NCBI RefSeq assembly: GCF_044324785.1
Contig: NZ_CP172127.1
DNA from: Escherichia coli
GTDB lineage: Bacteria; Pseudomonadota; Gammaproteobacteria; Enterobacterales; Enterobacteriaceae
DNA length: 64,000 nucleotides
Direction: 5' to 3' (one strand)
Shown: positions 1 through 64,000 of the stretch, piece by piece
How the letters are laid out: each line of letters starts with the position of its first letter
How positions within the stretch are numbered: position 1 is the first letter of the stretch
Program-made: the position numbers and the translations under genes
The notes under the pieces: generated by a model
The model's input: only the letters and a program-made list of their open reading frames with translations
What the model was told of the DNA's origin: nothing
Database searches by the model: none

Positions 1-13
1 GAGAATCCGGGTT

Positions 14-1033
14 ATGTTGCAGTTTATTCTCCGACGTTTGGGACTCGTCATCCCCACGTTTATCGGTATTACCCTTCTCACATTTGCCTTTGTCCACATG
101 ATCCCGGGCGATCCGGTGATGATCATGGCGGGCGAACGTGGGATCTCCCCAGAGCGTCACGCGCAGCTGCTGGCTGAACTCGGCTTAGATAAACCGATGT
201 GGCAGCAGTATCTCCATTACATTTGGGGCGTTATGCATGGCGATCTAGGCATTTCAATGAAAAGCCGCATCCCGGTTTGGGAAGAGTTTGTGCCGCGCTT
301 TCAGGCCACGCTGGAGCTTGGTGTCTGCGCGATGATTTTTGCTACGGCAGTCGGTATTCCGGTTGGTGTGCTGGCTGCGGTTAAACGCGGTTCCATTTTC
401 GATCACACGGCGGTTGGTCTGGCGCTGACCGGCTACTCGATGCCGATCTTCTGGTGGGGCATGATGCTGATCATGCTGGTTTCGGTGCACTGGAACCTGA
501 CGCCCGTCTCCGGTCGCGTGAGCGATATGGTGTTCCTCGATGATTCCAATCCGTTAACCGGTTTTATGTTAATCGACACCGCCACCTGGGGTGAAGACGG
601 TAACTTTATCGATGCCGTCGCGCATATGATCCTGCCCGCCATTGTGCTGGGTACGATACCGCTGGCGGTGATTGTGCGTATGACGCGCTCCTCGATGCTT
701 GAAGTGCTGGGTGAAGATTACATCCGCACCGCGCGCGCCAAAGGGTTGACCCGCCTTAGGGTGATTATCGTCCACGCGCTGCGTAACGCGATGCTGCCGG
801 TAGTGACCGTTATCGGCCTTCAGGTGGGAACATTGCTGGCGGGGGCGATTCTGACCGAAACCATCTTCTCGTGGCCCGGTCTGGGGCGCTGGTTGATTGA
901 CGCACTGCAACGCCGCGATTATCCGGTAGTGCAGGGTGGCGTATTGCTGGTGGCGACGATGATTATCCTCGTCAACCTGCTGGTCGATCTGCTGTACGGC
1001 GTGGTGAACCCGCGTATTCGTCATAAGAAGTAA
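14..1033 (+). CDS. dppB: Dipeptide ABC transporter permease DppB
   Basis: 339 aa ORF with ABC permease hydrophobic profile; followed by dppC, dppD, dppF in operon order; length matches recalled E. coli DppB. Confidence 0.93.
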   Translation: MLQFILRRLGLVIPTFIGITLLTFAFVHMIPGDPVMIMAGERGISPERHAQLLAELGLDKPMWQQYLHYIWGVMHGDLGISMKSRIPVWEEFVPRFQATLELGVCAMIFATAVGIPVGVLAAVKRGSIFDHTAVGLALTGYSMPIFWWGMMLIMLVSVHWNLTPVSGRVSDMVFLDDSNPLTGFMLIDTATWGEDGNFIDAVAHMILPAIVLGTIPLAVIVRMTRSSMLEVLGEDYIRTARAKGLTRLRVIIVHALRNAMLPVVTVIGLQVGTLLAGAILTETIFSWPGLGRWLIDALQRRDYPVVQGGVLLVATMIILVNLLVDLLYGVVNPRIRHKK

Positions 1034-1042
1034 GGGGACATC

Positions 1043-1945
1043 ATGTCACAGGTTACTGAAAATAAACTGATTAGCGCACCGGTGCCGATGACCCCATTAC
1101 AGGAGTTCTGGCACTATTTTAAACGCAACAAAGGCGCGGTTGTCGGGCTGGTTTACGTCGTCATCGTGCTGTTTATCGCGATCTTTGCCAACTGGATTGC
1201 ACCCTATAACCCGGCGGAACAGTTCCGCGATGCACTGCTCGCCCCGCCAGCCTGGCAGGAAGGCGGCAGCATGGCGCACTTGCTGGGCACCGATGACGTA
1301 GGCCGTGATGTGCTGTCGCGGCTGATGTACGGTGCGCGCTTGTCACTGCTGGTTGGCTGTCTGGTAGTTGTGTTATCGCTGATTATGGGCGTTATTCTCG
1401 GCCTGATCGCCGGTTACTTCGGCGGCCTGGTCGATAACATCATCATGCGCGTGGTCGATATCATGCTGGCGCTGCCAAGTCTGCTGTTGGCACTGGTGCT
1501 GGTGGCGATTTTCGGCCCGTCGATTGGTAACGCCGCGCTGGCGCTGACCTTCGTTGCCTTGCCGCACTATGTGCGCTTAACACGCGCCGCCGTGCTGGTG
1601 GAGGTGAATCGCGATTACGTTACCGCGTCTCGCGTGGCGGGTGCCGGGGCGATGCGCCAGATGTTTATAAACATCTTCCCGAACTGCCTTGCGCCGCTGA
1701 TTGTTCAGGCGTCGCTCGGTTTCTCTAACGCCATTCTCGATATGGCTGCTCTTGGTTTCCTCGGCATGGGGGCGCAGCCGCCAACACCAGAGTGGGGCAC
1801 CATGCTCTCCGACGTGTTGCAGTTCGCGCAAAGCGCCTGGTGGGTCGTGACCTTCCCGGGTCTGGCGATCCTGCTGACGGTGCTGGCATTTAACCTGATG
1901 GGTGACGGTCTGCGTGACGCGCTCGATCCCAAACTGAAGCAGTAA
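1043..1945 (+). CDS. dppC: Dipeptide ABC transporter permease DppC
   Basis: 300 aa membrane ORF 10 nt after dppB stop; operon context. Confidence 0.93.
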
Positions 1946-1955
1946 GAGGTTCGAG

Positions 1956-2939
1956 ATGGCGTTATTAAATGTAGATAAATTATCGGTGCATTTCGGCGAC
2001 GAAAGCGCACCGTTCCGCGCCGTAGACCGCATCAGCTACAGCGTAAAACAGGGCGAAGTGGTCGGGATTGTGGGTGAGTCTGGCTCCGGTAAGTCGGTCA
2101 GTTCACTGGCGATTATGGGGCTGATTGATTATCCGGGCCGCGTAATGGCGGAAAAGCTGGTGTTTAACGGTCAGGATTTGCAGCGTATATCAGAAAAAGA
2201 GCGCCGCAACCTGGTGGGTGCCGAAGTGGCGATGATCTTCCAGGACCCGATGACCAGCCTTAACCCGTGCTACACCGTGGGTTTCCAGATTATGGAAGCG
2301 ATTAAGGTGCATCAGGGCGGCAACAAAAGTACCCGCCGTCAGCGGGCGATTGACCTGCTGAATCAGGTCGGTATTCCCGATCCGGCATCGCGTCTGGATG
2401 TTTATCCGCATCAGCTTTCCGGCGGCATGAGCCAGCGTGTAATGATCGCTATGGCAATTGCCTGTCGGCCAAAACTGCTGATTGCCGATGAACCGACCAC
2501 TGCGCTGGACGTGACCATTCAGGCGCAAATTATCGAACTGCTGCTGGAGCTACAGCAGAAAGAGAACATGGCGCTGGTGTTGATCACTCATGACCTGGCA
2601 CTGGTGGCGGAAGCGGCACATAAAATCATCGTGATGTATGCAGGCCAGGTAGTAGAAACGGGCGATGCGCACGCTATCTTCCATGCGCCGCGTCACCCGT
2701 ATACTCAGGCATTGCTGCGTGCGCTGCCGGAATTTGCTCAGGACAAAGAACGTCTGGCGTCGTTGCCAGGTGTCGTTCCCGGCAAGTACGACCGCCCGAA
2801 CGGCTGCCTGCTTAACCCGCGCTGCCCCTACGCCACTGACAAATGCCGTGCTGAAGAACCGGCGCTGAATATGCTCGCTGACGGGCGTCAGTCCAAATGC
2901 CACTACCCACTTGATGATGCCGGGAGGCCGACACTATGA
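1956..2939 (+). CDS. dppD: Dipeptide ABC transporter ATP-binding protein DppD
   Basis: 327 aa; Walker A GESGSGKS, signature LSGGMSQR, Walker [13 protein letters not shown]. Confidence 0.93.
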
Positions 2940-3940
2940 GTACGCAAGAGGCCACCTCGCAACAACCGCTGTTGCAGGCTATCGACCTGAAAAAACATTA
3001 TCCGGTGAAGAAAGGTATGTTCGCGCCGGAACGTCTGGTGAAGGCGCTGGACGGCGTTTCGTTTAACCTTGAACGCGGCAAAACGCTGGCGGTAGTAGGG
3101 GAATCTGGCTGCGGTAAATCGACCCTCGGTCGGTTGCTGACGATGATCGAAACGCCCACCGGTGGTGAACTGTATTACCAGGGGCAGGATCTGCTCAAGC
3201 ACGATCCGCAGGCGCAGAAGCTGCGTCGGCAGAAAATCCAGATTGTCTTCCAGAACCCTTACGGTTCGCTGAATCCACGTAAAAAAGTCGGGCAAATTCT
3301 TGAGGAGCCGCTGCTGATTAATACCAGCTTAAGCAAAGAACAGCGTCGGGAAAAAGCCCTGTCGATGATGGCGAAAGTCGGCCTGAAAACCGAACATTAT
3401 GACCGCTATCCGCATATGTTCTCCGGCGGACAACGTCAGCGTATCGCCATCGCCCGTGGTCTGATGCTCGACCCGGACGTGGTGATTGCCGATGAGCCGG
3501 TCTCCGCGCTGGACGTCTCAGTGCGTGCGCAGGTGCTCAACCTGATGATGGATTTGCAGCAGGAGTTGGGGCTTTCTTATGTCTTTATTTCCCACGACCT
3601 GTCGGTTGTGGAGCACATTGCTGATGAAGTGATGGTGATGTACCTGGGCCGCTGCGTGGAGAAGGGAACGAAGGACCAAATCTTCAATAACCCGCGTCAT
3701 CCGTACACTCAGGCGCTACTCTCCGCGACGCCGCGCCTGAACCCGGACGATCGCCGCGAGCGCATTAAGCTCACCGGTGAACTGCCAAGCCCGCTCAATC
3801 CACCGCCGGGCTGTGCCTTCAACGCTCGCTGTCGTCGACGCTTCGGTCCCTGCACCCAGTTGCAGCCGCAGCTAAAAGACTACGGCGGTCAACTGGTAGC
3901 CTGCTTTGCTGTTGATCAGGATGAAAATCCGCAGCGTTAA
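2936..3940 (+). CDS. dppF: Dipeptide ABC transporter ATP-binding protein DppF
   Basis: 334 aa; Walker [10 protein letters not shown], signature FSGGQRQR; 4-bp ATGA overlap with dppD. Confidence 0.93.
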
Positions 3941-3946
3941 CTCATA

Positions 3947-3971
3947 AAACCGGGGCCGTGCGCTCCGGTTT
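3947..3971. terminator. Bidirectional hairpin between convergent dppF and yhjV
   Basis: Inverted repeat aaaaccgggg...ccggttt between the two stop codons. Confidence 0.5.
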
Positions 3972-5241
3972 ACTCAATCAGCTTCAACAGTGGCGACAAG
4001 CATAGCAAAATGCCGTAAAGCAGAATCAGCCAGGCTTTAAATCCGCGAAGTTTTTCCAGTTGTGCGACTTTATAGATCAGGAAAAATGGAATGAGGCACG
4101 ACACAATGCCATATAACGGACTTCCCAACTGAAAGAACACCAGCACCGATACACGAAACGAAACCCAAATCGTCAACGTAATGACGATAAAAGCGCAGAT
4201 CGCCAGAGTCAGCACGTGTGAGTTAATTTTCTTGGTATCAATAATTCGGCTTAACAGATTGAGAATAATGCCTTTAATGGCCTCGTGGAAACCGAGATAA
4301 ATGCCAAAGAATGCGGTCAGTACGGCAAAGATATTCAGCACCGTAGAGGTGATATGAATGATATGCCCAGGGATCACCTGCGCGGCCAGTGCCAGTGCCG
4401 AGATATTTTGTTCAAAGGCAGAAACGGCTTCTTCGTGGCTAATTGAGAAGGTAAACGAAAAGGCAAAAAACAGTATCACCGCGATGAGCGTGATATAACT
4501 AATTCGGTGGGTACGCAGCGCGAGCCGGGTTGCCAGTACTTTATCCGCTTCCCGTTTACGATAGGCAATATTCATTGGGTTAAGTACCTGAATAAATACT
4601 GCAGAAAAGAAGCAAAATGGAATGGTAAGCAGGACATCGCGGAAAAAGACGGAGGCTTGCGGGAAGGCGGTTATATTGGCGAAATTCCAGTGCGGGATCA
4701 TCGCAAAACCGAACACGACAATAATCCCTACTTTGACCACCACCATTGGCCCGGAAATCTTAAACAGTAATCGTTCACCACCAGACGCAATCGCCACCAG
4801 TACGGCGAAAATAGCGACTTTATAAAGTAGAGATTGTGAAAGATCGGCATCGGTTAAACCGAAGGTTTTCAGGTACGAGGCGCTGTCGAAAACCACGGAG
4901 AGAGAGTAGATAAAAATCCCGTGGATAATCATCAAAAAGTAGATAACCCCGAGGAAAATTCCCCAGTTCTTCCCCAGGTAATGACTGATAATATCGGTGT
5001 AGTCATTACAGGAATCGCTTTCAGAAAGGGTTTTTAAATAAATATCCTGCACTACCCAGGTGGCAGGATAAGCAATGATCGCTGCGGTAATAAATACCCA
5101 AATTCCCTTCAAGCCAATTTGTACTGGCATCAGCACGGTTCCGGCACCAATCGCCATGCCTATACATAATAAAACCCAGCCGAAGTCGTAGCGTGTAAAC
5201 GGCAATTTCTGATCGTGTTTCGGTAGTGTGTTGTGCTGCAT
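3970..5241 (-). CDS. yhjV: Putative amino acid/H+ symporter family inner membrane transporter YhjV
   Basis: Multi-TM ORF; start set at internal Met ([11 protein letters not shown]...) to give 423 aa, matching recalled YhjV length; the track ORF extends to 5397. Confidence 0.85.
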
Positions 5242-5597
5242 AAAGTCCTGTCCAGAAAGAAGTCGGCCTCGCAAAAATGAATAAACCCAGTTTCTCTTGC
5301 GCAACAGGTGGAGAAGTCGATACGCAGTATGTAAAAAATGAGGCAATAGATTCACTGGGGAGGTCGCGAGGAGGCGCAATTCTACAAAATTGCGCATTTC
5401 ACTACCAGTCTGGAGTCAGCCCGGATATGAACTGCAACTATTGCAAATAAAGAAATTAAGCTGGAAGGCATCACGCAATGAGGAAGATAGCCGGGTGCTG
5501 ACGGTAAAAAGCAATCGTAAAATCAGCGGCAAGCCGGAAAGGTTCCGGTGAGGCGCAATGTTGCGGGGGCTTAATCCCTGGTGGCATTGGTTGCTGG

Positions 5598-5666
5598 AGA
5601 GAGAAAACCCCCGCACGTTGCAGGTATGCACCTGACAACATCACGGGGGCCATTCTTGAACCTGAA
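5598..5666 (-). ncRNA. rdl: Rdl antisense RNA (type I antitoxin), copy 1
   Basis: Reverse complement of the ldr leader region resembles recalled Rdl RNA (..caagaauggcccccgug..caacgugcggggguuuucuc); ends approximate. Confidence 0.5.
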
Positions 5667-5715
5667 CAACTCAAGAATAGCCGCGAAACGTTGTCATTAC
5701 AACTCAGGCGGCTAT

Positions 5716-5823
5716 ATGACGCTCGCAGAACTGGGCATGGCCTTCTGGCATGATTTAGCGGCTCCGGTCATTGCTGGCATTCTTGCCAGCATGATCGTGA
5801 ACTGGCTGAATAAGCGGAAGTAA
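5716..5823 (+). CDS. ldrD: Ldr small toxic peptide (type I toxin), copy 1
   Basis: 35 aa MTLAELGMAFWHDLAAPVIAGILASMIVNWLNKRK matches recalled LdrD; sits between yhjV and bcsG as in K-12. Confidence 0.85.
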   Translation: MTLAELGMAFWHDLAAPVIAGILASMIVNWLNKRK

Positions 5824-6080
5824 CGTGTCAGACGGGCGTCAGGCTGCCGTAATGGCAAGTTGCGCCCGGATCAGACCGCAGGGATAAAACTCTGCGGCCT
5901 TTTTCGTAAGAAAAATGCAACGGTTGCAAGCGGATAATATTCTGCGGAATGCGCAGCACAGAGTGAAGACGTGACGGATTCCGGAACAGAAAAACAGTCG
6001 TAGAATCAGCGGCAAGCCGGAAAGGTTCCGGTGAGGCGCAATGTTGCGGGGGCTTAATCCCTGGTGGCATTGGTTGCTGG

Positions 6081-6149
6081 AGAGAGAAAACCCCCGCACG
6101 TTGCAGGTATGCACCTGACAACACCACGGGGGCCATTCTTGCATCCAAA
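6081..6149 (-). ncRNA. rdl: Rdl antisense RNA (type I antitoxin), copy 2
   Basis: Same element 483 bp downstream of copy 1 with several substitutions; ends approximate. Confidence 0.45.
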
Positions 6150-6198
6150 CAATACAAGAATAGCCGCGAAACGTTGTCATTACAACAGAGGCGGCTAT

Positions 6199-6306
6199 AT
6201 GACGCTCGCAGAACTGGGCATGGCCTTCTGGCATGATTTAGCGGCTCCGGTCATTGCTGGCATTCTTGCCAGTCTGATCGTGAACTGGCTGAACACGCGG
6301 AAGTAA
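6199..6306 (+). CDS. Ldr small toxic peptide (type I toxin), copy 2
   Basis: 35 aa MTLAELGMAFWHDLAAPVIAGILASLIVNWLNTRK; diverged paralog (M25L, K32T) within the second repeat unit. Confidence 0.8.
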   Translation: MTLAELGMAFWHDLAAPVIAGILASLIVNWLNTRK

Positions 6307-6392
6307 CGTGTCAGACGGGCGTCAGGCTGCCGTAATGGCAATTTGCGCCCGGACCAGGCCGCAGGGGGAAAACTCTGCGGCCTTTTTCGTTC

Positions 6393-8072
6393 TTATTGCG
6401 GGTAAGGTACCCAGTCGCCGCCATTCAGGCGAACGTACGGTTTATCCTGGTATTGAATAACTACTGCATTTGAGTTCTCGGAGACCGGTGCTGTTTGTGG
6501 CAACCCACTGGTGAGTTTTTTCCAGTCAACATTGTCGTCGGAGAAAATCTTGCCATCAAGAACGCGAACCACCAGATCGGAGATAGCCAGGAAGCTGCTC
6601 GGTTGGTCGATGACAATCGGTGCCCCCTGATGTGGTGCCTTCATGCCGAAGAATTTCACCCCAACGGGGACGTCTGTGATAGACGGGCTGGGGATATCAC
6701 GTAGGCCAGATACCTGCATTCTGTCGCCCTTCAGCGCGCCACCGTGTTCCGGCACCACTACCACCATCACTTTACGACCCGATTTCTCCAGTTCAGTAAA
6801 GAAGGCGTCCAGCTCATCAAAGAATTTCTGCGCTCGCGCTTTGTAATCCGCTGTTTTGCTGACGCCCGGATAATGGTTGCCGTCATGCAGTGGAAGCGTG
6901 TTGTAGAACGTGGCACTACGGCTGTTTTTATCTTTTTCGGTAACGTCCAGCCAGCGGTTAAGCACGGCGGTATCGTCATAAACCGGCGAACCATCAAAGC
7001 CCAGCAAAATAACCGGCAGATTTGTTTGATCCATCAATTCGGTCTGCATGCCGCCATTTTCGCGAACTTCTTTCAAAAAACCGCCGAACTGGCCGTTATG
7101 TCCCATCATCAGGTGCTGGGTAAAGCCCAGTTTCGACAGGTTATCAAACAGATAGCAGTCGTTATTTGCCGGTTGATACAGATTAGTGTGCGAAGTCTGC
7201 CCGCAGCTGGCGCGCAGTAAACGGATCGCCGCCGGGCCACTGTAGGAGGTGGCGGAGTTAAAGTTCTTGAACTCAATATCGAAATGCGACCACAGCGGAT
7301 GCGACATCAACCCGGCGGCTTCAATATCCGACCAGGAAAGCGAACAAATATTAATCATCAGTAGTTCAAATGGCTGAGCATCAGCGGGCAGCGAAGACGG
7401 GAAGGTCGATTTACGTTTCGCCTCTGCGTTATAGAAATTATTCAGCCAGGCGTTAAGGTTCGCCGTTGTTGGCGGTGCAGTTTGTGCGGGCATATCACCC
7501 ACTACCGGTGCGCCACCCGTCGCGGCAACGGTTGCCGCTGCGTTACCACCCGTCGTTGTTACAGTGGTCGTCGGTTGACCGGCAGGCCACAAGGAGAAAC
7601 TTGGTCCCGCCAGGGTAAGTACGTTCAGCCATAGCAGAATGGCAACCACAAAAACGGTAATGCGAATCCATTGTGACAGGAATAACCAGGCCACTAATAA
7701 AACAAAAATGGCCCCAATCATCTGCCAGTTAATAAAGCGTGTGACAAGGTCGATTAAATAATCGGTACTGAACCCCGCCACCTGCGAACCCTGGCTCATT
7801 ATGCTTTCCGGGCCAGGCAACCAGGTGTCATGCCAGAACAAAGCAAAGCCGATCGGCAGGGCAATCCAGTGGCGTAAGCGATGCAGGCTGTAGCGCGGAA
7901 TGGGCATCAGCAGAAACGCGGCAAACACCAGATTGAGGAGCGGATGGAAGTTAAGATATCCCGCCCACAACAGGCCGAACTTAACCAGAAAATAGAAGTT
8001 CCAGCCGGAAAGGCCGCGCCAGTATTGCCAGAGGGAAGAAGGCATGGCGGTATTTTGCGTAAATTGAGTCAT
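6393..8072 (-). CDS. bcsG: Cellulose biosynthesis protein BcsG
   Basis: 559 aa membrane protein with Pro/Thr-rich linker; position and length match recalled BcsG (YhjU). Confidence 0.9.
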
Positions 8073-8260
8073 TTTTTGGTTGCCTTGGCTTTTTCCGTGC
8101 GGCGTAACGTCCCGGCCGGTTTAACATAACGAGGTTTAGCAAAGAACAAACGTAAGGTGTCGCGAATGCGTCGCAAAGAGTGCCGCGCCAGATAGCCCAG
8201 CGGGAAAAATATCAGTGCGCAAACGACAATAATTTCAATGATATCGCTGATGGTCATCAT
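8069..8260 (-). CDS. bcsF: Cellulose biosynthesis protein BcsF
   Basis: 63 aa single-TM peptide overlapping bcsG start by 4 bp. Confidence 0.85.
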
Positions 8261-9828
8261 GATGAGCGCTCCACAGCATCATCTAACAGTCGCATTGGTT
8301 CTGGTATTCGTCGCCAGTGGCGACCATCGTGCTCGGCATTAATGACCGGTTTAGAACTTTGCGTTAAAGGCAGCGGCATGCCCCATTGTTCTGGGGCAAG
8401 CAGGCGCATCTGCACCAGCTCGGCACTGATTTGATCATCTTCAAACCAGACCATACGGTTTGAGAAAATGTCGCCAGTCGGCAATGGGAAAATATGATTC
8501 AACGCGGTATCCAGATCGTTAATCCGACAGAATGAGAGAAACAGCACCAGCCGATTACCGCCAATGGTCATGATATCGCCGGTACGGTTAGGGCGACACA
8601 GCGTCAGGGCTTGTTCAACGCGGATACCCGGTACCGGACGTAGGGCAACCAGAACGCCTTTACCGTGGGCAGGTAATAGAGGGTTATTCATCATGTTGTT
8701 GACGGCATTACAGAACACATCCCACTTCTGGAAACCACGCAGTTTGAGCGGCTGGGTCATTGACAGCAAGGTAGTGATATCTTCCGGCACATAGCGACTA
8801 AATTTCTGCCCTTGCACGCTTTCGATCATCGTCAGACAACGGGAGAGTGGCGCATTCCACGGGATAACCATATTTGCACCGCAGGCCAATAACAAACGTT
8901 CATCGGTGGCGCGCAGGCTAGCGGTATTTTCCCGTACGAGGATTTTCATCGCACTACCGCGCTGGCGACGCAGGGTATGAATGCTGCGGGCCAGTGGCTC
9001 GATTTGCGCATTTTGCTGTAAAGAAAAGACCACCGTCGCCGCCTGAGCGGTACGGGCTTCATTGAACAGGACTTCGTTATTGTTGAACAGTTGCCAGTGT
9101 TCCGATAGCGGCGGCGCACCTTCCAGTACAGCAACATTACTCAGAATGCGTTTTTCGTCGCTGCGTGGTTGGATCTCCGCCTCTTCGCTTTGAACTAAGG
9201 TCCAGATACCCTTTTGTTGCTGAACGCTAAGCTGCTGACGGGCGCTGACCCCTTTTTCGTTGCACCAGAAGGCAATATCCAGCAAATGTTGGTCGCCCTG
9301 AAAACGCAAACTGGCAAGACCAAAAAGTGAACGGTATTCCTCAAGCAACAATGAAAATTGTTTATCGTTATTATTTCCGGGATTAATTACCAAAAGCGAA
9401 CAATGGTTTAACCTGCTCCATTTATTCATTTTATCCAACCATGAGCGAAGCCGCTCGGCAGGAATGTTTTGCCATGCGTTATTTGCGCAAACAAGAATAA
9501 AAAGGTAATTATGGGGATCAATAGAACACTGCAAATCACGGGCCAAATAGTATAGACCTTTTTCATGATTTAGCATTGAAAATAATTTTATTTTTTCCGG
9601 CCCTTGAGAATCATCTAATTGAAAGATTTTCGCCGGATCGCTGTCCATGCTAATGACCGCGACGTGTGCGGTTTCAGCCTGGGATGCAATTGTTTGATTC
9701 GCCAGACTGATAGCATCTTCATGGCGATCGACGTTAAACCACCAGACGCCGCCTGCTGGCATATGTCGCAGCTCATCCCATAATGATGAGATACCGATAG
9801 AGAATACAGGGTCCACAATGTCCCTCAT
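8257..9828 (-). CDS. bcsE: Cellulose biosynthesis protein BcsE
   Basis: 523 aa; first gene of bcsEFG, divergent from bcsR; length matches recalled BcsE. Confidence 0.9.
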
Positions 9829-10099
9829 GTCATCATTTTGTCTGATTATCAGTTTACTAGCGAAAGCTAAGAAATAAACCTACCATTGAAATTAAAACTT
9901 ATCAGATTTAGCATGTGAATCAATTTAGCAGGTCACAAGACGTGTGATTTTAGTCTTTTCGTTTTTAACTTTTTTTGTTGCGTAACGGAAAGTCAAAAAG
10001 TGAGCAAATTCCCGTCTCGCCGTAAACAATAAACCGGCGAAATGCTCACGGTTAGAATTGTCTCATGAACGGTACGGTTATTTCATAGGGATCAAGCAA

Positions 10100-10288
10100 A
10101 TGAATAACAATGAACCAGATACTCTGCCTGATCCCGCGATAGGCTATATCTTCCAGAATGATATTTTGGCGTTAAAGCAGGCATTTTCACTGCCTGATAT
10201 TGATTATGCCGATATTTCCCAACGCGAACAGTTGGCCGCGGCATTAAAACGCTGGCCGTTGCTGGCAGAGTTTGCGCAACAAAAGTAG
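10100..10288 (+). CDS. bcsR: Cellulose biosynthesis regulator BcsR
   Basis: 62 aa MNNNEPDTLPD...; start at internal Met of the 76 aa track ORF to match recalled BcsR (YhjR). Confidence 0.8.
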   Translation: MNNNEPDTLPDPAIGYIFQNDILALKQAFSLPDIDYADISQREQLAAALKRWPLLAEFAQQK

Positions 10289-10299
10289 GGGATTGGTGA

Positions 10300-11052
10300 A
10301 TGGCCGTACTGGGATTGCAGGGGGTGCGGGGAGGCGTGGGGACAACAACCATCACCGCCGCATTAGCCTGGTCATTACAAATGTTGGGAGAAAATGTCCT
10401 GGTGGTCGATGCCTGCCCGGACAACTTGTTGCGCCTGTCATTTAACGTTGATTTTACCCACCGTCAGGGCTGGGCCAGAGCTATGCTGGATGGCCAGGAC
10501 TGGCGTGACGCCGGGTTGCGCTACACCTCGCAGCTCGATTTGCTGCCTTTTGGTCAGTTATCCATTGAAGAACAAGAAAATCCACAGCACTGGCAAACCC
10601 GGTTGAGCGATATTTGCTCCGGCTTACAGCAACTAAAATCCAGCGGGCGTTACCAGTGGATTTTAATCGACTTACCGCGTGATGCCTCGCAGATAACCCA
10701 CCAGCTGCTGAGTTTGTGCGATCACTCGCTGTCAATCGTCAATGTGGATGCCAACTGCCATATCCGACTGCATCAGCAAGCGCTGCCGGATGGCGCACAT
10801 ATTTTGATTAATGACTTCCGTATCGGCAGTCAGGTTCAGGACGATATTTACCAGCTTTGGTTGCAAAGCCAGCGCCGATTACTGCCGATGCTCATTCATC
10901 GTGATGAAGCGATGGCTGAATGCCTGGCGGCTAAGCAACCAGTCGGTGAATACCGCAGTGATGCGCTGGCGGCTGAAGAGATACTGACGCTGGCGAACTG
11001 GTGCCTGTTGAACTATTCCGGGCTGAAAACGCCAGTCGGGAGTGCATCATGA
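10300..11052 (+). CDS. bcsQ: Cellulose biosynthesis protein BcsQ (ParA/MinD-like), intact
   Basis: 250 aa with GGVGTTT P-loop-like motif; codon 6 is TTG (Leu), so the frame is open. Confidence 0.9.
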   Translation: MAVLGLQGVRGGVGTTTITAALAWSLQMLGENVLVVDACPDNLLRLSFNVDFTHRQGWARAMLDGQDWRDAGLRYTSQLDLLPFGQLSIEEQENPQHWQTRLSDICSGLQQLKSSGRYQWILIDLPRDASQITHQLLSLCDHSLSIVNVDANCHIRLHQQALPDGAHILINDFRIGSQVQDDIYQLWLQSQRRLLPMLIHRDEAMAECLAAKQPVGEYRSDALAAEEILTLANWCLLNYSGLKTPVGSAS

Positions 11053-13667
11053 GTATCCTGACCCGGTGGTTGCTTATCCCGCCGGTCAACGCGCGGCTTA
11101 TCGGGCGTTATCGCGATTATCGTCGTCACGGCGCGTCGGCTTTCAGCGCGACGCTAGGCTGTTTTTGGTTGATCCTGGCCTGGATTTTTATTCCGCTGGA
11201 GCACCCGCGCTGGCAGCGTATTCGCGCAGAACATAAAAACCTGTATCCGCATATCAACGCCTCGCGTCCGCGTCCGCTGGACCCGGTCCGTTATCTCATT
11301 CAAACATGCTGGTTACTGATCGGTACATCGCGCAAAGAAACGCCGAAACCGCGCAGGCGGACATTTTCAGGTCTGCAGAATATTCGTGGACGTTACCATC
11401 AATGGATGAACGAGCTGCCTGAGCGCGTTAGCCATAAAACACAGCATCTCGATGAGAAAAAAGAACTCGGCCATTTGAGCGCAGGGGCGCGGCGGTTGAT
11501 CCTCGGTATCATCGTCACCTTCTCGCTGATTCTGGCGTTAATCTGCGTTACCCAGCCGTTTAACCCGCTGGCGCAGTTTATCTTCCTGATGCTGCTGTGG
11601 GGTGTAGCGCTGATCGTACGGCGGATGCCGGGGCGCTTCTCGGCGCTAATGTTGATTGTGCTGTCGCTGACCGTTTCTTGCCGTTATATCTGGTGGCGCT
11701 ACACCTCTACGCTGAACTGGGACGATCCTGTCAGCCTGGTGTGCGGGCTTATTCTGCTGTTCGCCGAAACGTACGCGTGGATTGTGCTGGTGCTCGGTTA
11801 CTTCCAGGTAGTATGGCCGCTGAATCGTCAGCCGGTGCCATTGCCGAAAGATATGTCGCTGTGGCCGTCGGTGGATATCTTTGTCCCGACTTACAACGAA
11901 GATCTCAACGTGGTGAAAAATACCATTTACGCCTCGCTGGGTATCGACTGGCCGAAAGACAAACTGAACATCTGGATCCTCGATGACGGCGGCAGGGAAG
12001 AGTTTCGCCAGTTTGCGCAAAACGTGGGGGTGAAATATATCGCCCGCACCACTCATGAACATGCGAAAGCGGGCAACATCAACAATGCGCTGAAATATGC
12101 CAAAGGCGAGTTCGTGTCGATTTTCGACTGCGACCACGTACCAACGCGATCGTTCCTGCAAATGACCATGGGCTGGTTCCTGAAAGAGAAACAGCTGGCG
12201 ATGATGCAGACTCCACACCACTTCTTCTCACCGGACCCGTTTGAACGCAACCTGGGGCGTTTTCGTAAAACACCGAACGAAGGCACGCTGTTCTATGGTC
12301 TGGTGCAGGATGGCAACGATATGTGGGACGCCACTTTCTTCTGCGGTTCCTGTGCGGTGATTCGCCGTAAGCCGCTGGATGAAATTGGCGGCATTGCTGT
12401 CGAAACTGTGACTGAAGATGCGCATACTTCTCTGCGTTTGCACCGTCGTGGCTATACCTCCGCGTATATGCGTATTCCGCAGGCGGCGGGGCTGGCGACC
12501 GAAAGTCTGTCGGCGCATATCGGTCAGCGTATTCGCTGGGCGCGCGGGATGGTGCAAATCTTCCGTCTCGATAACCCGCTCACCGGTAAAGGGCTGAAGT
12601 TTGCTCAGCGGCTGTGCTACGTCAACGCCATGTTCCACTTCTTGTCGGGCATTCCACGGCTGATCTTCCTGACTGCGCCGCTGGCGTTCCTGCTGCTTCA
12701 TGCCTACATCATCTATGCGCCAGCGTTGATGATCGCCCTGTTCGTGCTGCCGCATATGATCCATGCCAGCCTGACCAACTCCAAGATCCAGGGCAAATAT
12801 CGCCACTCTTTCTGGAGTGAAATCTACGAAACGGTGCTGGCGTGGTATATCGCACCACCGACGCTGGTGGCGCTGATTAACCCTCACAAAGGCAAATTTA
12901 ACGTCACCGCCAAAGGTGGACTGGTGGAAGAAGAGTACGTCGACTGGGTGATCTCGCGGCCCTACATCTTCCTTGTTCTGCTCAACCTGGTGGGCGTTGC
13001 GGTAGGCATCTGGCGCTACTTCTATGGCCCGCCAACCGAGATGCTCACTGTGGTCGTCAGTATGGTGTGGGTATTCTACAACCTGATTGTTCTTGGCGGC
13101 GCAGTTGCGGTATCGGTAGAAAGCAAACAGGTGCGCCGATCGCACCGCGTGGAGATGACGATGCCCGCGGCAATTGCCCGCGAAGATGGTCACCTCTTCT
13201 CGTGTACCGTTCAGGATTTCTCCGACGGTGGTTTGGGGATCAAGATCAACGGTCAGGCGCAGATTCTGGAAGGGCAGAAAGTGAATCTGTTGCTTAAACG
13301 CGGTCAGCAGGAATACGTCTTCCCGACCCAGGTGGCGCGCGTGATGGGTAATGAAGTTGGGTTGAAATTAATGCCGCTCACCACCCAGCAACATATCGAT
13401 TTTGTGCAGTGTACGTTTGCCCGTGCGGATACATGGGCGCTCTGGCAGGACAGCTATCCGGAAGATAAGCCGCTGGAAAGTCTGCTGGATATTCTGAAGC
13501 TCGGCTTCCGTGGCTACCGCCATCTGGCGGAGTTTGCGCCTTCTTCGGTGAAGGGCATATTCCGTGTGCTGACTTCTCTGGTTTCCTGGGTTGTATCGTT
13601 TATTCCGCGCCGCCCGGAGCGGAGCGAAACGGCACAACCATCGGATCAGGCTTTGGCTCAACAATGA
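11049..13667 (+). CDS. bcsA: Cellulose synthase catalytic subunit BcsA
   Basis: 872 aa from MSILTRW; glycosyltransferase and PilZ regions (QRIRWARG); 4-bp overlap with bcsQ. Confidence 0.92.
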   Translation: MSILTRWLLIPPVNARLIGRYRDYRRHGASAFSATLGCFWLILAWIFIPLEHPRWQRIRAEHKNLYPHINASRPRPLDPVRYLIQTCWLLIGTSRKETPKPRRRTFSGLQNIRGRYHQWMNELPERVSHKTQHLDEKKELGHLSAGARRLILGIIVTFSLILALICVTQPFNPLAQFIFLMLLWGVALIVRRMPGRFSALMLIVLSLTVSCRYIWWRYTSTLNWDDPVSLVCGLILLFAETYAWIVLVLGYFQVVWPLNRQPVPLPKDMSLWPSVDIFVPTYNEDLNVVKNTIYASLGIDWPKDKLNIWILDDGGREEFRQFAQNVGVKYIARTTHEHAKAGNINNALKYAKGEFVSIFDCDHVPTRSFLQMTMGWFLKEKQLAMMQTPHHFFSPDPFERNLGRFRKTPNEGTLFYGLVQDGNDMWDATFFCGSCAVIRRKPLDEIGGIAVETVTEDAHTSLRLHRRGYTSAYMRIPQAAGLATESLSAHIGQRIRWARGMVQIFRLDNPLTGKGLKFAQRLCYVNAMFHFLSGIPRLIFLTAPLAFLLLHAYIIYAPALMIALFVLPHMIHASLTNSKIQGKYRHSFWSEIYETVLAWYIAPPTLVALINPHKGKFNVTAKGGLVEEEYVDWVISRPYIFLVLLNLVGVAVGIWRYFYGPPTEMLTVVVSMVWVFYNLIVLGGAVAVSVESKQVRRSHRVEMTMPAAIAREDGHLFSCTVQDFSDGGLGIKINGQAQILEGQKVNLLLKRGQQEYVFPTQVARVMGNEVGLKLMPLTTQQHIDFVQCTFARADTWALWQDSYPEDKPLESLLDILKLGFRGYRHLAEFAPSSVKGIFRVLTSLVSWVVSFIPRRPERSETAQPSDQALAQQ

Positions 13668-13677
13668 TGATAACGCG

Positions 13678-16017
13678 ATGAAAAGAAAACTATTCTGGAT
13701 TTGTGCAGTGGCTATGGGGATGAGTGCGTTCCCCTCTTTCATGACGCAGGCGACGCCAGCAACGCAACCACTGATCAATGCTGAGCCAGCTGTAGCCGCC
13801 CAGACGGAACAAAATCCGCAGGTGGGGCAAGTGATGCCGGGCGTGCAGGGCGCTGATGCGCCAGTCGTGGCGCAGAACGGTCCTTCGCGTGATGTGAAGC
13901 TGACCTTTGCGCAAATTGCGCCGCCGCCGGGCAGCATGGTGCTACGTGGCATTAACCCGAACGGCAGCATTGAGTTTGGTATGCGCAGCGATGAAGTGGT
14001 GACGAAGGCGATGCTCAACCTCGAATACACGCCATCGCCATCGTTACTGCCTGTCCAGTCGCAGTTAAAGGTTTATCTCAATGATGAACTGATGGGCGTG
14101 CTGCCAGTGACCAAAGAACAGTTGGGTAAAAAAACACTGGCGCAAATGCCCATTAACCCACTGTTTATTACCGACTTCAACCGTGTGCGGCTGGAGTTTG
14201 TCGGCCATTATCAGGACGTGTGCGAAAACCCGGCCAGCACCACGCTTTGGCTGGATGTTGGGCGGAGCAGTGGACTGGATCTGACCTATCAGACCCTGAA
14301 TGTGAAGAATGACCTGTCACACTTCCCGGTGCCATTCTTTGACCCGCGTGATAACCGCACCAACACCTTGCCGATGGTCTTTGCGGGTGCGCCGGATGTT
14401 GGGCTGCAACAAGCATCTGCCATTGTCGCCTCGTGGTTTGGTTCGCGTTCTGGCTGGCGTGGGCAGAACTTCCCGGTGCTCTATAACCAACTGCCGGATC
14501 GCAATGCCATTGTCTTTGCAACCAACGACAAACGGCCGGACTTCCTGCGCGATCATCCGGCGGTAAAAGCCCCGGTGATTGAGATGATCAACCATCCGCA
14601 GAATCCTTACGTCAAACTGCTGGTGGTGTTTGGTCGTGACGACAAAGACCTGTTGCAGGCAGCGAAAGGTATCGCTCAGGGTAACATTCTGTTCCGTGGT
14701 GAAAGCGTGGTAGTGAATGAAGTGAAACCGCTGCTACCGCGTAAGCCGTACGATGCGCCGAACTGGGTGCGTACCGATCGTCCGGTCACCTTTGGTGAAC
14801 TGAAAACCTATGAAGAACAGTTACAATCCAGCGGTCTTGAGCCAGCAGCGATTAACGTTTCGCTAAACCTGCCGCCGGATCTCTACCTGATGCGCAGTAC
14901 CGGCATTGATATGGATATCAACTATCGCTACACCATGCCGCCGGTGAAAGACAGTTCGCGGATGGATATCAGCCTGAATAACCAGTTCCTGCAATCCTTC
15001 AACCTGAGCAGTAAACAGGAGGCGAACCGCCTGCTGCTGCGTATTCCGGTATTACAAGGTTTGCTGGATGGCAAAACGGATGTCTCTATTCCGGCGCTGA
15101 AACTGGGCGCGACCAACCAGTTGCGGTTCGACTTTGAGTATATGAACCCGATGCCGGGCGGTTCGGTGGATAACTGTATTACCTTCCAGCCGGTGCAGAA
15201 TCATGTGGTGATTGGTGACGACTCCACCATCGACTTCTCGAAGTATTACCACTTCATCCCGATGCCGGATCTACGCGCCTTTGCTAACGCGGGCTTCCCG
15301 TTCAGCCGGATGGCGGATCTGTCACAAACCATCACCGTGATGCCGAAAGCGCCTCACGAAGCACAGATGGAAACCTTGCTGAATACCGTTGGCTTTATCG
15401 GTGCGCAGACGGGCTTCCCGGCGATTAACCTGACGGTGACCGATGATGGCAGCACCATTCAGGGCAAAGATGCCGACATCATGATCGTCGGTGGTATCCC
15501 GGACAAACTGAAAGACGATAAGCAGATCGACCTGTTGGTGCAGGCGACCGAAAGCTGGGTGAAAACGCCGATGCGCCAGACCCTGTTCCCCGGCATTGTA
15601 CCGGATGAGAGCGATCGCGCGGCAGAAACTCAATCAACGCTGACCTCTTCCGGTGCGATGGCAGCGGTGATTGGCTTCCAGTCGCCGTATAACGACCAGC
15701 GTAGCGTGATTGCGCTGCTGGCAGATAGCCCGCGCGGTTATGAAATGCTTAACGATGCGGTGAACGATAGCGGCAAACGCGCCACCATGTTCGGTTCGGT
15801 CGCGGTGATCCGCGAGTCCGGTATCAATAGCCTGCGTGTTGGCGACGTCTATTACGTTGGCCATCTGCCGTGGTTCGAACGCTTATGGTATGCCCTGGCA
15901 AACCATCCGATTCTGCTGGCGGTGCTGGCGGCAATCAGCGTCGTGCTGCTGGCATGGGTACTGTGGCGTCTGCTGCGTATTATCAGCCGTCGTCGTCTTA
16001 ACCCGGATAACGAGTAA
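13678..16017 (+). CDS. bcsB: Cellulose synthase periplasmic subunit BcsB
   Basis: 779 aa from MKRKLFWICAV with signal peptide and C-terminal TM anchor. Confidence 0.92.
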   Translation: MKRKLFWICAVAMGMSAFPSFMTQATPATQPLINAEPAVAAQTEQNPQVGQVMPGVQGADAPVVAQNGPSRDVKLTFAQIAPPPGSMVLRGINPNGSIEFGMRSDEVVTKAMLNLEYTPSPSLLPVQSQLKVYLNDELMGVLPVTKEQLGKKTLAQMPINPLFITDFNRVRLEFVGHYQDVCENPASTTLWLDVGRSSGLDLTYQTLNVKNDLSHFPVPFFDPRDNRTNTLPMVFAGAPDVGLQQASAIVASWFGSRSGWRGQNFPVLYNQLPDRNAIVFATNDKRPDFLRDHPAVKAPVIEMINHPQNPYVKLLVVFGRDDKDLLQAAKGIAQGNILFRGESVVVNEVKPLLPRKPYDAPNWVRTDRPVTFGELKTYEEQLQSSGLEPAAINVSLNLPPDLYLMRSTGIDMDINYRYTMPPVKDSSRMDISLNNQFLQSFNLSSKQEANRLLLRIPVLQGLLDGKTDVSIPALKLGATNQLRFDFEYMNPMPGGSVDNCITFQPVQNHVVIGDDSTIDFSKYYHFIPMPDLRAFANAGFPFSRMADLSQTITVMPKAPHEAQMETLLNTVGFIGAQTGFPAINLTVTDDGSTIQGKDADIMIVGGIPDKLKDDKQIDLLVQATESWVKTPMRQTLFPGIVPDESDRAAETQSTLTSSGAMAAVIGFQSPYNDQRSVIALLADSPRGYEMLNDAVNDSGKRATMFGSVAVIRESGINSLRVGDVYYVGHLPWFERLWYALANHPILLAVLAAISVVLLAWVLWRLLRIISRRRLNPDNE

Positions 16018-16023
16018 TTGAAG

Positions 16024-17130
16024 ATGAATGTGTTGCGTAGTGGACTCGTGACGATGCTGCTGCTGGCTGCCTTTAGTGTTCAGGCAGCCTGCAACTGGCC
16101 TGCCTGGGAGCAGTTCAAAAAGGATTACATCAGTCAGGAAGGGCGCGTCATTGACCCAAGTGACGCGCGTAAAATCACCACCTCTGAAGGGCAAAGTTAC
16201 GGCATGTTCTTTGCCCTGGCGGCTAACGACCGTGCAGCTTTCGATAATATTCTCGACTGGACGCAGAACAATCTCGCTCAGGGTTCTTTAAAAGAACGTT
16301 TGCCCGCCTGGCTGTGGGGCAAGAAAGAGAACAGTAAGTGGGAAGTGCTGGACAGCAATTCGGCCTCCGATGGTGATGTCTGGATGGCCTGGTCGTTGCT
16401 GGAGGCGGGGCGTTTGTGGAAAGAGCAGCGTTATACCGACATCGGCAGCGCGTTGTTAAAACGTATTGCGCGGGAGGAAGTGGTGACGGTGCCTGGGCTG
16501 GGTTCCATGTTGTTGCCGGGCAAAGTGGGATTTGCAGAGGATAACAGCTGGCGTTTTAACCCCAGCTACCTGCCGCCGACGCTGGCGCAGTATTTCACCC
16601 GCTTTGGCGCGCCGTGGACTACGCTGCGCGAAACCAATCAACGTTTATTGCTGGAAACCGCCCCGAAAGGCTTTTCGCCAGACTGGGTGCGCTATGAGAA
16701 AGACAAAGGCTGGCAGCTAAAAGCCGAAAAAACATTGATCAGCAGCTACGACGCGATCCGCGTTTACATGTGGGTAGGCATGATGCCTGACAGCGATCCG
16801 CAAAAAGCGCGGATGCTCAACCGGTTTAAACCGATGGCGACATTCACCGAGAAAAACGGCTATCCGCCAGAAAAAGTGGATGTGGCTACGGGGAAAGCGC
16901 AGGGTAAAGGACCGGTCGGTTTTTCTGCCGCCATGCTGCCCTTTTTACAAAACCGCGATGCGCAGGCCGTTCAGCGCCAGCGCGTGGCCGATAACTTTCC
17001 CGGCAGCGATGCCTATTACAACTATGTGCTGACCCTGTTTGGACAAGGCTGGGATCAACACCGTTTCCGCTTCTCGACAAAAGGTGAGTTATTACCTGAC
17101 TGGGGCCAGGAATGCGCAAATTCACACTAA
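16024..17130 (+). CDS. bcsZ: Endo-1,4-beta-glucanase BcsZ (GH8)
   Basis: 368 aa with signal peptide; immediately after bcsB. Confidence 0.9.
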
Positions 17131-20100
17131 ACATATTCACGCTTTCCCTCGGGCTGGCCGTCATGCCGATGGTCGAGGCAGCACCAACCGCTCAGCAACA
17201 GTTGCTGGAGCAAGTTCGGTTAGGCGAAGCGACCCATCGTGAAGACCTGGTGCAACAGTCGTTGTATCGGCTGGAACTTATTGATCCGAATAACCCGGAC
17301 GTCGTTGCCGCCCGTTTCCGTTCTCTGTTACGTCAGGGCGATATTGATGGCGCGCAAAAACAGCTCGATCGGCTGTCGCAGTTAGCGCCGAGTTCAAATG
17401 CGTATAAATCGTCGCGGACTACGATGCTGCTTTCCACGCCGGATGGTCGTCAGGCACTGCAACAGGCAAGATTGCAGGCGACGACTGGTCATGCAGAAGA
17501 AGCTGTGGCGAGTTACAACAAACTGTTCAACGGTGCGCCGCCGGAAGGTGACATTGCTGTCGAGTACTGGAGTACGGTGGCGAAAATTCCGGCTCGCCGT
17601 GGCGAAGCGATTAATCAGCTAAAACGCATTAATGCGGATACGCCGGGCAATACGGGCCTGCAAAACAATCTGGCGCTATTGCTGTTTAGTAGCGATCGCC
17701 GTGACGAAGGTTTTGCCGTCCTGGAACAGATGGCGAAATCGAACGCCGGGCGCGAAGGGGCCTCTAAAATCTGGTACGGGCAGATTAAAGACATGCCCGT
17801 CAGCGATGCCAGTGTGTCGGCGCTGAAAAAATATCTCTCGATATTTAGCGATGGCGATAGCGTGGCGGCTGCACAATCGCAACTGGCAGAACAGCAAAAA
17901 CAGCTGGCCGACCCTGCTTTCCGCGCTCGTGCGCAAGGTTTAGCGGCGGTGGACTCTGGTATGGCGGGTAAAGCCATTCCCGAACTACAACAGGCGGTGC
18001 GGGCGAACCCGAAAGACAGTGAGGCTCTGGGGGCGCTGGGCCAGGCGTATTCTCAGAAAGGCGATCGCGCCAATGCGGTGGCGAATCTGGAAAAAGCCCT
18101 CGCCCTGGATCCGCACAGCAGCAACAACGACAAATGGAACAGTCTCCTGAAAGTAAACCGCTACTGGCTGGCGATCCAGCAGGGCGATGCTGCGCTGAAA
18201 GCCAATAATCCTGACCGGGCAGAACGCCTGTTCCAGCAGGCGCGTAATGTCGATAACACCGACAGCTATGCAGTGCTGGGGCTGGGCGATGTGGCGATGG
18301 CGCGCAAAGATTATCCCGCCGCTGAACGCTATTACCAGCAGACGCTGCGTATGGACAGTAGCAACACTAACGCCGTGCGCGGGCTGGCGAAGATTTACCG
18401 CCAGCAGTCGCCAGAAAAAGCCGAAGCGTTTATCGCCTCGCTCTCTACCAGTCAGCGGCGCAGCATTGATGATATCGCACGCAGCCTGCAAAACGACCGT
18501 CTGGCACAGCAGGCAGAGGCACTGGAAAAGCAGGGCAAATGGGTGCAGGCGGCAGCACTTCAGCGGCAACGACTGGCGCTGGACCCCGGCAGTGTATGGA
18601 TTACTTACCGACTTTCACAGGATCTCTGGCAGGCCGGACAACGCAGCCAGGCTGATACATTAATGCGCAATCTGGCACAGCAGAAGCCGAACGACCCGGA
18701 GCAGGTTTACGCTTACGGGCTGTATCTCTCTGGCCATGACCAGGACAGAGCGGCGCTGGCGCATATCAACAGCCTGCCGCGCGCGCAGTGGAACAGCAAT
18801 ATTCAGGAACTGGTTAATCGCCTGCAAAGCGATCAGGTGCTGGAAACCGCTAATCGCCTGCGAGAAAGCGGCAAAGAGGCAGAAGCGGAAGCGATGCTGC
18901 GCCAGCAACCGCCTTCCTCGCGTATTGACCTCACGCTGGCTGACTGGGCGCAGCAGCGACGTGATTACACCGCCGCCCGCGCTGCTTATCAGAACGTTTT
19001 GACGCGGGAGCCAACTAACGCCGATGCCATTCTTGGTCTGACGGAAGTGGATATTGCTGCCGGTGACAAAGCGGCGGCACGTAGCCAGCTGGCGAAGCTG
19101 CCTGCCACCAATAACGCCTCGCTGAACACTCAGCGGCGCGTGGCGCTGGCACAGGCGCAGCTTGGCGATACCGCAGCGGCGCAGCAGACATTTAATCAGT
19201 TGATCCCGCAGGCAAAATCTCAGCCACCGTCGATGGAAAGCGCGATGGTGCTGCGCGACGGTGCGAAGTTTGAAGCACAGGCGGGCGATCCAAAGCAGGC
19301 GCTGGAAACCTACAAAGACGCCATGGTCGCATCCGGTGTGACCACGACGCGTCCGCAGGATAACGACACCTTTACCCGGCTGACCCGTAACGACGAGAAA
19401 GATGACTGGCTGAAACGCGGCGTGCGCAGCGATGCAGCGGACCTCTATCGCCAGCAGGATCTTAACGTCACCCTCGAGCACGATTACTGGGGTTCGAGCG
19501 GCACCGGTGGTTACTCCGATCTGAAAGCGCACACCACTATGTTGCAGGTGGACGCGCCGTATTCTGACGGGCGGATGTTCTTTCGCAGTGATTTCGTCAA
19601 TATGAACGTCGGCAGTTTCTCCACTAATGCCGATGGTAAATGGGATGACAACTGGGGCACCTGTACATTACAGGATTGTAGCGGCAACCGCAGCCAGTCG
19701 GATTCCGGTGCCAGCGTGGCGGTCGGTTGGCGAAATGACGTCTGGAGCTGGGATATCGGCACCACGCCGATGGGCTTCAACGTGGTGGATGTGGTCGGCG
19801 GCATCAGTTACAGCGATGATATCGGGCCGCTGGGTTACACCGTTAACGCCCACCGTCGGCCCATCTCCAGTTCTTTGCTGGCCTTTGGCGGGCAAAAAGA
19901 CTCCCCGAGCAATACCGGGAAAAAATGGGGCGGCGTGCGTGCCGACGGCGTGGGGCTAAGCCTGAGCTACGATAAAGGTGAAGCAAACGGCGTCTGGGCA
20001 TCGCTTAGCGGTGATCAGTTAACCGGTAAAAATGTCGAAGATAACTGGCGCGTGCGCTGGATGACGGGCTATTACTATAAGGTCATCAACCAGAACAATC

Positions 20101-20585
20101 GCCGCGTCACCATCGGCCTGAACAACATGATCTGGCATTACGACAAAGACCTGAGTGGTTACTCACTCGGTCAGGGCGGTTACTACAGCCCGCAGGAATA
20201 CCTGTCGTTTGCCATACCGGTGATGTGGCGGGAGCGCACGGAAAACTGGTCGTGGGAGCTGGGGGCGTCTGGCTCGTGGTCGCATTCACGCACCAAAACC
20301 ATGCCGCGTTATCCGCTGATGAATCTGATCCCGACCGACTGGCAGGAAGAAGCTGCGCGGCAATCGAACGATGGCGGCAGCAGTCAGGGCTTTGGCTACA
20401 CGGCGCGGGCATTACTTGAGCGACGTGTTACTTCCAACTGGTTTGTCGGCACGGCAATTGATATCCAGCAGGCGAAAGATTACGCACCCAGCCATTTCCT
20501 GCTCTACGTACGTTATTCCGCCGCCGGATGGCAGGGTGACATGGATTTACCGCCGCAGCCGCTGATACCTTACGCCGACTGGTAA
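17112..20585 (+). CDS. bcsC: Cellulose synthase outer membrane/TPR subunit BcsC
   Basis: 1157 aa, N-terminal signal peptide, TPR-like Ala-rich repeats and C-terminal beta-barrel-like region. Confidence 0.92.
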
Positions 20586-20666
20586 GTTTTCAGATAGCGC
20601 CTCTCTTAATGCCGCTGCGATCGGGTATACTCGGGCGGCAATCTGGGATTTCCGGGGGGAGACAAT

Positions 20667-22655
20667 TTGCGCGTAAGTCGCTCGTTAACAATCAAGCAGA
20701 TGGCAATGGTGGCAGCCGTTGTCCTGGTGTTCGTTTTTATTTTTTGCACCGTTTTGCTGTTCCATCTGGTCCAGCAGAATCGCTATAACACGGCTACGCA
20801 ACTGGAAAGCATTGCTCGCTCTGTCCGCGAACCCTTATCTTCAGCTATTTTGAAAGGCGATATTCCCGAAGCGGAAGCTATTCTTGCCAGCATTAAACCG
20901 GCAGGCGTGGTCAGCCGTGCCGATGTGGTGCTGCCCAACCAGTTCCAGGCGCTGCGTAAAAGTTTTATTCCAGAGCGTCCGGTGCCGGTAATGGTTACTC
21001 GCCTGTTTGAGCTACCGGTGCAAATCTCGCTGGGCGTTTACTCGCTCGAACGTCCGGCAAATCCGCAGCCAATTGCCTATCTGGTGCTACAGGCGGATTC
21101 CTTCCGTATGTATAAGTTCGTGATGAGCACCCTCTCAACGTTAGTGACCATTTACTTACTTTTGTCGCTAATATTGACTGTGGCGATTAGCTGGTGCATT
21201 AACCGACTGATTTTGCATCCGTTACGCAATATTGCTCGTGAACTTAACGCCATCCCAGCCCAGGAGCTTGTTGGTCACCAACTGGCATTACCACGTCTGC
21301 ATCAGGACGATGAAATCGGTATGTTGGTGCGTAGTTACAACCTCAACCAGCAATTGCTGCAGCGCCATTATGAAGAACAGAACGAAAACGCGATGCGCTT
21401 CCCGGTGTCGGATTTGCCGAACAAAGCCTTGCTGATGGAGATGCTGGAGCAGGTGGTGGCGCGTAAACAAACTACCGCGCTGATGATCATCACCTGTGAA
21501 ACCCTGCGTGATACTGCGGGTGTGCTGAAAGAGGCGCAAAGAGAAATTCTGCTGCTGACGCTGGTGGAAAAACTCAAATCGGTACTGTCGCCACGTATGA
21601 TCCTCGCGCAGATTAGTGGTTATGACTTTGCTGTCATTGCCAATGGTGTACAGGAACCGTGGCACGCAATCACTTTAGGTCAGCAAGTGCTCACTATCAT
21701 GAGCGAGCGCCTGCCGATTGAACGTATTCAACTCCGTCCGCACTGTAGCATTGGCGTGGCGATGTTCTACGGCGATCTCACCGCCGAACAGCTTTACAGT
21801 CGCGCTATTTCTGCGGCATTTACCGCTCGCCATAAAGGCAAGAATCAGATTCAGTTCTTTGATCCGCAGCAGATGGAAGCCGCCCAACAGCGGTTGACGG
21901 AAGAGAGCGATATCCTTAATGCACTGGAAAATCATCAGTTTGCGATTTGGTTACAGCCACAGGTCGAGATGACCAGCGGTAAACTGGTCAGTGCGGAAGT
22001 GTTACTGCGTATCCAGCAACCGGATGGCAGTTGGGATCTGCCGGATGGCTTAATCGATCGCATTGAGTGCTGTGGGCTGATGGTTACCGTCGGTCACTGG
22101 GTGCTGGAAGAGTCCTGTCGACTGCTGGCTGCCTGGCAAGAGCGCGGCATTATGCTGCCCTTGTCGGTAAACCTCTCAGCGCTGCAACTGATGCACCCGA
22201 ATATGGTAGCGGATATGCTGGAACTGTTAACCCGCTATCGCATTCAGCCGGGAACACTGATTCTGGAAGTGACAGAAAGCCGACGTATTGACGACCCTCA
22301 TGCTGCGGTGGCAATCCTCCGTCCGTTGCGTAATGCCGGAGTTCGGGTGGCGCTGGATGATTTCGGCATGGGCTATGCGGGGCTGCGTCAGCTGCAGCAT
22401 ATGAAATCGTTGCCAATCGACGTACTGAAAATCGACAAAATGTTTGTTGAAGGCTTGCCGGAAGATAGCAGCATGATTGCTGCAATTATCATGTTGGCGC
22501 AAAGCCTGAACTTACAAATGATTGCCGAAGGCGTGGAGACTGAAGCACAACGCGACTGGCTGGCAAAAGCGGGCGTTGGTATTGCCCAGGGCTTCCTTTT
22601 TGCTCGCCCACTCCCTATTGAAATCTTCGAAGAGAGTTACCTGGAAGAAAAGTAG
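20667..22655 (+). CDS. pdeK: c-di-GMP phosphodiesterase PdeK (HAMP-GGDEF-EAL)
   Basis: 662 aa; N-terminal TM helix, degenerate GGDEF region and EAL domain; apparent TTG start after a GGGGGGAG run (ATG alternatives exist downstream). Confidence 0.85.
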
Positions 22656-22688
22656 CTACCCCAAACTGATTACAAAACTTTAAAAAGT

Positions 22689-22719
22689 GCTGGTTTGTGC
22701 GAGCCAGCTCAAACTTTTT
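22689..22719 (+). terminator. Candidate hairpin after pdeK
   Basis: gctgg...ccagc stem followed by a T-rich tract. Confidence 0.35.
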
Positions 22720-22801
22720 AACCTTTTTGTTTCAATTATGATCCAGGTACATTTCTGTGATGTTGTCTGGGTGTTATTTTAAGGCCGCAGGTACCCCATA
22801 A

Positions 22802-24124
<1,323 letters not shown>

Positions 24125-24137
24125 TCTCACCACTTAT

Positions 24138-24170
24138 GCCCGCACTCCCTTCCCCGAGTGCGGGTGTTTG
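24138..24170 (+). terminator. Rho-independent terminator after dctA
   Basis: gcccgcactc ... gagtgcggg hairpin followed by tgtttg. Confidence 0.6.
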
Positions 24171-24343
24171 CGCATAATTGACCCCTGTGCCTGAACTTAC
24201 CACCTGGGTGAGTTCAGGTTTATTTCACTTCTTCCGTGACATTTTCATGTTCTTGCGGTCTAACACGAAGTGTTTTTAACGTCATTTAGACTGACCGACA
24301 ACGGGCAGTTTTTTATTACCAGGATAGTTGATCAGGGGTTCAC

Positions 24344-25840
24344 ATGCAGGGCACAAAAATTCGACTTTTAGCGGGCGGTTTGCTGATGATGGCCACTGCT
24401 GGCTATGTGCAGGCAGATGCGCTCCAGCCTGATCCAGCATGGCAACAGGGGACGCTTTCCAACGGTTTACAGTGGCAAGTGCTGACCACGCCCCAGCGTC
24501 CCAGCGATCGTGTTGAAATTCGCCTGCTGGTTAATACCGGTTCGCTCGCCGAAAGTACACAACAGAGCGGTTACAGCCACGCCATCCCTCGTATTGCGTT
24601 AACGCAAAGCGGTGGCCTTGAAGCAGCACAGGCGCGTTCATTGTGGCAGCAGGGGATCGACCCTAAACGCCCGATGCCGCCGGTAATTGTCTCTTATGAC
24701 ACCACGCTGTTTAATCTGAGTTTGCCCAATAACCGTAACGACTTGCTGAAAGAAGCGCTCTCTTATCTGGCAAATGCCACTGGCAAACTGACTATCACGC
24801 CAGAAACCATCAACCACGCGCTGCAAAGTCAGGACATGGTGGCAACCTGGCCTGCCGATACTAAAGAGGGCTGGTGGCGCTATCGTCTGAAAGGATCAAC
24901 CTTGTTAGGTCACGATCCTGCCGATCCGCTGAAACAACCCGTTGAAGCGGAAAAGATTAAAGATTTCTATCAGAAATGGTACACCCCGGATGCAATGACG
25001 CTGCTGGTGGTGGGAAACGTGGATGCGCGCTCGGTCGTCGACCAAATCAACAAAACGTTTGGCGAACTGAAAGGCAAACGTGAAACACCGGCTCCGGTGC
25101 CGACGCTTTCTCCGCTGCGTGCGGAAGCGGTGAGTATTATGACTGACGCGGTGCGTCAGGACCGGTTATCAATCATGTGGGATACGCCGTGGCAGCCGAT
25201 TCGTGAATCAGCCGCACTGCTGCGCTACTGGCGTGCGGACCTGGCCCGTGAGGCGCTGTTCTGGCATGTTCAGCAAGCGTTAAGCGCCAGTAACAGCAAA
25301 GATATCGGTCTTGGATTTGACTGTCGTGTGCTGTATCTGCGTGCGCAGTGTGCCATTAACATCGAATCACCAAACGACAAGCTGAACAGCAACCTTAATC
25401 TGGTGGCGCGTGAACTGGCGAAGGTTCGCGATAAAGGTCTGCCGGAAGAAGAGTTCAATGCGTTAGTGGCGCAAAAGAAACTGGAGCTGCAGAAACTGTT
25501 TGCCGCCTATGCGCGAGCTGATACCGATATTCTGATGGGTCAGCGGATGCGTTCGTTGCAAAATCAGGTCGTTGATATCGCGCCGGAGCAATATCAGAAA
25601 CTGCGCCAGGACTTCCTTAACAGCCTGACGGTGGAGATGTTAAATCAGGATCTGCGTCAGCAGTTGTCGAACGATATGGCGTTAATACTGCTGCAGCCGA
25701 AAGGCGAGCCGGAATTTAACATGAAAGCGTTGCAGGCGGCCTGGGATCAAATCATGACCCCATCTACTGCCGCTGCGACCACCTCTGTCGCCACGGATGA
25801 CGTTCATCCTGAAGTGACGGATATTCCACCCGCACAGTAA
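24344..25840 (+). CDS. yhjJ: Putative periplasmic M16-family zinc peptidase-like protein YhjJ
   Basis: 498 aa with signal peptide; position between dctA and kdgK. Confidence 0.88.
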   Translation: MQGTKIRLLAGGLLMMATAGYVQADALQPDPAWQQGTLSNGLQWQVLTTPQRPSDRVEIRLLVNTGSLAESTQQSGYSHAIPRIALTQSGGLEAAQARSLWQQGIDPKRPMPPVIVSYDTTLFNLSLPNNRNDLLKEALSYLANATGKLTITPETINHALQSQDMVATWPADTKEGWWRYRLKGSTLLGHDPADPLKQPVEAEKIKDFYQKWYTPDAMTLLVVGNVDARSVVDQINKTFGELKGKRETPAPVPTLSPLRAEAVSIMTDAVRQDRLSIMWDTPWQPIRESAALLRYWRADLAREALFWHVQQALSASNSKDIGLGFDCRVLYLRAQCAINIESPNDKLNSNLNLVARELAKVRDKGLPEEEFNALVAQKKLELQKLFAAYARADTDILMGQRMRSLQNQVVDIAPEQYQKLRQDFLNSLTVEMLNQDLRQQLSNDMALILLQPKGEPEFNMKALQAAWDQIMTPSTAAATTSVATDDVHPEVTDIPPAQ

Positions 25841-26043
25841 TAAATAACCCGGTAGCGTTTCTTCTGCGCTGCCGGGATTAACGGTAATAAATTAGTTACC
25901 GTGATATAACCGCAGATATTTTTCCGGGCACGGCGGTAGCGCGCAGATAACCATTCATTATTAAAATAAACTTACCGTAGAGTGGGTTTAATTATTTATT
26001 AGCTGAATAAATTATACCGGTGCCTCCTGGAAGGAGTGAGTTT

Positions 26044-26469
26044 ATGCTTGTGTTAAAATCACAATCGATTGGATTCAGGATTTCCACAACTTATTTATCT
26101 TTAACATATACAGAGTCTGATGGCGTCAACATTAAAGTAGATGCTCTGGAGTTAATATCAAAAGAGAAAGATTATGTTCAAATTGAACTGGTCTTCACTA
26201 CAGTTGCTGAAGTTAAGTGTGCTACCGTCAATTTTTATGAAGCCAACTATAACAATATTGTTATTAAGAAGGTTGATGGTGAAAATCTGGACTCCGGTAT
26301 ATATCAAGTAATGAATTCTGTACCGCTTGAAGAAAAAGAGAAATTATATGACCCTAAAAAACGGTTGAAGTTAAAACATTATATTATAGCAGGTTATGAT
26401 AGTTATGTTGAGATTTTAGCTACTGGTTTTAGCTGTATACGATGCCAGGCAATAGATGGTGTTAAATAA
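26044..26469 (+). CDS. Hypothetical protein, island ORF1 (141 aa)
   Basis: ATG 7 nt after AGGAG (26032-26036); no signal peptide; stop overlaps ORF2 start. Confidence 0.6.
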   Translation: MLVLKSQSIGFRISTTYLSLTYTESDGVNIKVDALELISKEKDYVQIELVFTTVAEVKCATVNFYEANYNNIVIKKVDGENLDSGIYQVMNSVPLEEKEKLYDPKKRLKLKHYIIAGYDSYVEILATGFSCIRCQAIDGVK

Positions 26470-26723
26470 TGGCCTATCATATAGAAATATTGAAAATTGA
26501 AGAAACTGATAAAGTAGTAAAATATGAATTTGGACCTACATCTTCTGACTATTGTAGATCTGATTACGGCGAGTTCGTGATAGATAAAAGAACGGGTGAG
26601 ATGACATTAGTCAGAATGGTTAAAAACGATTCGGCTAATAAATTTTATTTGCGAGCGAGTTTTAAGATTCTGACCTGTTGGCGAAAGGGCTATTTGCCAA
26701 AAAATGGGGAATGGGCTTCTTAA
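26469..26723 (+). CDS. Hypothetical protein, island ORF2 (84 aa)
   Basis: TAATG stop/start overlap with ORF1; no recognisable motif. Confidence 0.55.
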   Translation: MAYHIEILKIEETDKVVKYEFGPTSSDYCRSDYGEFVIDKRTGEMTLVRMVKNDSANKFYLRASFKILTCWRKGYLPKNGEWAS

Positions 26724-26790
26724 TAAGTAACTTTGCAGAATAAGTGAATTTTCCCATTTTTGGGGGCAGTCGTTGATTCTTACACAGTTT

Positions 26791-27039
26791 ATGTTATGGG
26801 TGCAGAAAAATACTGGGCATAATATTAGATGCAATACCAATACATTATCAACTAGCATAGTTATTGATTTTGATAATGATATCTATATTGCCAGGTTTAC
26901 AGTTTGGGATGATTTAAGTTGTATGTCAGAAGTTATATGCGTTGAAACGGGGGATTATAAATTAAATCAGCGAAATGAATTCCATACTTATGATTCGCTA
27001 AGGAAGATTTTTGATAATTTCATGGGAATTATACAATAA
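26791..27039 (+). CDS. Hypothetical protein, island ORF3 (about 82 aa)
   Basis: Track ORF starts at TTG 26773; first ATG at 26791; no clear SD, weakest of the five. Confidence 0.4.
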   Translation: MLWVQKNTGHNIRCNTNTLSTSIVIDFDNDIYIARFTVWDDLSCMSEVICVETGDYKLNQRNEFHTYDSLRKIFDNFMGIIQ

Positions 27040-27064
27040 ATTGCGCTAATAAAATAAAAACATT

Positions 27065-27556
27065 ATGTTTAAATTGATAGCAATCAAAGAAACTCCTTTG
27101 GGAGTAAAAGATGACGAAGATCTCTCGGTATCAGAAGCCATATACTCAACCTATACTGATTATACAAACGATATCCTTATGGTGTTTGATAAAGTCGTTT
27201 TATGTTTAGATAGAAAAGGAGATATTAGCGATATCTATAATGATATCGTCAATATATTTGAGCAGATAGAACTGGGTACTAAACAGTTTTTTATGTGTTT
27301 TTTATCCAGTACATTCACTACACGTTGGGAATTTGAGCATAAAAGCCCAGATACTATCAATATAACCGCTTATTGGTTTGACGTAAGATATCTTTATGGT
27401 ATCAACTCGATTATTAAAACTTCCACAATTGAAATCCCAGTATCTGAATTTAAAATGCAATGGGGAAATATTATAAAACCAATAAAAAAAGATATTCTTT
27501 CGTTAGGTTATGATGAAACGTTAGTAAATTTTTCTTTTTTTAACAATTTTAATTGA
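27065..27556 (+). CDS. Hypothetical protein, island ORF4 (163 aa)
   Basis: Same strand 25 nt after ORF3; acidic N-terminus; AT-rich codon usage. Confidence 0.55.
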   Translation: MFKLIAIKETPLGVKDDEDLSVSEAIYSTYTDYTNDILMVFDKVVLCLDRKGDISDIYNDIVNIFEQIELGTKQFFMCFLSSTFTTRWEFEHKSPDTINITAYWFDVRYLYGINSIIKTSTIEIPVSEFKMQWGNIIKPIKKDILSLGYDETLVNFSFFNNFN

Positions 27557-27629
27557 TGAGTTATTAGTCTGGTTTATCTAAAAATGTAGGTGGTTTTTTT
27601 GCGACATCAACGGATTTAAAGGAGTATAA

Positions 27630-28214
27630 ATGCGTAACAAAAAACGCATACTATTCTTGCTAACAGTCATTCTTTGCTTAACCGGTCTTTATTCCTGCAA
27701 CAAAATTTTTCTCTTACTCTGGGATGCCAATAATATTTATGTCAGTACAAAAAATAATATCGATAAAGACAAGGTAAAAATAGAATTCGGTATCAGCGTC
27801 AACACGATCAACCGAGAAACGGATGCCGAATTATTTGCTGACAGAGATAAGTATGCAGTGCTCTTCGATGGTAGCCTGAAAAATAAGATGATAAACGAAT
27901 ACGGAGAAAATGATTTTTTAATTACCTACGATAACCGCTGCTATTTATCATTTCGTCAATTTAAAACCAATCGTCGTCATCAACATGACTATTATTTTGA
28001 CTTCTTTAACAACAATGGGAATGTCTTCGTCACGGTCGAAATTAAAGGTGAGAACCCGCTTAAATTTACGCGTAGTTTGAATGATATGCGTCAGCAGTTT
28101 ATTTCAAATCATCAGCACCGCTCGGTTCGTCCCTGCAAGATGATTAACGGAGAACGAATATCTACCCGTTCTCCGTCAAAAACCATTATTCCGGCATCGC
28201 CTCACGCGGGATAA
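27630..28214 (+). CDS. Hypothetical predicted lipoprotein, island ORF5 (194 aa)
   Basis: GGAG 6 nt upstream of ATG; N-terminus MRNKKRILFLLTVILCLTGLYSC resembles a lipoprotein signal peptide with imperfect lipobox; 3' end overlaps kdgK 3' end by 29 bp. Confidence 0.55.
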   Translation: MRNKKRILFLLTVILCLTGLYSCNKIFLLLWDANNIYVSTKNNIDKDKVKIEFGISVNTINRETDAELFADRDKYAVLFDGSLKNKMINEYGENDFLITYDNRCYLSFRQFKTNRRHQHDYYFDFFNNNGNVFVTVEIKGENPLKFTRSLNDMRQQFISNHQHRSVRPCKMINGERISTRSPSKTIIPASPHAG

Positions 28215-29115
28215 TCGCGCCGCGATACTGAATAACGGTACTTGCGGTCAGGTGCCCGCGTTTCGCCGCGTTTTCCGCACTGCCGCCCGTCAAACGTACC
28301 GCCAGATAACCGGCACTGAAAGAGTCGCCAGCTGCGGTGGTATCGATCACTTTTTCTTTCGGCAGTTTCACCGCCGGAACATCCACTAACCCTTCGCCAG
28401 CAATGGACACCAGGCAAGAATCCGCCCCGCGTTTCACCACCACTTCTTTCACGCCCGCGTTATGGGTGCGCGCAATGACGTCTTCCACCGGCTGTTGACC
28501 CCACAGCGCGTCTTCGTCGTCCAGCGTCAGGAAGGCGATATCCGTGCATTCCAGCATTTGCTGGTACACCTGCTGTGTCTCTTCTTTGCTGGCCCACAGG
28601 CGCGGACGATAGTTATTGTCGAAAATCACTTTTCCGCCGTTGGCGCGGCATTCGCGCAGCAGAGAAAGCAGCTTTTCGCGGCTGGTCGGGCTTAAGATCG
28701 CCAGGCTAATCCCGCTCAGGTAGAGATAATCGAAATTCGCCAGCTCTTCGCAAATCGCCGCAGATTGCTCGCTCTCCAGCCAGAATTTGGCGGCGGCTTC
28801 GTTACGCCAGTAGTAGAACGTACGTTCGCCGGTGCTGTCGGTTTCAATGTAGTAAAGGCCCGGCAGACGGTTTTCCATCCGTTGGGTCAGGGAAGTATCA
28901 ACGTTCTCGCCGTGCCAGGCGTCCAGCATTTGCTGGCTAAAACTGTCCGTTCCCAGCGCCGTTACGTAATGAACGGTTAATGCCGCAGGATCGACCTGAC
29001 GGGCGATATAGACGGAAGTGTTCAGGGTATCGCCGCCGAAACCGCGCTTAACGTCCGCGCCTTTCTCGGAAAGCTCAATCATGCATTCGCCAATCACGGC
29101 AATCTTTTTGGACAT
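28186..29115 (-). CDS. kdgK: 2-dehydro-3-deoxygluconokinase KdgK
   Basis: 309 aa from MSKKIAVIGECMIEL; pfkB-family sugar kinase; the track ORF is over-extended upstream. Confidence 0.9.
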   Translation of the reverse strand: MSKKIAVIGECMIELSEKGADVKRGFGGDTLNTSVYIARQVDPAALTVHYVTALGTDSFSQQMLDAWHGENVDTSLTQRMENRLPGLYYIETDSTGERTFYYWRNEAAAKFWLESEQSAAICEELANFDYLYLSGISLAILSPTSREKLLSLLRECRANGGKVIFDNNYRPRLWASKEETQQVYQQMLECTDIAFLTLDDEDALWGQQPVEDVIARTHNAGVKEVVVKRGADSCLVSIAGEGLVDVPAVKLPKEKVIDTTAAGDSFSAGYLAVRLTGGSAENAAKRGHLTASTVIQYRGAIIPREAMPE

Positions 29116-29346
29116 AGTCGTGAACCTGATCTGTAAAAAATTAGCGTTAGTTTGCGCTGTGGTGGTTTGCTGGTCAACCATATTAAAACAGTGTTCCATT
29201 ATTTTTTTGAGCCAGCACGTATTCCTGAAAGATTCCGTTGTGGAGTGGGGAAATTTACTCCGGTCAGGCGGTAAAGTTCTGCCCTTGCGCGCCGATAATC
29301 TTTGTCGAGTCCGGGCAGCATCACTTTTAAACACAGGACATCTTTG

Positions 29347-30114
29347 ATGATAAGGCAGGTTATCCAGCGAATAAGCAACCCTGAAGCAAGCATTGAGAGC
29401 TTGCAGGAACGGCGTTTTTGGTTGCAGTGTGAGCGTGCTTACACCTGGCAGCCGATCTATCAAACATGCGGGCGGTTAATGGCCGTGGAGCTATTAACGG
29501 TGGTCACGCATCCCTTGAACCCTTCGCAACGCCTGTCGCCGGATCGCTATTTTACTGAAATCACCGTCAGCCATCGGATGGAGGTTGTGAAAGAGCAGAT
29601 TGATTTGCTGGCGCAAAAAGCCGACTTCTTTATAGAGCACGGCCTGCTGGCATCGGTCAATATTGACGGCCCTACGCTCATCGCCCTGCGTCAGCAACCA
29701 AAAATCCTGCGCCAGATTGAGCGTCTTCCCTGGCTGCGTTTCGAACTGGTGGAGCATATCCGTCTGCCGAAAGATTCAACCTTTGCCTCGATGTGTGAAT
29801 TTGGCCCGCTGTGGCTGGATGATTTTGGCACCGGGATGGCAAATTTCTCTGCGCTAAGTGAAGTGCGTTATGACTACATCAAAATCGCGCGAGAGCTGTT
29901 TGTGATGCTGCGTCAGTCGCCGGAAGGACGCACGCTCTTTTCTCAGCTTTTACATCTCATGAATCGCTATTGTCGCGGGGTGATTGTCGAGGGCGTAGAA
30001 ACGCCGGAAGAGTGGCGTGATGTTCAGAACTCGCCCGCATTCGCCGCACAAGGCTGGTTTCTTTCACGCCCGGCACCGATAGAAACGCTGAATACGGCGG
30101 TTTTGGCGCTATAA
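29347..30114 (+). CDS. pdeH: c-di-GMP phosphodiesterase PdeH (EAL-only)
   Basis: 255 aa from MIRQVIQR; EAL domain protein. Confidence 0.88.
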   Translation: MIRQVIQRISNPEASIESLQERRFWLQCERAYTWQPIYQTCGRLMAVELLTVVTHPLNPSQRLSPDRYFTEITVSHRMEVVKEQIDLLAQKADFFIEHGLLASVNIDGPTLIALRQQPKILRQIERLPWLRFELVEHIRLPKDSTFASMCEFGPLWLDDFGTGMANFSALSEVRYDYIKIARELFVMLRQSPEGRTLFSQLLHLMNRYCRGVIVEGVETPEEWRDVQNSPAFAAQGWFLSRPAPIETLNTAVLAL

Positions 30115-30183
30115 GCTGCCTCATTTTCCGCCTGGCTGGACTATCTTTAGGACTGGCACAGGAAGAATATGAGGAAGCGAACG

Positions 30184-32244
30184 ATGAGCAAGGCAGGCAA
30201 AATAACCGCTGCGATTTCAGGGGCTTTCTTGTTGTTGATTGTCGTGGCGATCATTTTGATTGCAACTTTTGACTGGAATCGACTCAAACCGACCATCAAC
30301 CAGAAAGTCTCTGCGGAGTTGAATCGTCCGTTCGCTATCCGTGGCGATCTGGGCGTGGTGTGGGAGCGACAAAAACAAGAAACTGGCTGGCGCAGCTGGG
30401 TGCCGTGGCCCCATATACACGCGGAAGACATCATTCTCGGCAACCCACCAGATATTCCCGAAGTCACAATGGTGCATTTGCCACGCGTAGAGGCAACGCT
30501 GGCACCGTTGGCGCTGCTGACCAAAACGGTCTGGCTACCGTGGATCGAACTGGAGAAGCCCGACGCACGCCTGATTCGCCTCTCTGAAAAGAACAATAAC
30601 TGGACCTTTAATCTCGCCAACGATGACAACAAAGACACGAATGCAAAGCCGTCGGCATGGTCGTTTCGGCTGGATAATATTCTGTTCGATCAAGGGCGGA
30701 TCGCCATTGATGACAAAGTAAGCAAAGCGGATCTGGAAATTTTTGTTGATCCGTTAGGCAAGCCGCTGCCGTTCAGCGAAGTTACTGGATCGAAAGGTAA
30801 AGCGGATAAAGAAAAGGTGGGCGATTACGTTTTTGGCCTGAAGGCGCAGGGACGTTATAACGGTGAACCGCTCACGGGTACGGGAAAAATAGGCGGTATG
30901 CTGGCGCTGCGTGGCGAAGGGACGCCGTTTCCGGTACAGGCTGATTTTCGCTCTGGTAACACCCGTGTTGCTTTTGATGGCGTTGTGAATGACCCAATGA
31001 AGATGGGTGGTGTCGATTTACGGCTTAAATTTTCTGGCGATTCGCTGGGTGATCTCTATGAACTGACGGGCGTTCTGCTGCCCGATACCCCGCCGTTTGA
31101 AACGGATGGTCGGCTGGTAGCGAAAATCGACACTGAAAAATCGTCGGTCTTTGATTATCGCGGTTTTAATGGGCGCATTGGCGATAGCGATATCCACGGT
31201 TCTCTGGTCTACACCACCGGCAAGCCACGACCAAAACTGGAAGGTGATGTTGAGTCGCGGCAATTGCGGCTGGCAGATTTAGGGCCGTTAATTGGCGTTG
31301 ATTCCGGGAAAGGAGCTGAAAAGTCGAAACGGTCTGAACAGAAGAAGGGTGAAAAAAGCGTTCAGCCTGCGGGCAAAGTGCTGCCTTATGACCGCTTCGA
31401 AACCGATAAATGGGACGTCATGGATGCCGATGTTCGCTTCAAAGGGCGGCGCATTGAGCATGGTAGTAGCCTGCCGATTAGCGATCTTTCAACTCATATC
31501 ATCCTCAAAAATGCTGACCTGCGCCTGCAACCGCTGAAATTTGGCATGGCGGGCGGCAGCATTGCGGCGAATATTCATCTGGAAGGTGATAAAAAACCGA
31601 TGCAAGGGCGGGCAGATATTCAGGCTCGTCGGCTGAAACTGAAAGAACTGATGCCCGATGTAGAACTGATGCAGAAGACGCTGGGGGAAATGAACGGTGA
31701 CGCGGAACTACGCGGTAGCGGTAACTCGGTGGCGGCGCTTTTAGGCAACAGTAACGGCAACCTGAAACTGTTGATGAATGACGGGCTGGTGAGCCGCAAC
31801 CTGATGGAGATTGTCGGGCTGAATGTCGGCAACTACATTGTCGGTGCGATATTTGGTGACGATGAGGTGCGGGTGAACTGCGCGGCGGCGAATCTGGATA
31901 TTGCCAACGGTGTGGCGCGTCCGCAGATTTTTGCTTTTGATACTGAGAATGCGTTGATCAATGTTACCGGCACGGCAAGTTTTGCTTCGGAGCAACTGGA
32001 TTTGACTATCGATCCAGAAAGTAAAGGGATTCGGATTATCACGCTGCGTTCGCCGCTGTATGTGCGTGGGACATTTAAAAATCCGCAGGCTGGGGTGAAA
32101 GCCGGGCCGTTGATTGCCCGTGGTGCTGTTGCGGCGGCACTGGCAACGCTGGTAACACCGGCGGCGGCGTTACTGGCGCTGATCTCTCCTTCCGAAGGGG
32201 AGGCTAATCAGTGTCGGACGATTTTGTTGCAGATGAAGAAGTGA
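30184..32244 (+). CDS. yhjG: AsmA-family protein YhjG
   Basis: 686 aa from MSKAGKITAAISGAF with N-terminal TM anchor. Confidence 0.88.
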   Translation: MSKAGKITAAISGAFLLLIVVAIILIATFDWNRLKPTINQKVSAELNRPFAIRGDLGVVWERQKQETGWRSWVPWPHIHAEDIILGNPPDIPEVTMVHLPRVEATLAPLALLTKTVWLPWIELEKPDARLIRLSEKNNNWTFNLANDDNKDTNAKPSAWSFRLDNILFDQGRIAIDDKVSKADLEIFVDPLGKPLPFSEVTGSKGKADKEKVGDYVFGLKAQGRYNGEPLTGTGKIGGMLALRGEGTPFPVQADFRSGNTRVAFDGVVNDPMKMGGVDLRLKFSGDSLGDLYELTGVLLPDTPPFETDGRLVAKIDTEKSSVFDYRGFNGRIGDSDIHGSLVYTTGKPRPKLEGDVESRQLRLADLGPLIGVDSGKGAEKSKRSEQKKGEKSVQPAGKVLPYDRFETDKWDVMDADVRFKGRRIEHGSSLPISDLSTHIILKNADLRLQPLKFGMAGGSIAANIHLEGDKKPMQGRADIQARRLKLKELMPDVELMQKTLGEMNGDAELRGSGNSVAALLGNSNGNLKLLMNDGLVSRNLMEIVGLNVGNYIVGAIFGDDEVRVNCAAANLDIANGVARPQIFAFDTENALINVTGTASFASEQLDLTIDPESKGIRIITLRSPLYVRGTFKNPQAGVKAGPLIARGAVAAALATLVTPAAALLALISPSEGEANQCRTILLQMKK

Positions 32245-32250
32245 TGATAA

Positions 32251-32275
32251 TTGCCGGATGTCTGACATCCGGCAA
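32251..32275 (+). terminator. Hairpin after yhjG
   Basis: ttgccggatg tctga catccggcaa perfect inverted repeat 7 nt after the yhjG stop. Confidence 0.5.
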
Positions 32276-32387
32276 TTAAACAGATTTAGAGTGTTGGCAA
32301 AGTGTGCTTTGTTCATGCCGGATGTGACGTGAACGCTTTATCCGTCCAACAAATCCTTGCGAATTCAATATATTGTATGGAAATTCA

Positions 32388-32413
32388 GGCCTGATAAGCG
32401 TAGCGCATCAGGC
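32388..32413. repeat. REP (repetitive extragenic palindrome) element
   Basis: ggcctgataagcgtagcgcatcaggc matches the classic REP palindromic unit; a second partial gccggatg-type unit lies near 32315-32350. Confidence 0.65.
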
Positions 32414-32425
32414 TTTTCACTCTTA

Positions 32426-33748
32426 TTACAACGATTGATGTCGCGTCTCATGGGTCAGCAGTAGGGCGATTAAGGTCAAGCCAGCCATCGCCGCCAGATA
32501 TAACCCCACCGCACCTAACCCGTAGTTAGTCTGCAACCAGGCTGCGATATACGGCGCAACGGAAGCCCCGAGAATCGACGCTACGTTGTAAGAGAATGAT
32601 GCTCCGGTGTAACGCACTTCTGTCGGGAACAGCTCTGGTAACAGCGCGCCCATCGGCCCGAAGGTCAGCCCCATCAGACTTAACCCCAGCAGCAGGAAGG
32701 CAAAAACCAGAATCGGGTTGCCAGAACCGAGCAGCGGGTTAAAGGCGAACAGCGCGAACAGGATGATCAGCGTGGTGATAATTACCATGCTTTTACGGCG
32801 ACCAAAGGCATCAGCCAGTAATCCGGCGACTGGCACCATCACGCCAAAACCAATAACTGCCATCATCAGCATCCACAACACTTCGTTACGCGGCAGGCCA
32901 AGCCCAACTGGCGCAGCGGCGGTACTAAAGGTCATGGAGTAGACCGTCATGATGTAAAACAGCGTATAGGTTGCCAGCATGATGAAGGTACCGAGCACCG
33001 TGACGCGAACATGTTTGGTCAGCAGCGTACCCAGCGGGATCTTCACCTGTTTTTTCGCTTTAGCGACTTTCTCAAACACCGGCGACTCATGCAGCGACAC
33101 GCGAACATACAGGCCGATAATGACCAGCACCGCTGAGAAGATAAATGGCACACGCCAGCCCCAGCTCATAAACTGCTCGTCGGTCAGTAGCCAGGAAAGC
33201 AGTAAGAAAGTGCCGTTGGCAAAGAAGAAGCCAATCGGTGCGCCCAGCTGCGGGAAGGAGCCGTACAATGCACGTTTGCGCGGTGGGGCGTTTTCAGTCG
33301 CCAGCAGCGCCGCGCCGCCCCATTCACCGCCTAAGCCCAGACCCTGACCAAATCGAGCCAGTGCCAGCAGCAGCGGGGCGAAAATACCAATCGTGGCATA
33401 GCCCGGCAGCAGACCAATCACCACGGTCGAAATCCCCATCGTTAGCAACGAGGCGACCAGCGTCGCTTTACGCCCAACGCGATCGCCAAAATGACCAAAG
33501 ACGGCAGAGCCAATAGGGCGCGCGACGAAGGCGATGGCGAAGGTGGCAAGCGACTGTAGCGTTGCTGCCGTAGGATCGCCCTGCGGGAAGAAGATATGCG
33601 GAAACACAATAACGGCCGCAGTGGCGTAAATATAAAAGTCGAAGAACTCAATGGCCGTGCCAATGAGAGAGGCGACAAGGACTTTATTACGCGAGTTGAT
33701 CGGCGTGTATTCTTGCTCGTGGTCGAGTGTTGTGGCTGTTGCTTGCAT
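32426..33748 (-). CDS. yhjE: MFS transporter YhjE
   Basis: 440 aa, 12-TM profile. Confidence 0.9.
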   Translation of the reverse strand: MQATATTLDHEQEYTPINSRNKVLVASLIGTAIEFFDFYIYATAAVIVFPHIFFPQGDPTAATLQSLATFAIAFVARPIGSAVFGHFGDRVGRKATLVASLLTMGISTVVIGLLPGYATIGIFAPLLLALARFGQGLGLGGEWGGAALLATENAPPRKRALYGSFPQLGAPIGFFFANGTFLLLSWLLTDEQFMSWGWRVPFIFSAVLVIIGLYVRVSLHESPVFEKVAKAKKQVKIPLGTLLTKHVRVTVLGTFIMLATYTLFYIMTVYSMTFSTAAAPVGLGLPRNEVLWMLMMAVIGFGVMVPVAGLLADAFGRRKSMVIITTLIILFALFAFNPLLGSGNPILVFAFLLLGLSLMGLTFGPMGALLPELFPTEVRYTGASFSYNVASILGASVAPYIAAWLQTNYGLGAVGLYLAAMAGLTLIALLLTHETRHQSL

Positions 33749-34064
33749 AATCTTTTCTTATTTTTTGGCTAACGAATAGCCATATTACGCACAGCAAAAG
33801 TGATATTTCAATGTGTAACAAATCGCGGAAATGGTCAAAGATCAGGCAAAAAGGGGATAATGTTTAGGCCAGTGATTTTTCTTCTATGAAATGCTTCACA
33901 TAATTTTATAAATGGTGGATAAAACTGGTTTCAGGTTAAATAAAAGTTACCAACTGGATTTATATGCTGGGGTTATGAGTTGGAATGAAATTGTTTGCTC
34001 CTGAAGAGGATGTAGTTTCAGGTGGTTATGTGCATGTCGTTGCCTGGTCTCTGGCTGGCTTGTA

Positions 34065-34112
34065 CCCCCTCACCCTAATCCTCTCCCCGAAGGGGCGAGG
34101 GGATCGACCGTG
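34065..34112. repeat. GC-rich imperfect palindromic element downstream of yhjD
   Basis: ccccctcaccctaatcctctccccgaaggggcgaggggatcgaccgtgcg has ctcccc/gggg hairpin potential in an otherwise AT-rich spacer; family not assigned. Confidence 0.35.
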
Positions 34113-34140
34113 CGTTTATCAGGCATTATAACTCATTGAA

Positions 34141-35154
34141 TTACCGCTGCGTTTTCCCCGGCATTCGCGGGTCGTCTTTATATTCGGCGGTGGCAATCCA
34201 CGCCGCGCAAAACAGCGTCAAACGGGCGAAGAAGTAGAAAAATGCCATCAGCCCCAGCACGGAACCAAATGCTGCGCCAGAGGGGGATTTCATCAGCGAT
34301 GGCAGGGTGTAGGTCATCACGATTTTAATCACTTCAAAACCAATCGCAGCCAGAAATGTTCCGCGAATCAGGGCTTTTTTGCGCGGACGGTGGCGCGGCA
34401 AGCGCCAGAAGATCCAGAAGAAAAGCAGATAGTTGGCGAAGATGGAAATCGCCAGGCCAATCAACCGCCACGTCGGTTTCAGCCACTCAATGCTGTTCAG
34501 GTGCAGGGCGCTAATAATCATTTGCTGCGCCGAACCGGCAACCGAGGTGATCGAAAGCGTCACAATCAGTGCAATCAACAAACCAATCAGCGAAATAAAA
34601 TCACGCAGATATTTTACCCAGAACTTCTCCTGATCTTGCGGCGAGCGTTCCCAGACATCGCGTGACTGGGCGCGAATCGCTTCACGCAGGTTACCCATCC
34701 AGTTGATGCCGGAATAAAGCGCCACCGCCAGGCCGACAAGCCCTACGGTAGTACGCTGCTGAACGGCGGTGTTGATGGTGTTTTTCAACGTGGCGGCTAG
34801 CGTCGGATCGCTGATGTTTTGCAGAATTTTGTCGAAGATATCCTGTAGCAACATCGGATGGGAGGCCAGCACAAAGCCCCCTGCGGCAAACGACACCATC
34901 AAAATCGGGATCATCGACAAAAATGAGAAATAGGTGATAGCCGCACCAAACTGGTTACCCAGCCGATCGTTAAAGCGCTCTGTTGCGCGAATCAGGTGCG
35001 CAATAACCGGTTGGCGTTGGACTTTCTCGGCAGTAGTGGTGACGGTTTCCAGCGCCTGGCTAACTTTGCCGCCTTTCTCGCTATTATCCAACTGCTTAAT
35101 CGGCTCGTGCTCCAGATCCTGGGTGGGACGTTTGATCTCGTTTTCCTGCGTCAT
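34141..35154 (-). CDS. yhjD: Inner membrane protein YhjD (YihY/virulence-factor BrkB family)
   Basis: 337 aa multi-TM. Confidence 0.9.
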   Translation of the reverse strand: MTQENEIKRPTQDLEHEPIKQLDNSEKGGKVSQALETVTTTAEKVQRQPVIAHLIRATERFNDRLGNQFGAAITYFSFLSMIPILMVSFAAGGFVLASHPMLLQDIFDKILQNISDPTLAATLKNTINTAVQQRTTVGLVGLAVALYSGINWMGNLREAIRAQSRDVWERSPQDQEKFWVKYLRDFISLIGLLIALIVTLSITSVAGSAQQMIISALHLNSIEWLKPTWRLIGLAISIFANYLLFFWIFWRLPRHRPRKKALIRGTFLAAIGFEVIKIVMTYTLPSLMKSPSGAAFGSVLGLMAFFYFFARLTLFCAAWIATAEYKDDPRMPGKTQR

Positions 35155-35202
35155 CCGCTCTTTTGTCCTTCTGTCGTGGTCATTCTTAAAAAGTATAGTC
35201 GG

Positions 35203-36102
35203 TCAGTCCAGGTGCTCTTTCATTACGCCAGCCAGCCACTGCATAAACAGGTTTACACGCCGGGAAAGCTCCCGACGCTGCGGATAAATCAGCGAAAGGG
35301 AGAGCGGCTCGGCACGATAGCCAGGTAATACTTCAATAAGCCTCCCGGCACGCAGGGCTTCGCGCACGGCAATGCGCGGGATCTGAATAATCCCCAGACC
35401 GGCAAGACCGGCGGCGAGATAGTTTTCGCTACTGTTTACCGTCAACATGCCGCCAGACTTAAACCACTGGACGCCATTAACGCTGGCAACCTCAAAACCT
35501 AACGGATGTACACCCAGGTGCGGTGTGTAACGCACTATTGCGTGCGAAGTCAGATCGTCGGGGCTTTGCGGATAACCAAAGCGCGTCAGATAGTGCGGAC
35601 TGGCACAGTTGACCATGGTCAGTTTGCCGAGGGGACGGGCGATAACGCCATCTTCCGGTAACGCGCCAGTGCGTATCACGCAATCAAAACCATCATGAAG
35701 AATATCTACCGGACGGTCATGGCTACTCAGTTCCAGCTCAATTCCCGGATGCAGATAGAGAAATTCCGACAGGCGCGGCAGTAACAGGCTTTTCGCGATT
35801 CCTGGCGGGATGTCGATGCGTAATTTACCGCTGATACTGGTGGCATCCTGTTGAAACAGACCGTCCAGTTCGTTGAGATTACTCAACACATCTTTTGCCC
35901 GTTGATAATAGGTCATGCCTTCTGGCGTGAGTTTGACCCGTCGCGTAGTGCGCTGGAGAAGCTGGGTGCCAAGTTGATGTTCCAGTGCCTGTATCTGGCG
36001 CGAAACACTTCCCTTTGGCAAAGCAAAGAAATCCGCCGCGCGGGAAAAACTTTCCAGCTCCGCGACTTTGATGAACAACTGCATTGCGTGAATTTTATCC
36101 AT
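35203..36102 (-). CDS. yhjC: LysR-family transcriptional regulator YhjC
   Basis: HTH near N-terminus (MQLFIKVAELESFSRAADFFALPKGSVSRQIQALE); start at MDKIHAM gives 299 aa; the track ORF extends to 36174 without an SD. Confidence 0.85.
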   Translation of the reverse strand: MDKIHAMQLFIKVAELESFSRAADFFALPKGSVSRQIQALEHQLGTQLLQRTTRRVKLTPEGMTYYQRAKDVLSNLNELDGLFQQDATSISGKLRIDIPPGIAKSLLLPRLSEFLYLHPGIELELSSHDRPVDILHDGFDCVIRTGALPEDGVIARPLGKLTMVNCASPHYLTRFGYPQSPDDLTSHAIVRYTPHLGVHPLGFEVASVNGVQWFKSGGMLTVNSSENYLAAGLAGLGIIQIPRIAVREALRAGRLIEVLPGYRAEPLSLSLIYPQRRELSRRVNLFMQWLAGVMKEHLD

Positions 36103-36622
36103 TTCTTTGACCGATTGTTGTTCACAGCGAAACAGTAACGCGCATATCGCATTGTTTATTGTTTTTTCTAACATCTAATGCCGGGTTTCACAATGTTGTC
36201 ATGACGAATGTGGCGATTTCTCAGTAGGAAAAGGGCGGAATAGCTTTATGAGAAAGGTGAATTTCCCTAAACAGAGCGTTTTTTTTCAGCGATTCCCTTT
36301 AAAGTGAACAGAGGACGTGTTGGCTATTTGTGCTTATTTTTGTCTCATTGCCATTTGTTATTTTTGCTTGTGGTCGCGGAATTTCATTTTTAATTGCATG
36401 CGTACTAACCATCAATATAAGGAAATCCTCAAAATTGTTTTAAATAGTGCCCTCGACATGTAATTTCAGGCGTTTAGCTGTAACGATTTATATCGGTAAC
36501 TATTTTCTACGCGTCATCTCTGTAGAATGGCCACCGCCAAATGGCGAATTCTTATTTTTTCTCGCGGGTAATACCCTTCCACTACTTAAGTCTTTTTAAC
36601 GTATTCAGGTGGAGATTCAGTT

Positions 36623-37225
36623 ATGCAAATAGTCATGTTTGACAGGCAGTCAATATTTATTCATGGAATGAAAATCAGTTTACAGCAACGTATTCCAGGA
36701 GTGAGTATTCAGGGGGCCAGTCAGGCAGATGAGTTATGGCAAAAGCTGGAAAGTTACCCTGAAGCCTTAGTGATGCTCGATGGCGATCAGGATGGTGAGT
36801 TTTGCTACTGGTTGCTGCAAAAAACCGTGGTGCAATTTCCTGAGATTAAGGTGTTAATCACGGCGACGGATTGCAACAAACGGTGGTTACAGGAAGTTAT
36901 CCATTTTAATGTTCTGGCCATTGTGCCTCGTGATTCAACCGTTGAGACATTTGCGTTGGCGGTAAATAGTGCGGCGATGGGGATGATGTTTCTGCCTGGA
37001 GACTGGCGAACGACGCCGGAAAAGGACATTAAAGATCTCAAATCGTTAAGCGCCCGCCAGCGGGAGATTTTAACCATGTTAGCGGCGGGCGAATCAAATA
37101 AGGAGATCGGCAGGGCGCTGAATATCAGTACCGGAACGGTAAAAGCGCATCTGGAATCCCTTTATCGCCGTCTGGAAGTGAAAAATCGCACCCAGGCGGC
37201 AATGATGTTAAATATCTCCTCCTGA
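36623..37225 (+). CDS. yhjB: LuxR/FixJ-type regulator YhjB
   Basis: 200 aa with C-terminal LuxR HTH (LSARQREILTMLAAGESNKEIGRALNISTGTVKAHL). Confidence 0.9.
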   Translation: MQIVMFDRQSIFIHGMKISLQQRIPGVSIQGASQADELWQKLESYPEALVMLDGDQDGEFCYWLLQKTVVQFPEIKVLITATDCNKRWLQEVIHFNVLAIVPRDSTVETFALAVNSAAMGMMFLPGDWRTTPEKDIKDLKSLSARQREILTMLAAGESNKEIGRALNISTGTVKAHLESLYRRLEVKNRTQAAMMLNISS

Positions 37226-37275
37226 AGAGGATAATTTTACAGCCAGCAGGAAGTTAGCGGCTGGCTGTAAAAATA

Positions 37276-38955
<1,680 letters not shown>

Positions 38956-39329
38956 TTATCGGGCTTTTATTTAAGGGTAGTCATTCGCTCCGCCTGGTGG
39001 GCGACAAACCGTGCGGTGGATCACGTTTATTAACCTGTCAAAAAATATAACGCACTAATATCCATGGAATTTATAAAAATACAGATTTCGTGTTGTTTTT
39101 CATTTTCAGAACATTCAATCCTGCTCTCGCCGCAATCATGATATGCCATTCCTGATCTGGGTAATAGGCACAGGCTATCTTATTGATAGTTTATATTCAT
39201 GTAATTGATTGATTCCTATCAAAAAGCGTATTTCCCTGTTTTTTATGATGGCTTTGTCTCGCAGAGACGTTTGCAGCATTCTGGAAAATTTTCTGGGTCA
39301 CAATAACTCACCACCGTGAGGGAAGAATA

Positions 39330-40727
39330 ATGAAAATGGTCTCACGTATTACCGCGATCGGCCTGGCTGGCGTCGCGATTTGCTATTTAGGGTTATCTGG
39401 TTATGTGTGGTACCACGATAATAAACGCAGTAAACAGGCTGATGTTCAGGCATCTGCTGTCAGTGAAAATAATAAGGTTTTAGGCTTTCTCCGCGAAAAA
39501 GGATGCGACTATTGCCACACGCCTTCGGCAGAATTACCCGCCTATTATTATATTCCTGGCGCGAAACAGTTGATGGATTACGACATTAAGCTTGGATATA
39601 AATCTTTTAACCTCGAGGCCGTGCGTGCGGCTCTGCTGGCTGATAAACCCGTTTCGCAAAGCGATCTGAATAAGATTGAATGGGTGATGCAGTATGAAAC
39701 CATGCCACCAACGCGTTATACCGCGCTACACTGGGCGGGTAAGGTGAGTGATGAAGAGCGGGCGGAAATACTCGCCTGGATTGCAAAACAGCGTGCGGAA
39801 TATTACGCCAGCAATGACATTGCTCCGGAGCATCGCAATGAACCGGTGCAGCCCATCCCGCAAAAACTGCCTACCGATGCGCAAAAAGTGGCGTTGGGCT
39901 TTGCGCTGTATCACGATCCCCGTTTATCGGCTGATAGCACCATTTCATGCGCTCATTGCCATGCGTTGAATGCGGGGGGCGTCGATGGCAGAAAAACATC
40001 GATTGGTGTTGGTGGCGCAGTGGGGCCGATTAACGCGCCGACGGTATTTAACTCAGTATTTAACGTTGAGCAGTTCTGGGATGGTCGTGCGGCAACATTG
40101 CAGGATCAGGCTGGTGGACCGCCGTTGAATCCGATTGAAATGGCGTCGAAATCCTGGGACGAAATTATTGCTAAGCTGGAAAAAGATCCGCAGCTTAAAG
40201 CGCAGTTCCTTGAAGTCTATCCGCAAGGTTTCAGTGGCGAAAATATTACTGATGCCATTGCTGAATTTGAGAAAACATTAATTACGCCGGATTCCCCATT
40301 TGATAAATGGTTGCGTGGAGATGAGAATGCGCTGACGGCACAACAGAAAAAAGGCTATCAATTATTTAAAGATAATAAATGTGCAACTTGTCATGGTGGT
40401 ATTATTCTCGGCGGACGTTCCTTCGAACCGTTGGGGCTGAAAAAAGACTTTAACTTTGGTGAAATTACGGCGGCGGATATTGGTCGTATGAATGTTACTA
40501 AAGAAGAGCGCGATAAATTGCGTCAGAAAGTACCCGGTTTACGTAACGTTGCACTAACGGCACCGTACTTCCATCGCGGTGATGTGCCGACGCTGGACGG
40601 GGCGGTGAAACTGATGTTGCGCTATCAGGTAGGCAAAGAGCTGCCGCAGGAGGATGTGGATGATATCGTAGCTTTCCTGCACAGTCTGAACGGGGTTTAC
40701 ACGCCGTATATGCAGGATAAACAATAA
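39330..40727 (+). CDS. yhjA: Cytochrome c peroxidase YhjA (Ccp)
   Basis: 465 aa with three CxxCH heme motifs (CDYCH, CAHCH, CATCH) and N-terminal TM anchor. Confidence 0.92.
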   Translation: MKMVSRITAIGLAGVAICYLGLSGYVWYHDNKRSKQADVQASAVSENNKVLGFLREKGCDYCHTPSAELPAYYYIPGAKQLMDYDIKLGYKSFNLEAVRAALLADKPVSQSDLNKIEWVMQYETMPPTRYTALHWAGKVSDEERAEILAWIAKQRAEYYASNDIAPEHRNEPVQPIPQKLPTDAQKVALGFALYHDPRLSADSTISCAHCHALNAGGVDGRKTSIGVGGAVGPINAPTVFNSVFNVEQFWDGRAATLQDQAGGPPLNPIEMASKSWDEIIAKLEKDPQLKAQFLEVYPQGFSGENITDAIAEFEKTLITPDSPFDKWLRGDENALTAQQKKGYQLFKDNKCATCHGGIILGGRSFEPLGLKKDFNFGEITAADIGRMNVTKEERDKLRQKVPGLRNVALTAPYFHRGDVPTLDGAVKLMLRYQVGKELPQEDVDDIVAFLHSLNGVYTPYMQDKQ

Positions 40728-40838
40728 TTAATTTAATCGCCCGAACAGGAATGTTTGGGCGATTTTCATTACGATAATAAAGTCTGTTTTTAATATTATC
40801 ATGTTAAATGTTTATATTATAAAAAGTCGTTTTTCTGC

Positions 40839-40858
40839 TTAGGATTTTGTTATTTAAA
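40839..40858 (+). promoter_or_regulatory. GAD box upstream of gadA (GadE/GadX/GadW site)
   Basis: ttaggattttgttatttaaa, about 80 bp upstream of the gadA start, matches the recalled 20-bp GAD box. Confidence 0.7.
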
Positions 40859-40937
40859 TTAAGCCTGTAATGCCTTGCTTCCATTGCGGATAAATCCTAC
40901 TTTTTTATTGCCTTCAAATAAATTTAAGGAGTTCGAA

Positions 40938-42338
40938 ATGGACCAGAAGCTGTTAACGGATTTCCGCTCAGAACTACTCGATTCACGTTTTGGCGCAAAG
41001 GCCATTTCTACTATCGCGGAGTCAAAACGATTTCCGCTGCATGAAATGCGCGATGATGTCGCATTCCAGATTATCAATGATGAATTATATCTTGATGGCA
41101 ACGCTCGTCAGAACCTGGCCACTTTTTGCCAGACCTGGGACGACGAAAACGTCCATAAATTGATGGATTTGTCGATCAATAAAAACTGGATCGACAAAGA
41201 AGAATATCCGCAATCTGCAGCCATCGACCTGCGTTGCGTAAACATGGTTGCCGATCTGTGGCATGCGCCTGCACCGAAAAATGGTCAGGCCGTTGGCACC
41301 AACACCATTGGTTCTTCCGAGGCCTGTATGCTCGGCGGGATGGCGATGAAATGGCGTTGGCGCAAGCGTATGGAAGCCGCAGGTAAGCCGACCAACAAAC
41401 CAAACCTGGTGTGCGGTCCGGTACAAATCTGCTGGCATAAATTCGCCCGCTACTGGGATGTGGAGCTGCGTGAGATCCCTATGCGCCCCGGTCAGTTGTT
41501 TATGGACCCGAAACGCATGATTGAAGCCTGCGACGAAAACACCATCGGCGTGGTGCCGACTTTCGGCGTGACCTACACCGGTAACTATGAGTTCCCGCAA
41601 CCGCTGCACGATGCGCTGGATAAATTCCAGGCCGACACCGGTATCGACATCGACATGCACATCGACGCTGCCAGCGGTGGCTTCCTGGCACCGTTCGTTG
41701 CCCCGGATATCGTCTGGGACTTCCGCCTGCCGCGTGTGAAATCGATCAGTGCTTCAGGCCATAAATTCGGTCTGGCTCCGCTGGGCTGCGGCTGGGTTAT
41801 CTGGCGTGATGAAGAAGCGCTGCCGCAGGAACTGGTGTTCAACGTTGACTACCTCGGTGGTCAGATTGGGACTTTCGCCATCAACTTCTCCCGCCCGGCG
41901 GGTCAGGTGATTGCACAGTACTATGAATTCCTGCGCCTTGGTCGTGAAGGCTATACCAAAGTACAGAACGCTTCCTACCAGGTTGCCGCTTATCTCGCGG
42001 ATGAAATCGCCAAACTGGGGCCGTATGAGTTCATCTGTACCGGTCGCCCGGACGAAGGCATCCCGGCGGTTTGCTTCAAACTGAAAGATGGTGAAGACCC
42101 GGGATACACCCTGTATGACCTCTCTGAACGTCTGCGTCTGCGCGGCTGGCAGGTTCCGGCCTTCACTCTCGGCGGTGAAGCCACTGACATCGTGGTGATG
42201 CGCATTATGTGTCGTCGCGGCTTCGAAATGGACTTTGCTGAACTGTTGCTGGAAGACTACAAAGCCTCCCTGAAATATCTCAGCGATCACCCGAAACTGC
42301 AGGGTATTGCCCAGCAGAACAGCTTTAAACACACCTGA
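40938..42338 (+). CDS. gadA: Glutamate decarboxylase GadA
   Basis: 466 aa from [15 protein letters not shown]; PLP-dependent decarboxylase; adjacent to gadX, which distinguishes it from gadB. Confidence 0.93.
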
Positions 42339-42356
42339 TAACATAACGTTGTAAAA

Positions 42357-42404
42357 ACCGAATGCCCAACCTTTAAAAAACAGTTGGGCATTCGGTTGCT
42401 TATT
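42357..42404 (+). terminator. Rho-independent terminator after gadA
   Basis: accgaatgcccaac ... gttgggcattcggt hairpin followed by tgcttatt. Confidence 0.7.
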
Positions 42405-42697
42405 AATAGCAATAATATATTGGCTGTCTATTCATCGTGTTGATAAGATATATGTTATATGAATGTTTATTCAATGTAACGGATACTTCCAATGTCACGG
42501 CAAGGGATTATTTGCTTACTATTAATTTCACTGCGTTCTTAAGCACGCCTTTTGTATTATAAATCCAGTCATCCTGCCCGTAGATTATCATCCTGTTTTC
42601 CCGCTTCGTTTAAATTTATTTATCAATCAATTTGACTTAAGAGGGCGGCGTGCTACATTAATAAACAGTAATATGTTTATGTAATATTAAGCCAACT

Positions 42698-43522
42698 ATG
42701 CAATCACTACATGGGAATTGTCTAATTGCGTACGCAAGACATAAATATATTCTCACCATGGTTAATGGTGAATATCGCTATTTTAATGGCGGTGACCTGG
42801 TTTTTGCGGATGCAAGCCAAATTCGAGTAGATAAGTGTGTTGAACATTTCATATTAGTTTCAAGGGATACGCTTTCATTATTTCTCCCGATGCTCAAGGA
42901 GGAGGCATTAAAACTTCATGCACATAAAAAAGTTCCTTCATTACTCGTTCATCACTGTACCAGAGATATTCCTGTTTTTCAGGAAGTTGCGCAACTATCG
43001 CAGAATAAGAATCTTCGCTATGCAGAAACGCTACGTAAAAGAGCATTAATCTTTGCGCTGTTATCTGTTTTTCTGGAGGATGAGCAGTTTATACCGCTAC
43101 TTCTGAACGTTTTGCAACCGAACATGCGAACACGAGTTTGTACGGTTATCAATAATAATATCGCACATGAGTGGACACTAGCCCGAATCGCCAGCGAGCT
43201 GTTGATGAGTCCAAGCCTGTTAAAGAAAAAATTGCGCGAAGAAGAGACTTCATATTCACAGTTGCTTACTGAGTGTAGAATGCAACGTGCTTTGCAACTT
43301 ATTGTTATACATGGTTTTTCAATTAAGCGAGTTGCAGTGTCCTGTGGATATCACAGCGTGTCGTATTTCATTTACGTTTTTCGAAATTATTATGGGATGA
43401 CGCCCACAGAGTATCAGGAGCGATCAGCGCAGGGATTGCCGAACCGTGACTCGGCGGCAAGTATTGTTGCACAAGGGAATTTTTACGGCACTGACCGTTC
43501 TGCGGAAGGAATAAGATTGTAG
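42698..43522 (+). CDS. gadX: AraC-family acid resistance regulator GadX
   Basis: 274 aa with C-terminal AraC HTH. Confidence 0.92.
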   Translation: MQSLHGNCLIAYARHKYILTMVNGEYRYFNGGDLVFADASQIRVDKCVEHFILVSRDTLSLFLPMLKEEALKLHAHKKVPSLLVHHCTRDIPVFQEVAQLSQNKNLRYAETLRKRALIFALLSVFLEDEQFIPLLLNVLQPNMRTRVCTVINNNIAHEWTLARIASELLMSPSLLKKKLREEETSYSQLLTECRMQRALQLIVIHGFSIKRVAVSCGYHSVSYFIYVFRNYYGMTPTEYQERSAQGLPNRDSAASIVAQGNFYGTDRSAEGIRL

Positions 43523-43539
43523 AGTTTTACTCAGAGATA

Positions 43540-43644
43540 AAAAAAACCCGGCATAGGGGACCGGGAAGAGGATAGTCTGCCGTCTCCAGACTAATAAACC
43601 GTTATAACACTCCCTGTTGGCACGGGAAACTTTGTGCTCTCAGT
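43540..43644 (-). ncRNA. gadY: GadY small regulatory RNA
   Basis: Minus-strand sequence actgagagcacaaagtttcccgtgccaacaggg...cccctatgccgggtttttttt matches recalled 105-nt GadY; terminator hairpin plus U-run at the 3' end; convergent with gadX. Confidence 0.8.
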
Positions 43645-43890
43645 AAGTTAAATATAACTTTTACTGGAAATAAGATCAGCCATTTTTTTATAAACATAAG
43701 CTATACGCTGTGCGAAAATATATTCGTGCTGCATTTACTTATTATCAATTAACTGTTATGCAAAACTACTTTGTGGATAAATTTTGGTCCTACCAAATCT
43801 GGCAGTTTTTGCGCTAAGAAACAGTCTGGCATCATTTCATTAGTATACTGAAATTGAAATAATCGCAGTAATGAAATATAAGGGATAGTC

Positions 43891-44619
43891 ATGACTCATG
43901 TCTGCTCGGTGATCCTCGTTCGTCGTTCATTTGATATTTATCATGAACAGCAAAAAATATCGTTGCACAACGAGAGTATCCTGTTACTGGATAAAAATTT
44001 GGCAGACGATTTTGCGTTTTGTTCACCGGATACGCGACGACTGGATATCGATGAGCTGACAGTTTGCCATTACTTACAAAATATTCGTCAGATACCACGC
44101 AATTTAGGGTTACATAGCAAAGACCGTCTGTTAATTAACCAGTCACCCCCCATGCCGCTGGTGACGGCGATTTTTGATAGTTTCAATGAATCAGGGGTAA
44201 ATTCACCGATACTGAGCAAAATGCTCTATCTTTCCTGTTTATCGATGTTTTCTCATAAGAAAGAACTGATCCCCTTACTTTTCAATAGTATCAGTACTGT
44301 TTCAGGAAAAGTTGAACGCCTTATTAGCTTTGATATCGCCAAACGTTGGTATCTGCGCGATATCGCGGAAAGAATGTATACCAGCGAGAGTCTCATCAAA
44401 AAAAAGTTGCAGGATGAAAATACCTGTTTCAGTAAAATATTACTCGCCTCCAGGATGTCGATGGCCAGACGATTACTCGAGTTACGTCAAATTCCTCTGC
44501 ATACTATTGCGGAAAAATGTGGATATAGCAGTACGTCGTACTTTATAAACACATTTCGACAATATTATGGTGTAACGCCACATCAGTTTGCGCAACATTC
44601 GCCAGGTACCTTTTCCTGA
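43891..44619 (+). CDS. gadW: AraC-family acid resistance regulator GadW
   Basis: 242 aa with AraC HTH. Confidence 0.92.
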   Translation: MTHVCSVILVRRSFDIYHEQQKISLHNESILLLDKNLADDFAFCSPDTRRLDIDELTVCHYLQNIRQIPRNLGLHSKDRLLINQSPPMPLVTAIFDSFNESGVNSPILSKMLYLSCLSMFSHKKELIPLLFNSISTVSGKVERLISFDIAKRWYLRDIAERMYTSESLIKKKLQDENTCFSKILLASRMSMARRLLELRQIPLHTIAEKCGYSSTSYFINTFRQYYGVTPHQFAQHSPGTFS

Positions 44620-44763
44620 CATATTTCGCATTTGAATATTGGTCAGGATCTCACACCTGCTTCATGTGAAACTCTTCCCTGATGATTTCTGCCGGGCTAC
44701 CGGCTAGTTCTCTTTCGCAGTTTGCCAGGCGGTATAGGTATTTTCAGGAGGAAAAGACTCGGC

Positions 44764-45045
44764 ATGTTTGGGATTATTAAGCTGACAATTCATACGATTA
44801 CGGGAATGTGGGTCAGTATTGTGCTGTTCAAATTGATGACGAATGGCTGGAGTGGTTTCTACTTTCAGTGCTGTGTACTAAGCCTGGTATTCCTGACGGT
44901 TAGCTGGTTGTTGAGTGGTGAATGGTTAGCAGGAAAGAGTAAGGCTGAACCTTCACGTTCAACCTTACTCTCATTTACACGTTACGCTTTTTTAAAGCGG
45001 GCAAAGAGATGTTCCACTACAACGAAAAAGACCGGAACGAAGTAA
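44764..45045 (+). CDS. Candidate small membrane protein ORF (93 aa) in the gadW-mdtF spacer
   Basis: AGGAGG at 44746-44751, ATG at 44764; two hydrophobic segments; 3' end overlaps the mdtF 3' end by about 60 nt; unverified. Confidence 0.25.
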
Positions 45046-48000
45046 ATGGCCAGCACTGTTGCGGCAAACATCCCGCCCATCACGCCGGTACCTACCGCGT
45101 TTTGCGCGCCAGAACCGGCACCATGACTGATAACCAGCGGCAGCACGCCGAGAATAAAGGCCAGAGAGGTCATCAGGATTGGGCGTAAACGCATTCGCGC
45201 CGCTTCGATGATCGCCTCTATCGGCGTTTTCCCTTCTTTCTGCATCATCTCAACGGCAAATTCGACAATCAGGATGGCGTTCTTGGCAGAAAGCCCGATG
45301 GTGGTCAGCAAACCAACCTGGAAGTAGACATCATTACTTAAGCCGCGTAGATCGGTGGCCAGTAATGCGCCAACGACGCCTAACGGTACAACCAACATCA
45401 CCGAGAACGGAATTGACCAGCTCTCATAAAGTGCGGCGAGGGCGAGGAACACCACGACCAGTGAAATGGCATACAGCGCAGGAGCCTGGTTTGAGGATAA
45501 CGCTTCCTGATACGACAGTCCGGTCCATGAGTAGCCGACGCCTGCCGGAAGTTTAGCGACCAGGTCTGCCATAAATTTCATAGCGTCACCGGTACTTTTC
45601 CCGGCCGCCGCTTCACCTAAAATCTCCATTGACGGGATGCCGTTGTAGCGTTCCAGTCGCGGTGAACCATAGGTCCATTCGGTAGACGAGTAGGCAGAAA
45701 GCGGTGCCATCGTGCCAGAGGCGTTGCGTACATACCATTGGTTGATGTTATCCGGCAACATACGGAACGGCGTGCCTGCCTGGACATACACTTTTTTCAC
45801 CCGCCCCTGGTTGAGGAAGTCGTTCACGTAGCTGCTGCCGAAGGCGGTGGAAATTGTCTGGTTGATATCAGACAGCGCCACGCCCATTGCCTCGGCTTTC
45901 GCGGCGTTGACGTTCACTTTGAACATCGGCGTATCTTCCAGGCCGTTCGGGCGTACCCCGGTGACTTGATTTGGTGATTGCGCTGCCAGTGATAATAGCT
46001 CGTTTCGCGCCTGGGTCAGTTTTTCGTGCCCCAGGTTACCGTTGTCCAGCAGTTCCATATCAAAACCTGACGCGGTACCCAGTTCAGCCACCGCGGGTAA
46101 ATTGAACGGGAAGACGACGGCTTTATTGATACTGCTTAACGCAATCATTGCCCGCTGAATGATCGCGGTAACCGAGTTTTCCTCACCGACACGTTCAGAC
46201 CACGGCTTGAGACTGATAAACGCCAGGCCGTTGTTTTGCCCCTGGCCGCTGAAGCCAAAGCCGCCAACGGTAAATACCGACTGGACATTATCTTTCTCTT
46301 TAGTCAGATAATAATCCGTCACCTGTTGCAGCACTTTCGTGGTGTTAACCATGGTGGCACCGGAAGGTAACTGCGCGGTGGTCATAAATACCCCCTGATC
46401 CTCTTCTGGTAAGAAAGAGGTCGGCGTACGCAGGAACAGCACCGCCATCCCAGCGCAAATCAGCAGGTAGACCACCATGTAGCGACCGGTACAACGCAAC
46501 AGCGAGCGGGTGCTGTCGGTATAGTGCTGAGTTGATTTTTCAAACAGCGTGTTGAAGCGTGCGAACAGGGCGTTAGGTTTGTGACCGCCTTCCGGCGCGG
46601 CTTTCAGAATGGTGGCGCACAGGGCAGGGGTCAGGCTCATTGCCACAAATACTGAAAGCAGCATGGAGGAGATTAGCGTGATGGAGAACTGGCGGTAGAT
46701 CTCCCCGGTCGCACCGCTCATAAAGGCCATCGGCATAAACACTGCGGAAAGAACAACGGCAATCCCGACCAGCGCACGTTGGATCTGCCCCATCGATTTA
46801 TGCGTCGCTTCCTTCGGCGGTAGCTTATCTTCTGCAATGACACGCTCGACGTTCTCCACCACCACGATGGCGTCATCCACCAGTAACCCTATCGCCAGCA
46901 CCATCCCGAACATAGTTAACGTGTTGATGGTGAAACCGACCGCCGACAAGATCGCAAACGTCCCGAGAATAACCACCGGTACGGCAATCGTCGGGATGAT
47001 TGTGGCACGGAAATTCTGCAAAAACAGATACATTACCAGGAAGACGAGGATGATAGCCTCAACCAGTGTTTTAAAAACTTCCTGAATAGAAATTTCGATA
47101 AACGGCGTGGTGTCGTAAGGATAAACCGTCTTCAGACTTGCGGGGAAATAGGCTGATAAACGGTTCAGCTCCTCTTTGACTGCCCGCGAGGTATCCAGGG
47201 CGTTCGCTCCGGCAGCCAGTTTGATGGCGATCCCGGCCGCAGGTTTGCCGTTATAGCGCGCCACGGTGGAATAATCTTCCGCCCCAAGTTCGACGCGGGC
47301 GACATCACGCAGCAGCACTTGCGAACCATCTTGCTGAACTTTCAACAGGATTTTGCCAAATTCTTCCGGCGTTTGCAGACGCGTCTGCACAATGATCGAG
47401 GCGTTCAGTTGCTGGTCTGCCGCCTGTGGCATGCCACCCAGTTGACCACCAGAAATCTGGTTGTTTTGTACCTTAATCTGGGAAATAACATCGGAAGGTA
47501 CCAGGTTATATTTATTGAGTTTTTGCGGGTCCAGCCAGATACGCATGGCGTACTCGGAACCAAAGAGCTGTACGCTACCAACGCCCGCGGTACGGCTTAG
47601 CGGGTCTTTAATATTAGACGCTACATAGTCCGCGATATCGTACTGGTTGAGGCTGCCGTTATCAGAAATAAACGCCGCTACCATCAGGATATTACTGCTC
47701 GATTTATCGACGCTGATCCCCTGCTGCTGCACCGCTTCAGGTAATGAAGGCATAGCGAGTTGCAGTTTATTTTGCACCTGAACCTGTGCGATATCAGGAG
47801 ATGTCCCAGTCTCGAAGGTCAGAGTGATAGAGGCATTGCCCGCCGCATCACTGGTTGAAGACATGTACATCAGGCCATCAAGCCCATTCATATTTTGCTC
47901 AATCACCTGAGTGACCGAGTCTTCTACCGTTTGCGCATCGGCACCTGGATAGGTAGCGCTGACGGTAATGGTCGGTGGCGCAATCTGCGGATACTGCGCA

Positions 48001-48095
48001 ACCGGTAAGTTCATGATCGCCAGACCACCTGCAAGCATCATAATAATGGCAAGTACCCAGGCAAAAACCGGGCGATCAATAAAATAGTTAGCCAT
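44982..48095 (-). CDS. mdtF: RND multidrug efflux pump inner membrane subunit MdtF
   Basis: 1037 aa AcrB-like transporter. Confidence 0.93.
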
Positions 48096-48119
48096 GAAAG
48101 TCCCCTTAAGCCTGCAACG

Positions 48120-49277
48120 TTATTGTTTCGATTCGGTGCTGGCGTTTTCCTGGCTGGAGGAAATTGCTCGTGCTTTGATACCCGGACGAATGCGTTGCAA
48201 ACCGGAAACGATCACCCGATCGCCAGCCTGCAAGCCAGAGGTTACAACCCACTGGTCGCCGATGGCTTTGCTGGCTTCAATTTCGCGTAGCTGCACAACA
48301 TCGTCTTTATCCAGAATGAGCGCCGTTGCTTTACCCTGGGCGTTGTGGGTGACGCCTTCCTGCGGCACCAGTAATACATTCTGGCGGCTACCTTCATCCA
48401 CTAATGCCGTGACGTACATACCAGGCAGCAAGTCACCATTTGGGTTGGGGAAAATCGCCCGTAACGTCACGGAGCCCGTGGTTTCATCCACCGTCGGGTC
48501 GGAGAATTTCAGCGTGCCGGTCTGGCTGTAACGTTTACCATTTTCCAGATTGAGCTGTACTGGCGTACTGCCCTGAACCTGTTTGATTTGCCCACTGGCG
48601 ACCTCTTCTTTCATGCGTAAGAAATCTTGCACCGACTGCGTGAGATCGACATAAATCGGGTCCAGACGTTGTACGGTAACCAGCGAATCTGCCTGATTAG
48701 CGGTAACGAGTGCGCCGACGGTCACCGACGATTTCCCGCTGACGCCCGTAATCGGCGAGGTGACATTCGCGTATTGCAGATTGATCGTCGCCTGTTCAAC
48801 AGCCGCTTTGGCGACGGTGACATTGGCTTCTGCTTCATTCAACTGGGTGCGCGCGGTGTCGTAATCCTGACGGCTAACGTAGTTGGTCTTCAGCAACGAT
48901 GCCTGGCGGTTAAAGGTGATGCGGGCATTGCTGGCGGTAGAGAGCGCTTTCGCCAGCGTGCCTTTGGCGGAGTTCAGCTCGGCCTGTAAAGGTGCAGGAT
49001 CAATCTGATACAGCGAATCGCCCTGGTTCACTTTATCGCCTTCGATAAAGTTGCGTTTAATGATAATACCGCCCACCTGGGGACGTATCTCGGCAACTTC
49101 ATAAGGAACGGTTCTACCGGGCAATTCGCTCAATACATTGACCGAACCGGGGGAGAGTGTGACGACACCGACCTCAGGCGTCATGGCGGCGGCGTTTTCC
49201 GCCGATTTGTCATCGCAGGCGGTGAGCATCGCGCCGCAGAATAACAACGGTATTAACAGCTTTCTTCTTCTGTTCAT
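48120..49277 (-). CDS. mdtE: RND efflux membrane fusion protein MdtE
   Basis: 385 aa with lipoprotein signal (LLFCGAMLTAC). Confidence 0.93.
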   Translation of the reverse strand: MNRRRKLLIPLLFCGAMLTACDDKSAENAAAMTPEVGVVTLSPGSVNVLSELPGRTVPYEVAEIRPQVGGIIIKRNFIEGDKVNQGDSLYQIDPAPLQAELNSAKGTLAKALSTASNARITFNRQASLLKTNYVSRQDYDTARTQLNEAEANVTVAKAAVEQATINLQYANVTSPITGVSGKSSVTVGALVTANQADSLVTVQRLDPIYVDLTQSVQDFLRMKEEVASGQIKQVQGSTPVQLNLENGKRYSQTGTLKFSDPTVDETTGSVTLRAIFPNPNGDLLPGMYVTALVDEGSRQNVLLVPQEGVTHNAQGKATALILDKDDVVQLREIEASKAIGDQWVVTSGLQAGDRVIVSGLQRIRPGIKARAISSSQENASTESKQ

Positions 49278-49615
49278 TTTAGTCCCTGAAAATTCTTGAG
49301 AAATAACGGTTCTTTAAATTGCGCGCGAGGAGAGATATGAGGGATTTACAGACCAGCGGCATAGTGGGGTTGTCAGCCAGTAAGGTGGGATACAGGCATA
49401 GTGATCGACATGGTGAGGTCAACGACAAAAAAAATGTTGCCGTTCTGCCAACAGTTCCTGCCAGCATTCGGGCAACGAAGGGTTCTACTGGTGGATACAC
49501 ATACCAGGGGAATAAAGTCGTTTTAACCTCTCCTTTAGTAATCACCGGGGGTAATGAAATCAGCATCTGCATCCCTCGTCATGCCAGCCATCAATTTCAG
49601 TTGCTTATGTCCTGA

Positions 49616-50143
49616 CTAAAAATAAGATGTGATACCCAGGGTGACGATGTCGCTCATACGTCTTAGTTTCAGCTTGTACATAATGTTGAATTTCTGAATC
49701 TTTAATGTTTGTTGCGAAATATTGAGCGTCGACGTGATATTGCTTTCATTTTTATTTTTCAGAATCAGTTGCATAATTTTGAACTGATTATGTGAAAAAC
49801 ATAATTGTGAATTCTTATGGGGCAAGTGTTTACCATAAGTAATCTCAAGAAGATTTTTGATACTTTCTTTGCGGCTAACAAAATAAATAGGCGCTTTAGC
49901 TTTTAGTTTACTGATGTGATAAGGTGCCAAAACAATAATTCTCTCGGCATCTAATTTCTCCAGAAATTTAATCGCTTCTTCATCAAGGATATGATTGTGA
50001 TAGGTATCAATGATAACCTTGAAGGGTTTATTGCCTACTTTTTTGATCTCTGACAGGGAATTGATTTTTATCATTTCGTGATTATCTTTCAACTGCCAAA
50101 AGCCCTGTAAAAGAAAAGAATCTTTCGTCATGAGAAAAATCAT
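49616..50143 (-). CDS. gadE: LuxR-family acid resistance master regulator GadE
   Basis: 175 aa from MIFLMTKDSFLLQG; AAGGAG SD upstream; the track ORF is over-extended. Confidence 0.92.
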   Translation of the reverse strand: MIFLMTKDSFLLQGFWQLKDNHEMIKINSLSEIKKVGNKPFKVIIDTYHNHILDEEAIKFLEKLDAERIIVLAPYHISKLKAKAPIYFVSRKESIKNLLEITYGKHLPHKNSQLCFSHNQFKIMQLILKNKNESNITSTLNISQQTLKIQKFNIMYKLKLRRMSDIVTLGITSYF

Positions 50144-50941
50144 AACTTGCTCCTTAGCCGTTATCGTTTCGAACATGTCATCCTTTTCATTATTTACATC
50201 CTTGTCAGAATCGTTGTTCAATATAGTAAACGCCTATAAGAACTTTGCCCTTCGTGAACTAATACGTCTATTAACACTAATCAATGCTTCAGATTTATCC
50301 ATCACGCACTCCATATATTGATCCTAAGTAAAATTCCTGGTTGTTATCAGTTTGTAAACAGCAAACAAAAACTTAACGTTTGCGGATTACTGCCCAAGAA
50401 TAAGTTATCAATAACCAGTTTGTGATCTCTGAAGAATATTACTAAAGTTAAAATGTAATCCGATTTAAATATCGAGTCTCCTTGTTTCGACTTAAGCTGG
50501 CAATTGGATTGCCAGCTTTCTTTTAACGCATTGAAATTACCTGAGTAAATAACTCATTCATGTCTTCAGGTTTTTATATAGCGTCTGGAGACACGGATAT
50601 TTATGCAATGTAATCAACGCCAGTTGCAAAAAAATGAACCCGGATTACTTATTTAACCGCCCATAGCATCAACGCTTACGGAACTCTTTGTTCACTTTCC
50701 CACAGCACTTTTAAAACATTAAACCTGACTACGGAAAATATCAGCCATGATAATGTTTGAAATGGCTAATTTGCCATGGAGTGAAAAAAATCATATGAAA
50801 TTCAGTAGGTTGAAATAATCATCAGCAGGTAATTATTTCAATGATAGTGCGCAATTGATCTATAACGCTGTGTAGCGGAGAGAGTATTAATCGGATCATA
50901 GTCACATCAAGTGACTATGATCCGGGTGATAACCGGGATAA
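50144..50941 (-). promoter_or_regulatory. Large gadE upstream regulatory region
   Basis: About 800 bp AT-rich non-coding spacer between hdeD stop and gadE start; individual sites not resolved. Confidence 0.5.
50893..50923 (-). terminator. Palindromic hairpin downstream of hdeD
   Basis: ggatcatagtcac atcaa gtgactatgatcc perfect 13-bp inverted repeat about 20 bp after the hdeD stop. Confidence 0.4.
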
Positions 50942-51514
50942 TTATTGCTGCTTAACGAACAAACTGGCGAAGCTGAACAGGCTGGCGGCGCTAAATATCA
51001 GTTCAATACCCACCAGTGTGGAAACCAAAGTTACAGACACCATCGGCGTTGCACCAAGGAATATCCAGGCAATGACGATATCCAGCACACCAATAACGAG
51101 CTGTAGCCAGCTGCCTTTCATTGAACGCTGACGATACCAACTCATCAGGCGAATAACCCCTGCAACACAGAACAAACCGGCAATAAATGCCGCAATGGCA
51201 AAAATGCCCAGCTCCGGTGCGCGGATGAAGAAATAGCCGATCAATAAATAGGCGACTGCGACGAGGAAACCGGATAATACCGGCCAGAAATTATGACTGC
51301 GGTTGCTGAATAACCCGACAATAAGCGCAATGCCCGAGCAGATTAATAATGCACCCACTACTGTGCTTAAAATATCGCCAGAGACGAACGGGAAACTGAT
51401 ACACAGCAACCCGACGATAAACAGTAGCACGGCAATAAACTGGATTGCTCTGCGATGCTTTTTCAGCATCTCCAGATCAAACTTCAAAATTGTTGCCTTA
51501 TCTATATATAACAT
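50942..51514 (-). CDS. hdeD: Acid-resistance membrane protein HdeD
   Basis: 190 aa multi-TM; divergent from hdeAB. Confidence 0.92.
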   Translation of the reverse strand: MLYIDKATILKFDLEMLKKHRRAIQFIAVLLFIVGLLCISFPFVSGDILSTVVGALLICSGIALIVGLFSNRSHNFWPVLSGFLVAVAYLLIGYFFIRAPELGIFAIAAFIAGLFCVAGVIRLMSWYRQRSMKGSWLQLVIGVLDIVIAWIFLGATPMVSVTLVSTLVGIELIFSAASLFSFASLFVKQQ

Positions 51515-51768
51515 AGAACCACCCTATAAAATTAAGAAGAAAATCCCCTGCTATCAATCTATGCCAAAAACGCGTCTAAGAATGCAGTCGATTTAATAAA
51601 AATTTCCTAATTGCAGTATCTGATGCATCTGTAACTCATTGTATTGAAATAAAAATATCTGATTTTGATATTTTCCATCAACATGACATATACAGAAAAC
51701 CAGGTTATAACCTCAGTGTCGAAATTGATTCGTGACGGCTCTTTCACTTTATAGTTGAGGATATTACG

Positions 51769-52101
51769 ATGAAAAAAGTATTAGGCGTTATTCTTGGTGG
51801 TCTGCTTCTTCTGCCAGTTGTGAGCAATGCAGCGGATGCGCAAAAAGCAGCTGATAACAAAAAACCGGTCAACTCCTGGACCTGTGAAGATTTCCTGGCT
51901 GTGGACGAATCCTTCCAGCCAACTGCAGTTGGTTTTGCTGAAGCGCTGAACAACAAAGATAAACCAGAAGATGCGGTTTTAGATGTTCAGGGTATTGCAA
52001 CCGTAACCCCAGCTATCGTTCAGGCTTGTACTCAGGATAAACAAGCCAACTTTAAAGATAAAGTTAAAGGCGAATGGGACAAAATTAAGAAAGATATGTA
52101 A
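51769..52101 (+). CDS. hdeA: Periplasmic acid stress chaperone HdeA
   Basis: 110 aa with signal peptide. Confidence 0.93.
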   Translation: MKKVLGVILGGLLLLPVVSNAADAQKAADNKKPVNSWTCEDFLAVDESFQPTAVGFAEALNNKDKPEDAVLDVQGIATVTPAIVQACTQDKQANFKDKVKGEWDKIKKDM

Positions 52102-52216
52102 TTCCGGGAATGCGTTACATCGTACTTCCTTGCATATTGAACAGGCCGGAATATCTTCTTTAAAAGCAGCTATTCCTCCTGTTCATATATAATCTCTATA
52201 TTGAATGGGTTACAAA

Positions 52217-52543
52217 ATGAATATTTCATCTCTCCGTAAAGCGTTTATTTTTATGGGCGCTGTAGCGGCTTTGTCACTGGTGAACGCACAATCTGCGCTG
52301 GCAGCCAATGAATCCGCTAAAGATATGACCTGCCAGGAATTTATTGATCTGAATCCAAAAGCAATGACCCCGGTTGCATGGTGGATGCTGCATGAAGAGA
52401 CAGTATATAAAGGTGGCGATACTGTTACTTTAAATGAAACCGATCTCACTCAAATTCCTAAAGTGATCGAATACTGCAAGAAAAACCCGCAGAAAAATTT
52501 GTATACCTTCAAAAATCAAGCATCTAATGACTTGCCGAATTAA
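52217..52543 (+). CDS. hdeB: Periplasmic acid stress chaperone HdeB
   Basis: 108 aa from MNISSLRKAF with signal peptide. Confidence 0.92.
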   Translation: MNISSLRKAFIFMGAVAALSLVNAQSALAANESAKDMTCQEFIDLNPKAMTPVAWWMLHEETVYKGGDTVTLNETDLTQIPKVIEYCKKNPQKNLYTFKNQASNDLPN

Positions 52544-52555
52544 TGAGGTACAAGT

Positions 52556-52605
52556 AAAAAGGAGTAGCAAGTTGAGCCATCTTGCTGCTCCTTTTTGCAT
52601 TTTTA
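52556..52605 (+). terminator. Rho-independent terminator after hdeB
   Basis: aaaaaggagtagcaag ... cttgctgctccttttt hairpin followed by tgcattttt. Confidence 0.65.
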
Positions 52606-52606
52606 T

Positions 52607-53254
52607 ATGACAGCAGAATTTATTATACGTCTTATACTCGCAGCAATTGCCTGTGGCGCTATTGGCATGGAAAGGCAAATACGCGGCAAAGGAGCAGGGT
52701 TACGCACACATGTATTAATTGGCATGGGAAGCGCCCTGTTTATGATTGTTTCGAAATATGGTTTTGCTGACGTACTGTCTTTAGATCACGTCGGACTGGA
52801 CCCCAGCCGTATTGCTGCTCAGGTGGTGACGGGCGTCGGGTTTATCGGTGCAGGTAACATTCTCGTTCGTAACCAAAATATTGTAGGTCTGACGACGGCA
52901 GCGGATATCTGGGTGACCGCCGCTATAGGTATGGTTATTGGCAGTGGTATGTACGAACTGGGCATTTATGGTTCAGTGATGACCTTACTGGTGCTGGAAG
53001 TCTTCCATCAATTAACCTTCCGCCTGATGAACAAAAATTACCATTTACAGCTGACATTAGTGAACGGTAATACGGTATCAATGCTCGACTGGTTTAAGCA
53101 GCAAAAAATAAAAACTGATTTAGTTTCGTTGCAGGAAAATGAAGATCATGAAGTGGTCGCCATTGATATCCAGCTTCATGCCACGACGTCGATAGAAGAT
53201 CTGTTGCGATTATTAAAAGGTATGGCAGGGGTGAAAGGCGTTTCAATTAGCTAA
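52607..53254 (+). CDS. yhiD: MgtC-family inner membrane protein YhiD
   Basis: 215 aa from MTAEFIIRL. Confidence 0.88.
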   Translation: MTAEFIIRLILAAIACGAIGMERQIRGKGAGLRTHVLIGMGSALFMIVSKYGFADVLSLDHVGLDPSRIAAQVVTGVGFIGAGNILVRNQNIVGLTTAADIWVTAAIGMVIGSGMYELGIYGSVMTLLVLEVFHQLTFRLMNKNYHLQLTLVNGNTVSMLDWFKQQKIKTDLVSLQENEDHEVVAIDIQLHATTSIEDLLRLLKGMAGVKGVSIS

Positions 53255-53273
53255 TCTGTATAGTTATTTATTC

Positions 53274-53306
53274 GCAGGAGTACCGGAGCGGTACTCCTGT
53301 TGGTTT
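53274..53306. terminator. Bidirectional terminator between convergent yhiD and chuV
   Basis: ggagtaccg gagc ggtactcc hairpin followed by tgttggtttt. Confidence 0.6.
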
Positions 53307-54076
53307 TAATGATCGAGGACGATCAGTGGTGAATGGTTGGCAGGATCTTTAAGTACGGTAATATCCGCGCCGTAGAGCATTGTCAGTGCCTGCTGTGTCA
53401 ATACATCCTGCGGTTTACCATTTGCGATAACCTTTCCTTTTTGCATTAATACAATACGGTCTGCATAACGTGCGGCAAGATTTAGATCGTGCAATACGCA
53501 GCAAACATTGAATTGCCGTTCGTGAACTAACTGGCGTAATAAACGGAACAAGTGCTGCTGATGGTGAATATCCAGCGCCGAAGTTGGTTCATCAAGAAAT
53601 AACCATTTCGGTGAGGGAGTAGGTTCCCAGAGTTGCACCAGCAGGCGCGCTAATTGCACGCGCTGTTGTTCACCACCGGATAATTGCCGATAGTCGCGGT
53701 TTGCTAACGCCTGACAGTCACATAACGCCATTATTTGTGCTGTTTCATTATCCTTATTACCAGTGCGATGCGGATGCCGCCCCATCTGGATAACTTCTTG
53801 TACGCTGAATGGAAACGCCATGTGGCTATTTTGACGCATCACGGCCCGGTGTTTCGCCAGTTCAGTAATCGACCATTTATTTAATGGCTTATTAAACAAC
53901 CGACATTCGCCGCTATCAGGTTGAAGATAGCCGGTTAACTGGCGAAGCAGCGTAGATTTTCCCGCACCATTAGGGCCGAGAATGGCAACAATTTCCCCAC
54001 CGGGAAAAGTCAGCGAGACATTATCAGTCAGGCGTCGCCCATGAAGGCTATAAACCAGATTCTGGGCGCTGATCAT
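53306..54076 (-). CDS. chuV: Heme ABC transporter ATP-binding protein ChuV/HmuV
   Basis: 256 aa from [13 protein letters not shown]; Walker [10 protein letters not shown], signature LSGGEQQR; 4-bp overlap with chuU. Confidence 0.85.
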
Positions 54077-55065
54077 GTGATCCTCCGGTTGCGCAGAATC
54101 AACCACATAAAATAAGGACCACCAAGCAGGCTGGTTAATAATCCCACGGGCATTTCTGCTGGCTGTACCAGCGTGCGGGCAAGCGTGTCTGCCATCAGCA
54201 ATAAACAGGCTCCGGCGAGGGCGGAGCAAGGGATTAGCCAGCGGTGATTTGCTCCGGTAGTCATGCGAATCAGATGCGGGATCACCAGGCCAATAAAGCC
54301 GATAATGCCGCTTACCGATACGGCAGCACCAACGAGCAGTGAGCTCACTAACAGTAATTGCTGGCGTTTACGCTTAACGTTCACGCCGAGGTAGTGGGCT
54401 TCTTCATCACCGAGCTGCAGTAAATTCAGCGTTCCGGCGAGACAAGTTGTTGCGATAATGGCCGGTAGGATGAATGAACTGGCAACCAATAACGTCGGCC
54501 ATTGCGCCTGTCCAAGATTGCCCATCATCCACAATGTGAGTTGTCGTAGCTGCTGCTCATCGCCGATATAGCTCAGGATGCCGATCGCTGCGCCGCACAG
54601 GGCATTGATGGCGATACCAGCGAGTAATAATTGCATCATGCTGCCATCGCGATGGCGCTGCGTGATGAGAAAAATGATGGTGCAGACCACTAAACTTCCG
54701 ACAATGGCAAACACCATTTGCTCATAGAGCACTAGCACCACTGGGAAGGAGAAGGGCAGCACAATAGCAACGCCAACCATTAATGCAGAACCGCTACTGA
54801 CGCCAAGTAATCCTGGGTCAGCCATTGGGTTGCGAAAAAGCCCCTGCATAATTACCCCGGCGGTTGCCAACGCTGCACCTACCAGCACCGCCAGCAAAAC
54901 CCGTGGTAGACGAATATTGAGCCAGATATCGCGGTATTCCTCATCAAAAAGGGCATCAAAACTGATCCTTAACGCTCCCTGACTGGCACCGAACAGCACC
55001 AGAGCGAGCAATAATAGTGATAGCCTCATAAAGACCCTGGCGGAAGAGAGTGAATCCTTGAGCAC
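54073..55065 (-). CDS. chuU: Heme ABC transporter permease ChuU
   Basis: 330 aa FecCD-type permease. Confidence 0.85.
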
Positions 55066-55113
55066 GCAAAACTCCGTTACGACATTACGGCGCGGACATG
55101 CCGCGCCGGGGGA

Positions 55114-55737
55114 TCACGCCGGTTTCAGGTCCGGTTCAATCAGACTGTAGACCTGCTGGTTAAGTGCTGGCGCATTTGCCAGTTCATGGATATGTGCGGC
55201 GACATCGGTACGGTTAACAAAACCATGACACTCCTGATTTTGTATCCGTTGTGCTTTGCCCGTTGCCGCCCCATCAAGCAGACCGCCAGGGCGGAGAATG
55301 GCGTAATCAAGCTGGCTGGTTTGCAACCAGCTTTCCGCCAGCGTTTTTTCCCGTACCGCCTGACCAAACGCAGCCTTTGCTCGCTCCGATAAAAACGGCC
55401 AGCTATCGCCGCATCCCAAAGAGGTCACCAGAATCATGCGACTGATGCCGGCCTTTTCGGCCTCATCAATCACTGTTCTGTGCGCCAGATAATCCTGAGC
55501 TCCTCCCATTGTTGAGATGATAAGCGCATCCGGGCCAGCTGCGCGGCAAGCAGCCGCAACTACGCTGGCATCACAGGCGTCGCCTGTAAAAACCTGTACG
55601 CCTTGTTGCGCCAGTTTCGTGGCGGCATCGGCATGACGAACGACAGCAACGACCGGACGTTGCTCTGCCAGCGCCAGTTCAAGCGTTCTGGCACCCACAC
55701 CTTTTCCGCCTGCGCCAAAGAGTAGCCACGGCGTCAT
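55114..55737 (-). CDS. chuY: ChuY, NAD(P)-binding heme utilisation protein
   Basis: 207 aa with Rossmann-like N-terminus; position in chu operon. Confidence 0.8.
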   Translation of the reverse strand: MTPWLLFGAGGKGVGARTLELALAEQRPVVAVVRHADAATKLAQQGVQVFTGDACDASVVAAACRAAGPDALIISTMGGAQDYLAHRTVIDEAEKAGISRMILVTSLGCGDSWPFLSERAKAAFGQAVREKTLAESWLQTSQLDYAILRPGGLLDGAATGKAQRIQNQECHGFVNRTDVAAHIHELANAPALNQQVYSLIEPDLKPA

Positions 55738-56231
55738 CAGGCGTGTTCCTTTAACGATGCTGCCAGAGCATGGAAGGCGCTGACTTGTTCGCTCAGGAGC
55801 TGACGATGGTCATCCCTGCCGAGGAAGATTTTCAGCATTGCGCTGCCTTCTTTGTTGAAAAAGAGAATGGATGCGGTGTCCATGCCCATAAATTTACGTT
55901 CGATCAAGGCAATATGTGTGCAGTTTTCTGCTTTGATATGCCCGGACATGCCGTGCTTTCCGCGTAGGTTGAAATAGCCGTGGCGGTGGAAACCCGAAGG
56001 CAGTTCGCCGCTAAATTCGAGGATTACATCGGCAGTATGTACTAACGTGGTGACGTTGCCCCATTCGCAGACGGTATCCCAGATAGTATCGAATTTATCG
56101 CCTGACACTATGGTAGAGGAGGGCAGATTTTTCACTACTTCCAGCAGTGTGGTGTTGTATTGTTCGGCTACCACCTCCAGCGTACCGTCCGGCTCCGTTT
56201 TCAAAAATTCTTGTAACGAGACATGGCTCAT
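55737..56231 (-). CDS. chuX: ChuX heme utilisation/carrier protein
   Basis: 164 aa between chuW and chuY. Confidence 0.8.
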   Translation of the reverse strand: MSHVSLQEFLKTEPDGTLEVVAEQYNTTLLEVVKNLPSSTIVSGDKFDTIWDTVCEWGNVTTLVHTADVILEFSGELPSGFHRHGYFNLRGKHGMSGHIKAENCTHIALIERKFMGMDTASILFFNKEGSAMLKIFLGRDDHRQLLSEQVSAFHALAASLKEHA

Positions 56232-56243
56232 AAATCACTCCTG

Positions 56244-57581
56244 TTATGGTTTTTCACGCACAATCGCTGGCGCATTAAGTACCTGAATTAGTTCATTAAG
56301 AGACTGCAAAATATTGCTTGCCCAGAAACGACCTTCATTAGTCAGCCGCAGGCAAGTTGACGCATCGCGGCTTAAGCCTTTTTGGTGCCATTGAGCCAGT
56401 AACGGCGCGAGTTTTTCGGCATGTGGTGTAAGTTCATCCAGCGGTACACGCGCTGTTTCAACACCTGACTGCAAGGTATGACGCCATTGCGCATTACGTT
56501 CGGCGTTACGCATGATCATCATCAGCGGTTTTTTGCCTGCCGCGACGGATTCATGCCAGGTCTGCAGATTGCGTTCGTTCATCCAGGAGTAACCATTAAT
56601 CGAACCGCCGGCTCCGGAACCAAAGGCCAGACAATCGGCACCTTGTTTAATCAGCAGGTTATAGAGATTGCGTTCGCGTGTGGTACGGCCCCAGTGGCTG
56701 TTACTAATACAGCGCCAACCGGCTTCGTCCATGAAGTCACACCCTTGCAGATAAAGATCGCGACGTTCTGCCGGAGAGGGCACGGTAGTGCGCCCATTTT
56801 CCACGGCTTTGCCCAGCGGTGTATTGGGTAGGACATTGAGCGCATAGAGATCGACGCCGTCGAGACCGATATCGCGGGCAATAGCCAGATCTTCTCCCCA
56901 GGTTTGCGCATCCTGACCCGGCAGGCCAAACAGCAGGTCACAGACCACCGCTGCACGGTCGCGTTTGACCAGGCTTTCCATAAACGCAATGGCGGTTGGG
57001 CCATCCGAGGTGCGGGCCATTTTCTTGCGGATTTTGCTGTTAAACGACTGAATACCAATTGAGAAGCGGTTTGCTCCTGCATCAAGGCAAGCATCGATTC
57101 GCTCAGCGTCAAAATTCAGTACCCGGCCTTCGATAGTGATTTCACAATCAGGGGCCAGTGGCAGCTTTTCTCGTAATGTATTGATAATTCTGGCTAAATC
57201 GTGTGCCGAAAGCGCGGAAGGCGTGCCGCCACCGAAATAGACCGCGTGGATGGGGGCAGACTGATGCAATACGCTGTCCGCTTCCATTTCTATTTCACGA
57301 ATCAGGGCGTCGGTATAATGAGCACACGCATCTTCATTAAAACGGTTCTGATAAAAGCCACAAAACGTGCAGTGTGTCGCACAAAAAGGAATGTGTAGGT
57401 AAACCAGTCGCTTACGAGGTGATGCCGTTTGATTGATCATCTCTTGCCAGGTCTGTGCCAGTTGCTCTTTGGCAACCGGAATGGCTCCACGAAACGGCAT
57501 CATGGCGCGCCTGTCTTTAAATGGCTGATCACCGTCTAAAGCAAAATGTGGCGTGAGATCCAGGGTGTTATTTACGTTCAT
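56244..57581 (-). CDS. chuW: ChuW radical SAM (HemN-like) anaerobic heme-degrading enzyme
   Basis: 445 aa with CxxxCxxC motif (PFCATHCTFC). Confidence 0.85.
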   Translation of the reverse strand: MNVNNTLDLTPHFALDGDQPFKDRRAMMPFRGAIPVAKEQLAQTWQEMINQTASPRKRLVYLHIPFCATHCTFCGFYQNRFNEDACAHYTDALIREIEMEADSVLHQSAPIHAVYFGGGTPSALSAHDLARIINTLREKLPLAPDCEITIEGRVLNFDAERIDACLDAGANRFSIGIQSFNSKIRKKMARTSDGPTAIAFMESLVKRDRAAVVCDLLFGLPGQDAQTWGEDLAIARDIGLDGVDLYALNVLPNTPLGKAVENGRTTVPSPAERRDLYLQGCDFMDEAGWRCISNSHWGRTTRERNLYNLLIKQGADCLAFGSGAGGSINGYSWMNERNLQTWHESVAAGKKPLMMIMRNAERNAQWRHTLQSGVETARVPLDELTPHAEKLAPLLAQWHQKGLSRDASTCLRLTNEGRFWASNILQSLNELIQVLNAPAIVREKP

Positions 57582-57600
57582 TCGTCTGATTTAAATCCAT

Positions 57601-58455
57601 TTATTGCGGCCAAAGCTGCTGGTGTAAAGACTCAACGACATCAGCAATACGCGGACCCATTCCCAGAATCAGGTTTTGATCAACGGTGATAATGCGCTGG
57701 TTTTTCCATGCGGCAGTGTGGGTAATTCCGGCAATAGAACGTAGCCGATTAATATCGCCATCGACCATTTGTGAGGTTACGACAATCACTTCTGGATTGG
57801 CCGCAATCAGTGATTCTGCACTGTAGCTTTTGTACTGCTGGTGGGTTGCGACGTTTTCTGCTCCGGCAAGCGAAAGAATGGCGTCCGCGACGCTGCCTTT
57901 ACCGGCAACCTGTGGCGCACTTCCGCCTGCGGAGAGAATAAACATGGCTTTAACCGGGGCTTTTTTGGCCGCCACGTTTTGCTGTACTCGCTCCAGGCGT
58001 TGGTTGATCTGTGTCACCAGCGCCTCGCCTTGTTCAGGAACCTGTAACGTTTTTGCCAGTTGGCGAATGTTGGCGTACATCTGCTGAAGGGTGGCAGGCA
58101 CACGTGGCAGGGTGACGACGTTGACTTTCTGCGCTCGTAATTGGTCGAGCACAATTTGTGGCCCGGCATCCTGCCAGGTAATTACGCTATCCGGGTGAAG
58201 TGACAAAATGCCTTCGCTGCTGAGTTGTTTCCAGTAGCCAATATGCGGCAGTTTGGCGGTTTCTGGTGGATAAGATGTCGTTTCATCGACACCAACCACG
58301 CGTTCGCCAGCGCCCATCGCGTAGATTAGCTCCGTCAGCGATCCTCCTGCGACCACGATACGTTCGGCAGCCGTTACGCTAAAAGCCCAGCTAAGAGCCA
58401 GTACTGCCGTAAACAATTTTTTTCGTTTTACCGCGGTCTTCGCGGCAGAGGCCAT
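57601..58455 (-). CDS. chuT: Periplasmic heme-binding protein ChuT
   Basis: Start set at MASAAKTAVKRKKLFTAVLALSWAFSVTA (signal-peptide-like) downstream of the Fur box; the track ORF extends to 58593 and an alternative start is at 58515. Confidence 0.75.
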   Translation of the reverse strand: MASAAKTAVKRKKLFTAVLALSWAFSVTAAERIVVAGGSLTELIYAMGAGERVVGVDETTSYPPETAKLPHIGYWKQLSSEGILSLHPDSVITWQDAGPQIVLDQLRAQKVNVVTLPRVPATLQQMYANIRQLAKTLQVPEQGEALVTQINQRLERVQQNVAAKKAPVKAMFILSAGGSAPQVAGKGSVADAILSLAGAENVATHQQYKSYSAESLIAANPEVIVVTSQMVDGDINRLRSIAGITHTAAWKNQRIITVDQNLILGMGPRIADVVESLHQQLWPQ

Positions 58456-58540
58456 GGCTGAAATACATAACGTTAGTGGGGAAAAAAGAAACGGCCTGGT
58501 GATGATCCTTGGCATAATATGAGAACTCTTATCAAATTGA

Positions 58541-58560
58541 GAATGATCATGATTATCATT
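58541..58560. promoter_or_regulatory. Fur box, chuT-side promoter
   Basis: gaatgatcatgattatcatt resembles the Fur consensus GATAATGATAATCATTATC. Confidence 0.6.
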
Positions 58561-58890
58561 TGAGTTATATATGAAATACAACCGTCGATTCAATACGCAA
58601 GGCGTTACAAGCGTATTTATTTTTGATTTTTATCAAGATGCTTCGTCAGCTAACGTTCTTGTTACCGACTAAATTTCAGCGCGGGAAAAAGCTGAGAACC
58701 CAGAGATATCGAGGCTTGCAGAGCAAAGCGAAGAGAAAATTATCACTGTTAACGACAAAGTTTAGTAATGAGGTCATGGGGGAATAACCATAAAAACAAA
58801 GTGGTTTCCAGGGCGCAGGATAAGTTTCATAACCCCCTGTTTATTGTGTTAATGGCGGTTAAAAAAAAGCTTGATCATAAAAAATTGATC

Positions 58891-58909
58891 GATAATAATT
58901 CTCATTATC
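58891..58909. promoter_or_regulatory. Fur box, chuA-side promoter
   Basis: gataataattctcattatc is a near-consensus Fur box about 290 bp upstream of chuA. Confidence 0.7.
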
Positions 58910-59170
58910 ACGTTTGCGTTTAACAAAATACGGCCATATGGATAACAAAGCCATATCATTTACAAGGGGTAACGCACAGCGCTCTTCACTCCTGATGGGG
59001 CATATCGTTTTGCCTGACAAAGAGGGCGTGCTTTTGCGTATTTGCCGAGATACCAGGCAATTTCATGGGATATAAACGCCTGTAAACTCACCCGGCGAAT
59101 ATTATCGCTCTGAATTTTAAATAAATTTATTTCTCGCCAGCCACCCCGGTATTAACCCAGGCAGCCAGCA

Positions 59171-59198
59171 TTTTTTATTTTCCTCATGGAGAATCGCT
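59171..59198 (+). promoter_or_regulatory. chuA 5' UTR U-rich element able to pair with the SD (candidate FourU thermometer)
   Basis: ttttttattttcctc directly upstream of catggag-ATG; the U-run and ucctc can pair with the ggag SD. Confidence 0.5.
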
Positions 59199-61181
59199 AT
59201 GTCACGTCCGCAATTTACCTCGTTGCGTTTGAGTTTGTTGGCTTTGGCTGTTTCTGCCACCTTGCCAACGTTTGCTTTTGCTACTGAAACCATGACCGTT
59301 ACGGCAACGGGGAATGCCCGTAGTTCCTTCGAAGCGCCTATGATGGTCAGCGTCATCGACACTTCCGCTCCTGAAAATCAAACGGCTACTTCAGCCACCG
59401 ATCTGCTGCGTCATGTTCCTGGAATTACTCTTGATGGTACCGGACGAACCAACGGTCAGGATGTAAATATGCGTGGCTATGATCATCGCGGCGTGCTGGT
59501 TCTTGTCGATGGTGTTCGCCAGGGAACGGATACCGGACACCTGAATGGTACTTTTCTTGATCCGGCGCTGATCAAGCGTGTTGAGATTGTTCGCGGACCT
59601 TCAGCATTACTGTATGGCAGTGGCGCGCTGGGTGGAGTGATCTCCTACGATACGGTCGATGCAAAAGATTTATTGCAGGAAGGACAAAGTAGTGGTTTTC
59701 GTGTCTTTGGTACTGGCGGCACGGGGGACCATAGCCTGGGATTAGGCGCGAGCGCGTTTGGGCGAACTGAAAATCTGGATGGTATTGTGGCCTGGTCCAG
59801 TCGCGATCGGGGTGATTTACGCCAGAGCAATGGTGAAACCGCGCCGAATGACGAGTCCATTAATAACATGCTGGCGAAAGGGACCTGGCAAATTGATTCA
59901 GCCCAGTCTCTGAGCGGTTTAGTGCGTTACTACAACAACGACGCGCGTGAACCAAAAAATCCGCAGACCGTTGAAGCTTCTGATAGCAGCAACCCGATGG
60001 TTGATCGTTCAACAATTCAACGCGATGCGCAGCTTTCTTATAAACTCGCCCCGCAGGGCAACGACTGGTTAAATGCAGATGCAAAAATTTACTGGTCGGA
60101 AGTCCGTATTAATGCGCAAAACACGGGGAGTTCCGGCGATTATCGTGAACAGATAACAAAAGGAGCCAAACTGGAGAACCGTTCCACTCTCTTTGCCGAC
60201 AGTTTCGCTTCTCACTTACTGACATATGGCGGTGAGTATTATCGTCAGGAACAACATCCGGGCGGCGCGACGACGGGCTTCCCGCAAGCAAAAATCGATT
60301 TTAGCTCCGGCTGGCTACAGGATGAGATCACCTTACGCGATCTGCCGATTACCCTGCTTGGCGGAACCCGCTATGACAGTTATCGCGGTAGCAGCGACGG
60401 CTACAAAGATGTTGATGCCGACAAATGGTCATCTCGCGCGGGGATGACTATCAACCCGGCTAACTGGCTGATGTTATTTGGCTCATATGCCCAGGCATTC
60501 CGCGCCCCGACGATGGGCGAAATGTATAACGATTCTAAGCACTTCTCGATTGGTCGCTTCTATACCAACTATTGGGTGCCAAACCCGAACTTACGTCCGG
60601 AAACTAACGAAACTCAGGAGTACGGTTTTGGGCTGCGTTTTGATGACCTGATGTTGTCCAATGATGCTCTGGAATTTAAAGCCAGCTACTTTGATACCAA
60701 AGCGAAGGATTACATCTCCACGACCGTCGATTTCGCGGCGGCGACGACTATGTCGTATAACGTCCCGAACGCCAAAATCTGGGGCTGGGATGTGATGACG
60801 AAATATACCACTGATCTGTTTAGCCTTGATGTGGCCTATAACCGTACCCGCGGCAAAGACACCGATACCGGCGAATACATCTCCAGCATTAACCCGGATA
60901 CCGTTACCAGCACCCTGAATATTCCGATCGCTCACAGTGGCTTCTCTGTTGGGTGGGTTGGTACGTTTGCCGATCGCTCAACACATATCAGCAGCAGTTA
61001 CAGCAAACAACCAGGCTATGGCGTGAATGATTTCTACGTCAGTTATCAAGGACAACAGGCGCTCAAAGGTATGACCACTACTTTGGTGTTGGGTAACGCT
61101 TTCGACAAAGAGTACTGGTCGCCGCAAGGCATCCCACAGGATGGTCGTAACGGAAAAATTTTCGTGAGTTATCAATGGTAA
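59199..61181 (+). CDS. chuA: TonB-dependent outer membrane heme/hemoglobin receptor ChuA
   Basis: 660 aa, signal peptide, TonB-box region, C-terminal aromatic residue (..FVSYQW). Confidence 0.9.
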   Translation: MSRPQFTSLRLSLLALAVSATLPTFAFATETMTVTATGNARSSFEAPMMVSVIDTSAPENQTATSATDLLRHVPGITLDGTGRTNGQDVNMRGYDHRGVLVLVDGVRQGTDTGHLNGTFLDPALIKRVEIVRGPSALLYGSGALGGVISYDTVDAKDLLQEGQSSGFRVFGTGGTGDHSLGLGASAFGRTENLDGIVAWSSRDRGDLRQSNGETAPNDESINNMLAKGTWQIDSAQSLSGLVRYYNNDAREPKNPQTVEASDSSNPMVDRSTIQRDAQLSYKLAPQGNDWLNADAKIYWSEVRINAQNTGSSGDYREQITKGAKLENRSTLFADSFASHLLTYGGEYYRQEQHPGGATTGFPQAKIDFSSGWLQDEITLRDLPITLLGGTRYDSYRGSSDGYKDVDADKWSSRAGMTINPANWLMLFGSYAQAFRAPTMGEMYNDSKHFSIGRFYTNYWVPNPNLRPETNETQEYGFGLRFDDLMLSNDALEFKASYFDTKAKDYISTTVDFAAATTMSYNVPNAKIWGWDVMTKYTTDLFSLDVAYNRTRGKDTDTGEYISSINPDTVTSTLNIPIAHSGFSVGWVGTFADRSTHISSSYSKQPGYGVNDFYVSYQGQQALKGMTTTLVLGNAFDKEYWSPQGIPQDGRNGKIFVSYQW

Positions 61182-61229
61182 TCATCTGCCCCGATATTTC
61201 GGGGCATTTATCTGGAAGGAAGAGAGACA

Positions 61230-62258
61230 ATGAACCACTACACACGCTGGCTTGAGTTAAAAGAACAAAATCCCGGAAAGTACGCGCGTGACATCGCAGG
61301 TTTAATGAATATCAGCGAAGCAGAACTGGCATTTGCACGCGTCACGCACGATGCGTGGCGGATGCGCGGCGATATCCGTGAAATTCTGGCGGCGCTCGAA
61401 AGTGTTGGCGAAACCAAATGTATTTGCCGTAATGAATATGCAGTCCATGAGCAAGTTGGTACGTTCACAAACCAGCATTTGAACGGACATGCCGGATTGA
61501 TCCTCAATCCGCGCGCGCTGGATTTACGTCTGTTTCTCAATCAATGGGCCAGTGTTTTCCACATCAAAGAAAACACGGCTCGTGGCGAACGCCAGAGTAT
61601 TCAGTTCTTTGATCATCAGGGCGACGCATTACTAAAAGTTTATGCCACCGACAATACCGATATGGCGGCATGGAGTGAGCTTCTGGCACAGTTTATCGCC
61701 GATGAGAATACGTCGCTTGAGTTAAAAGCCGTGGATGCGCCAGTCGTTCAAATGCGAGCCGATGCCAGTGTGGTCGAGCAAGAGTGGCGGGCGATGACCG
61801 ACGTTCATCAGTTTTTTACGTTGCTCAAGCGCCACAACCTGACGCGCCAACAGGCGTTCAATCTGGTGGCAGACGATTTGGCCTGCAAAGTATCCAACAG
61901 TGCGTTGGCGCAAATTCTTGAATCTGCACAGCAGGATGGCAATGAAATCATGGTGTTTGTTGGCAACCGTGGCTGCGTACAGATTTTCACTGGCGTGGTA
62001 GAAAAAGTGGTGCCAATGAAAGGTTGGCTGAATATTTTCAACCCGACGTTTACTCTTCATCTATTAGAAGAGAGCATTGCTGAAACCTGGGTAACCCGTA
62101 AACCTGCTAGTGACGGTTATGTGACCAGTCTGGAATTGTTTGCCCATGATGGTACACAGATAGTGCAACTTTATGGTCAACGTACAGAAGGCGAACAGGA
62201 GCAAGCGCAATGGCGTAAGCAAATTGCTTCGCTGATACCGGAAGGCGTTACTGCATAA
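61230..62258 (+). CDS. chuS: Heme oxygenase/heme-degrading protein ChuS
   Basis: 342 aa immediately after chuA. Confidence 0.88.
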   Translation: MNHYTRWLELKEQNPGKYARDIAGLMNISEAELAFARVTHDAWRMRGDIREILAALESVGETKCICRNEYAVHEQVGTFTNQHLNGHAGLILNPRALDLRLFLNQWASVFHIKENTARGERQSIQFFDHQGDALLKVYATDNTDMAAWSELLAQFIADENTSLELKAVDAPVVQMRADASVVEQEWRAMTDVHQFFTLLKRHNLTRQQAFNLVADDLACKVSNSALAQILESAQQDGNEIMVFVGNRGCVQIFTGVVEKVVPMKGWLNIFNPTFTLHLLEESIAETWVTRKPASDGYVTSLELFAHDGTQIVQLYGQRTEGEQEQAQWRKQIASLIPEGVTA

Positions 62259-62318
62259 CGTATAATTAAAGGGAGGTCTGGCTATTTATTGCTGGGCCTC
62301 TTTATATTAATCAATCGA

Positions 62319-62849
62319 TCACACCAGATAATCAATATGCTGATGGCGTACCAACTCATTGATCCGCTTAAGATTGAGGATCATCATGATATTGTGTTTA
62401 TGGCAGTAGAACGTTTTTAGCGATATTTTCAGTTTCTCCAGAATATCTTCCGTTGTCATTTGATTCGCAATGCAGCTCAGAACCTGATGCTGCTTGCGCG
62501 AAAGGGACACATCCGCTTCAGGCACAGAGCAGTAACTGCCATTGATGAGTGCGACAAAGTCGATGATGGTGATAGTTCGCGGAACAAAGGTCACCGGTAC
62601 TTTCCCCAGGCAGCGTTTAATATTAAAGGGAGAGAAAATAATCACATGGACAGGTTTTAATCGTTCAATTTGAGTGAGCAAATTAGAATGAAATACATTA
62701 TTCATTAATGTATCAATAATGACGAAGGCATGCTGATGCAACATTACGTCGATCTCTTCTTCGTTCTGTATATGAACGACATTACCTTTACTCAGAATGT
62801 TTTTCATCGCAGTGAAGAACATCGTATCCCTGGTAATTATAAGAAACAT
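62319..62849 (-). CDS. dctR: LuxR-family regulator DctR (YhiF)
   Basis: 176 aa, length and position between slp and the acid island. Confidence 0.88.
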   Translation of the reverse strand: MFLIITRDTMFFTAMKNILSKGNVVHIQNEEEIDVMLHQHAFVIIDTLMNNVFHSNLLTQIERLKPVHVIIFSPFNIKRCLGKVPVTFVPRTITIIDFVALINGSYCSVPEADVSLSRKQHQVLSCIANQMTTEDILEKLKISLKTFYCHKHNIMMILNLKRINELVRHQHIDYLV

Positions 62850-63001
62850 AACCGACTCCTGGTGCGGACATTAACTTTATAATCAGTTTGCCAAAGGTAA
62901 TTAACAGGACAGGGCTTATAATAATAGTTAGCTGGCTGTGTATTAATTTGATGTAATGCATGATGCAGATGCTGAGAAAGCATCTGCATCTCTCGGTGGT
63001 G

Positions 63002-63568
63002 TTATTTGACCAGCTCAGGTGTTACCTGACTCACCGCATTGGTGTAGTAAGGCGCACCCCAGCCCGGTTCCGGCCAGAATGCACCATAGCCGTAATCCCA
63101 CAGGTTATAGGTGGTATTAACCACTTCTCTCAAATGCCACACCTGGATGCCCTGCATATTCACTTCGAGGAAGTTATACGGGACTTTATTGATAAAGCCA
63201 GGTTGTTCACCCTGAATGGTACCGAGGATGGTAACAAAGTGATTACGATAGTTCACTGGATCAAGGAAGCCGCTTTGTCTGGCGAGCAGTCGGCCCTGAT
63301 AGTTGGCTTCAATATCAGGCTTCGCATAGCTATCCAACGGTAATACAGCGATTTCTAACAACGTATCCGTTTTGCCATTGATAACGTTGATAACCTTCCC
63401 ACCAAAGCGCGCTTGTTGACCAACATATAACCCCGGCTGGTTATGAACAGCAACAAAACTTTTTTGAATATCAGGTTGGTTATTGCCTTTGATATTTTGC
63501 GGAATTGAACTACATGCGGCAAGCAAAAATGAAAGGCTGAGGATGAGTGCACCTTTTGTCATGTTCAT
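63002..63568 (-). CDS. slp: Outer membrane starvation lipoprotein Slp
   Basis: 188 aa from MNMTKGALILSLSFLLAACSS with lipobox LAAC; the track ORF is over-extended. Confidence 0.9.
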   Translation of the reverse strand: MNMTKGALILSLSFLLAACSSIPQNIKGNNQPDIQKSFVAVHNQPGLYVGQQARFGGKVINVINGKTDTLLEIAVLPLDSYAKPDIEANYQGRLLARQSGFLDPVNYRNHFVTILGTIQGEQPGFINKVPYNFLEVNMQGIQVWHLREVVNTTYNLWDYGYGAFWPEPGWGAPYYTNAVSQVTPELVK

Positions 63569-64000
63569 GTTACTATCCTTATCAACAAATATTAAAACCA
63601 TAATAGATATTTCTTTATAGTTTTCATCTGATTCTGAGGCGATATGCCTGATAGTAACGTAAACCTGTCTGATGTTTATATCCCTTCTGTTTAGTTCAAT
63701 TCCGTTATTTTGGGGCGTGGCATGAGTATCCATCGCCCCATAATATAACCCTTTGTTTTAAAATTACATAAAATCTATTTTTATTCAATGATTATAAAGT
63801 GCTAATAATCAATATTATGGTATTATATTCTGATAATGATTTGATAAGCGAATTCTTTTGCCAGTTGGTATTTCTATTTCCACCCCATAATTTATAGTTT
63901 TTTCATCAGGTAGCGATCTCTTTAAATAAGGTGCGTATGACATTTTTTTAGGATGAAACGTCTCGTGTTGAAATATTTCGAATTGATATTCAGACATTTG

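Follow-up and report, generated by a model that had tools for sequence, protein, structure and literature searches.

The yhjV-bcsG region of an Escherichia coli genome very probably carries a two-unit allele of a copy-number-polymorphic ldrD/rdlD array

The 64,000-nt stretch of Escherichia coli DNA analyzed here (the window) contains two adjacent intact copies of ldrD/rdlD in the bcsG-yhjV intergenic region, and we are highly confident that these represent the two-unit allele of an LDR-D array that is polymorphic in copy number at this site. A two-copy array is ordinary, and about 61% of complete E. coli genomes have two to five units. The array of the window is already known, as a common annotated allele of a well-known toxin-antitoxin locus at which copy-number variation has been published, and the presence of two copies in itself matters little. 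Each unit would be self-contained: a structured mRNA of ~370 nt would encode a 35-aa membrane-active Ldr peptide, and an Rdl RNA of ~66 nt, transcribed from the opposite strand, would pair with the 5' leader of this mRNA and keep the toxin untranslated.

Unit 1 (5507..5989, plus strand) comprises the promoter region, the ldr mRNA, the rdl gene, the terminator and an inter-unit spacer, and unit 2 (5990..6392, plus strand), the last unit, follows as a 483-nt direct repeat that abuts the bcsG stop codon. A repeat search returned a 300-nt direct repeat, the two copies of which (5507-5806 and 5990-6289) are 95% identical and spaced 483 nt apart, and homology extends beyond these 300 nt to the terminators, with 21 differences in ~395 aligned columns. 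The preliminary description of this DNA had placed two units with a 483-bp period at 5515-6375, which was essentially right; the units proper span ~5507-5903 and 5990-6386. The 86-nt spacer between them (5904..5989), which is specific to the bcsG-yhjV array, was the source of our copy-number probe. In the RefSeq annotation of strain N3, the array is flanked by yhjV (3970..5241) and bcsG (6393..8072), both on the minus strand. A relic third unit upstream of unit 1 was considered and rejected: local alignment of 5230-5506 with a unit scores 20, compared with a shuffle mean of 19 (sd 2.8), and the 20-nt match at 5361-5380 is thus attributable to chance.

The ldr genes of unit 1 (5716..5823) and unit 2 (6199..6306), both on the plus strand and both annotated as Ldr family toxins in RefSeq for N3, encode the 35-aa peptides MTLAELGMAFWHDLAAPVIAGILASMIVNWLNKRK (WP_001295224.1) and MTLAELGMAFWHDLAAPVIAGILASLIVNWLNTRK (WP_116836215.1), respectively. 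As had been claimed, the two peptides differ by M25L and K32T only; unit 2 carries L25 and T32, and its C-terminus reads NTRK rather than NKRK, with one positive charge fewer owing to K32T. The unit-2 peptide matched Pfam PF13940 (Ldr_toxin) with E=5.1e-25, its residues 1-35 aligning to model positions 1-35, and precomputed PF13940 matches exist for both peptides in identical loci. Neither peptide matched in an NCBIfam profile search, the library of which apparently holds no HMM for the Ldr family, and Pfam was therefore used for the family test. The signature of the Fst/Ldr superfamily, a transmembrane helix with PxxxG followed by a conserved post-helix Trp and a charged C-terminus (PMC7472228), is present in both peptides as P17-VIA-G21, W30 and the charged C-terminus. 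The unit-1 peptide is the commonest LdrD-type peptide and occurs on at least 1000 contigs, and the unit-2 peptide is a recurrent allele on ~296 contigs, where it always adjoins bcsG or is the sole unit.

Both units also contain an Rdl gene on the minus strand. The Rfam model RF01813 (rdlD; gathering score 50) matched over model positions 1-66 of 66 at 5602..5667 in unit 1 (83.7 bits; 5' tail GUUCAGGUUCAAGAAU) and at 6085..6150 in unit 2 (81.7 bits; 5' tail GUUUGGAUGCAAGAAU). These Rfam scores, both above threshold, and the Pfam Ldr_toxin match (E=5e-25) confirm the original identification of both units as ldr/rdl type I toxin-antitoxin modules. In both units, as in K-12, Rdl begins 49 nt upstream of the ldr ATG; the RNA overlaps the leader but leaves the start codon and ribosome-binding site of ldr uncovered. 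In unit 1, the Rdl consists of a 5' tail followed by a long stem-loop and a U-run. The Rdl folds reach -32.3 kcal/mol (z -4.2) in unit 1 and -30.1 kcal/mol in unit 2, and a terminator-like site is located at each Rdl. The Rdl target includes an exposed hairpin predicted in the ldr-1 leader (5648..5682, plus strand; loop 5660-5670), which falls in a hypervariable zone and in which stem changes are compensatory across genera. The Rdl 5' tail is complementary to 5652-5667, which comprises the 5' arm of this hairpin together with the first eight bases of its loop. The corresponding predicted hairpin of the ldr-2 leader (6131..6165, plus strand) has the 13-nt loop CAUCCAAACAAUA.

The predicted ldr-1 mRNA extends over 5531..5903 (plus strand; start approximate) downstream of a -10-like TAAAAT at 5518-5523, and the predicted ldr-2 mRNA over 6014..6386 (plus strand) downstream of a -10-like TAGAAT at 6001-6006. 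Terminator prediction placed intrinsic terminators at 5876..5903 for ldr-1 and at 6356..6388 for ldr-2, both on the plus strand. A strict sigma-70 consensus scan of 5380-6420 returned no promoter, so the promoters were read by eye only, with a -10 of TATTCT and a -35 of TTGTAA for Rdl and a -10 of TAAAAT or TAGAAT for ldr; the two units share these weak elements. The ~373-nt mRNAs gave predicted folds of -169.8 kcal/mol for ldr-1 (z -7.5 against shuffled sequences) and -172.7 kcal/mol for ldr-2 (z -6.6). In both predicted mRNAs, the 5' GGCGCAA is paired to the 3' UUGCGCC, closing the 5' end onto the 3' end, and GUAAUGGCAA of the 3' UTR is paired to GUUGUCAUUAC, which immediately precedes the Shine-Dalgarno sequence. 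Both long-range helices persist in a consensus built from 44 homologues of several genera. The helix of 5' GGCGCA and 3' UGCGCC is invariant and is therefore uninformative on pairing, and in the helix of columns 175-184 and 340-349 one base pair is changed on both sides in 12 sequences, and G-U transitions are numerous. In the same cross-genus alignment of 44 ldr mRNAs, the leader outside the loop is more conserved than the toxin coding sequence, with columns 71-100 near-invariant, which points to strong constraint at the RNA level.

Repression could include a step of the hok/sok type, in which Rdl would block a leader reading frame that is coupled to ldr translation. Such a hok/sok-like model with a leader ORF, ldrX, has been published (PMC4147584, PMC8167048) and is accepted, though unproven. 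Two candidates in the leader could be ldrX, and its placement is ambiguous. The first, TTG 5656 (6139 in unit 2), lies inside the Rdl target and in D-type units is in frame with ldr, the open frame having a predicted product of 55 aa; the corresponding TTG of LdrA-type units begins an ORF of 20 codons whose end overlaps the ldr start as ATGA. The second, TTG 5691 (6174 in unit 2), opens a 20-codon ORF overlapping the ldr start. The hok/sok systems of plasmid R1 and of chromosomes would share this logic: the toxin mRNA is stable and folded, with pairing between its two ends (predicted here for ldr), a short antisense RNA is directed against the leader and not the toxin start, and a coupled leader ORF is proposed. 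Their toxin family is unrelated to Ldr. When applied to the ldr leaders, the Rfam sok model RF01794 (CssrC) gave 31.0 and 30.0 bits (5565-5718 and 6048-6201, plus strand), below its gathering score of 59, and hok/sok is thus to be taken as an analogy and not as a statement of membership; these weak matches may reflect a hok-like leader architecture or chance. In K-12, LdrD is toxic on over-production and RdlD relieves the toxicity (PMC4147584), and the ldrD-rdlD double-stranded RNA is cut by RNase III in vivo (PMC7373196). For the units of the window, the sequence anatomy, the family membership, the intact state of both units and their distribution in the population are shown directly, and we infer the expression, the toxicity, the mechanism of repression and the route of recombination.

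The ldrD/rdlD (LDR-D) system of E. coli K-12 was reportedly described by Kawano et al. in 2002. K-12 MG1655 has one ldrD/rdlD between bcsG and yhjV and carries ldrABC/rdlABC with a 535-nt period at chaA-kdsA; the earlier statement of a single copy here, with tandem copies only at ldrABC, was accurate, there being one unit at the former site and three at the latter. K-12 ldrD/rdlD has the same locus and layout as the units of the window, and its peptide differs from theirs by one residue (unit 1) or three residues (unit 2), the L25 and T32 being carried by unit 2. It differs from the window in having one unit instead of two, and the Rdl 5' tails of the window each differ from it at 5 of 16 positions. 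Identity to K-12 LDR-D is 93.6% for unit 1 and 94.6% for unit 2, compared with ~75-77% to LDR-A/B/C, and by sequence comparison both window units are of the LDR-D type. The K-12 ldrA/B/C-rdlA/B/C units belong to the same family and have the same tandem organization, but they are distinguished by their locus, their period, their lower identity, a peptide subgroup ending in …AAIVSWWRNRK and unrelated spacers, the window spacer having no significant similarity to the K-12 ldrABC spacers.

We used an 82-nt probe from the spacer (5908-5989) to survey array length across the species. The probe matched in 3304 of 5426 complete E. coli genomes (61%), at 6981 places in total, with 1-4 matches per genome (median 2). 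Each array has one spacer fewer than it has units, as checked on five loci, those of C43(DE3) (three units), CX12 (four), E2348/69 (two), Nord58 (three) and Z1323HEC0393 (two). Among 60 evenly spaced probe matches, 11 genomes had one spacer, 39 had two and 10 had three; the estimated genome shares are ~39% for one unit (rarely none), ~11% for two, ~40% for three and ~10% for four. A separate spread sample, searched with a 1401-nt query, contained one unit in 15 of 40 genomes, two in 4 of 40 and three or more in 20 of 40. Direct reading of individual loci gave arrays of every length from 1 to 5 units; four are present in O26:H11 strain 11368, and five units, found in strain 2017-02-2CC, are rare. 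The locus of BL21(DE3) is identical in position and has the same 483-nt period, and its middle unit shares the tail type of window unit 2, but its array has three units (E-B-D) where the window has two (A-B).

These data do not agree with the rarity of two copies implied by the preliminary description: multi-copy arrays are widespread, are annotated in RefSeq and have been published for BL21(DE3), with three ldrD/rdlD pairs between bcsG and yhjV (PMC5435950). K-12 had been proposed as the reference that would decide whether two copies are ordinary. It does have one unit, but the comparison is too narrow, because the probe matches place the single copy of K-12 in the minority state; K-12 is not representative for the ldrD/rdlD locus. 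Type I loci undergo lineage-specific tandem duplications (PMC2887945), and short-read assemblies likely collapse tandem arrays such as these.

Ldr units are also found outside E. coli. In a scan of one genome per species, units with an Ldr-like ORF were present in Citrobacter, Kluyvera, the Klebsiella oxytoca group, Pseudocitrobacter, Salmonella arizonae and diarizonae and other Escherichia, frequently as tandem pairs or triples. The leader motif matched in Pluralibacter and Atlantibacter, in which no Ldr-like peptide was found by the ORF filter. The search pattern has 17 specified bases, for which we estimated ~35 chance matches, and non-enterobacterial matches were ignored.

The head-to-tail arrangement with an exact 483-nt period speaks for a single ldrD/rdlD unit having been duplicated recently in this strain. 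Such an event is very improbable, as the units differ at 21 of ~395 positions and each has closer relatives in other genomes than its neighbor. Unit 2 shares 98.3% identity with unit 2 of strain 2017-02-2CC, compared with ~94-95% identity to its own neighbor. In addition, both tail types recur in O26, CX12, BL21 and Escherichia sp. E1V33, and the exact pair of units is found in three further independent assemblies, with unit 2 alone in a fourth. The view of the two units as diverged paralogues with no recent duplication is thereby upheld. Near-identical 483-bp tandem repeats are known to trouble assemblers, and the second copy might on that ground be suspected to be an assembly artefact; the chance of this is negligible. 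The complete chromosome of E. coli N3 matches the window at 100% identity, independent assemblies contain identical units, ~61% of complete genomes have two or more units, and the copies differ at 21 positions, so that they do not represent the same reads placed twice.

Two genomes with the same BcsG protein have 2 and 5 units, and array length changes quickly. In the reading that we prefer, a two-unit allele of a polymorphic array, old unit lineages would recombine by gene conversion and unequal crossing-over, shifting array length, and the units of the window would represent two such lineages, with tail types A and B.

We also considered whether one unit, most likely unit 2 with its K32T and M25L changes, is a decaying non-functional copy. 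K32T lowers the charge of the C-terminus, and decay is known at this locus, EC20 being without an intact ldr and two related strains having W30S in the last unit. Against this, unit 2 has kept its ORF, its Rdl score (81.7 bits), its terminator and the entire predicted mRNA fold, its allele is present on ~296 contigs and is the sole unit in one assembly, and L25 is also found in E. albertii and many other genera. Decay of unit 2 is therefore improbable, and both window units read as intact in their ORFs, Rdl folds, terminators and predicted mRNA architecture.

The EC20 yhjV-bcsG region (2470-3572 of the extracted locus; 1.1 kb) has a partial spacer match only and no intact ldr, and it looks like a decayed or rearranged array. 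In strains 2013C-4282 and 2017-02-2CC, the bcsG-adjacent Ldr peptide (3307-3414 of the extracted loci) has W30S (…IVNSLNKRK), and the W30S change in these strains is a loss of the signature tryptophan of the Fst/Ldr superfamily. In E2348/69 (O127:H6), an IS200C transposase gene lies between the last ldr unit and bcsG, and a hipA-family type II toxin gene is located just beyond yhjV, at the place of dppF in other strains.

The differences between units are concentrated in one part of the leader. The preliminary description had noted several substitutions in the leader regions; there are nine such positions, seven of which lie within 5641-5671, and these seven make up one-third of the 21 differences between the window units. 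The 22-nt stretches 5650-5671 and 6133-6154 differ at 6 positions. This tail zone consists of the Rdl 5' single-stranded tail and the hairpin loop paired to the tail. In a sample of 23 distinct units from 13 E. coli genomes, in which sites are linked and members are non-independent, the tail zone had a pi of 0.189, with 13 of 31 columns variable, compared with 0.047 for the inter-unit spacer, 0.023 for the ldr coding sequence and ~0.02 for the remaining leader. Tail-zone diversity is ~4x that of the spacer, and the excess gives Fisher p = 2.7e-5. At least nine discrete tail haplotypes (A-I) were distinguished, and later loci gave further variants; their order is shuffled among arrays, being A-B in the window, C-B-B-A in O26, C-B-A-E in CX12, E-B-D in BL21 and D in K-12.

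These observations raised the possibility that the units are functionally insulated paralogues in which the tail and the loop are the specificity determinant, kept diverse by selection, so that each Rdl would repress its cognate ldr mRNA alone. We consider this possible, although somewhat less probable than its absence. It is favored by the contrast in pi between 5641-5671 and the spacer, remaining leader and coding sequence, and by the cross-genus comparison, in which the tail zone varies more than any other part of a leader that is otherwise highly conserved. Predicted tail-target duplexes for the window units are also far more stable in the cognate combinations (-23.4 and -23.3 kcal/mol) than in the crossed ones (-8.2 and -9.9 kcal/mol), and cognate-only repression has precedents in Sib/Ibs (PMC2943612) and OrzO/ZorO (PMC8167048). 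The Ibs/Sib and ZorO/OrzO systems likewise have several near-identical copies per genome, and in them antisense discrimination through short variable segments has been shown experimentally, whereas for Ldr/Rdl it is only inferred. On the other hand, the remaining 50 nt of Rdl differ at one position, so crossed duplexes could start within this near-identical part. Because Rdl is encoded on the opposite strand, loop mutations are self-compensating, and relaxed constraint could thus contribute to the diversity of the tail zone. Arrays with two identical tail types exist (O26, GCA_043675965), and the sample of 23 units from 13 genomes with linked sites is small. Within arrays, 2 of ~35 pairs had identical tail types compared with ~5 expected, the latter being a rough hand estimate over non-independent pairs, and this apparent avoidance was not significant.

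A related proposal, which we hold only tentatively and regard as rather unlikely, is that the 16-nt Rdl 5' tail and the leader hairpin loop may serve as an address label that stays diverse while the remaining repeat is homogenized. If this were true, the array would be a set of independent insulated modules and not of redundant copies. The tail and loop differences thus offer a cheaply testable hypothesis on whether tandem type I paralogues avoid or exploit cross-regulation. This question has already been addressed for Sib/Ibs and Zor/Orz, and our literature search found no paper on cross-regulation between Ldr/Rdl tandem paralogues.

Six Citrobacter units have the same 13-nt loop as unit 1, AACCTGAACAACT, although they are only 78-83% identical elsewhere. 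Ancient loop alleles shared across genera were considered, and common ancestry is not claimed: the loop consensus is constrained and leaves few positions free to vary, and by a rough estimate over several hundred cross-genus pairs, chance alone would yield a handful of identical loops.

Elsewhere in the window, Rfam searches identified three further RNAs. The GadY small RNA (RF00122, 147 bits) was found at 43534-43647 on the minus strand, and the window thus includes the gadX-gadW acid-fitness region. A match to the shuA/chuA 5' UTR thermoregulator (RF02597) at 59170-59201 on the plus strand scored 60.1 bits against a threshold of 58, which implies that the window includes the chu haem-uptake locus, which K-12 does not have. 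The ES205 small RNA (RF02754, 105 bits) was located at 49427-49498 on the minus strand.

Follow-up and report, generated by a model that had tools for sequence, protein, structure and literature searches.

Does bcsQ in this strain of Escherichia coli carry the premature stop that abolishes cellulose production in K-12, and what does the state of the gene imply for the strain's capacity to make the polymer? In K-12 the lesion is a single-nucleotide polymorphism at codon 6 (TTG/TAG, 17T>A), and Serra et al. restored cellulose in W3110 by repairing it (PMC5944007). Strain AR3110 derives from W3110 by a TAG-to-TTG exchange at codon 6, and is thereby cellulose-proficient (PMC7397504, PMC5014196). 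An initial annotation of the 64-kb stretch of DNA analysed here (the window) had stated that the K-12 stop abolishes cellulose; these papers, which name 17T>A as the cause and report that its repair restores production, bear that statement out. The same annotation described the stop as polar on bcsA, and this part stands as one of two published explanations: the stop may act through polarity on neighbouring genes, or through the loss of BcsQ function itself (PMC5944007). PMC5944007 cites Le Quere & Ghigo 2009, a paper whose title counts BcsQ among the essential components of the apparatus.

The bcsQ frame in the window begins with ATG, continues through 250 open codons and ends with TGA. Its 5' end reads ATG GCC GTA CTG GGA TTG, and its stop codon (11050-11052) shares 4 bp with the ATG of bcsA (11049-11051). 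The TTG at codon 6, the 250-aa open frame and the 4-bp overlap had all been described in the initial annotation, and sequence and translation agree with it on each. The annotation of strain N3, which is the best match to the whole window among 5,426 complete E. coli genomes (99.35-99.5%; the next best is 98.6%), places bcsQ and bcsA at the same coordinates as the window. The order bcsR, bcsQ, bcsA positions the gene as in the bcs operon.

The encoded protein is BcsQ. It matched the CBP_BcsQ family (PF06564) with E = 5e-115 and 383.3 bits (cut-off 21.3), residues 1-236 covering profile positions 1-234 of 234; weaker matches to the AAA_31, CbiA and MinD-type families spanned residues 5-215. Alignment with the BcsQ chain of PDB entry 6YBU gave 246/250 identical residues (98.4%), and the P-loop GVRGGVGTTT (residues 8-17), which lies in frame just past codon 6, is identical in that protein. 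Because the 753-bp gene is also 98.5% identical in DNA to K-12 bcsQ, it is not a chance open reading frame. Two antisense frames over bcsQ, at 10092-10424 and 10481-10735 on the minus strand, were considered and rejected as by-products of the coding frame without support of their own.

We then compared the gene with its K-12 counterpart. In MG1655 (NC_000913.3), bcsQ (b3534) carries a pseudogene annotation: codon 6 is TAG, and the translation ends after five residues (MAVLG*). The initial annotation had stated that K-12 has TAG here and had proposed to check it by this alignment. The window has TTG at 10315-10317, and thus lacks the 17T>A change that defines the K-12-type pseudogene. Across the first 60 codons, only one synonymous change separates the two sequences besides codon 6; across the full gene there are about ten further differences, of which two are non-synonymous (A114S and A145S) and about nine synonymous. 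The gene, its length and its operon context are common to the window, K-12 b3534 and AR3110. At codon 6 the window shares the repaired TTG of AR3110 and differs from the TAG of K-12, and at residues 114 and 145 it has serine where K-12 has alanine. The BcsQ of the cellulose producer E. coli 1094, represented in PDB entries 6YBU, 6YAR and 9FNN (BcsRQ and the Bcs macrocomplex), is likewise 250 aa long with Leu6, and its gene also sits between bcsR and bcsA; the window protein differs from it in having S114 rather than A, S145 rather than A, D172 rather than N and A249 rather than K.

To place these alleles within the species, exact 61-mers centred on codon 6 were queried against the 5,426 complete genomes. 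The TTG 61-mer of the window had an exact match in 3,551 of them, and the K-12 TAG 61-mer in 349. Sixty-four of these 349 matches were listed, and all were laboratory strains or K-12 derivatives (among them MG1655, DH5alpha, C600, J53 and DH1), so that no natural isolate with TAG at codon 6 appeared among the 64. Some 1,340 further genomes match neither 61-mer, because they differ at another position; the two examples opened, Nissle and O157:H7 Xuzhou21, both have TTG at codon 6 together with a SNP at codon 9. TTG is the ancestral allele and the norm of the species; TAG is the exception, a lesion confined to the K-12 laboratory lineage rather than a noteworthy polymorphism of the species. This agrees with the published placement of the codon 6 mutation in the common ancestor of K-12 (PMC5944007). 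The call of an intact bcsQ is correct but ordinary: it describes the wild-type state of a well-studied locus, which was already known.

The rest of the locus was examined as well (Table 1). In a gene-by-gene comparison with K-12, bcsRQABZC, bcsEFG and pdeK all had K-12 lengths and conserved start codons, with no internal stops or frameshifts, and each of the nine Bcs products matched its own Pfam family across essentially the full profile. The earlier statement that bcsRQABZC and bcsEFG are intact is upheld by these lengths and profile matches, and no bcs frameshift was found. The locus has the nine bcs genes, each full length, in the two divergent operons of the type II arrangement. The same held beyond the locus: 29 of the 29 other K-12 genes tested in the window were full length, including the c-di-GMP phosphodiesterase gene pdeH, and a search of the bcs genes and these 29 for hidden defects in starts, lengths or internal stops found none.

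Substitutions relative to K-12 were as follows. BcsA is identical to the N3 protein and differs from that of K-12 only by M41L, A93T and A105T; because all three precede residue 106, its Glycos_transf_2 (277-447), Cellulose_synt (446-664) and PilZ (694-790) regions are unchanged. By PDB alignment, BcsB shares >99% identity with its counterparts in the solved Bcs structures from E. coli. BcsC has 14 substitutions and no stops, BcsG six conservative substitutions and PdeK three, each at a length equal to that in K-12. PdeK interacts with the cellulose synthase and with DgcC (PMC7397504). The divergent bcsE-bcsR region is identical to that of N3. Against K-12 it shows three substitutions and an A-run that is one base shorter; a rearranged control region was considered and ruled out, these three SNPs and one 1-bp indel being the only changes. 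The A-run (10095-10102) lies between the bcsR Shine-Dalgarno region and the ATG and reads AAGCAAATG in the window and AAGCAAAATG in K-12; the shorter form is common to N3 and several other genomes.

Table 1. Positions of the bcs locus and of other features in the 64-kb window.
Feature	Position	Strand	Description
rdlD RNAs	5602-5667, 6085-6150	-	Rfam RF01813
ldr ORFs	5716-5823, 6199-6306	+	
bcsG	6393-8072	-	559 aa; cellulose-modifying phosphoethanolamine transferase; PF11658, E = 1.5e-235
bcsF	8069-8260	-	63 aa; PF11120, E = 1.5e-34; K-12 length
bcsE	8257-9828	-	523 aa; c-di-GMP-binding protein; PF10995, E = 4e-227; K-12 length
bcsE/bcsR divergent intergenic region	9829-10099		promoter-bearing
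bcsR (yhjR)	10100-10288	+	62 aa, intact; PF10945, E = 2.8e-17; V23L relative to K-12
bcsQ	10300-11052	+	250 aa, intact; MinD/ParA-like (SIMIBI) ATPase, cellulose secretion system
bcsQ codon 6	10315-10317	+	TTG (Leu); TAG in K-12; T rather than A at 10316
ATGA overlap of bcsQ stop and bcsA start	11049-11052	+	probable translational-coupling site
bcsA	11049-13667	+	872 aa; catalytic cellulose synthase (GT2); PilZ domain at the C-terminus, a c-di-GMP receptor; GT2, Cellulose_synt and PilZ Pfam matches
bcsB	13678-16017	+	779 aa; periplasmic subunit; PF03170, E = 1e-223; rare N560H and P636L
bcsZ	16024-17130	+	368 aa; GH8 endoglucanase; PF01270, E = 1e-160; K-12 length
bcsC	17112-20585	+	1157 aa; TPR and outer-membrane channel; BCSC_C and TPR Pfam matches
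pdeK (yhjK/hmsP)	20667-22655	+	662 aa, intact; c-di-GMP phosphodiesterase adjoining the bcs operon
GadY	43534-43647	-	RF00122; between gadX and gadW, as in K-12
ES205	49427-49498	-	RF02754; between gadE and mdtE, at the K-12 gadF position
shuA/chuA 5' UTR thermoregulator	59170-59201		RF02597

We hold with high confidence that the bcsQ of the window is the ordinary wild-type allele, and that the locus around it, made up of bcsRQABZC and the divergently oriented bcsEFG, is a complete cellulose secretion locus of the E. coli type (type II). No observation speaks against this genotype. With the ancestral TTG at codon 6, ribosomes would translate all 250 codons and yield the MinD/ParA-like ATPase BcsQ. 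This protein would pair with BcsR and, together with BcsE and BcsF, would make up, on BcsA-BcsB, the portion of the Bcs macrocomplex that faces the cytoplasm, an arrangement taken from the molecule names of the solved BcsRQ and macrocomplex PDB entries. For the E. coli BcsQ with which it shares 98.4% identity, the PDB entries and Le Quere & Ghigo 2009 (cited in PMC5944007) provide evidence that it dimerises in an ATP-dependent manner, binds BcsR and is needed to secrete cellulose; the same may be expected of the window protein. TTG at codon 6 would also allow translation to reach the ATGA junction and so permit coupling into bcsA. In such a case bcsA would be translationally coupled, and the long untranslated tract that follows the K-12 stop would be missing, so that polarity would be avoided.

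Natural loss of bcs function is widespread in some lineages. Some affected strains were found in 74 of 76 sequence types, and the lesions include a BcsA frameshift at residue 186 in ST95, BcsQ Q178*, and nonsense mutations of BcsQ and BcsZ in the ST10 complex (PMC10881479). These fall in the same locus, but none is present in the window, where every bcs open reading frame is full length. Two further cases came to light in our comparisons. In strain 7/2, bcsQ (961-1713 of the retrieved region) has W120* and bcsC is shortened (3,084 rather than 3,474 bp); both defects are absent from the window. In O157:H7 Xuzhou21, bcsQ is flagged with an 'internal stop' despite TTG at codon 6, and it also carries V9G. 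The bcsQ pseudogenes of 7/2 and Xuzhou21 are unrelated to the K-12 lesion and are consistent with the recurrent loss of bcs genes (PMC10881479). Because such loss is widespread, as that survey and these two strains illustrate, an intact bcs set is common but not universal.

Whether the strain makes cellulose is a separate matter. The initial annotation considered it competent for cellulose synthesis, and the structural half of that claim fares well: the structural gene set for phosphoethanolamine-cellulose is complete. Actual production would hinge on regulators encoded outside the window, and intact bcs frames failed to predict calcofluor binding in two published strains (PMC5944007). The locus could thus be intact in a strain that is cellulose-negative, or only conditionally positive, through lesions in or low expression of csgD, dgcC, rpoS or mlrA, or through temperature. 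BL21 and H10407 have no bcs nonsense mutation and are nevertheless calcofluor-negative, and among six phylogroup A strains E. coli 1094 alone bound calcofluor on LB (PMC5944007). DgcC is specifically required to activate the cellulose synthase (PMC7397504), and the gene inventory of the 64-kb window contains none of csgD, dgcC/adrA, rpoS and mlrA. Against such silencing, no lesion was observed, pdeK and pdeH in the window are normal, and the bcsE-bcsR region is near-identical in K-12, a strain that makes cellulose once repaired (AR3110; PMC7397504). We regard silencing from outside the locus as plausible, if on balance unlikely.

A missense change could also inactivate the machinery despite its open frames, the candidates being N560H and P636L in BcsB, A114S and A145S in BcsQ, or one of the 14 changes in BcsC; PMC5944007 speculates that missense changes lie behind the negative phenotypes of BL21 and H10407. 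In bcsB, the 61-mers surrounding codons 560 (15355-15357) and 636 (15583-15585) had no exact match in the 5,426 complete genomes, and the protein encoded by the nearest bcsB haplotype, that of strain 7/2, differs by N560H and P636L alone. Site conservation was assessed in 91 orthologues of 85-99% identity. Residue 560 was N in 89 of them, a count in favour of a harmful N560H, but D and T (one orthologue each) are tolerated there; site 636 is unconstrained, because P, T, A or D occupies it among these close orthologues. Moreover, both substitutions in BcsQ replace Ala by Ser and also occur in strain N3, and the GT2 and PilZ regions of BcsA are without change. N560H and P636L are probably harmless, to judge from this conservation, and we think it very unlikely that any of the listed substitutions disables the system. 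Slimmer still is the chance that the strain belongs to a rarely sequenced recombinant lineage whose BcsB N560H/P636L might quantitatively alter the assembly or output of the cellulose synthase; the sequence comparisons offer no hint of such an effect. An error of sequencing or assembly that hides a true stop behind the TTG has a negligible probability and nothing in its favour: 3,551 independent complete genomes contain the same 61-mer, and the 1.1-kb bcsR-bcsQ region is 100% identical to that of strain N3. An ordinary wild-type allele in a complete locus is thus the reading that we retain.

The relation to N3, a strain from a human rectal swab, is uneven along the window. Divergence is patchy, with anywhere between 0 and 36 differences in a 2-kb bin, and bcsR-bcsQ are 100% identical to N3 where bcsB and bcsC are not; the pattern suggests mosaicism by recombination relative to N3. 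Two genes, yhjG and treF (window 32197 and 37965), are intact in the window, and their products share 99-100% identity with those of K-12. In N3 both are annotated as pseudogenes, frameshifted by single-base deletions, which may stem from errors in that assembly.

Several other features of the window were noted, most of them different from K-12. At 5506-6390 there are two tandem copies of an Ldr/Rdl type I toxin-antitoxin system, where K-12 has one (ldrD/rdlD); the copies lie within a direct repeat of ~400 bp that is 94.8% identical. Between yhjJ and kdgK lies an islet of 2.3 kb (25841-28193) that K-12 lacks; it holds five small same-strand open reading frames. Its single family match is to the TriTu immunity protein PF24689 (26773-27039, E = 8e-20), and the islet may represent a series of orphan immunity genes. 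Segments of it occur in 200 of the 5,426 genomes, EAEC 042 being one of them, and N3 alone has the full version. Relative to K-12, a chu/shu haem-uptake locus (~53260-62320) is inserted between yhiD and dctR, with chuA, chuS, chuT/shuT, hutW, hutX, chuY, shuU and a gene for an ATP-binding protein. The presence of chuA presumably places the strain outside phylogroups A and B1. The acid-fitness island has the sRNAs GadY and ES205 as K-12 does, and its genes gadE-mdtEF-gadWX-gadA-hdeABD are all intact.

The intact bcsQ has little import beyond annotation and raises no new question. Because bcs loss of function is frequent in some pathogenic lineages (PMC10881479), a complete bcs set is nonetheless mildly informative: this is a strain without the K-12 domestication lesion and with a complete cellulose/pEtN-cellulose gene set, and as such it is of use for work on biofilms.

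Follow-up and report, generated by a model that had tools for sequence, protein, structure and literature searches.

In Escherichia coli K-12, PdeK (YhjK, b3529) is a phosphodiesterase with the domain order GAPES3-HAMP-degenerate GGDEF-EAL and a local action on cellulose synthase (PMC7397504). Activity against c-di-GMP has been reported for the cytoplasmic moiety of the K-12 protein (PMC7397504, Figure 2 legend). The curated MG1655 gene (NP_417986.4; complement 3683630..3685618) is 1989 nt long, encodes 662 aa and opens with a TTG codon; the start codon is not discussed in the PdeK papers PMC7397504, PMC4143323 and PMC5635695. The wider protein family is described by the NCBIfam equivalog model NF008807, 'biofilm formation regulator HmsP', named after Yersinia HmsP.

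UUG starts approximately 3% of E. coli genes, and in reporters, initiation at AUG, GUG and UUG ranges over 10-100% of that at AUG (10.1101/063800). Genome-wide, selection favours AUG, and the proteins of AUG genes are more abundant on average. Non-AUG starts carry stronger and better-conserved Shine-Dalgarno (SD) sequences, and AUG is replaced by GUG or UUG far less often than these are replaced by AUG (Belinky, Rogozin and Koonin 2017; PMC5622118). A general remark in the initial annotation, that non-ATG starts tend to go with low translation, is in line with this literature (10.1101/063800, PMC5622118). The AUU starts of infC and pcnB are sub-optimal codons that have been kept in evolution, as has the TTG of pdeK, and IF3 discriminates against non-AUG codons, which makes output depend on the fidelity of initiation (10.1101/063800). 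The two cases differ in that AUU is a rare non-canonical start, whereas UUG is one of the three canonical ones.

We analysed a stretch of 64,000 nucleotides of E. coli DNA (contig NZ_CP172127.1), hereafter called the window, from a strain that is not K-12. The locus order is bcsC, pdeK, dctA (22838-24124), which places pdeK between bcsC and dctA. A 401-nt stretch across the start region is found in 5,424 of 5,426 complete E. coli genomes; the genes it covers there are annotated as bcsC and hmsP. The NF008807 model scores 781.1 bits (cutoff 733) and aligns end to end, with model positions 1-663 of 670 on residues 2-659 and the N-terminal tail included. Downstream of this tail, the protein comprises the following parts.

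20700 to 20771, plus strand: TM1, residues 12-35, a Kyte-Doolittle hydrophobic segment followed by the periplasmic GAPES3 domain
20772 to 21131, plus strand: GAPES3 periplasmic sensor domain, residues 36-155 (Pfam PF17154, E = 2.5e-46)
Residues ~157-180: TM2, within a second hydrophobic segment at 150-184
21198 to 21359, plus strand: HAMP linker after TM2, residues 178-231 (Pfam PF00672, 21.2 bits, below the gathering score of 25)
21405 to 21848, plus strand: degenerate GGDEF domain, residues 247-394 (Pfam PF00990, E = 2.7e-11)
21909 to 22610, plus strand: EAL phosphodiesterase domain, residues 415-648 (Pfam PF00563, E = 3.8e-60)

GAPES3, GGDEF and EAL all exceed their Pfam gathering scores. 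The initial annotation had described a HAMP-GGDEF-EAL protein; these domains are present, but the layout was incomplete and reads GAPES3-HAMP-GGDEF(degenerate)-EAL according to both Pfam and PMC7397504. By model score, architecture and genomic position, the gene belongs to the HmsP/PdeK orthologous group, and it encodes a predicted inner-membrane c-di-GMP phosphodiesterase adjoining the cellulose (bcs) operon. It shares with K-12 pdeK the TTG start, the length of 662 aa, the start-region sequence and the domain order. The window allele differs from the MG1655 coding sequence by 43 nucleotides and three amino acids (K199Q, K408Q and G599E relative to MG1655), none of them near the start.

The features around the start site are as follows.

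17112 to 20585, plus strand: bcsC, the upstream gene (open reading frame and annotation), with its stop codon TAA at 20583-20585, 81 nt 5' of the pdeK start
20607 to 20609, plus strand: in-frame TAA that closes the pdeK frame on its 5' side (window sequence)
20626 to 20631, plus strand: TATACT, the putative -10 element of a dedicated pdeK promoter, suggested by its conservation
20654 to 20663, plus strand: G-rich Shine-Dalgarno run GGGGGGAGAC, with the GGAG core at 20658-20661
20667 to 20669, plus strand: TTG, the curated and PGAP initiation codon of pdeK, conserved in orthologs
20667 to 22655, plus strand: complete pdeK (yhjK/hmsP) coding sequence, 662 codons plus stop
20670 to 20699, plus strand: codons 2-11, predicted cytoplasmic tail, with the positive residues R2, R5 and K10 and no acidic residues
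20700 to 20702 and 20706 to 20708, plus strand: alternative in-frame ATGs at codons 12 and 14, rejected as main starts

The initial annotation had proposed that pdeK starts at TTG, behind a G-rich SD-like run, with the first in-frame ATGs 11 and 13 codons downstream. All three statements stand. The curated record, PGAP and the full set of orthologous sequences agree on the TTG. The comparison with the curated PdeK start suggested there gives a match: the first codon of b3529 is the same TTG and the start-region sequence is identical between MG1655 and the window. In three further genomes, PGAP has hmsP begin at this base as well. The TTG start of pdeK is thus correct, already known and ordinary, and our finding restates the accepted curated annotation. 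The additions made here are a near-decisive comparative proof of the start, the invariance of TTG across the order, and the N-terminal truncation of many database entries.

Within the window, TTG 20667 is the first start-capable codon after the in-frame stop, as no ATG, GTG or TTG occurs from TAA 20607-20609 to this position. It is preceded by an SD sequence that is stronger than background and lies at a functional distance. The predicted anti-SD duplex energy 5' of TTG is -9.4 kcal/mol, a value attained at just 0.5% of the positions sampled in the window, and the GGAG core is separated from TTG by the 5-nt spacer ACAAT. Further upstream, the exact TATACT hexamer is found within 70 nt 5' of TTG in 53 of 81 loci in a conserved context. 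A sigma-70 and terminator consensus scan of 20300-20900 made no calls, TATACT included.

To compare the start across Enterobacterales, we used a scan with one genome per species, which yielded 80 orthologous loci from approximately 25 genera with 65-98% protein identity, or 81 sequences with the window. Because the region of interest itself contains one of the six peptides used for the search (TIKQMAMV), the sample is biased to conserved residues 8-15, though not to the TTG, the SD sequence or residues 2-7. Eight distant orthologs were added outside the scan (Pectobacterium, Sodalis, Rouxiella, Pantoea, strain LUAb1, Affinibrenneria, Baumannia and one metagenome contig), giving a full set of 89 orthologous sequences from approximately 30 genera and several families of Enterobacterales.

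All 80 species-representative loci align from query residue 1. TTG occupies the aligned codon in every sequence, 81/81 in the scan set, 8/8 among the distant orthologs and 89/89 overall, and no change of the TTG is inferred on the tree of 81 sequences. Rouxiella, the representative of Yersiniaceae, has the TTG start too. A GGAG lies 5-8 nt 5' of TTG in 87 of the 89 sequences, mostly at 7 nt and with 33 different spacer sequences between the two, while the remaining two sequences carry GGGGGA. The mean anti-SD energy 5' of TTG among orthologs is -6.95 kcal/mol. The combination of a non-AUG start with a strong, conserved SD sequence matches the pattern described by Belinky, Rogozin and Koonin (PMC5622118).

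Downstream of TTG, the amino acids of codons 2-11 are invariant in 81/81 sequences, yet each position is encoded by 2-4 synonymous codons. On a neighbour-joining tree of the 81 sequences, the changes inferred in these codons are 77 synonymous and 0 nonsynonymous, and the tail is more conserved than TM1, which follows it. Upstream of GGAG, the leader diverges among orthologs and is not conserved as protein; the distance to the nearest upstream in-frame stop ranges from 5 to 96 codons, and start-like codons upstream in other species occur at positions that are not conserved. Synonymous-only change that begins at codon 2 and is absent upstream is the signature of a coding region with its 5' boundary at TTG. 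Together with the conserved position of the codon in orthologs, this makes the comparative case for the TTG start close to decisive.

We therefore take TTG 20667-20669 to be the true start codon of pdeK, and probably its only significant one, with a probability of roughly 0.92; its use by ribosomes is what we infer from these sequence comparisons. In the proposed mechanism, the 30S subunit would be positioned through pairing of the 16S rRNA 3' end with GGAG 20658-20661, and initiator tRNA would read the near-cognate UUG 5 nt downstream. The protein would then begin with fMet-Arg-Val-Ser-Arg-Ser-Leu-Thr-Ile-Lys-Gln, an 11-residue tail with three positive charges. This tail would stay cytoplasmic beside TM1, resulting in an N-in topology that would make GAPES3 periplasmic and HAMP, GGDEF and EAL cytoplasmic. 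The tail contains three K/R and no D/E residues directly before the hydrophobic stretch 12-35. According to the positive-inside rule, a positive tail anchors the N-in orientation, and because of its three positive charges, the tail is expected to do so in PdeK.

Masking of the start by mRNA structure finds no support in the predicted folds. The leader and early coding sequence fold no better than shuffled sequences (z = -0.19), and the centroid structure leaves the SD sequence and TTG unpaired. A UUUCC/GGAGA hairpin that appears in one minimum free energy fold was rejected: it is absent from the centroid, and its pairing sequence is, by eye, not kept in other genera.

Published start-mapping data sets were searched for the gene as well. 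The available supplements of TRAINSPOTTER N-terminomics, Salmonella riboproteogenomics and INRI-seq contain no yhjK, pdeK, b3529, hmsP or STM3615, and the start-mapping literature searched gave no start-site profile or N-terminal peptide for pdeK, neither at TTG nor at a downstream ATG. In the Cappable-seq supplements, no coordinates near pdeK occur in either MG1655 coordinate version. Deduced from the sequence, tryptic digestion would reduce the tail to MR, VSR and SLTIK, so that shotgun proteomics would probably have missed it.

An alternative that we consider improbable is dual initiation, in which TTG gives rise to the main, full-length PdeK while a minor fraction of ribosomes starts at AUG12 and produces a proteoform without the tail. 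Internal in-frame starts have been documented genome-wide in E. coli (Ribo-RET preprint), and ATG12 is invariant in 89/89 sequences despite variable residues after codon 12. This invariance of Met12 is, however, equally well explained by a conserved SLTIKQM protein motif, and AUG12 lacks an upstream SD sequence in every ortholog (mean anti-SD energy +0.68 kcal/mol).

The same invariant Met12 could be taken to mean that pdeK starts only at ATG codon 12 (20700) or codon 14 (20706), which would result in a protein of 651 or 649 aa and reduce TTG to the first start-like triplet of the frame. ATG is by far the commonest start, used by 83% of E. coli genes (10.1101/063800) and by 32 of the 35 curated coding sequences neighbouring pdeK. 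Furthermore, automated calls in ENA, Logan and NCBI let many E. coli entries begin at Met14 (MVAAVV...) and some at Met12 (MAMV...). Against this, codons 2-11 evolve as coding sequence and are better conserved than TM1, which would not be expected of an untranslated leader; this pattern leaves a start at either ATG close to refuted. An SD sequence is absent at both ATGs, where the anti-SD energies of +0.1 (ATG12) and -1.6 kcal/mol (ATG14) are background values compared with that at TTG, and Met14 is replaced in 9 of the 89 sequences. In the predicted E. coli fold, both ATGs lie within the stem of the only stable hairpin of the region. A protein starting at either one would lose all three positive charges that flank TM1. 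The initial annotation had stated that an ATG start would remove part of the N-terminal region ahead of the TM helix; removal is indeed the consequence, but it would concern the whole cytoplasmic tail rather than a part, as Met12 and Met14 already belong to the TM1 stretch. We consider a sole start at these codons very improbable.

Initiation 5' of TTG, either at an in-frame CTG (20643) or in an overlapping ATG open reading frame of another frame (20609..20788), with TTG as an internal Leu codon, is practically negligible: a few database proteins (P0070, P0074, P0077 and P0105) do read TTG through as Leu, and one frameshifted assembly (P0006) joins the 20609 frame to pdeK, but the window offers no ATG, GTG or TTG in the interval, the upstream in-frame candidates of other species were rejected for lack of conservation in position or as protein, the frame at 20609..20788 was rejected because it is open in just 5 of 81 orthologs, and the conserved GGAG is spaced for TTG and not for any upstream codon.

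With TTG as the preferred start, the question arises whether TTG itself, or merely any start codon, is under selection, as ATG and GTG would be able to initiate too. Changes from T to A and from T to G are transversions, and we hence counted the minimum number of transversions at the first base of TTG and at 57 fourfold-degenerate sites of pdeK. The first T has undergone 0 transversions, while the fourfold sites have a mean of 10.8 and only one of the 57 has zero (empirical P ~0.02-0.03, a test that is moderately strong only). The fourfold sites of codons 2-8 are slow too, with 1, 4, 0, 5 and 6 transversions, and against these neighbours the invariance of T is only modestly significant (P ~0.04). 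Slow synonymous sites near start codons are common.

Neither A nor G was found at the first base of TTG in any species of the set of 89 sequences. In the E. coli population, an 81-nt segment spanning the start has the same sequence in 5,357 of 5,424 genomes, and none of the 5,424 combines an ATG or GTG start with an otherwise unchanged segment. Among the 67 genomes with differences in this segment, the most divergent was the sole one inspected; its G-run is one base shorter, and GGAG and TTG are intact. Among the 35 curated neighbouring genes, pdeK is the only one with a TTG start. The gene for PdeH uses ATG; PdeH is an abundant phosphodiesterase (PMC7397504).

Taken together, TTG specifically, and not just any start codon, may have been selected, an indication of moderate strength at most. 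pdeK runs against the genome-wide trend to AUG, as its UUG has not switched in 89 sequences, and this places the gene in the minority for which PMC5622118 allows that a weak start may be maintained. A strong SD sequence with an unswitched UUG is compatible with such maintenance. The weak codon may lower PdeK output. One possible explanation, which we put at somewhat below even odds, is that TTG has been kept over ATG and GTG by selection for a limited initiation rate in an enzyme of low copy number and local action, whose level would be set by the strong SD sequence. More tentatively still, the active retention of TTG may date back to before the split of the Enterobacterales families, either because it caps PdeK to the low stoichiometry of a DgcC-PdeK-cellulose synthase complex, or because it couples PdeK output to initiation fidelity (IF3) and, through this, to growth state.

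For work on the protein family, the immediate consequence is that the many public entries with Met12 or Met14 as first residue are 11-13 residues too short. What they miss is the most conserved segment of the N-terminal region, and with it the positive charges that are expected to give TM1 its orientation. The N-terminal tail should therefore be kept when PdeK/HmsP is cloned, tagged or modelled.

A selected weak start in pdeK would not change views on c-di-GMP signalling or on translation initiation. The order-wide TTG, held against the general drift to AUG, does provide a neat case of a weak start that may be under selection, in a signalling enzyme of low abundance and local action. If TTG is indeed actively kept, a change from TTG to ATG would overproduce PdeK and suppress cellulose production.

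The first ten codons that follow the pdeK start TTG change slowly at synonymous positions. Codons 2-11 (window 20670-20699) show between 2 and 11 third-position changes per codon, against a mean of 20.7 at fourfold sites across the gene, which suggests an additional nucleotide-level constraint on the translation-initiation region. Structure prediction places a single stable hairpin near the pdeK start, and an ORF in another frame overlaps that start:

20697-20726, predicted hairpin with a 9-bp stem formed by GGCAAUGGU and GCCGUUGUC, spanning the downstream in-frame codons ATG12 and ATG14
20609-20788, ORF of 59 codons with an ATG start, in a different frame from pdeK and overlapping its start

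Residues 16-19 of PdeK, which lie in the region of the hairpin, differ across genera. The overlapping ORF is open in just 5 of the 81 orthologous loci, and we therefore reject it as a real gene and regard it as a chance ORF. One frameshifted public assembly (P0006) joins this ORF to pdeK.

A metagenome contig (L090) carries ATGTTG at positions 401-406, with the ATG immediately 5' of the conserved TTG and 4 nt past the GGAG core. This is the sole sequence in which an ATG could have replaced the TTG as start, by way of one added codon. Numerous public PdeK entries, drawn from ENA, Logan and JGI as well as some NCBI records, start further downstream, either at Met14 (P0001-P0005, P0007, P0008, P0013, P0025, P0034, P0039 and P0055) or at Met12 (P0026, P0050, P0066, P0080, P0111, P0112, P0116 and P0118), so that the conserved 11-residue tail is missing from them. 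Some of the clusters of PdeK entries represent hundreds of sequences each.

Upstream of the start, the bcsC-pdeK spacer probably holds a dedicated pdeK promoter (window 20598-20640), judging by the recurrence of one element in orthologous loci:

20626-20631, TATACT, putative pdeK promoter element

An exact TATACT lies within 70 nt 5' of the TTG in 53 of the 81 orthologous loci, where chance would give about 1.6% per locus. Its conserved surroundings read CTCTCTTAA-N13-GATCGGG-TATACT-C; this context lacks a good -35 element, and a sigma-70 consensus scan did not call the TATACT. Klebsiella, Raoultella and Silvania have TATAAT instead, and Kluyvera has TTGACT-N17-TATTCT in its place. From the position of the element, the pdeK leader in E. 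coli would be ∼27-29 nt long.

The window derives from a strain other than K-12. Its pdeK (20667-22655) differs from that of MG1655 at 43 of 1989 nt, with the amino-acid differences K199Q, K408Q and G599E. Over the 401 nt that surround the start, the window matches strain 120899, among many others, at 100% identity.

Among distant orthologs, dctA (SDF family) also adjoins pdeK downstream in Pectobacterium (L084), Rouxiella (L086), strain LUAb1 (L088) and Affinibrenneria (L089). The 5' neighbour differs among these four loci (bcsG, a PhoPQ-related gene or a beta-lactamase-family gene), and the linkage of pdeK to bcsC is thus not universal. The Pectobacterium and Brenneria relatives (L084 401-1585 in Pectobacterium; proteins P0082-P0119) are only 385-401 aa long, comprising GAPES3 and a faint GGDEF domain with EAL absent. 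Their genes adjoin a dctA-like SDF transporter gene, retain the TTG with its SD and still encode the tail; these short proteins look like an EAL-less variant of HmsP/PdeK.

Follow-up and report, generated by a model that had tools for sequence, protein, structure and literature searches.

What is the GC-rich palindrome that interrupts the AT-rich spacer between yhjE and yhjD in this Escherichia coli strain, and does it serve the genes on either side of it? In the window, as we call the whole 64-kb stretch of DNA that was analyzed, the spacer measures 392 nt from the yhjE start (33748) to the yhjD stop (34141). RefSeq names the corresponding products in near-identical E. coli matches "MFS transporter" (yhjE) and "inner membrane protein YhjD". 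Measured in 40-nt windows, the GC content is 57–65% over 34020–34120 vs 25–40% in most of 33740–34000. The original prediction described a compact GC-rich palindrome in a mostly AT-rich spacer of about 390 bp, placed it just 3′ of the yhjD stop codon, and read it as a member of a small intergenic repeat family to which it could not give a name. Its description of the site is accurate. The quoted 38-mer, ccccctcaccctaatcctctccccgaaggggcgagggg, maps to 34065–34102, the core begins 38 nt 3′ of the yhjD stop, and the family-conserved unit around this core begins 25 nt 3′ of the stop and lies inside the spacer.

Judged by its sequence, the element belongs to BoxC (also PIT or TMECO), a known family and not a new one, of which it is a subtype A copy. 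This E. coli repeat was first called BoxC, was rediscovered as a potential intrastrand triplex (PIT), and was then named TMECO (Holder et al. 2015, NAR, PMC4666352). An independent survey described BoxC as a 56-bp family with 32 copies (PMC2267715). The TMECO consensus reads CCCTCNCCC-N3-6-GGGNGAGGG-N3-GGGNGAGGG, and the second loop distinguishes type A (TTA) from type B (CCG) (PMC4666352). The second loop of the window copy is TTA (34076–34078, minus strand), which makes it type A. Its core agrees in 34 of 36 bases with the commonest type A copy of K-12, CCCTCGCCCCTTTGGGGAGAGGGTTAGGGTGAGGGG ("A mm"; Table 1 of PMC4666352); it departs from that copy at one loop base and at 34079 in block 2, where G is changed to A. 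The copy between trmJ and iscR aligns with 91.5% identity over 59 nt (blastn, E = 7e-14). Type A copies also share flanking sequence, about 14 nt on the 5′ side of the core (…GCACGGNCGGTC) and as much as about 13 nt on its 3′ side (GAACAGGCCAGC), as judged from a separate alignment of 5 copies and from those copies of type A that were among 15 motif matches gathered at 12 loci. Since these flanks are conserved, we place the family unit in the window at about 34054–34115. BLAST matches to other BoxC copies cover 34054–34117 and 34066–34124.

The window copy thus shares with the known A mm copies the three 9-nt blocks, the length of the first loop, the TTA of the second, the block 1 G that gives rise to the "mm" mismatch, and the conserved flanks. 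Like other BoxC copies it is intergenic, close to the 3′ end of a gene and strain-variable. It differs from them in the extra G-to-A change, by which it misses the strict TMECO pattern by one base. The orthologous copy of strain 7/2 reads GGGAGAGGG in block 2 and fits the strict pattern. The window copy is thus a point-mutated TMECO, a category ("TMECO mutated") described by Holder et al. (PMC4666352), and two of the nine triplets would be mismatched in its intrastrand triplex. It also differs in its location, as yhjD–yhjE is not among the 23 BoxC copies of K-12, which has REP at this place, and in standing alone, without the inverted type B partner found at five K-12 loci. In the searchable part of the supplement of Holder et al. 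(PMC4666352), queries for yhjD, yhjE and the exact variant gave no match, a result that is uninformative as to absence. The coordinates of the element and its neighbors are collected in Table 1.

Table 1. Features of the yhjE–yhjD region, in window coordinates
Feature	Position	Strand	Remarks
yhjE CDS (MFS transporter)	32426..33748	-	downstream of the yhjD–yhjE spacer; ORF list and RefSeq annotation beneath BLAST matches
yhjE upstream region (context)	33749..33968	-	bounds the variable slot at the yhjE side; conservation profile, window and 74 loci
Strain-variable cassette, 106 nt	34035..34140	.	non-homologous to the REP/BIME cassette between the same junctions in K-12, O157 and other sampled REP-allele strains
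Family-conserved BoxC unit, 62 nt	34054..34115	-	core plus 5′ flank ACGCACGGTCGATC and 3′ flank GGTACAAGCCAGC (minus-strand reading)
BoxC/TMECO type A core	34065..34102	-	reads C-CCCTCGCCC-CTTCG-GGGAGAGGA-TTA-GGGTGAGGG-GG
Block 3, GGGTGAGGG	34067..34075	-	third-strand block in the published triplex model; outer 10-bp hairpin with block 1
Block 2, GGGAGAGGA	34079..34087	-	A at 34079 in place of canonical G; breaks the strict TMECO pattern
Block 1, CCCTCGCCC	34093..34101	-	pyrimidine block; pairs with block 2 or block 3
yhjD CDS	34141..35154	-	ORF list and RefSeq annotation beneath BLAST matches

By its sequence the element belongs with BoxC and not with REP/BIME, and the positive BoxC match leaves no need to assign it to RSA or ERIC/IRU. 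The cassette at 34035–34140 lacks the 35–40-nt imperfect palindrome with GCC(G/T)GATG… / …CTTATC(C/A)GGCCTAC arms by which REP is recognized, and a search of the whole window for CTTATCCGGCCTAC with as many as 2 mismatches found none. The element does contain a loose GCCTGATAAACGC resemblance to REP, and the BoxC copy at trmJ has the same resemblance. REP/BIME repeats (PU) are similar to the element in their setting: most E. coli strains, as well as Salmonella, Citrobacter and other Escherichia species, have them in this same physical slot, and they too are imperfect palindromes rich in GC, located in 3′ untranslated regions, multi-copy and polymorphic among strains. However, they have no sequence homology to the BoxC cassette and are far commoner, with at least 40 places per genome vs a median of 15 for BoxC. 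REP is mobilized by a known family of transposases, RAYT. We know of no transposase that mobilizes BoxC, nor, to our knowledge, has any function or mobility mechanism been established for this family.

The ctcccc/gggg pairing potential noted in the original prediction is present and comes in two forms. The main inverted repeat (34066–34075 and 34093–34102) spans 10 nt with one mismatch (90% complementary), and it competes with an alternative inner pairing, CCCC-GAA-GGGG. The G-to-A change at 34079 costs the hairpin between blocks 1 and 2 1.4 kcal/mol. In yhjD-sense RNA the outer stem comprises 10 bp with one G-U pair and is enclosed by a UGCCUG/CAGGCA helix. The minus-strand RNA of 34000–34145 (146 nt after the yhjD stop) folds with −47.3 kcal/mol, corresponding to z = −2.47 vs shuffles. 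The isolated unit folded as DNA is no better than its shuffles (ViennaRNA, hairpins only). A scan for terminators and promoters found no site at the element, and no T-run follows the stem on either strand, in agreement with the earlier judgment that this is not a plain terminator. An Rfam scan of 33000–35000 with E up to 10 gave Antizyme_FSE as the sole match to the element (18.6 bits vs a gathering score of 40; E = 1.1). The hit is to an unrelated family, and we rejected it as a chance match to a C-rich/G-rich hairpin.

Within the window the element is single-copy: the 36-mer, searched with 3 mismatches, and GGGTGAGGG each match once, and shuffles of the window predict zero chance matches to the 36-mer. 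Genome-wide, a blastn search with 34040–34125 returned 72,545 places with related sequence, spread over 5,418 of the 5,426 complete E. coli genomes, with a median of 15 per genome. Almost all of these places are chromosomal; 37 are on plasmids. Phage records are nearly free of the family, with matches in three; in a plasmid collection, matches occur in 340 of 72,556 records, several of which are chromosome-sized. BoxC copies are also present in the loci fetched from Klebsiella, Enterobacter, Pluralibacter and Pseudocitrobacter. This multiplicity, together with the near-identity to the K-12 type A copy and the conserved flanks, bears out the reading of the palindrome as a member of a small intergenic repeat family.

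Strains differ in whether they carry the element at this site, a check that the original prediction had proposed. The BoxC allele with its flanks occurs in 599–602 of the 5,426 genomes (11%), and the copy is missing from about 89%, of which those sampled carry REP. K-12, O157:H7 and GPEC1354 have the same sequence as the window up to …GGTTATGTGC (34034) and again from the yhjD stop codon. Between these junctions they contain an unrelated cassette with one or two REP palindromes. The K-12 cassette occurs at at least 40 places per genome and finds a match of at least 99% identity in 3,217 records; we take it to be REP. This identification rests on copy number and on the REP consensus, since the RefSeq annotation of K-12 lists no repeat features in the adjoining yhjE–yhjG region that was fetched.

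The last sense codon of yhjD (34144–34146) abuts the cassette and changes along with it. It is CGG (Arg) in the BoxC allele, encodes Arg also in E. albertii, and is an Arg codon (CGN) in the other genera shown; REP alleles have Pro (K-12), His (E. whittamii) or Asn (strain SCPM-O-B-8794) at this position. Since this codon varies with the cassette, the repeat cassettes abut and rewrite the end of the gene. Identity within the cassette is 94–99%, and a 20-nt indel is also found at the locus. In strain 2017.18.02CC, the yhjD–yhjE spacer contains an ISApl1 (IS30-family) insertion (locus L004, 3473–4447). Strain variability is a property of TMECO loci, and judged from this locus alone, the alternating BoxC and REP cassettes, the indel and ISApl1 give yhjD–yhjE the same property. 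Strain polymorphism at BoxC loci is already described in general terms.

Comparison with K-12 also revealed a possible 4-nt direct repeat (ATGC) that brackets an 85-nt insert (34035–34042 and 34123–34131), the window reading TATAATGC-insert-ATGCACATAACC vs TATAATGCGCACATAACC in K-12. As a target-site duplication this repeat is unproven: the insert ends that it implies do not coincide with the unit at 34054–34115, and ATGC may occur by chance. The filled and empty pairs at recA–recX and trmJ–iscR contain no matching duplication.

To follow the slot beyond E. coli, we fetched 80 yhjD loci, one genome per species, and placed both genes in 74 of them (5 Escherichia representatives and 69 from other genera). 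The spacer is 242–277 nt long in 52 of the 74 loci. The ten short-spacer loci that were inspected all have a simple hairpin at the slot, with the consensus ATCGGGCTGA…TCAGCCCGAT. Longer spacers occur in the other 22 loci, and 19 of these contain REP-like motifs, among them Salmonella, several Citrobacter, E. albertii, E. whittamii and two other Escherichia lineages. BoxC was found by blastn-short in none of the 74 orthologous spacers; its presence at yhjD is therefore a state derived within E. coli. The junctions are identical in all seven BoxC alleles sampled, which argues for one origin of the allele; over 131 nt these alleles differ by 1–8 substitutions. Strains 7/2 and K_EC180 have the canonical base at 34079. 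Since strain 7/2 keeps the canonical block 2 while the window lineage and K_EC180 differ by point changes, and not by the same ones, the copy appears to be decaying.

We consider it likely that the BoxC copy is a passenger repeat in the 3′ slot of yhjD, one that arrived a single time, was redistributed by recombination and is now decaying. It is not a canonical terminator. In the lineage of the source strain, a non-coding unit of about 62 nt with three 9-nt G/C blocks, capable of forming a hairpin in two alternative registers, occupies the slot right after the yhjD stop. By this account it arrived once in an E. coli lineage, was then transferred between backgrounds through homologous recombination, and has been decaying by point mutation, of which G to A at 34079 would be an instance. 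The only likely local effect would be to give the yhjD transcript a stable, GC-rich hairpin in its 3′ untranslated part, as REP would also do. That the repeat is a passenger is the most likely status, and we infer it from the absence of evidence for function. Two observations point the other way. The minus-strand RNA of 34000–34145 folds better than shuffles, and in the lineages examined the slot always holds some GC-rich hairpin, be it a simple hairpin, REP or BoxC. This constancy could mean that structure at the 3′ end of yhjD is under selection.

If so, the element may function as RNA: its hairpin at the 3′ end of the yhjD message would shield the transcript from 3′ exonucleases or attenuate read-through into yhjE, and would be interchangeable with REP or a simple hairpin. 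We regard this as possible but unlikely. It would account for the presence of a GC-rich hairpin after the stop codon in every lineage examined (simple in the ten inspected of 52, REP-like in 19, or BoxC), and it agrees with the full 10-bp outer stem on the yhjD sense strand and with the stability of the 146-nt region reported above. The BoxC copies at trmJ, recA, glnH and adk are also in sense orientation, 8–33 nt past the stop codon, and REP is established to stabilize upstream mRNA. However, the hairpin is not followed by a T-run, the copy tolerates point mutations in its blocks, and PIT elements had neither terminator nor promoter activity in published assays (cited in PMC4666352). Moreover, the orientation of K-12 copies relative to the co-directional upstream gene is mixed, being sense at adk and ycjD and antisense at argF, pstA and yihS (Table 1 and Table S2 of PMC4666352).

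A role at the level of DNA is harder still to sustain, and we think it improbable. According to the hypothesis of Holder et al., a transient intrastrand triplex or other non-B structure formed in replication or repair would destabilize the locus and thereby cause the variability among strains. Isolated G-rich single strands of TMECO indeed form stable intrastrand triplexes in vitro, as studied with oligonucleotides, and TMECO loci were more variable than control loci among 56 strains (PMC4666352). The yhjD locus, too, is highly variable, in its BoxC and REP cassettes, the 20-nt indel, the last yhjD codon, the ISApl1 insertion of one strain, and the 94–99% identity within the cassette. On the other hand, triplex formation gained no support from in vivo DMS footprinting, and in its double-stranded form the repeat is an ordinary duplex (PMC4666352). 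The window copy also has two mismatched triplets out of nine. REP alleles vary just as much in REP number and last codon, and the slot is already variable in genera without BoxC there. It may therefore be the slot itself, and not BoxC, that is the source of the variability. Both the RNA-level and the DNA-level explanation are less supported than the reading of the copy as a passenger repeat.

The spacer on the other side of yhjE (yhjG–yhjE, window 32245–32425) is also dimorphic, in the opposite sense. It contains three REP-like palindromes in the window, in K-12 and in 3,596 of 5,426 genomes, and an inverted BoxC pair (type A plus type B) in 1,600 genomes (e.g., locus L004, 1644–1876). Some genomes have a 172-nt variant in which the partner is partly deleted. 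All four combinations of REP and BoxC across the two spacers that flank yhjE exist. REP is found at both in K-12; the window and FDAARGOS_497 combine BoxC at yhjD–yhjE with REP at yhjE–yhjG; strains 2017.18.02CC and E69 have REP at yhjD–yhjE and BoxC at yhjE–yhjG; strains 7/2 and K_EC180 have BoxC at both. The existence of all four indicates recombination within about 1.7 kb, or recurrent events, around yhjE.

Alternation of REP and BoxC in a post-stop slot has a third case at trmJ–iscR, where K-12 has a multi-REP BIME right after the trmJ stop and ACN001 has a BoxC unit between the same junctions (L006, 367–666, vs L095, 1633–2083). A BoxC unit with a degenerate partner also forms an insertion of about 174 nt in the recA–recX spacer of strain 1943, located before the recX-proximal terminator hairpin (L007, 450–691). 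This spacer is 68 nt long in K-12 (L096, 1641–1708).

REP and BoxC thus alternate between identical or near-identical junctions at yhjD–yhjE, yhjE–yhjG and trmJ–iscR. There is a slim chance that the two families compete for one insertion niche directly after the stop codon. If this were true, BoxC could be mobile and non-autonomous, with terminator or REP hairpins as its targets, or it could be exchanged with such hairpins by a shared mechanism. Alternatively, BoxC is a static relic. Among the papers searched, none treats BIME together with box C.

The idea that the element is the unique intrinsic terminator of yhjD, conserved for that role, has practically no chance of being correct. The GC-rich inverted repeat 38 nt past the yhjD stop does resemble a Rho-independent terminator in its GC-rich stem just past a stop codon, a place where the inspected short-spacer loci of other genera have a simple hairpin, but the BoxC stem lacks a T-run, the terminator scan is blank at the element, and PIT elements showed no terminator activity in published tests (PMC4666352). 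What refutes the idea is that the repeat is multi-copy in almost every E. coli genome and missing at this locus from most strains and from all 74 orthologous loci. A motif unique in the genome and conserved only as a yhjD terminator, which the original prediction had named as the finding that would speak against it, is therefore not what we observe. Equally negligible is a small protein encoded by the listed 48-codon ORF at 33985–34131 on the plus strand (translation, MKLFAPEEDVVSGGYVHVVAWSLAGLYPLTLILSPKGRGDRPCVYQAL), as this frame lies mostly inside the strain-variable cassette, runs across a repeat whose copies lie in either orientation elsewhere in the genome, and has no promoter-like site upstream near 33985 on the plus strand in our scan.

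An appropriate annotation for the element is BoxC repeat (PIT/TMECO type A), which matters little alone. It marks the yhjD–yhjE spacer as a strain-variable site with alternating BoxC and REP cassettes. Together with the last codon of yhjD to which it is linked (Arg vs Pro), the cassette labels a recombining haplotype that about 11% of E. coli genomes carry. Since sequenced strains cover all four REP/BoxC combinations, the spacers on either side of yhjE provide a compact natural test bed for the functional interchangeability of BoxC and REP at the 3′ ends of genes.

Two further observations concern the source of the window and the surroundings of the slot. None of the complete-genome records matches 34020–34150 exactly. 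Over the yhjG–yhjE region (window 32150–32520) one of 5,424 matching records reaches 99% identity, and the first-listed record has 97.6%. The complete-genome collection appears to lack the source genome or to represent it only weakly. On the yhjE side, the roughly 220 nt 5′ of yhjE (33749–33968) are strongly conserved across the 74 orthologous Enterobacteriaceae loci. This region has no Rfam family match. It contains a promoter-like TTGAAA-18-TAATAT at 33811–33782 on the minus strand and a CRP-like TGTGAAGCATTTCATA motif near 33888–33903.

Follow-up and report, generated by a model that had tools for sequence, protein, structure and literature searches.

The gadY small RNA gene in the gadX-gadW spacer of a non-K-12 Escherichia coli, and its conservation relative to the flanking genes

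The spacer between the regulator genes gadX and gadW in the stretch of Escherichia coli DNA analysed here (64,000 nt, hereafter the window) carries on its minus strand the gene for GadY, the known small RNA of the E. coli acid fitness island; it is the same gene as that of K-12 and there is nothing new in its identity. The best explanation of the data, and one about which we have very little doubt, is that of a gadY gene that has a predicted promoter of its own, lies on the strand opposite to gadX and gadW, and, according to the literature, acts through cis pairing with the gadX 3' UTR, i.e. the gadX-gadW intercistronic RNA. Beyond annotation this adds little. The gadA-gadX-gadY-gadW segment of the acid fitness island is confirmed in identity and orientation for a non-K-12 strain, and a real gene that is omitted by automatic annotation is restored. 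The contrast in conservation between GadY and its surroundings, on the other hand, provides an independent comparative argument that more than the cis-antisense role constrains the RNA, and this agrees with published work on RIL-seq and on CsrA.

Identity and position of GadY

An Rfam scan of the whole window yielded a match to the GadY family (RF00122) on the minus strand at 43534-43647, which scores 147.1 bits against a gathering score of 45 (E 4.3e-31) and covers model positions 1-114 of 114, i.e. the full length of the family; such a match is far beyond chance. In a permissive scan of positions 43400-44000 GadY was the sole Rfam family at E<=1, and no second RNA family was found there. The curated record of K-12 strain MG1655 served as reference, in which gadY (b4452) occupies NC_000913.3 3664864..3664969 on the plus strand and gadW and gadX lie on the minus strand. 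The boundaries of GadY in the window are those of this curated annotation, carried over by pairwise alignment of the spacer. The alignment shows identity at 106 of 106 nt between window positions 43539-43644 (minus strand) and K-12 gadY, and over 408 aligned columns there are four differences, none of them inside GadY: 43536 (C for G, three nt past the GadY 3' end), 43519 (synonymous, in the last gadX codon) and, near the start of gadW, 43871 (a 1-nt insertion) and 43888. The layout of the locus, of which the K-12 arrangement is the mirror image, is as follows:

42698..43522, plus strand: gadX, AraC-family activator of acid resistance (NCBIfam equivalog NF007432, 594 bits against a cut-off of 500; RefSeq annotation of strain N3)
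43523..43538, no strand: gap of 16 nt that separates GadY from the gadX stop codon, poorly conserved, with one K-12 difference at 43536
43539..43644, minus strand: gadY, full-length small RNA of 106 nt, 5' A at 43644 and last U of the 3' end at 43539 (RF00122 and K-12 alignment)
43690..43890, plus strand: rest of the spacer, upstream region of gadW, divergent from the gadY promoter and free of plus-strand terminators
43891..44619, plus strand: gadW, second AraC-family regulator, downstream of gadX (RefSeq, strain N3, same coordinates)

The spacer as a whole measures 368 nt (43523-43890), of which GadY takes the 106 nt at the gadX-side end and the gadY promoter and gadW upstream region the remainder. 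Counted from the end of the gadX stop codon (43522), GadY ends on the 17th nucleotide. gadW shows 97.3% nucleotide identity to K-12 gadW and has no NCBIfam equivalog at its cut-off. Further out, gadA lies upstream of gadX, and mdtFE and gadE lie downstream of gadW. The annotations of strain N3 could be carried over because that genome is collinear with the window, with 99.4% identity over positions 1-50000.

The first-pass annotation of this DNA had recognised GadY on the minus strand between gadX and gadW and had filed it as known biology that confirms the orientation and shows the spacer not to be empty, all of which is borne out by the Rfam match and by the complete identity to the annotated K-12 gene. 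It had proposed alignment to K-12 gadY as a check, and had named as contrary evidence a GadY annotated on the wrong strand or at another place within the spacer; identity, strand and position all agree, with b4452 lying opposite gadX and gadW and adjoining the gadX stop codon. Three of its details need adjustment. The span that it gave, 43523-43890, does contain GadY but is the whole spacer and thus not the extent of the small RNA. The RNA was said to end 18 nt past the gadX stop; the proximity is right, whereas the figure is not, the gap being 16 nt by the 106-nt K-12 annotation ("18" fits an older 105-nt annotation with seven U, and lies inside the normal raggedness of 3' ends at terminators). 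Finally, the description of GadY as antisense to the gadX 3' end holds for the 3' UTR of the gadX mRNA and the intercistronic RNA, but not for the coding sequence, from which GadY is separated by the gap, without overlap.

K-12 GadY (b4452, RF00122; formerly named IS183) thus shares with the window the same 106 nt, neighbours, opposite-strand orientation, terminator and promoter region. As for annotation, none of the listed records of PGAP-annotated RefSeq genomes has a feature at gadY, and only the curated K-12 record annotates it; the gene appears to be unannotated across PGAP-annotated genomes. A 47-aa open reading frame at 43749-43892 on the minus strand, antisense to the 5' region of gadW, was considered as well and is most likely not a gene. 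The window, strain E69 and E. whittamii have it intact; K-12 carries a frameshift in it, and stop codons break it in E. albertii and strain SCPM-O-B-8794.

Putative elements of the gadY promoter

Upstream of the K-12 5' end the minus strand carries the following putative promoter elements, as read from the sequence:

43651..43656, minus strand: -10 hexamer TATATT, at -12 to -7 from the K-12 5' end, function predicted
43674-43679, minus strand: weak -35-like hexamer CTGATC, separated from the -10 by a 17-nt spacer
43676-43683, minus strand: AppY motif ATGGCTGA (pattern ATGSCWGM), overlapping the -35-like hexamer

Across the 8 aligned Escherichia sequences neither the putative -10 hexamer nor the -35 region shows any change. 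A simple sigma-70 scan does not call the gadY promoter, because the -35 matches the consensus at just 3 of 6 positions. AppY has been described to bind the gadY promoter, where an 8-bp AppY motif overlaps the -35 (PMC10057817). The pattern ATGSCWGM occurs 41 times in the window against 22 matches expected by chance, and a motif that is this common by chance is informative only through its position relative to the -35; we therefore dropped it as stand-alone evidence. What can be said is that, as judged from the sequence, the AppY motif and the putative -10 sit at the expected distance upstream of GadY.

The terminator and transcription through the spacer

The 3' end of GadY is formed by two elements:

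43547..43565, minus strand: intrinsic terminator hairpin of GadY, 6 pairs (5 G-C) and a 7-nt loop (terminator scan, Rfam consensus structure)
43539-43546, minus strand: U8 tail, directly 3' of the terminator hairpin

The terminator hairpin and U-tail claimed in the earlier annotation are accordingly found as CCCGGT-CCCCTAT-GCCGGG at 43565-43547 on the minus strand, followed by eight T. Small RNAs of this kind usually bind Hfq through a 3'-terminal terminator with its U tail. All 6 terminator pairs are invariant in 7 Escherichia sequences.

Being G+C-rich and located 25 nt after the gadX stop codon, the same hairpin might be taken for the terminator of gadX, or for a bidirectional one, with the resemblance to GadY being coincidental. 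Read on the plus strand, however, the hairpin has A8 before it and AAGAGGATAG after it, with no U tract, and the terminator scan calls it on the minus strand only; moreover, the coincidence would have to produce a GadY match that spans 114 model positions (E 4e-31) with 106/106 nt identical to K-12. We regard this reading as practically negligible. With its T run on the minus strand only, the hairpin is expected to stop minus-strand transcription only. The scan of the spacer returned no terminator-like site on the plus strand between gadX and gadW, and it is therefore plausible that gadX transcripts can run on towards gadW. Neither did a consensus scan of the spacer return a plus-strand site for a gadW promoter; the title of Tramonti et al. 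2008, in the form in which it is cited in PMC11300174, speaks of "gadY-gadW divergent promoters".

Proposed mode of action

The mechanism that we consider for the window is the following. A promoter of its own would drive transcription of GadY (106 nt) on the strand facing gadX and gadW, and this transcription would end at the intrinsic terminator, leaving 16 nt to the gadX stop codon; gadX transcripts would run through the spacer towards gadW. Since such transcripts cross the GadY region, GadY would be perfectly complementary to the gadX 3' UTR or, put differently, to the gadX-gadW intercistronic RNA; this complementarity is perfect by construction. Going by the literature, GadY would accumulate in stationary phase, bind Hfq and pair with the intercistronic RNA. 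The expected outcome is more gadX mRNA and so a higher expression of the glutamate-dependent acid-resistance genes, and GadY may additionally act in trans on other acid-response mRNAs and bind CsrA.

Opdyke et al. reportedly found, in 2004, GadY species of ~105, 90 and 59 nt and a dependence on RpoS, and are said to have described, in 2004 and 2011, the stationary-phase expression, the binding of Hfq and the increase in gadX mRNA. More recent papers report that GadY is encoded opposite gadX and gadW, in the spacer separating the two, and that it binds Hfq (PMC11300174); they identify the 3' UTR of the gadX mRNA as its cis target and state that the pairing stabilises this mRNA (PMC10057817; PMC7373196). 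Hfq binding and gadX stabilisation are restated across PMC11300174, PMC10057817 and PMC5145812, and double-stranded RNA cleaved by RNase III has been captured at the K-12 gadY locus (PMC7373196).

Other antisense systems invite comparison. ArrS is, like GadY, a cis-encoded antisense RNA of the same island, and RIL-seq classes it as a trans-acting Hfq-dependent small RNA too (PMC5145812). It differs in sequence and in the end of the target that it covers, namely the 5' UTR of gadE, whereas GadY faces a 3' UTR. SraG (from the rpsO-pnp intergenic region) and other RNase III-linked antisense pairs such as RyeA/RyeB are, according to PMC5029454 and PMC7373196, similar to GadY in that they lie on the opposite strand between co-directional genes and form an intercistronic duplex on which RNase III acts. 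They are unrelated to it in sequence and have another effect on the mRNA, as GadY is reported to raise gadX mRNA; the likeness is drawn from the literature only.

RNA structure and GGA motifs

Free-energy minimisation on the window sequence gives a fold in agreement with the Rfam consensus, which has three stem-loop domains. Besides the terminator the following parts are distinguished:

43573..43593, minus strand: stem-loop 2, 7 pairs, loop GAGACGG, holding one GGA (Rfam structure and minimum-free-energy fold), invariant across species
43585-43587, minus strand: GGA motif in stem-loop 2 (sequence)
43611-43613, minus strand: second GGA motif (sequence)
43598..43644, minus strand: 5' domain of GadY, nested helices 1-3 of the Rfam model, the sole part that varies between species

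When the Rfam structure is imposed on 7 Escherichia sequences, 97.4% of the cells can pair and 25 of the 28 pairs never vary. None of the 28 pairs is changed on both sides in these 7 sequences, which are too similar to test the structure, i.e. covariation cannot be used here because the sequences are too alike. In some species two of the 5'-domain pairs are disrupted with no compensating change, so that covariation does not support this part of the fold. The fold of GadY beyond the terminator, as taken from the Rfam model, is compatible with these data but gains no independent support from them. Thermodynamics provided no evidence for it: with a predicted free energy of -29 kcal/mol the 114-nt RNA gains nothing over its shuffled versions (z = -0.52), and this line of support was dropped.

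Both GGA motifs are kept in every species, even where an adjoining base changes. That GadY has two GGA motifs, one of them in a loop, has been noted in connection with its binding of CsrA (PMC10729762).

Conservation within Escherichia

The GadY sequence (106 nt) is present in 5,412 of 5,426 complete E. coli genomes, with no match below 99% identity. For the other 246 nt of the spacer, an identity of at least 99% is found in 2,566 genomes and one of 95-99% in 2,828. The remaining 14 of the 5,426 genomes have no GadY match and a few genomes have two copies. In strain KFu015 (NZ_CP147130.1) only the gadW-proximal part of the region is left, which suggests a deletion that removed gadX and gadY.

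Species-representative genomes were searched once, by means of an exact 20-nt core of GadY, a search that finds only those copies that keep the core. It recovered six loci, all in Escherichia (E. albertii, E. whittamii, two other Escherichia species and two representatives labelled E. coli), and all six score 117-150 bits with the Rfam GadY model. The gadX-gadW region was aligned for the window (as reference), K-12 and five of the six loci; Escherichia sp. MOD1-EC7003 was left out, as it matched only from position 580 of the region. The identities to the window over the five loci are:

GadY: 92.5-100%
gadX coding sequence: 74-92%
gadW coding sequence: 74-93%
gap of 16 nt past the terminator: 17-56%
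gadY promoter (45 nt): 82-93%

Four of these loci stand out as the most divergent, with just 74-87% identity in the coding sequences of both gadX and gadW. GadY shows 1-8 differences in these four loci, against 19-28 expected from the coding divergence (binomial P 1e-6 to 1e-10), and even the second codon positions of gadX and gadW, with 5-15% difference, diverge more than GadY does. A sliding profile of the gadX-gadW region reaches its highest peak at GadY, with up to 97% invariant columns, and falls abruptly at the 3' end of the RNA. On the other side little is conserved at 43693-43791, and conservation recovers towards the start of gadW. The last ~100 nt of gadX (43418-43522, plus strand), beyond the AraC-type DNA-binding domain, form the least conserved part of the region (17-25% invariant columns, and 45-65% identity in the four divergent loci) and directly adjoin GadY, the most conserved part.

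Conservation alone is silent on which of the two strands is selected, and the block lies within a transcribed gadX-gadW spacer that lacks a plus-strand terminator. The functional element might hence be one of the plus strand, for instance a conserved part of the gadX 3' UTR or an element in intercistronic processing or stability, with transcription of the minus strand being incidental. The boundaries of the block argue against this, as they are set by the minus-strand -10/-35 on one side and the hairpin with its U tail on the other, elements that are themselves conserved, and both the minus-strand RNA and its binding of Hfq are documented in the literature (PMC11300174; PMC5145812). We consider an element of the plus strand very improbable.

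What selection may act on

A mutation in a cis-antisense gene alters both partners at once, and the complementarity to gadX therefore survives automatically; consequently, it cannot explain the near-invariance of GadY. With flanks that diverge by ~25%, cis pairing is an insufficient explanation, and it follows that selection must act on something sequence-specific in GadY, for which protein binding (Hfq, CsrA), trans targets and processing determinants are the candidates.

The identity of the RNA as GadY is not at issue in this question, which concerns the weight of its roles. It is quite conceivable, though we lean slightly against it, that the conserved block is kept mainly for roles other than that in cis, i.e. 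for action in trans via Hfq or for the binding of CsrA, and that the effect on gadX-gadW in cis is secondary. The comparative data that speak for such roles are the identity of 92.5-100% in GadY, set against differences of 21-26% in gadX and gadW of the same species, together with a conservation exceeding that of codon position 2, the sharpness of the drop at the GadY 3' end and the survival of both GGA motifs in all species. From the literature come the RIL-seq data, in which GadY is a small RNA with trans partners that are enriched for acid-response genes (PMC5145812), a reported SdiA target (PMC11300174), and the binding of CsrA to GadY in vitro and in CLIP data (PMC10729762). However, the sponge activity of GadY towards CsrA was not reproduced in one study (PMC10729762), and the same pattern of conservation could result from the Hfq-binding and terminator modules, from determinants in the duplex for RNase III or other processing, or from structure that both strands require. 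When sequence-specific processing determinants are counted with the trans-acting and protein-binding functions, we likewise put forward only tentatively that the main selected function of GadY is among these and that the textbook role in cis is secondary. The near-invariance fits the published roles in trans, in Hfq binding and in CsrA binding, and is not new in kind.

Strain context and other elements in the window

The host of the window differs from K-12 in the presence of the chu heme-uptake locus inside the acid fitness island, from which we infer that the window stems from a non-K-12 lineage of E. coli. Judged by collinearity with strain N3, this chu/shu locus occupies ~54300-63250, between yhiD and dctR-slp, and comprises chuA, chuS, shuT, hutW, hutX, chuY, shuU and an ATPase. 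The Rfam scan returned the shuA/chuA 5' UTR thermoregulator at 59170-59201 on the plus strand, with a score (60.1 bits) that is barely above the gathering score of 58.

An Rfam match to the small RNA ES205 (105 bits against a gathering score of 86), at 49427-49498 on the minus strand, immediately follows gadE; it lies on the same strand as that gene, in its 3' UTR, and E. whittamii and strain E69 have the match as well. This RNA probably corresponds to GadF, which PMC5145812 names as a small RNA derived from a 3' UTR. The PGAP annotation of N3 has a "hypothetical protein" across ES205 on the opposite strand (49337-49615, plus strand), which looks spurious.

Two tandem ldr/rdlD type I toxin-antitoxin modules are present between yhjV and bcsG, where K-12 presumably has a single ldrD-rdlD. 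The rdlD matches in Rfam, at 5602-5667 and 6085-6150 on the minus strand, score 83.7 and 81.7 bits, and the collinear N3 genome has two Ldr toxin genes; the repeat units extend over about 5506-5907 and 5990-6390, are ~400 nt long and are 94.8% alike. Finally, between yhjJ and kdgK, at ~26050-28230 on the plus strand (by N3 collinearity), lie five small genes, which are annotated as hypothetical apart from one "immunity protein TriTu family", and which may represent an islet of orphan immunity genes.

Follow-up and report, generated by a model that had tools for sequence, protein, structure and literature searches.

The previously reported ORF sORF15/XECs371 between gadW and mdtF of Escherichia coli is a gene under purifying selection encoding a predicted two-helix membrane protein

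AcrZ, a 49-aa protein with one transmembrane (TM) helix, is an accessory protein of the RND pump AcrB, of which MdtF is a homologue (paralogue), and its gene, acrZ, is not adjacent to acrB. The protein considered here resembles AcrZ in being a small, predicted inner-membrane protein of E. coli for which an RND permease is a plausible partner; unlike AcrZ, it has two TM helices and a basic tail, and its ORF abuts mdtF, whereas acrZ lies apart from acrB. No sequence relationship between the two was found by Pfam (E up to 10) or NCBIfam scans, the likeness being one of functional analogy only. Co-purification of AcrZ with MdtF has been described in a cell-free study (PMC11539335). A second comparison is offered by asa, pop and laoB, antisense genes of E. 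coli O157:H7 that overlap in part and which, like the present ORF, have a 3' end antisense to an annotated gene and are skipped by annotation pipelines. Here, in contrast, the overlap with the neighbouring gene covers only 64 of the 282 nt of the ORF and does not exist in Escherichia fergusonii, and the core under selection is intergenic.

The closest description, however, is of the ORF itself, which has been published twice. In O157:H7 Sakai it was reported as XECs371, with RIBOseq RPKM values of 23-49 in two media, a predicted inner-membrane location with two TM helices, and a CTG-extended start giving 118 aa (Hücker et al., 2017, PLoS One, PMC5597208). Ribo-seq inspection of the gadW 3' UTR led to its discovery as sORF15, listed in Table S7 at NC_000913.3:3663464-3663745(-) with the protein MFGIIKL...TGTK (Schumacher et al., 2023, mSystems, PMC10746267). 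Between pH 4.4 and pH 7.6, sORF15 rose by a log2FC of 4.21 in Ribo-seq (padj 1e-38, ~18-fold) and of 4.03 at the RNA level, the Ribo-seq log2FC of gadW in the same comparison being 3.03; DeepTMHMM assigned it two TM helices (>90%), and a C-terminal 3xFLAG fusion expressed from a pBAD24 plasmid gave a Western band (PMC10746267). As the tag is C-terminal, this band implies that the full sORF15 frame, tail included, can be translated.

The present study characterised this ORF in a stretch of 64,000 nt of E. coli DNA (contig NZ_CP172127.1 of assembly GCF_044324785.1; hereafter the window), which contains the regulatory end of the acid fitness island of this species. An earlier note, made from the letters alone, had flagged a 93-aa frame with the features of a small membrane protein in the gadW-mdtF spacer. 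The flagged frame is a genuine gene, already known as the translated candidates XECs371 and sORF15: window positions 44764-45045 map onto the coordinates of sORF15, whose protein is identical at 92 of 93 residues (R65 here, C65 in K-12), and the XECs371 sequence contains the whole 93-aa protein, its CTG extension not being conserved. It is thus the same ORF, with nothing different in kind, and the ribosome profiling suggested in the earlier note as a check exists already, with acid-induced footprints at exactly this ORF (PMC10746267) and RIBOseq signal in Sakai (PMC5597208). The finding itself being known, the value of the analysis is confirmatory; the dN/dS estimates, the 54-aa form in E. fergusonii and a hairpin embedded in the frame are modest additions absent from both papers. 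They raise the ORF from a ribosome-profiling candidate to a gene under purifying selection genus-wide, which justifies its annotation and a search for its partner. The features discussed below are located in the window as follows.

42698-43522, plus strand: gadX
43534-43647, minus strand: GadY sRNA (Rfam, 147 bits)
43891-44619, plus strand: gadW, the upstream co-directional gene and presumed source of the ORF transcript
44620-44745, plus strand: variable spacer between gadW and the Shine-Dalgarno (SD) sequence, holding a weak hairpin (44691-44704) and sORF14 (44666-44707)
44746-44751, plus strand: SD sequence AGGAGG, by direct reading of the sequence
44764-45045, plus strand: 93-aa ORF (sORF15/XECs371), from ATG at 44764 to TAA at 45043-45045
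44764-44928, plus strand: conserved core, codons 1-55 (from pN/pS, AF2 and hydropathy)
44929-45042, plus strand: basic C-terminal tail, codons 56-93 (from charge and AF2), absent from E. fergusonii
44935-44972, minus strand: 16-bp hairpin ~10 nt downstream of the mdtF stop, inside ORF codons 58-70
44982-45045, both strands: 64 nt in which the ORF 3' end lies antisense to the stop and the final 20 codons of mdtF
44982-48095, minus strand: mdtF, a convergent RND permease gene

The acid fitness island is among the best-studied stress loci, yet a conserved, acid-induced membrane protein is absent from its K-12 and RefSeq annotation. In K-12 MG1655 (NC_000913.3), where gadW and mdtF flank the ORF in the same arrangement, nothing is annotated between mdtF (end 3663527) and gadW (start 3663890), and no feature stands at the ORF in any listed PGAP-annotated complete E. 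coli genome. The impression of an unannotated frame therefore holds for RefSeq/PGAP and fails for GenBank, where the identical protein is called 'hypothetical protein' in many GenBank/ENA submissions, its 90%-identity cluster counting 703 members. A literature search on the mdtF-gadW intergenic region and on follow-up of sORF15 returned no further paper and no functional study, and the locus does not appear in the PIRT-Seq paper or its supplements.

Direct reading of positions 44746-45045, together with the ORF list, bears out the translation signals described in the earlier note: AGGAGG is followed by the 12-nt spacer AAAAGACTCGGC and by an ATG (44764-44766) that opens the 93-aa frame. The ORF starts within the 362-nt gap between gadW and mdtF, and its 3' end enters the convergent mdtF by 64 nt, close to the approximately 60 nt first estimated. 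How far such a frame could arise by chance was gauged with composition shuffles of the window, which yield ~18 ATG-initiated ORFs of at least 93 aa; because so many equally long frames are expected, length alone is weak evidence. From the same shuffles, 0.06 ORFs of at least 93 aa with a perfect AGGAGG within 20 nt upstream were expected, and the window has one, the present ORF. When only 44620-45045 was shuffled, an ORF this long appeared in 1.4% of trials.

These figures bear on the view that the ORF is translated without function, through chance ribosome loading on a gadW 3' UTR that happens to contain an SD sequence and an open frame. The number of long ORFs in shuffled sequence speaks for it, as does an SD spacing longer than optimal, which the earlier note had counted, together with the overlap with mdtF, as a reason to suspect chance. 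Both worries lose their force on comparison: the SD sequence, the 12-nt spacing and the ATG are kept across nine Escherichia lineages, within which the block TATTTTCAGGAGGAAAA (44740-44756) is invariant, and the overlap with mdtF is missing in the E. fergusonii orthologue. The narrow distribution of the protein is a further point in favour of chance translation. No homologue outside Escherichia/Shigella emerged when 1.84 billion representative proteins were searched with a profile and 5.8 billion clusters were searched as well; the matches were only copies from these genera, frameshifted or fragmentary versions of the ORF and one real outlier, the 54-aa form found in E. fergusonii. No family was matched in Pfam or NCBIfam at E up to 10, and neither a sequence-profile search of the PDB nor Foldseek on the AF2 model, itself of low confidence, found a match. 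Records of 'homologs' at >80-100% identity in Vibrio, Klebsiella, Salmonella, Enterococcus and Staphylococcus have been reported (PMC10746267 Fig. S9C; PMC5597208 supplement); as no named homologue was found outside Escherichia/Shigella, these probably represent mislabelled or contaminated assemblies. Many of the low-identity matches (69-84%) were frameshifted calls, at least one of them (L013) coming from an assembly that also has gadW and mdtF in fragments, and such matches were left out as evidence.

Against chance translation stands the substitution pattern across the genus. Loci were collected with a GadW scan of one genome per GTDB species, which gave six Escherichia loci (three E. coli-like lineages, Escherichia sp. 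E1V33, E. whittamii and E. albertii), and CP025979.1, which we take to be E. marmotae, was added through an exact-protein look-up. The nine lineages compared comprise the window, K-12 and seven other Escherichia lineages, E. fergusonii being excluded. The frame is intact and exactly 93 aa long in all nine, and frame-disrupting indels, whose occurrence in close relatives the earlier note had named as one refuting result, are absent: every indel between species falls at 44619-44713, upstream of the SD sequence, and none from 44737 onward, a difference that counts against chance translation. In the 218 nt outside mdtF, variable columns are distributed over the three codon positions as 20/14/41 (chi-square p = 3e-4). 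Estimates of dN/dS (Nei-Gojobori, each lineage against the window sequence) were as follows.

ORF codons 1-72, outside mdtF: dN/dS 0.07-0.28, with dS up to 0.84
gadW: dN/dS 0.06-0.11
mdtF, 3' part: dN/dS 0.00-0.02
Antisense frame sharing third positions with the ORF: dN/dS 0.11-0.50
Four other frames of the ORF region: dN/dS mostly 0.4-3 (up to 7)

The antisense frame mimics the signal of selection because it shares third codon positions with the ORF; it is closed by stops, no minus-strand ORF of at least 30 aa being present there. Fisher tests of synonymous against nonsynonymous changes gave p values from 4e-3 to 2e-11 per lineage, and, under random placement of the observed substitutions, the probability that all four divergent lineages retain an open frame was only ~0.005. 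The encoded protein is under purifying selection, and this selection is specific to the ORF frame. With a recognisable, diverged orthologue at the same position in E. fergusonii in addition, chance translation is barely credible as an account of the ORF.

The unit under selection is an N-terminal two-helix hairpin of 55 residues carrying the motif GWSGF-F-CC. In codons 1-55, pN/pS is 0.06-0.23, and residues G28-W-S-G-F32, F34 and C36-C37 are invariant, the 54-aa E. fergusonii homologue included. The two hydrophobic segments of helix length expected from the first reading were recovered by a Kyte-Doolittle scan (19-residue window), with peaks at residues 4-22 (1.68) and 32-50 (1.95). AF2 places helix 1 at residues 2-26 and helix 2 at residues 31-56, joined by the short turn TNGWSG, so that the invariant motif occupies the turn and the start of helix 2. 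The model is of low confidence (mean pLDDT 64, pTM 0.30), and its helices concur with hydropathy on a two-helix membrane hairpin. With two helices of membrane length and positive charge on the cytoplasmic side, the product is predicted to be a two-pass inner-membrane protein; by the positive-inside rule, the N-terminus and the tail would be cytoplasmic and the turn periplasmic.

The E. fergusonii form helps to delimit this unit. In strain ATCC 35469 (CU928158.2), a diverged 54-aa homologue, oriented as in E. coli, is flanked by a gadW-like gene (62% identical) and mdtF. It begins 19 nt past the gadW stop, is not preceded by AGGAGG, carries neither the basic tail nor the mdtF overlap, and ends ahead of a hairpin with a U-tract. 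It shares 49% identity over 41 aa with the window protein, and nucleotide identity by codon position is 0.54/0.79/0.25. With third positions at random level and second positions kept best, this homologue has the pattern of a long-standing coding sequence under selection for hydrophobic residues. Because the E. fergusonii orthologue has no mdtF overlap, the latter probably represents a lineage-specific extension. The TAAGGC closing the E. fergusonii ORF persists in E. coli at 44940-44945, out of frame, and in the pairwise alignment the two lengths differ by 17 nt immediately before it; the frame has been either lengthened in the E. coli/E. albertii/cryptic-clade lineages or shortened in E. fergusonii. 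In the latter genome, a second AraC-type gene and a histidine-phosphatase-family gene are found upstream of the gadW-like gene (CU928158.2, L014 3710-5981), standing in place of the gadX-GadY arrangement.

The remaining part of the ORF, codons 56-93, requires separate treatment. Its basic character, another element of the first description, is confirmed by 11 K/R against 1 D/E in residues 56-93, and AF2 proposes a third helix at residues 64-89. In codons 56-72, pN/pS ranges from 0 to 0.86, with small counts, and residues 73-93 are identical in all nine lineages. Perfect conservation of the tail was considered and rejected as proof of protein-level selection, since mdtF coding and the embedded hairpin explain it. 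The frame first crosses this conserved hairpin and then runs antisense to mdtF, so the conservation of the tail may be borrowed from both. Over codons 74-93, which overlap the highly conserved 3' end of mdtF and have most of their sequence fixed by its coding, third codon positions coincide with those of the mdtF frame, and every substitution is synonymous in both frames. The hairpin at 44935-44972 (minus strand) has a folding energy of -27.3 kcal/mol (z = -6.2); over the nine lineages taken together, paired cells amount to 97.9%, and one compensatory pair occurs beside a loop that varies. At the same place, E. fergusonii has a canonical hairpin followed by a U-tract (L014 6163-6184), and the structure is probably the terminator or a 3'-end hairpin of mdtF. 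The tail thus shows no independent sign of protein-level selection, which is confined to the N-terminal hairpin of helices, and the locus illustrates how the 3' end of a gene can come to reach over the terminator and coding sequence of its neighbour.

It is in this region that a role at the RNA level has to be weighed, according to which gadW read-through works as an antisense RNA on the 3' end of mdtF, or the mdtF terminator accounts for the conservation, the peptide being incidental. The conserved 16-bp hairpin inside the ORF, just past mdtF, would fit such a role, as would an ORF transcript that reaches at least 64 nt antisense into mdtF with no plus-strand terminator found after the ORF, and the nearby GadY sRNA provides a precedent for antisense RNA control in the locus. 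A purely RNA-level explanation nevertheless fails on codons 1-55, which overlap neither the hairpin nor mdtF and have the third-position bias and low pN/pS described above, because neither structure nor antisense pairing produces a substitution bias at third codon positions; E. fergusonii, moreover, retains the peptide without the overlap. An RNA role in place of the protein is accordingly very unlikely, whereas one for the 3' part, as antisense or terminator, is possible alongside it.

Upstream, the spacer between gadW and the SD sequence is variable, and its hairpin at 44691-44704 folds no better than shuffled sequences (z = -0.77). An upstream in-frame start at TTG (44722) or CTG was rejected, given the indels and nonsynonymous changes in this stretch and the absence of the start codon in two lineages. 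A scan for promoter and terminator consensus sequences gave counts at or below chance, with no promoter match and no plus-strand terminator following the ORF. The ORF has been placed in the gadW 3' UTR/transcription unit, with RNA-seq continuity with gadW (PMC10746267). On account of the missing promoter match, this reported continuity, the weak upstream hairpin and the 19-nt spacing between gadW and the ORF in E. fergusonii, the ORF is probably expressed through read-through from gadW.

Two other short frames lie in the same spacer. The weak hairpin GCCGGGCTACCGGC falls within the published 13-aa candidate sORF14 (44666-44707, plus strand, GTG...TAG). Elsewhere in Escherichia, 1-nt indels at ~44684 and at ~44693 and, in one lineage (L004), a deletion of 11 nt break the sORF14 frame, which indicates that, as far as its sequence tells, sORF14 is not conserved as a coding sequence. 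A 32-aa ATG-initiated ORF at 44682-44780 (plus strand; region 44679-44780) overlaps, in a different frame, both the SD sequence and the start of the main ORF. This is XECs372, for which RIBOseq signal was reported and which was classed as 'pseudo' (Hücker et al., 2017, PMC5597208); its conservation is unlikely, since it crosses the indel-rich spacer.

Taken together, the evidence favours, with a probability of roughly 0.8, a genuine gene for a 93-aa inner-membrane protein that is linked to gadW, induced by acid, and probably modulates a larger membrane protein. Under this interpretation, the ORF is probably cotranscribed with gadW, is translated from its own AGGAGG/ATG and is induced ~16-18-fold at pH 4.4. 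The product would have two TM helices, with a short turn between them on the periplasmic side and a basic tail in the cytoplasm, and may bind a larger membrane protein of the acid response, by analogy with AcrZ, MgtS and MgrB. MdtF would be the leading candidate partner, because adjacency to mdtF is kept in every Escherichia lineage examined (10 of 10, gadW adjacency being equally conserved); as an identification of the partner, this is tentative and less likely than not. The bolder version, in which the MdtEF-TolC efflux pump has in this protein a dedicated accessory subunit induced by acid, a two-helix counterpart of AcrZ tuning the activity or substrate range of MdtF at low pH, with a basic tail recruited by overprinting of the mdtF terminator and 3' end, is speculative and rather unlikely.

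A real gene whose partner or role is not MdtF is quite conceivable, if somewhat short of an even chance: the protein could serve GadC or another membrane protein of the island (HdeD, YhiD), or act alone at low pH. Co-expression with gadW at pH 4.4 is compatible with this, and either GadC or MdtF has been suggested as partner (PMC10746267); the invariant GWSGF-F-CC turn could, if the orientation given by the positive-inside rule holds, face the acidified periplasm. The location of gadC outside the neighbourhood of the window and the constancy of the mdtF junction weigh on the other side.

A small, hydrophobic, genus-restricted product that partly overlaps a convergent transcript might also be thought of as a type I toxin-like peptide akin to Hok, Ldr, Ibs or TisB, one that damages membranes when expressed and is held in check by an overlapping antisense RNA. 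This is highly improbable, as no Pfam toxin family was matched at E up to 10, a product of two helices and 93 aa exceeds typical type I toxins, and the tagged protein accumulated to Western-detectable levels from pBAD24, with no toxicity reported (PMC10746267). Nor does Rfam place an antisense sRNA at the ORF; a scan of 42000-46000 at E up to 1 returned only GadY, ~1.1 kb upstream, and a below-threshold match to the snoRNA SNORD35 (E 0.39).

Synonymous divergence falls sharply at the gadW/ORF boundary when window positions 43891-45700 are compared with the loci L003-L009. In the four most diverged lineages, dS is 1.3-2.3 in gadW, 0.39-0.84 in the ORF and 0.55-0.72 in mdtF; the GadW protein is only 75-79% identical in these lineages, and over the 217 codons compared, MdtF shows at most 5 nonsynonymous changes. 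It may be that history or constraint differs between the two halves of the island.

Within E. coli, 59 of 60 evenly sampled complete genomes carry no net indel across 44740-45050. A rare 1-nt deletion at ~44934 (GGAAAG to GGAAG) was seen in a few Logan read assemblies (L011/L012), in which mdtF is intact (full length in L012), and gives a 76-aa product that keeps both helices and loses the basic tail; an exact match to this allele was found in none of 5,426 complete E. coli genomes. A few strains have truncated alleles or IS insertions in the ORF. In NZ_CM129860.1 (H101), the match is split at ~44881, and in an O121 strain (NZ_CP119441.1, L002 1-3000), gadW is replaced by IS1 and IS66-family elements, which adjoin the sequence at position 44804.

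Follow-up and report, generated by a model that had tools for sequence, protein, structure and literature searches.

The DNA analysed here, a stretch of 64,000 nucleotides from Escherichia coli referred to below as the window, carries between positions 53306 (the chuV stop codon) and 62258 (the chuS stop codon) all eight genes of the chu/shu locus of E. coli and Shigella (chuA, S, T, W, X, Y, U and V). chuV-U-Y-X-W-T lie intact on the minus strand and chuA-chuS intact on the plus strand, giving the divergent layout of two operons, chuTWXYUV and chuAS, with a shared regulatory region between them. Gene limits were taken from RefSeq annotations that are 99–100% identical (strain N3, O157:H7, strain M70 of the 96.5% class and strain 042); the mechanically called open reading frames of chuV and chuT reach farther upstream than the annotated starts. 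The genes and their flanks are:

52607–53254, plus strand: yhiD, left flank, an acid-fitness-island gene of the MgtC/SapB family (NCBIfam NF007431, 400 bits; 100% identical to yhiD of strain N3)
53306–54076, minus strand: chuV, heme ABC transporter ATPase, 256 aa (NF010068, 394 bits, cut-off 261; Walker A GPNGAGKS; LSGGE signature; RefSeq)
54073–55065, minus strand: chuU, heme ABC transporter permease of the FecCD family, 330 aa (Pfam FecCD, 319 bits; RefSeq name ShuU/ChuU)
55114–55737, minus strand: chuY, anaerobilin reductase with an NAD(P)H-binding fold, 207 aa (ChuY/ShuY-like structures 5GUY and 5FFQ, E 6e-134; Pfam NAD_binding_10; RefSeq name)
55737–56231, minus strand: chuX, cytosolic heme carrier, 164 aa (TIGR04108 HutX, 210 bits, cut-off 110; ChuX structure 2OVI, E 2e-107)
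56244–57581, minus strand: chuW, radical-SAM methyltransferase of anaerobic heme degradation, 445 aa (TIGR04107, 572 bits, cut-off 400; CxxxCxxC at residue 67)
57601–58515, minus strand: chuT, periplasmic heme-binding protein, 304 aa as annotated (ShuT structure 2R7A, E 2e-161; Pfam Peripla_BP_2; RefSeq)
59199–61181, plus strand: chuA, TonB-dependent outer-membrane heme/hemoglobin receptor, 660 aa (TIGR01785, 588 bits, cut-off 317; TonB box ETMTVTA at residue 30)
61230–62258, plus strand: chuS, cytoplasmic heme-degrading protein, 342 aa (ChuS structures 4CDP and 1U9T, E about 1e-225; two Pfam HemS/ChuX domains; His193 present)
62319–62849, minus strand: dctR (yhiF), right flank, an acid-fitness-island gene (RefSeq annotation in N3 and K-12; 97–99.8% nucleotide identity)

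The initial annotation had placed chuVUYXWT, chuA and chuS between yhiD and dctR; the open reading frames lie where it put them and both flanking genes were confirmed. The identification of the proteins, which a failure to match the Chu families would have overturned, was borne out, as all eight match curated families (with scores well over the cut-offs), Pfam domains or the solved structures of ChuS, ChuX, ChuY and ShuT (E 1e-107 to 1e-225 for the PDB matches). A 12-kb query aligned end to end with annotated chu loci at 98.6–99.2% identity, and matches of this strength are not due to chance. Partial chu deletions do occur, in strain HH97 and in the Escherichia lineage L003, and one could therefore suppose that the source strain has a decayed, non-functional copy. 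We regard this as extremely improbable: all eight reading frames are full length, each equal to its counterpart in O157:H7, M70 and strain 042, the catalytic and binding motifs are kept, the proteins are 98–100% identical to those of strain N3, and both Fur boxes and the RNA thermometer described below are intact. Judged by its sequence, the locus is apparently functional.

The roles in the heme pathway are given here from family knowledge, and in the source DNA it was sequence features that were checked. The TonB-dependent receptor ChuA passes heme over the outer membrane, ChuT transfers it through the periplasm, and ChuU together with ChuV pumps it into the cytoplasm, where ChuS degrades heme with oxygen and ChuX holds it. 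Under anaerobic conditions the ring is opened by the radical-SAM methyltransferase ChuW, and the product, anaerobilin, is reduced by ChuY.

Sequence scans of the region between chuT and chuA, and of the DNA around chuS, gave the following regulatory features:

58539–58563, unstranded: two overlapping chuT-side Fur boxes, 16/19 and 15/19, second and third best of the 64-kb window in the consensus scan, close upstream of the chuT start and within the short chuT leader
58871–58899, plus strand: chuA promoter-like site TTGATC-17-AATAAT, overlapped by a Fur box
58891–58909, plus strand: chuA-side Fur box, 17/19, the best of the 64-kb window in the consensus scan
59170–59201, plus strand: chuA/shuA FourU RNA thermometer spanning the Shine-Dalgarno sequence (Rfam RF02597, 60.1 bits, gathering score 58; 32/32 consensus positions identical; hairpin fold z -2.2)
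61187–61206, plus strand: terminator-like hairpin in the gap from chuA to chuS (8-bp stem, 6 of its pairs GC, then TTTATCTGGA; terminator scan)
62270–62303, plus strand: hairpin 3' of chuS, at the right-hand end of the chu-specific segment (13-bp stem, then UUUAUAUUAAU; -20 kcal/mol, z -4.5, plus strand only)

Both promoters thus have Fur boxes, and the two best sites of the whole window lie between chuT and chuA; a FourU thermometer is present at the ribosome-binding site of chuA. The two divergent promoters, for chuAS and for chuTWXYUV, would accordingly be expected to be repressed by iron, and the thermometer would lower translation of chuA below body temperature. With the candidate chuA promoter the 5' UTR would be about 290 nt long, to be compared with the 293-nt chuA 5' UTR fragment and the shuA UTR of about 300 nt in PMC3660397, where the function of the chuA/shuA FourU thermometer was shown by experiment. 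For shuT, PMC5458455 reports regulation by Fur, a 5' UTR of 42 nt and a thermometer. The hairpin between chuA and chuS may act as an attenuator, and that following chuS is kept in alignments across chu-positive lineages with a loop of varying length.

With regard to known systems, the chu loci of O157:H7 (EDL933/Sakai), of uropathogenic and other E. coli and of strain 042 have the same eight genes, divergent layout, lengths and yhiD/dctR junctions as the source; at 96.5–98.3% nucleotide identity the differences are allelic only. The shu locus of Shigella dysenteriae, reportedly described by Wyckoff et al. in 1998 (cited in PMC5799925), is orthologous: RefSeq gives several of the source genes names such as shuT and shuU, the source thermometer agrees with the Rfam shuA/chuA model at every position, and ShuT structure 2R7A is matched at E 2e-161, this likeness being judged from the Rfam model, the ShuT structure and the RefSeq names, with an E. 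coli collection that holds no Shigella sequences. Its regulation is treated in PMC3660397 and PMC5458455. The hemRSTUV/hmuRSTUV loci of Yersinia, Enterobacter, Citrobacter and others are more distant, with 68–88% identity to the source in the receptor, 65–85% in HemS/ChuS, about 60–69% in the permease, about 50–59% in the ATPase and only 30–36% in the T component. They also run on a single strand in the order receptor-S-T-U-V, whereas the source chu genes are divergent, and they have no chuWXY nearby except in Yersinia (upstream, same strand). Source ChuW and ChuX match the equivalog models of HutW and HutX from the hutWXZ/hmuW modules of Vibrio and Fusobacterium; the third gene of those modules is HutZ or a flavodoxin, whereas the source has ChuY, a reductase with an NAD(P)H-binding fold. 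The anaerobic heme-degradation chemistry of these modules is described in PMC10404700 and PMC10114669.

As to the source strain, both Clermont chuA primer pairs match exactly within chuA (59434–59453, 59443–59462 and 59702–59721), with expected products of 288 bp for chuA.1b/chuA.2 and 279 bp for ChuA.1/ChuA.2. Together with the intact locus, these matches uphold the earlier view that the window is from a chu-positive strain. The chu heme system has links with pathogenic lineages. As the other markers of the phylogroup scheme, arpA, yjaA and TspE4.C2, lie elsewhere in the genome, the window does not suffice for assigning a phylogroup. Among 5426 complete E. coli genomes the closest was that of strain N3 (99.2%) and all others reached at most 98.6%; with this one near relative, the source comes from a sparsely sampled lineage.

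The position of the locus became clear from comparison with K-12. In MG1655 yhiD and dctR are convergent and only 41 bp apart, so the initial annotation was right that this position is uninterrupted in K-12. The BLAST blocks shared by the window and K-12 end at 53259 and restart at 62319, window positions 34146–53259 being collinear with K-12 3674370–3655250 and 62319–63999 with K-12 3655213–3653529. In place of the chu-specific segment K-12 has a 36-bp filler, GTGGCAGCGTAGCCAGACTCACCGTAAGCCTGAAAT. The acid fitness island genes slp, dctR, yhiD, hdeBAD, gadE, mdtEF, gadW, gadX and gadA surround chu in K-12 order, with the GadY sRNA at 43534–43647 and slp at 63002–63568, soon before the window ends at 64000. 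The chromosomal position between yhiD and dctR (yhiF) has been published (PMC2241611, PMC9144400), and the arrangement was presented earlier by Bergholz 2007, xenoGI 2018 and Carter 2022 (PMC2241611, PMC5799925, PMC9144400). The segment itself and a hairpin in its left part are located as follows:

about 53260–62319, unstranded: chu-specific segment of 9060 bp, absent from K-12 (sequence comparison and K-12 alignments; each breakpoint good to about 2 bp)
53274–53300, plus strand: hairpin rich in G+C, flanked by the stop codons of yhiD and chuV (terminator scan; 12-bp stem, then TGGTTTTAAT, plus strand only)

This hairpin had been described as a bidirectional terminator bounding the insertion. 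The hairpin is real, folding at -19 to -21 kcal/mol (z -3.6 on the plus strand and -6.0 on the minus strand), and it is conserved in the alignments of every chu-positive lineage examined. Its boundary role does not stand: as homology to K-12 stops already at 53259, the hairpin is part of the chu-specific DNA and not its limit. Nor is it clearly bidirectional, since a T-rich tail follows the stem on the plus strand only; on the minus strand the stem is followed by CGAAUAAAUAAC, for which no terminator was called. Its sequence suggests an intrinsic terminator that acts in one direction only, that of yhiD.

The marks of a mobile genomic or pathogenicity island were lacking. No direct repeats were found at the ends or flanks of the chu segment, no tRNA genes in 44000–64000, and no integrase, transposase, IS element or target duplication, the annotated genes inside the segment being chu only; plasmid-borne chu copies were likewise absent from the 5426 complete E. 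coli genomes. The segment has 50–55% GC, compared with 35–45% in the adjoining hde, gadE, dctR and slp DNA (hdeD-yhiD and dctR-slp), indicating that chu and the acid fitness island differ in compositional history. This sharp contrast speaks against the idea, raised by the xenoGI authors, that chu and the acid fitness genes came jointly as one island. The two are contiguous in all chu-positive Escherichia examined, and PMC5799925 assigns both to one inferred most recent common ancestor, but E. fergusonii is reported in the same paper to have a nearly complete island without chu. Moreover, the chu homologues of other enterobacteria, the hemRSTUV/hmuRSTUV loci included, are unlinked to acid-resistance genes (no hde, gad or slp genes within 10 kb), whereas the source chu lies inside the island. 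Joint arrival is in our judgement quite improbable.

It remains to consider whether the locus was gained by the source lineage or lost by K-12. chu is present in 2238 of the 5426 complete E. coli genomes and intact in 2234; an equal number, 2234, cover at least 80% of the query including both flanks, and the junctions are identical in every intact copy. The K-12-type empty junction occurs in 3179. Three Escherichia lineages held apart in a species-dereplicated genome set (L003, L004 and L005) also have chu genes, and at the junctions seen in E. coli, L004 and L005 having the whole locus and L003 retaining chuA-chuS alone. Their chu identities (95.0, 91.1 and 90.6%, respectively) follow those of the flanks (93–96, 86–89 and 89–93%), and this matching divergence rules out recent transfer. 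A pattern-based genome scan for chuS was negative for the representatives bearing the names E. albertii, E. fergusonii, E. marmotae and E. ruysiae, suggesting that chu is patchy in the genus; as PMC5799925 reports chu in E. albertii, the scan may have missed some loci.

The initial annotation had spoken of an insertion, that is, of chu being horizontally gained by pathogenic lineages into an uninterrupted, K-12-like acid fitness island. The wording 'a 9 kb insertion' in PMC2241611 agrees with this, as do the K-12 genome and 3179 others, in which chu is missing and a clean stretch of 41 bp separates the two flanking genes, the composition of chu, which is unlike that of the surrounding low-GC island, and the chuS-negative representatives of several other Escherichia species. 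However, the identical junctions within E. coli, their recurrence in three divergent Escherichia lineages and the lack of any integrase, IS element, tRNA gene or target duplication all argue against it, and there is no obvious recent donor, other enterobacterial loci being organised differently with a T component only about 32% identical. We therefore find insertion unlikely, and its polarity is probably wrong, the divergence of chu matching that of its flanks: the K-12 state is more likely a loss than the source state a gain. It should be underlined that this argument is one from parsimony and takes the accepted phylogeny of E. coli, a matter of established knowledge, as given.

The 2234 genomes with chu at the same site, the matching divergence in three lineages and the lack of mobility features favour an old locus that was lost in K-12-type strains. 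We infer that chu is old at the yhiD/dctR site in Escherichia and vertically inherited, and that its absence from K-12-type strains most likely reflects a single ancient loss, or an allele replacement, that left the 36-bp filler. Derivation of the filler from chu sequence could not be demonstrated, so there is no deletion scar that supports loss, and an ancestral empty allele may have persisted through recombination. On balance we lean towards the view that chu already occupied the site when E. coli and several sister Escherichia lineages parted, and that all chu-negative E. coli (3179/5426) arose by descent or recombination from one deletion allele with the same filler.

Taken as a whole, we are highly confident that this is the canonical chu/shu locus, complete, apparently functional and at its standard acid-fitness-island site, and probably old and vertically inherited, with its absence from K-12 most likely a loss. 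The yhiD-chu-dctR arrangement is already published, and the finding is correct but ordinary, adding nothing new on the system itself. Its use is as an annotation check, in that the source belongs to a chuA-positive lineage with a complete heme uptake and degradation system that is predicted to be regulated by Fur and temperature. The one modest addition is the evidence for old, vertical inheritance at this site, by which 'insertion' relative to K-12 is probably backwards; if this is true, the phylogroup marker chuA would record a loss and not the gain of a virulence gene.

Six open reading frames on the minus strand followed by two on the plus strand (ORF list for 48000-64000) were found between yhiD and dctR, at the positions where the initial annotation had placed the chu heme-uptake genes. 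A 12-kb query (52000-64000) aligned over its full length with annotated E. coli chromosomes, in which the underlying features are named chuA, chuS, shuT/chuT, hutW/chuW, hutX/chuX, chuY, shuU/chuU and heme ABC ATPase. The limits of the chu genes, taken from the annotations of these chromosomes, are as follows, together with the two flanking genes and the terminator-like hairpins:

52607-53254, plus strand, yhiD (flank)
53306-54076, minus strand, chuV
54073-55065, minus strand, chuU
55114-55737, minus strand, chuY
55737-56231, minus strand, chuX
56244-57581, minus strand, chuW
57601-58515, minus strand, chuT
59199-61181, plus strand, chuA
61187-61206, terminator-like hairpin after chuA
61230-62258, plus strand, chuS
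62270-62303, terminator-like hairpin after chuS
62319-62849, minus strand, dctR (flank)

The bit scores of ChuV (394, cut-off 261), ChuX (210, cut-off 110), ChuW (572, cut-off 400) and ChuA (588, cut-off 317) lay well above the thresholds of NCBIfam equivalog or subfamily models, and ChuS (4CDP, 1U9T), ChuY (5GUY, 5FFQ), ChuT (ShuT, 2R7A) and ChuX (2OVI) matched solved structures with E-values from 1e-107 to 1e-225. Pfam domains were FecCD in ChuU, Peripla_BP_2 in ChuT, NAD_binding_10 in ChuY and two copies of the HemS/ChuX domain in ChuS. The radical-SAM CxxxCxxC motif of ChuW, Walker A and LSGGE in ChuV, the TonB box ETMTVTA of ChuA and His193 of ChuS were all found, and none of the eight genes differs in length from its counterparts in O157:H7, 042 and M70 (a strain of the class 96.5% identical to the window). 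The identification as chu is correct, and the locus is a textbook one that is already known.

The arrangement is likewise in the literature: a 9-kb insertion between yhiF (dctR) and yhiD was described in the acid fitness region of Sakai (Bergholz et al. 2007, PMC2241611), PMC5799925 also treats it and gives a 1998 source, and acid fitness islands measure about 22 kb with chu versus about 13 kb without (Carter et al. 2022, PMC9144400). Our literature search on chuA with yhiD, and on gain versus loss of the locus, returned nothing beyond the papers cited here. In other enterobacteria the homologous system is organised differently: the receptor and the S, T, U and V genes share one strand, the T protein has an identity of only about 32%, and chuWXY are missing as a rule. 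The divergent arrangement of eight genes is thus the version found in Escherichia/Shigella.

As the initial annotation had stated, K-12 is uninterrupted at this site, the MG1655 yhiD and dctR genes converging 41 bp apart. Alignment with this empty site placed the left breakpoint at 53259/53260, right after TAATCTGT and five bases beyond the yhiD stop, and the right one at about 62319, immediately before the TCACACC that forms the dctR end. The chu-specific DNA thus amounts to 9060 bp, standing in place of 36 bp unique to K-12-type genomes. The hairpin at 53274-53300, which had been described as a bidirectional terminator bounding an insertion, is real and strong, and it is kept in all chu-positive lineages aligned. 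It does not bound the segment, since it lies within the chu-specific DNA and has no counterpart in K-12. Nor is "bidirectional" supported as stated, because a T-rich tail follows on the plus strand only; on the chuV strand CGAAUAAAUAAC comes after the stem, and no terminator was called there by the scan. The hairpin may nevertheless hinder transcription coming from chuV. Searches for terminal direct or inverted repeats and a target duplication gave short chance-level matches only, all of them away from the ends of the segment, and neither a tRNA gene nor mobility genes were found at the segment. We also considered whether the 36-bp K-12 filler is a deletion scar of the chu ends: its sole match, of the 9-mer TAGCCAGAC with the chuS-terminator region in inverted orientation, had a score reached by 11 of 1000 shuffles in a single test out of four such tests run, was not significant against the whole chu segment and is not taken as evidence of a scar.

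A scan of the entire 64-kb window for the 19-bp Fur-box consensus placed its two best matches in the chuT-chuA intergenic region (58516-59198, 683 bp):

58539-58557, predicted Fur box on the chuT side, just upstream of chuT, 16/19 with an overlapping 15/19 match
58891-58909, predicted Fur box on the chuA side, 17/19, overlapping a promoter-like chuA site

The placement of the predicted box at 58891-58909 and of the promoter-like site that it overlaps would give chuA a leader of about 290 nt, which fits the 293-nt fragment and the UTR of about 300 nt described for chuA/shuA (PMC3660397). The Rfam model of the shuA/chuA FourU thermometer matched 59170-59201 above its gathering score, with 32 of 32 positions equal to the consensus, and a permissive Rfam scan of 53000-62600 returned nothing else. 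shuT has been described as Fur-controlled, with a leader of 42 nt and a weak thermometer of its own, the second in the locus (PMC5458455). When folded, the presumed 42-nt chuT leader formed a hairpin over the Shine-Dalgarno sequence, the stability of which was at the level of shuffled sequences (z 0.25); this fits a weak thermometer but does not speak for one, and the thermometer claim rests on the shuT paper. A promoter-like minus-strand site at 58543-58514 was not taken as the chuT promoter because it overlaps the annotated chuT start codon. The intergenic region diverges much faster than the genes, being 88.5% identical to M70 (95-99% for coding regions) and about 80% to L004 and L005, two divergent Escherichia lineages (89-94% for coding regions); the Fur box and the thermometer are conserved despite this.

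With regard to the source strain, chuA is the only Clermont marker inside the window. The Clermont chuA primers matched exactly, with predicted products of 288 bp and 279 bp. The closest complete E. coli genome, N3, is 99.2-99.5% identical to the window and all others at most 98.6%, a group at 98.3-98.6% that includes 042 being followed by O157:H7 (97.7%) and by the large 96.5% class, presumably phylogroup B2. Among well-known strains the nearest relative is 042, a phylogroup D strain, at 98.3%, and the source genome would be expected to type into a chuA-positive phylogroup.

Several other features of the window were recorded. Between yhjJ and kdgK lies a low-GC block of 2.35 kb (25842-28192) that is absent from K-12. 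It contains five or six small ORFs, annotated by RefSeq in N3 as hypothetical apart from one immunity protein of the TriTu family, and could represent a cluster of orphan immunity genes. Of 5426 complete E. coli genomes, only N3 has the block in full, and some 170 others, 042 included, have about two-thirds of it. Two matches to the rdlD antitoxin RNA (5602-5667 and 6085-6150, minus strand, 483 bp apart), where K-12 has a single ldrD/rdlD copy, suggest a tandem duplication of this ldr/rdl type I toxin-antitoxin module. The yhjD-yhjE intergenic region includes a short stretch without K-12 alignment (34002-34145; 144 bp versus 162 bp in K-12). The sRNAs GadY (43534-43647) and ES205 (49427-49498, minus strand, just downstream of gadE) were both found, as expected of an acid fitness island.

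Across the same 5426 complete genomes, chu DNA was present in 2238, with at least 80% of the locus in 2234 of these. A query with both flanks was also covered to at least 80% in 2234 genomes, which indicates that intact copies sit at the yhiD/dctR site, and none of the 5426 genomes carried chu on a plasmid. The K-12-type junction was found in 3179 genomes, mostly at 99% identity or more, so that the site is in essence polymorphic with two alleles. E. coli HH97 (L085, NZ_CP116409.1, about 533112-533447) has a partial deletion from mid-chuY through chuS: chuV, chuU and a 3' portion of chuY remain, joined directly to the dctR end, and chuX through chuS are missing.

In a scan with one genome per species, ChuS was found in many other enterobacteria and in three Escherichia representatives only, namely L004, L005 and L003 (Escherichia sp. 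MOD1-EC7003). No named representatives of E. albertii, E. fergusonii, E. marmotae or E. ruysiae were returned; chu has been reported in E. albertii (PMC5799925). All three lineages have their chu genes in the yhiD-dctR interval, and wherever a junction is retained its breakpoint is the same; L004 and L005, compared over 21-kb loci, have the whole locus, and L003 has chuA-chuS alone. In L003, chuTWXYUV and the chuT promoter are lost and a truncated ERIC-like repeat directly follows yhiD instead (L003 5888-5975), while the chuA 5' UTR has an insertion of a second, full copy that points the other way (about 6285-6405), chuA and chuS being kept. The assignment of these repeats to ERIC is presumptive, by resemblance to the ERIC consensus.

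Nucleotide identity to the window of the chu genes and of the two flanks
L003: chu 95.0%; flanks 95.8 and 93.0%
L005: chu 90.6%; flanks 92.9 and 89.2%
L004: chu 91.1%; flanks 89.1 and 85.8%

Divergence of chu from the window is thus similar to that of its flanks in these lineages, and likewise in N3, 042, O157:H7 and M70 within E. coli. Since chu divergence tracks flank divergence, a recent transfer is excluded, and the comparison argues that chu would have occupied the yhiD/dctR site since before L003, L004, L005 and E. coli split. The K-12 flanks (98.9% and 96.6%) fall inside E. coli diversity, so the simplest history is a single event toward the K-12-type groups, either loss of chu or its replacement with an empty allele. 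The alternative that chu was gained within E. coli appears unlikely given the exclusion of recent transfer. Caveats to a loss are that the GC content of chu (50-55%) differs from that of the low-GC surrounding DNA, that the K-12 filler has no recognisable chu origin, and that the species scan returned none of the four named Escherichia species above. The term "insertion" is corrected as to the direction of the event: chu has probably been lost in K-12-type lineages. Loss of chu clearly occurs, HH97 and L003 being cases, and HH97 would type as chuA-negative despite carrying chu DNA.
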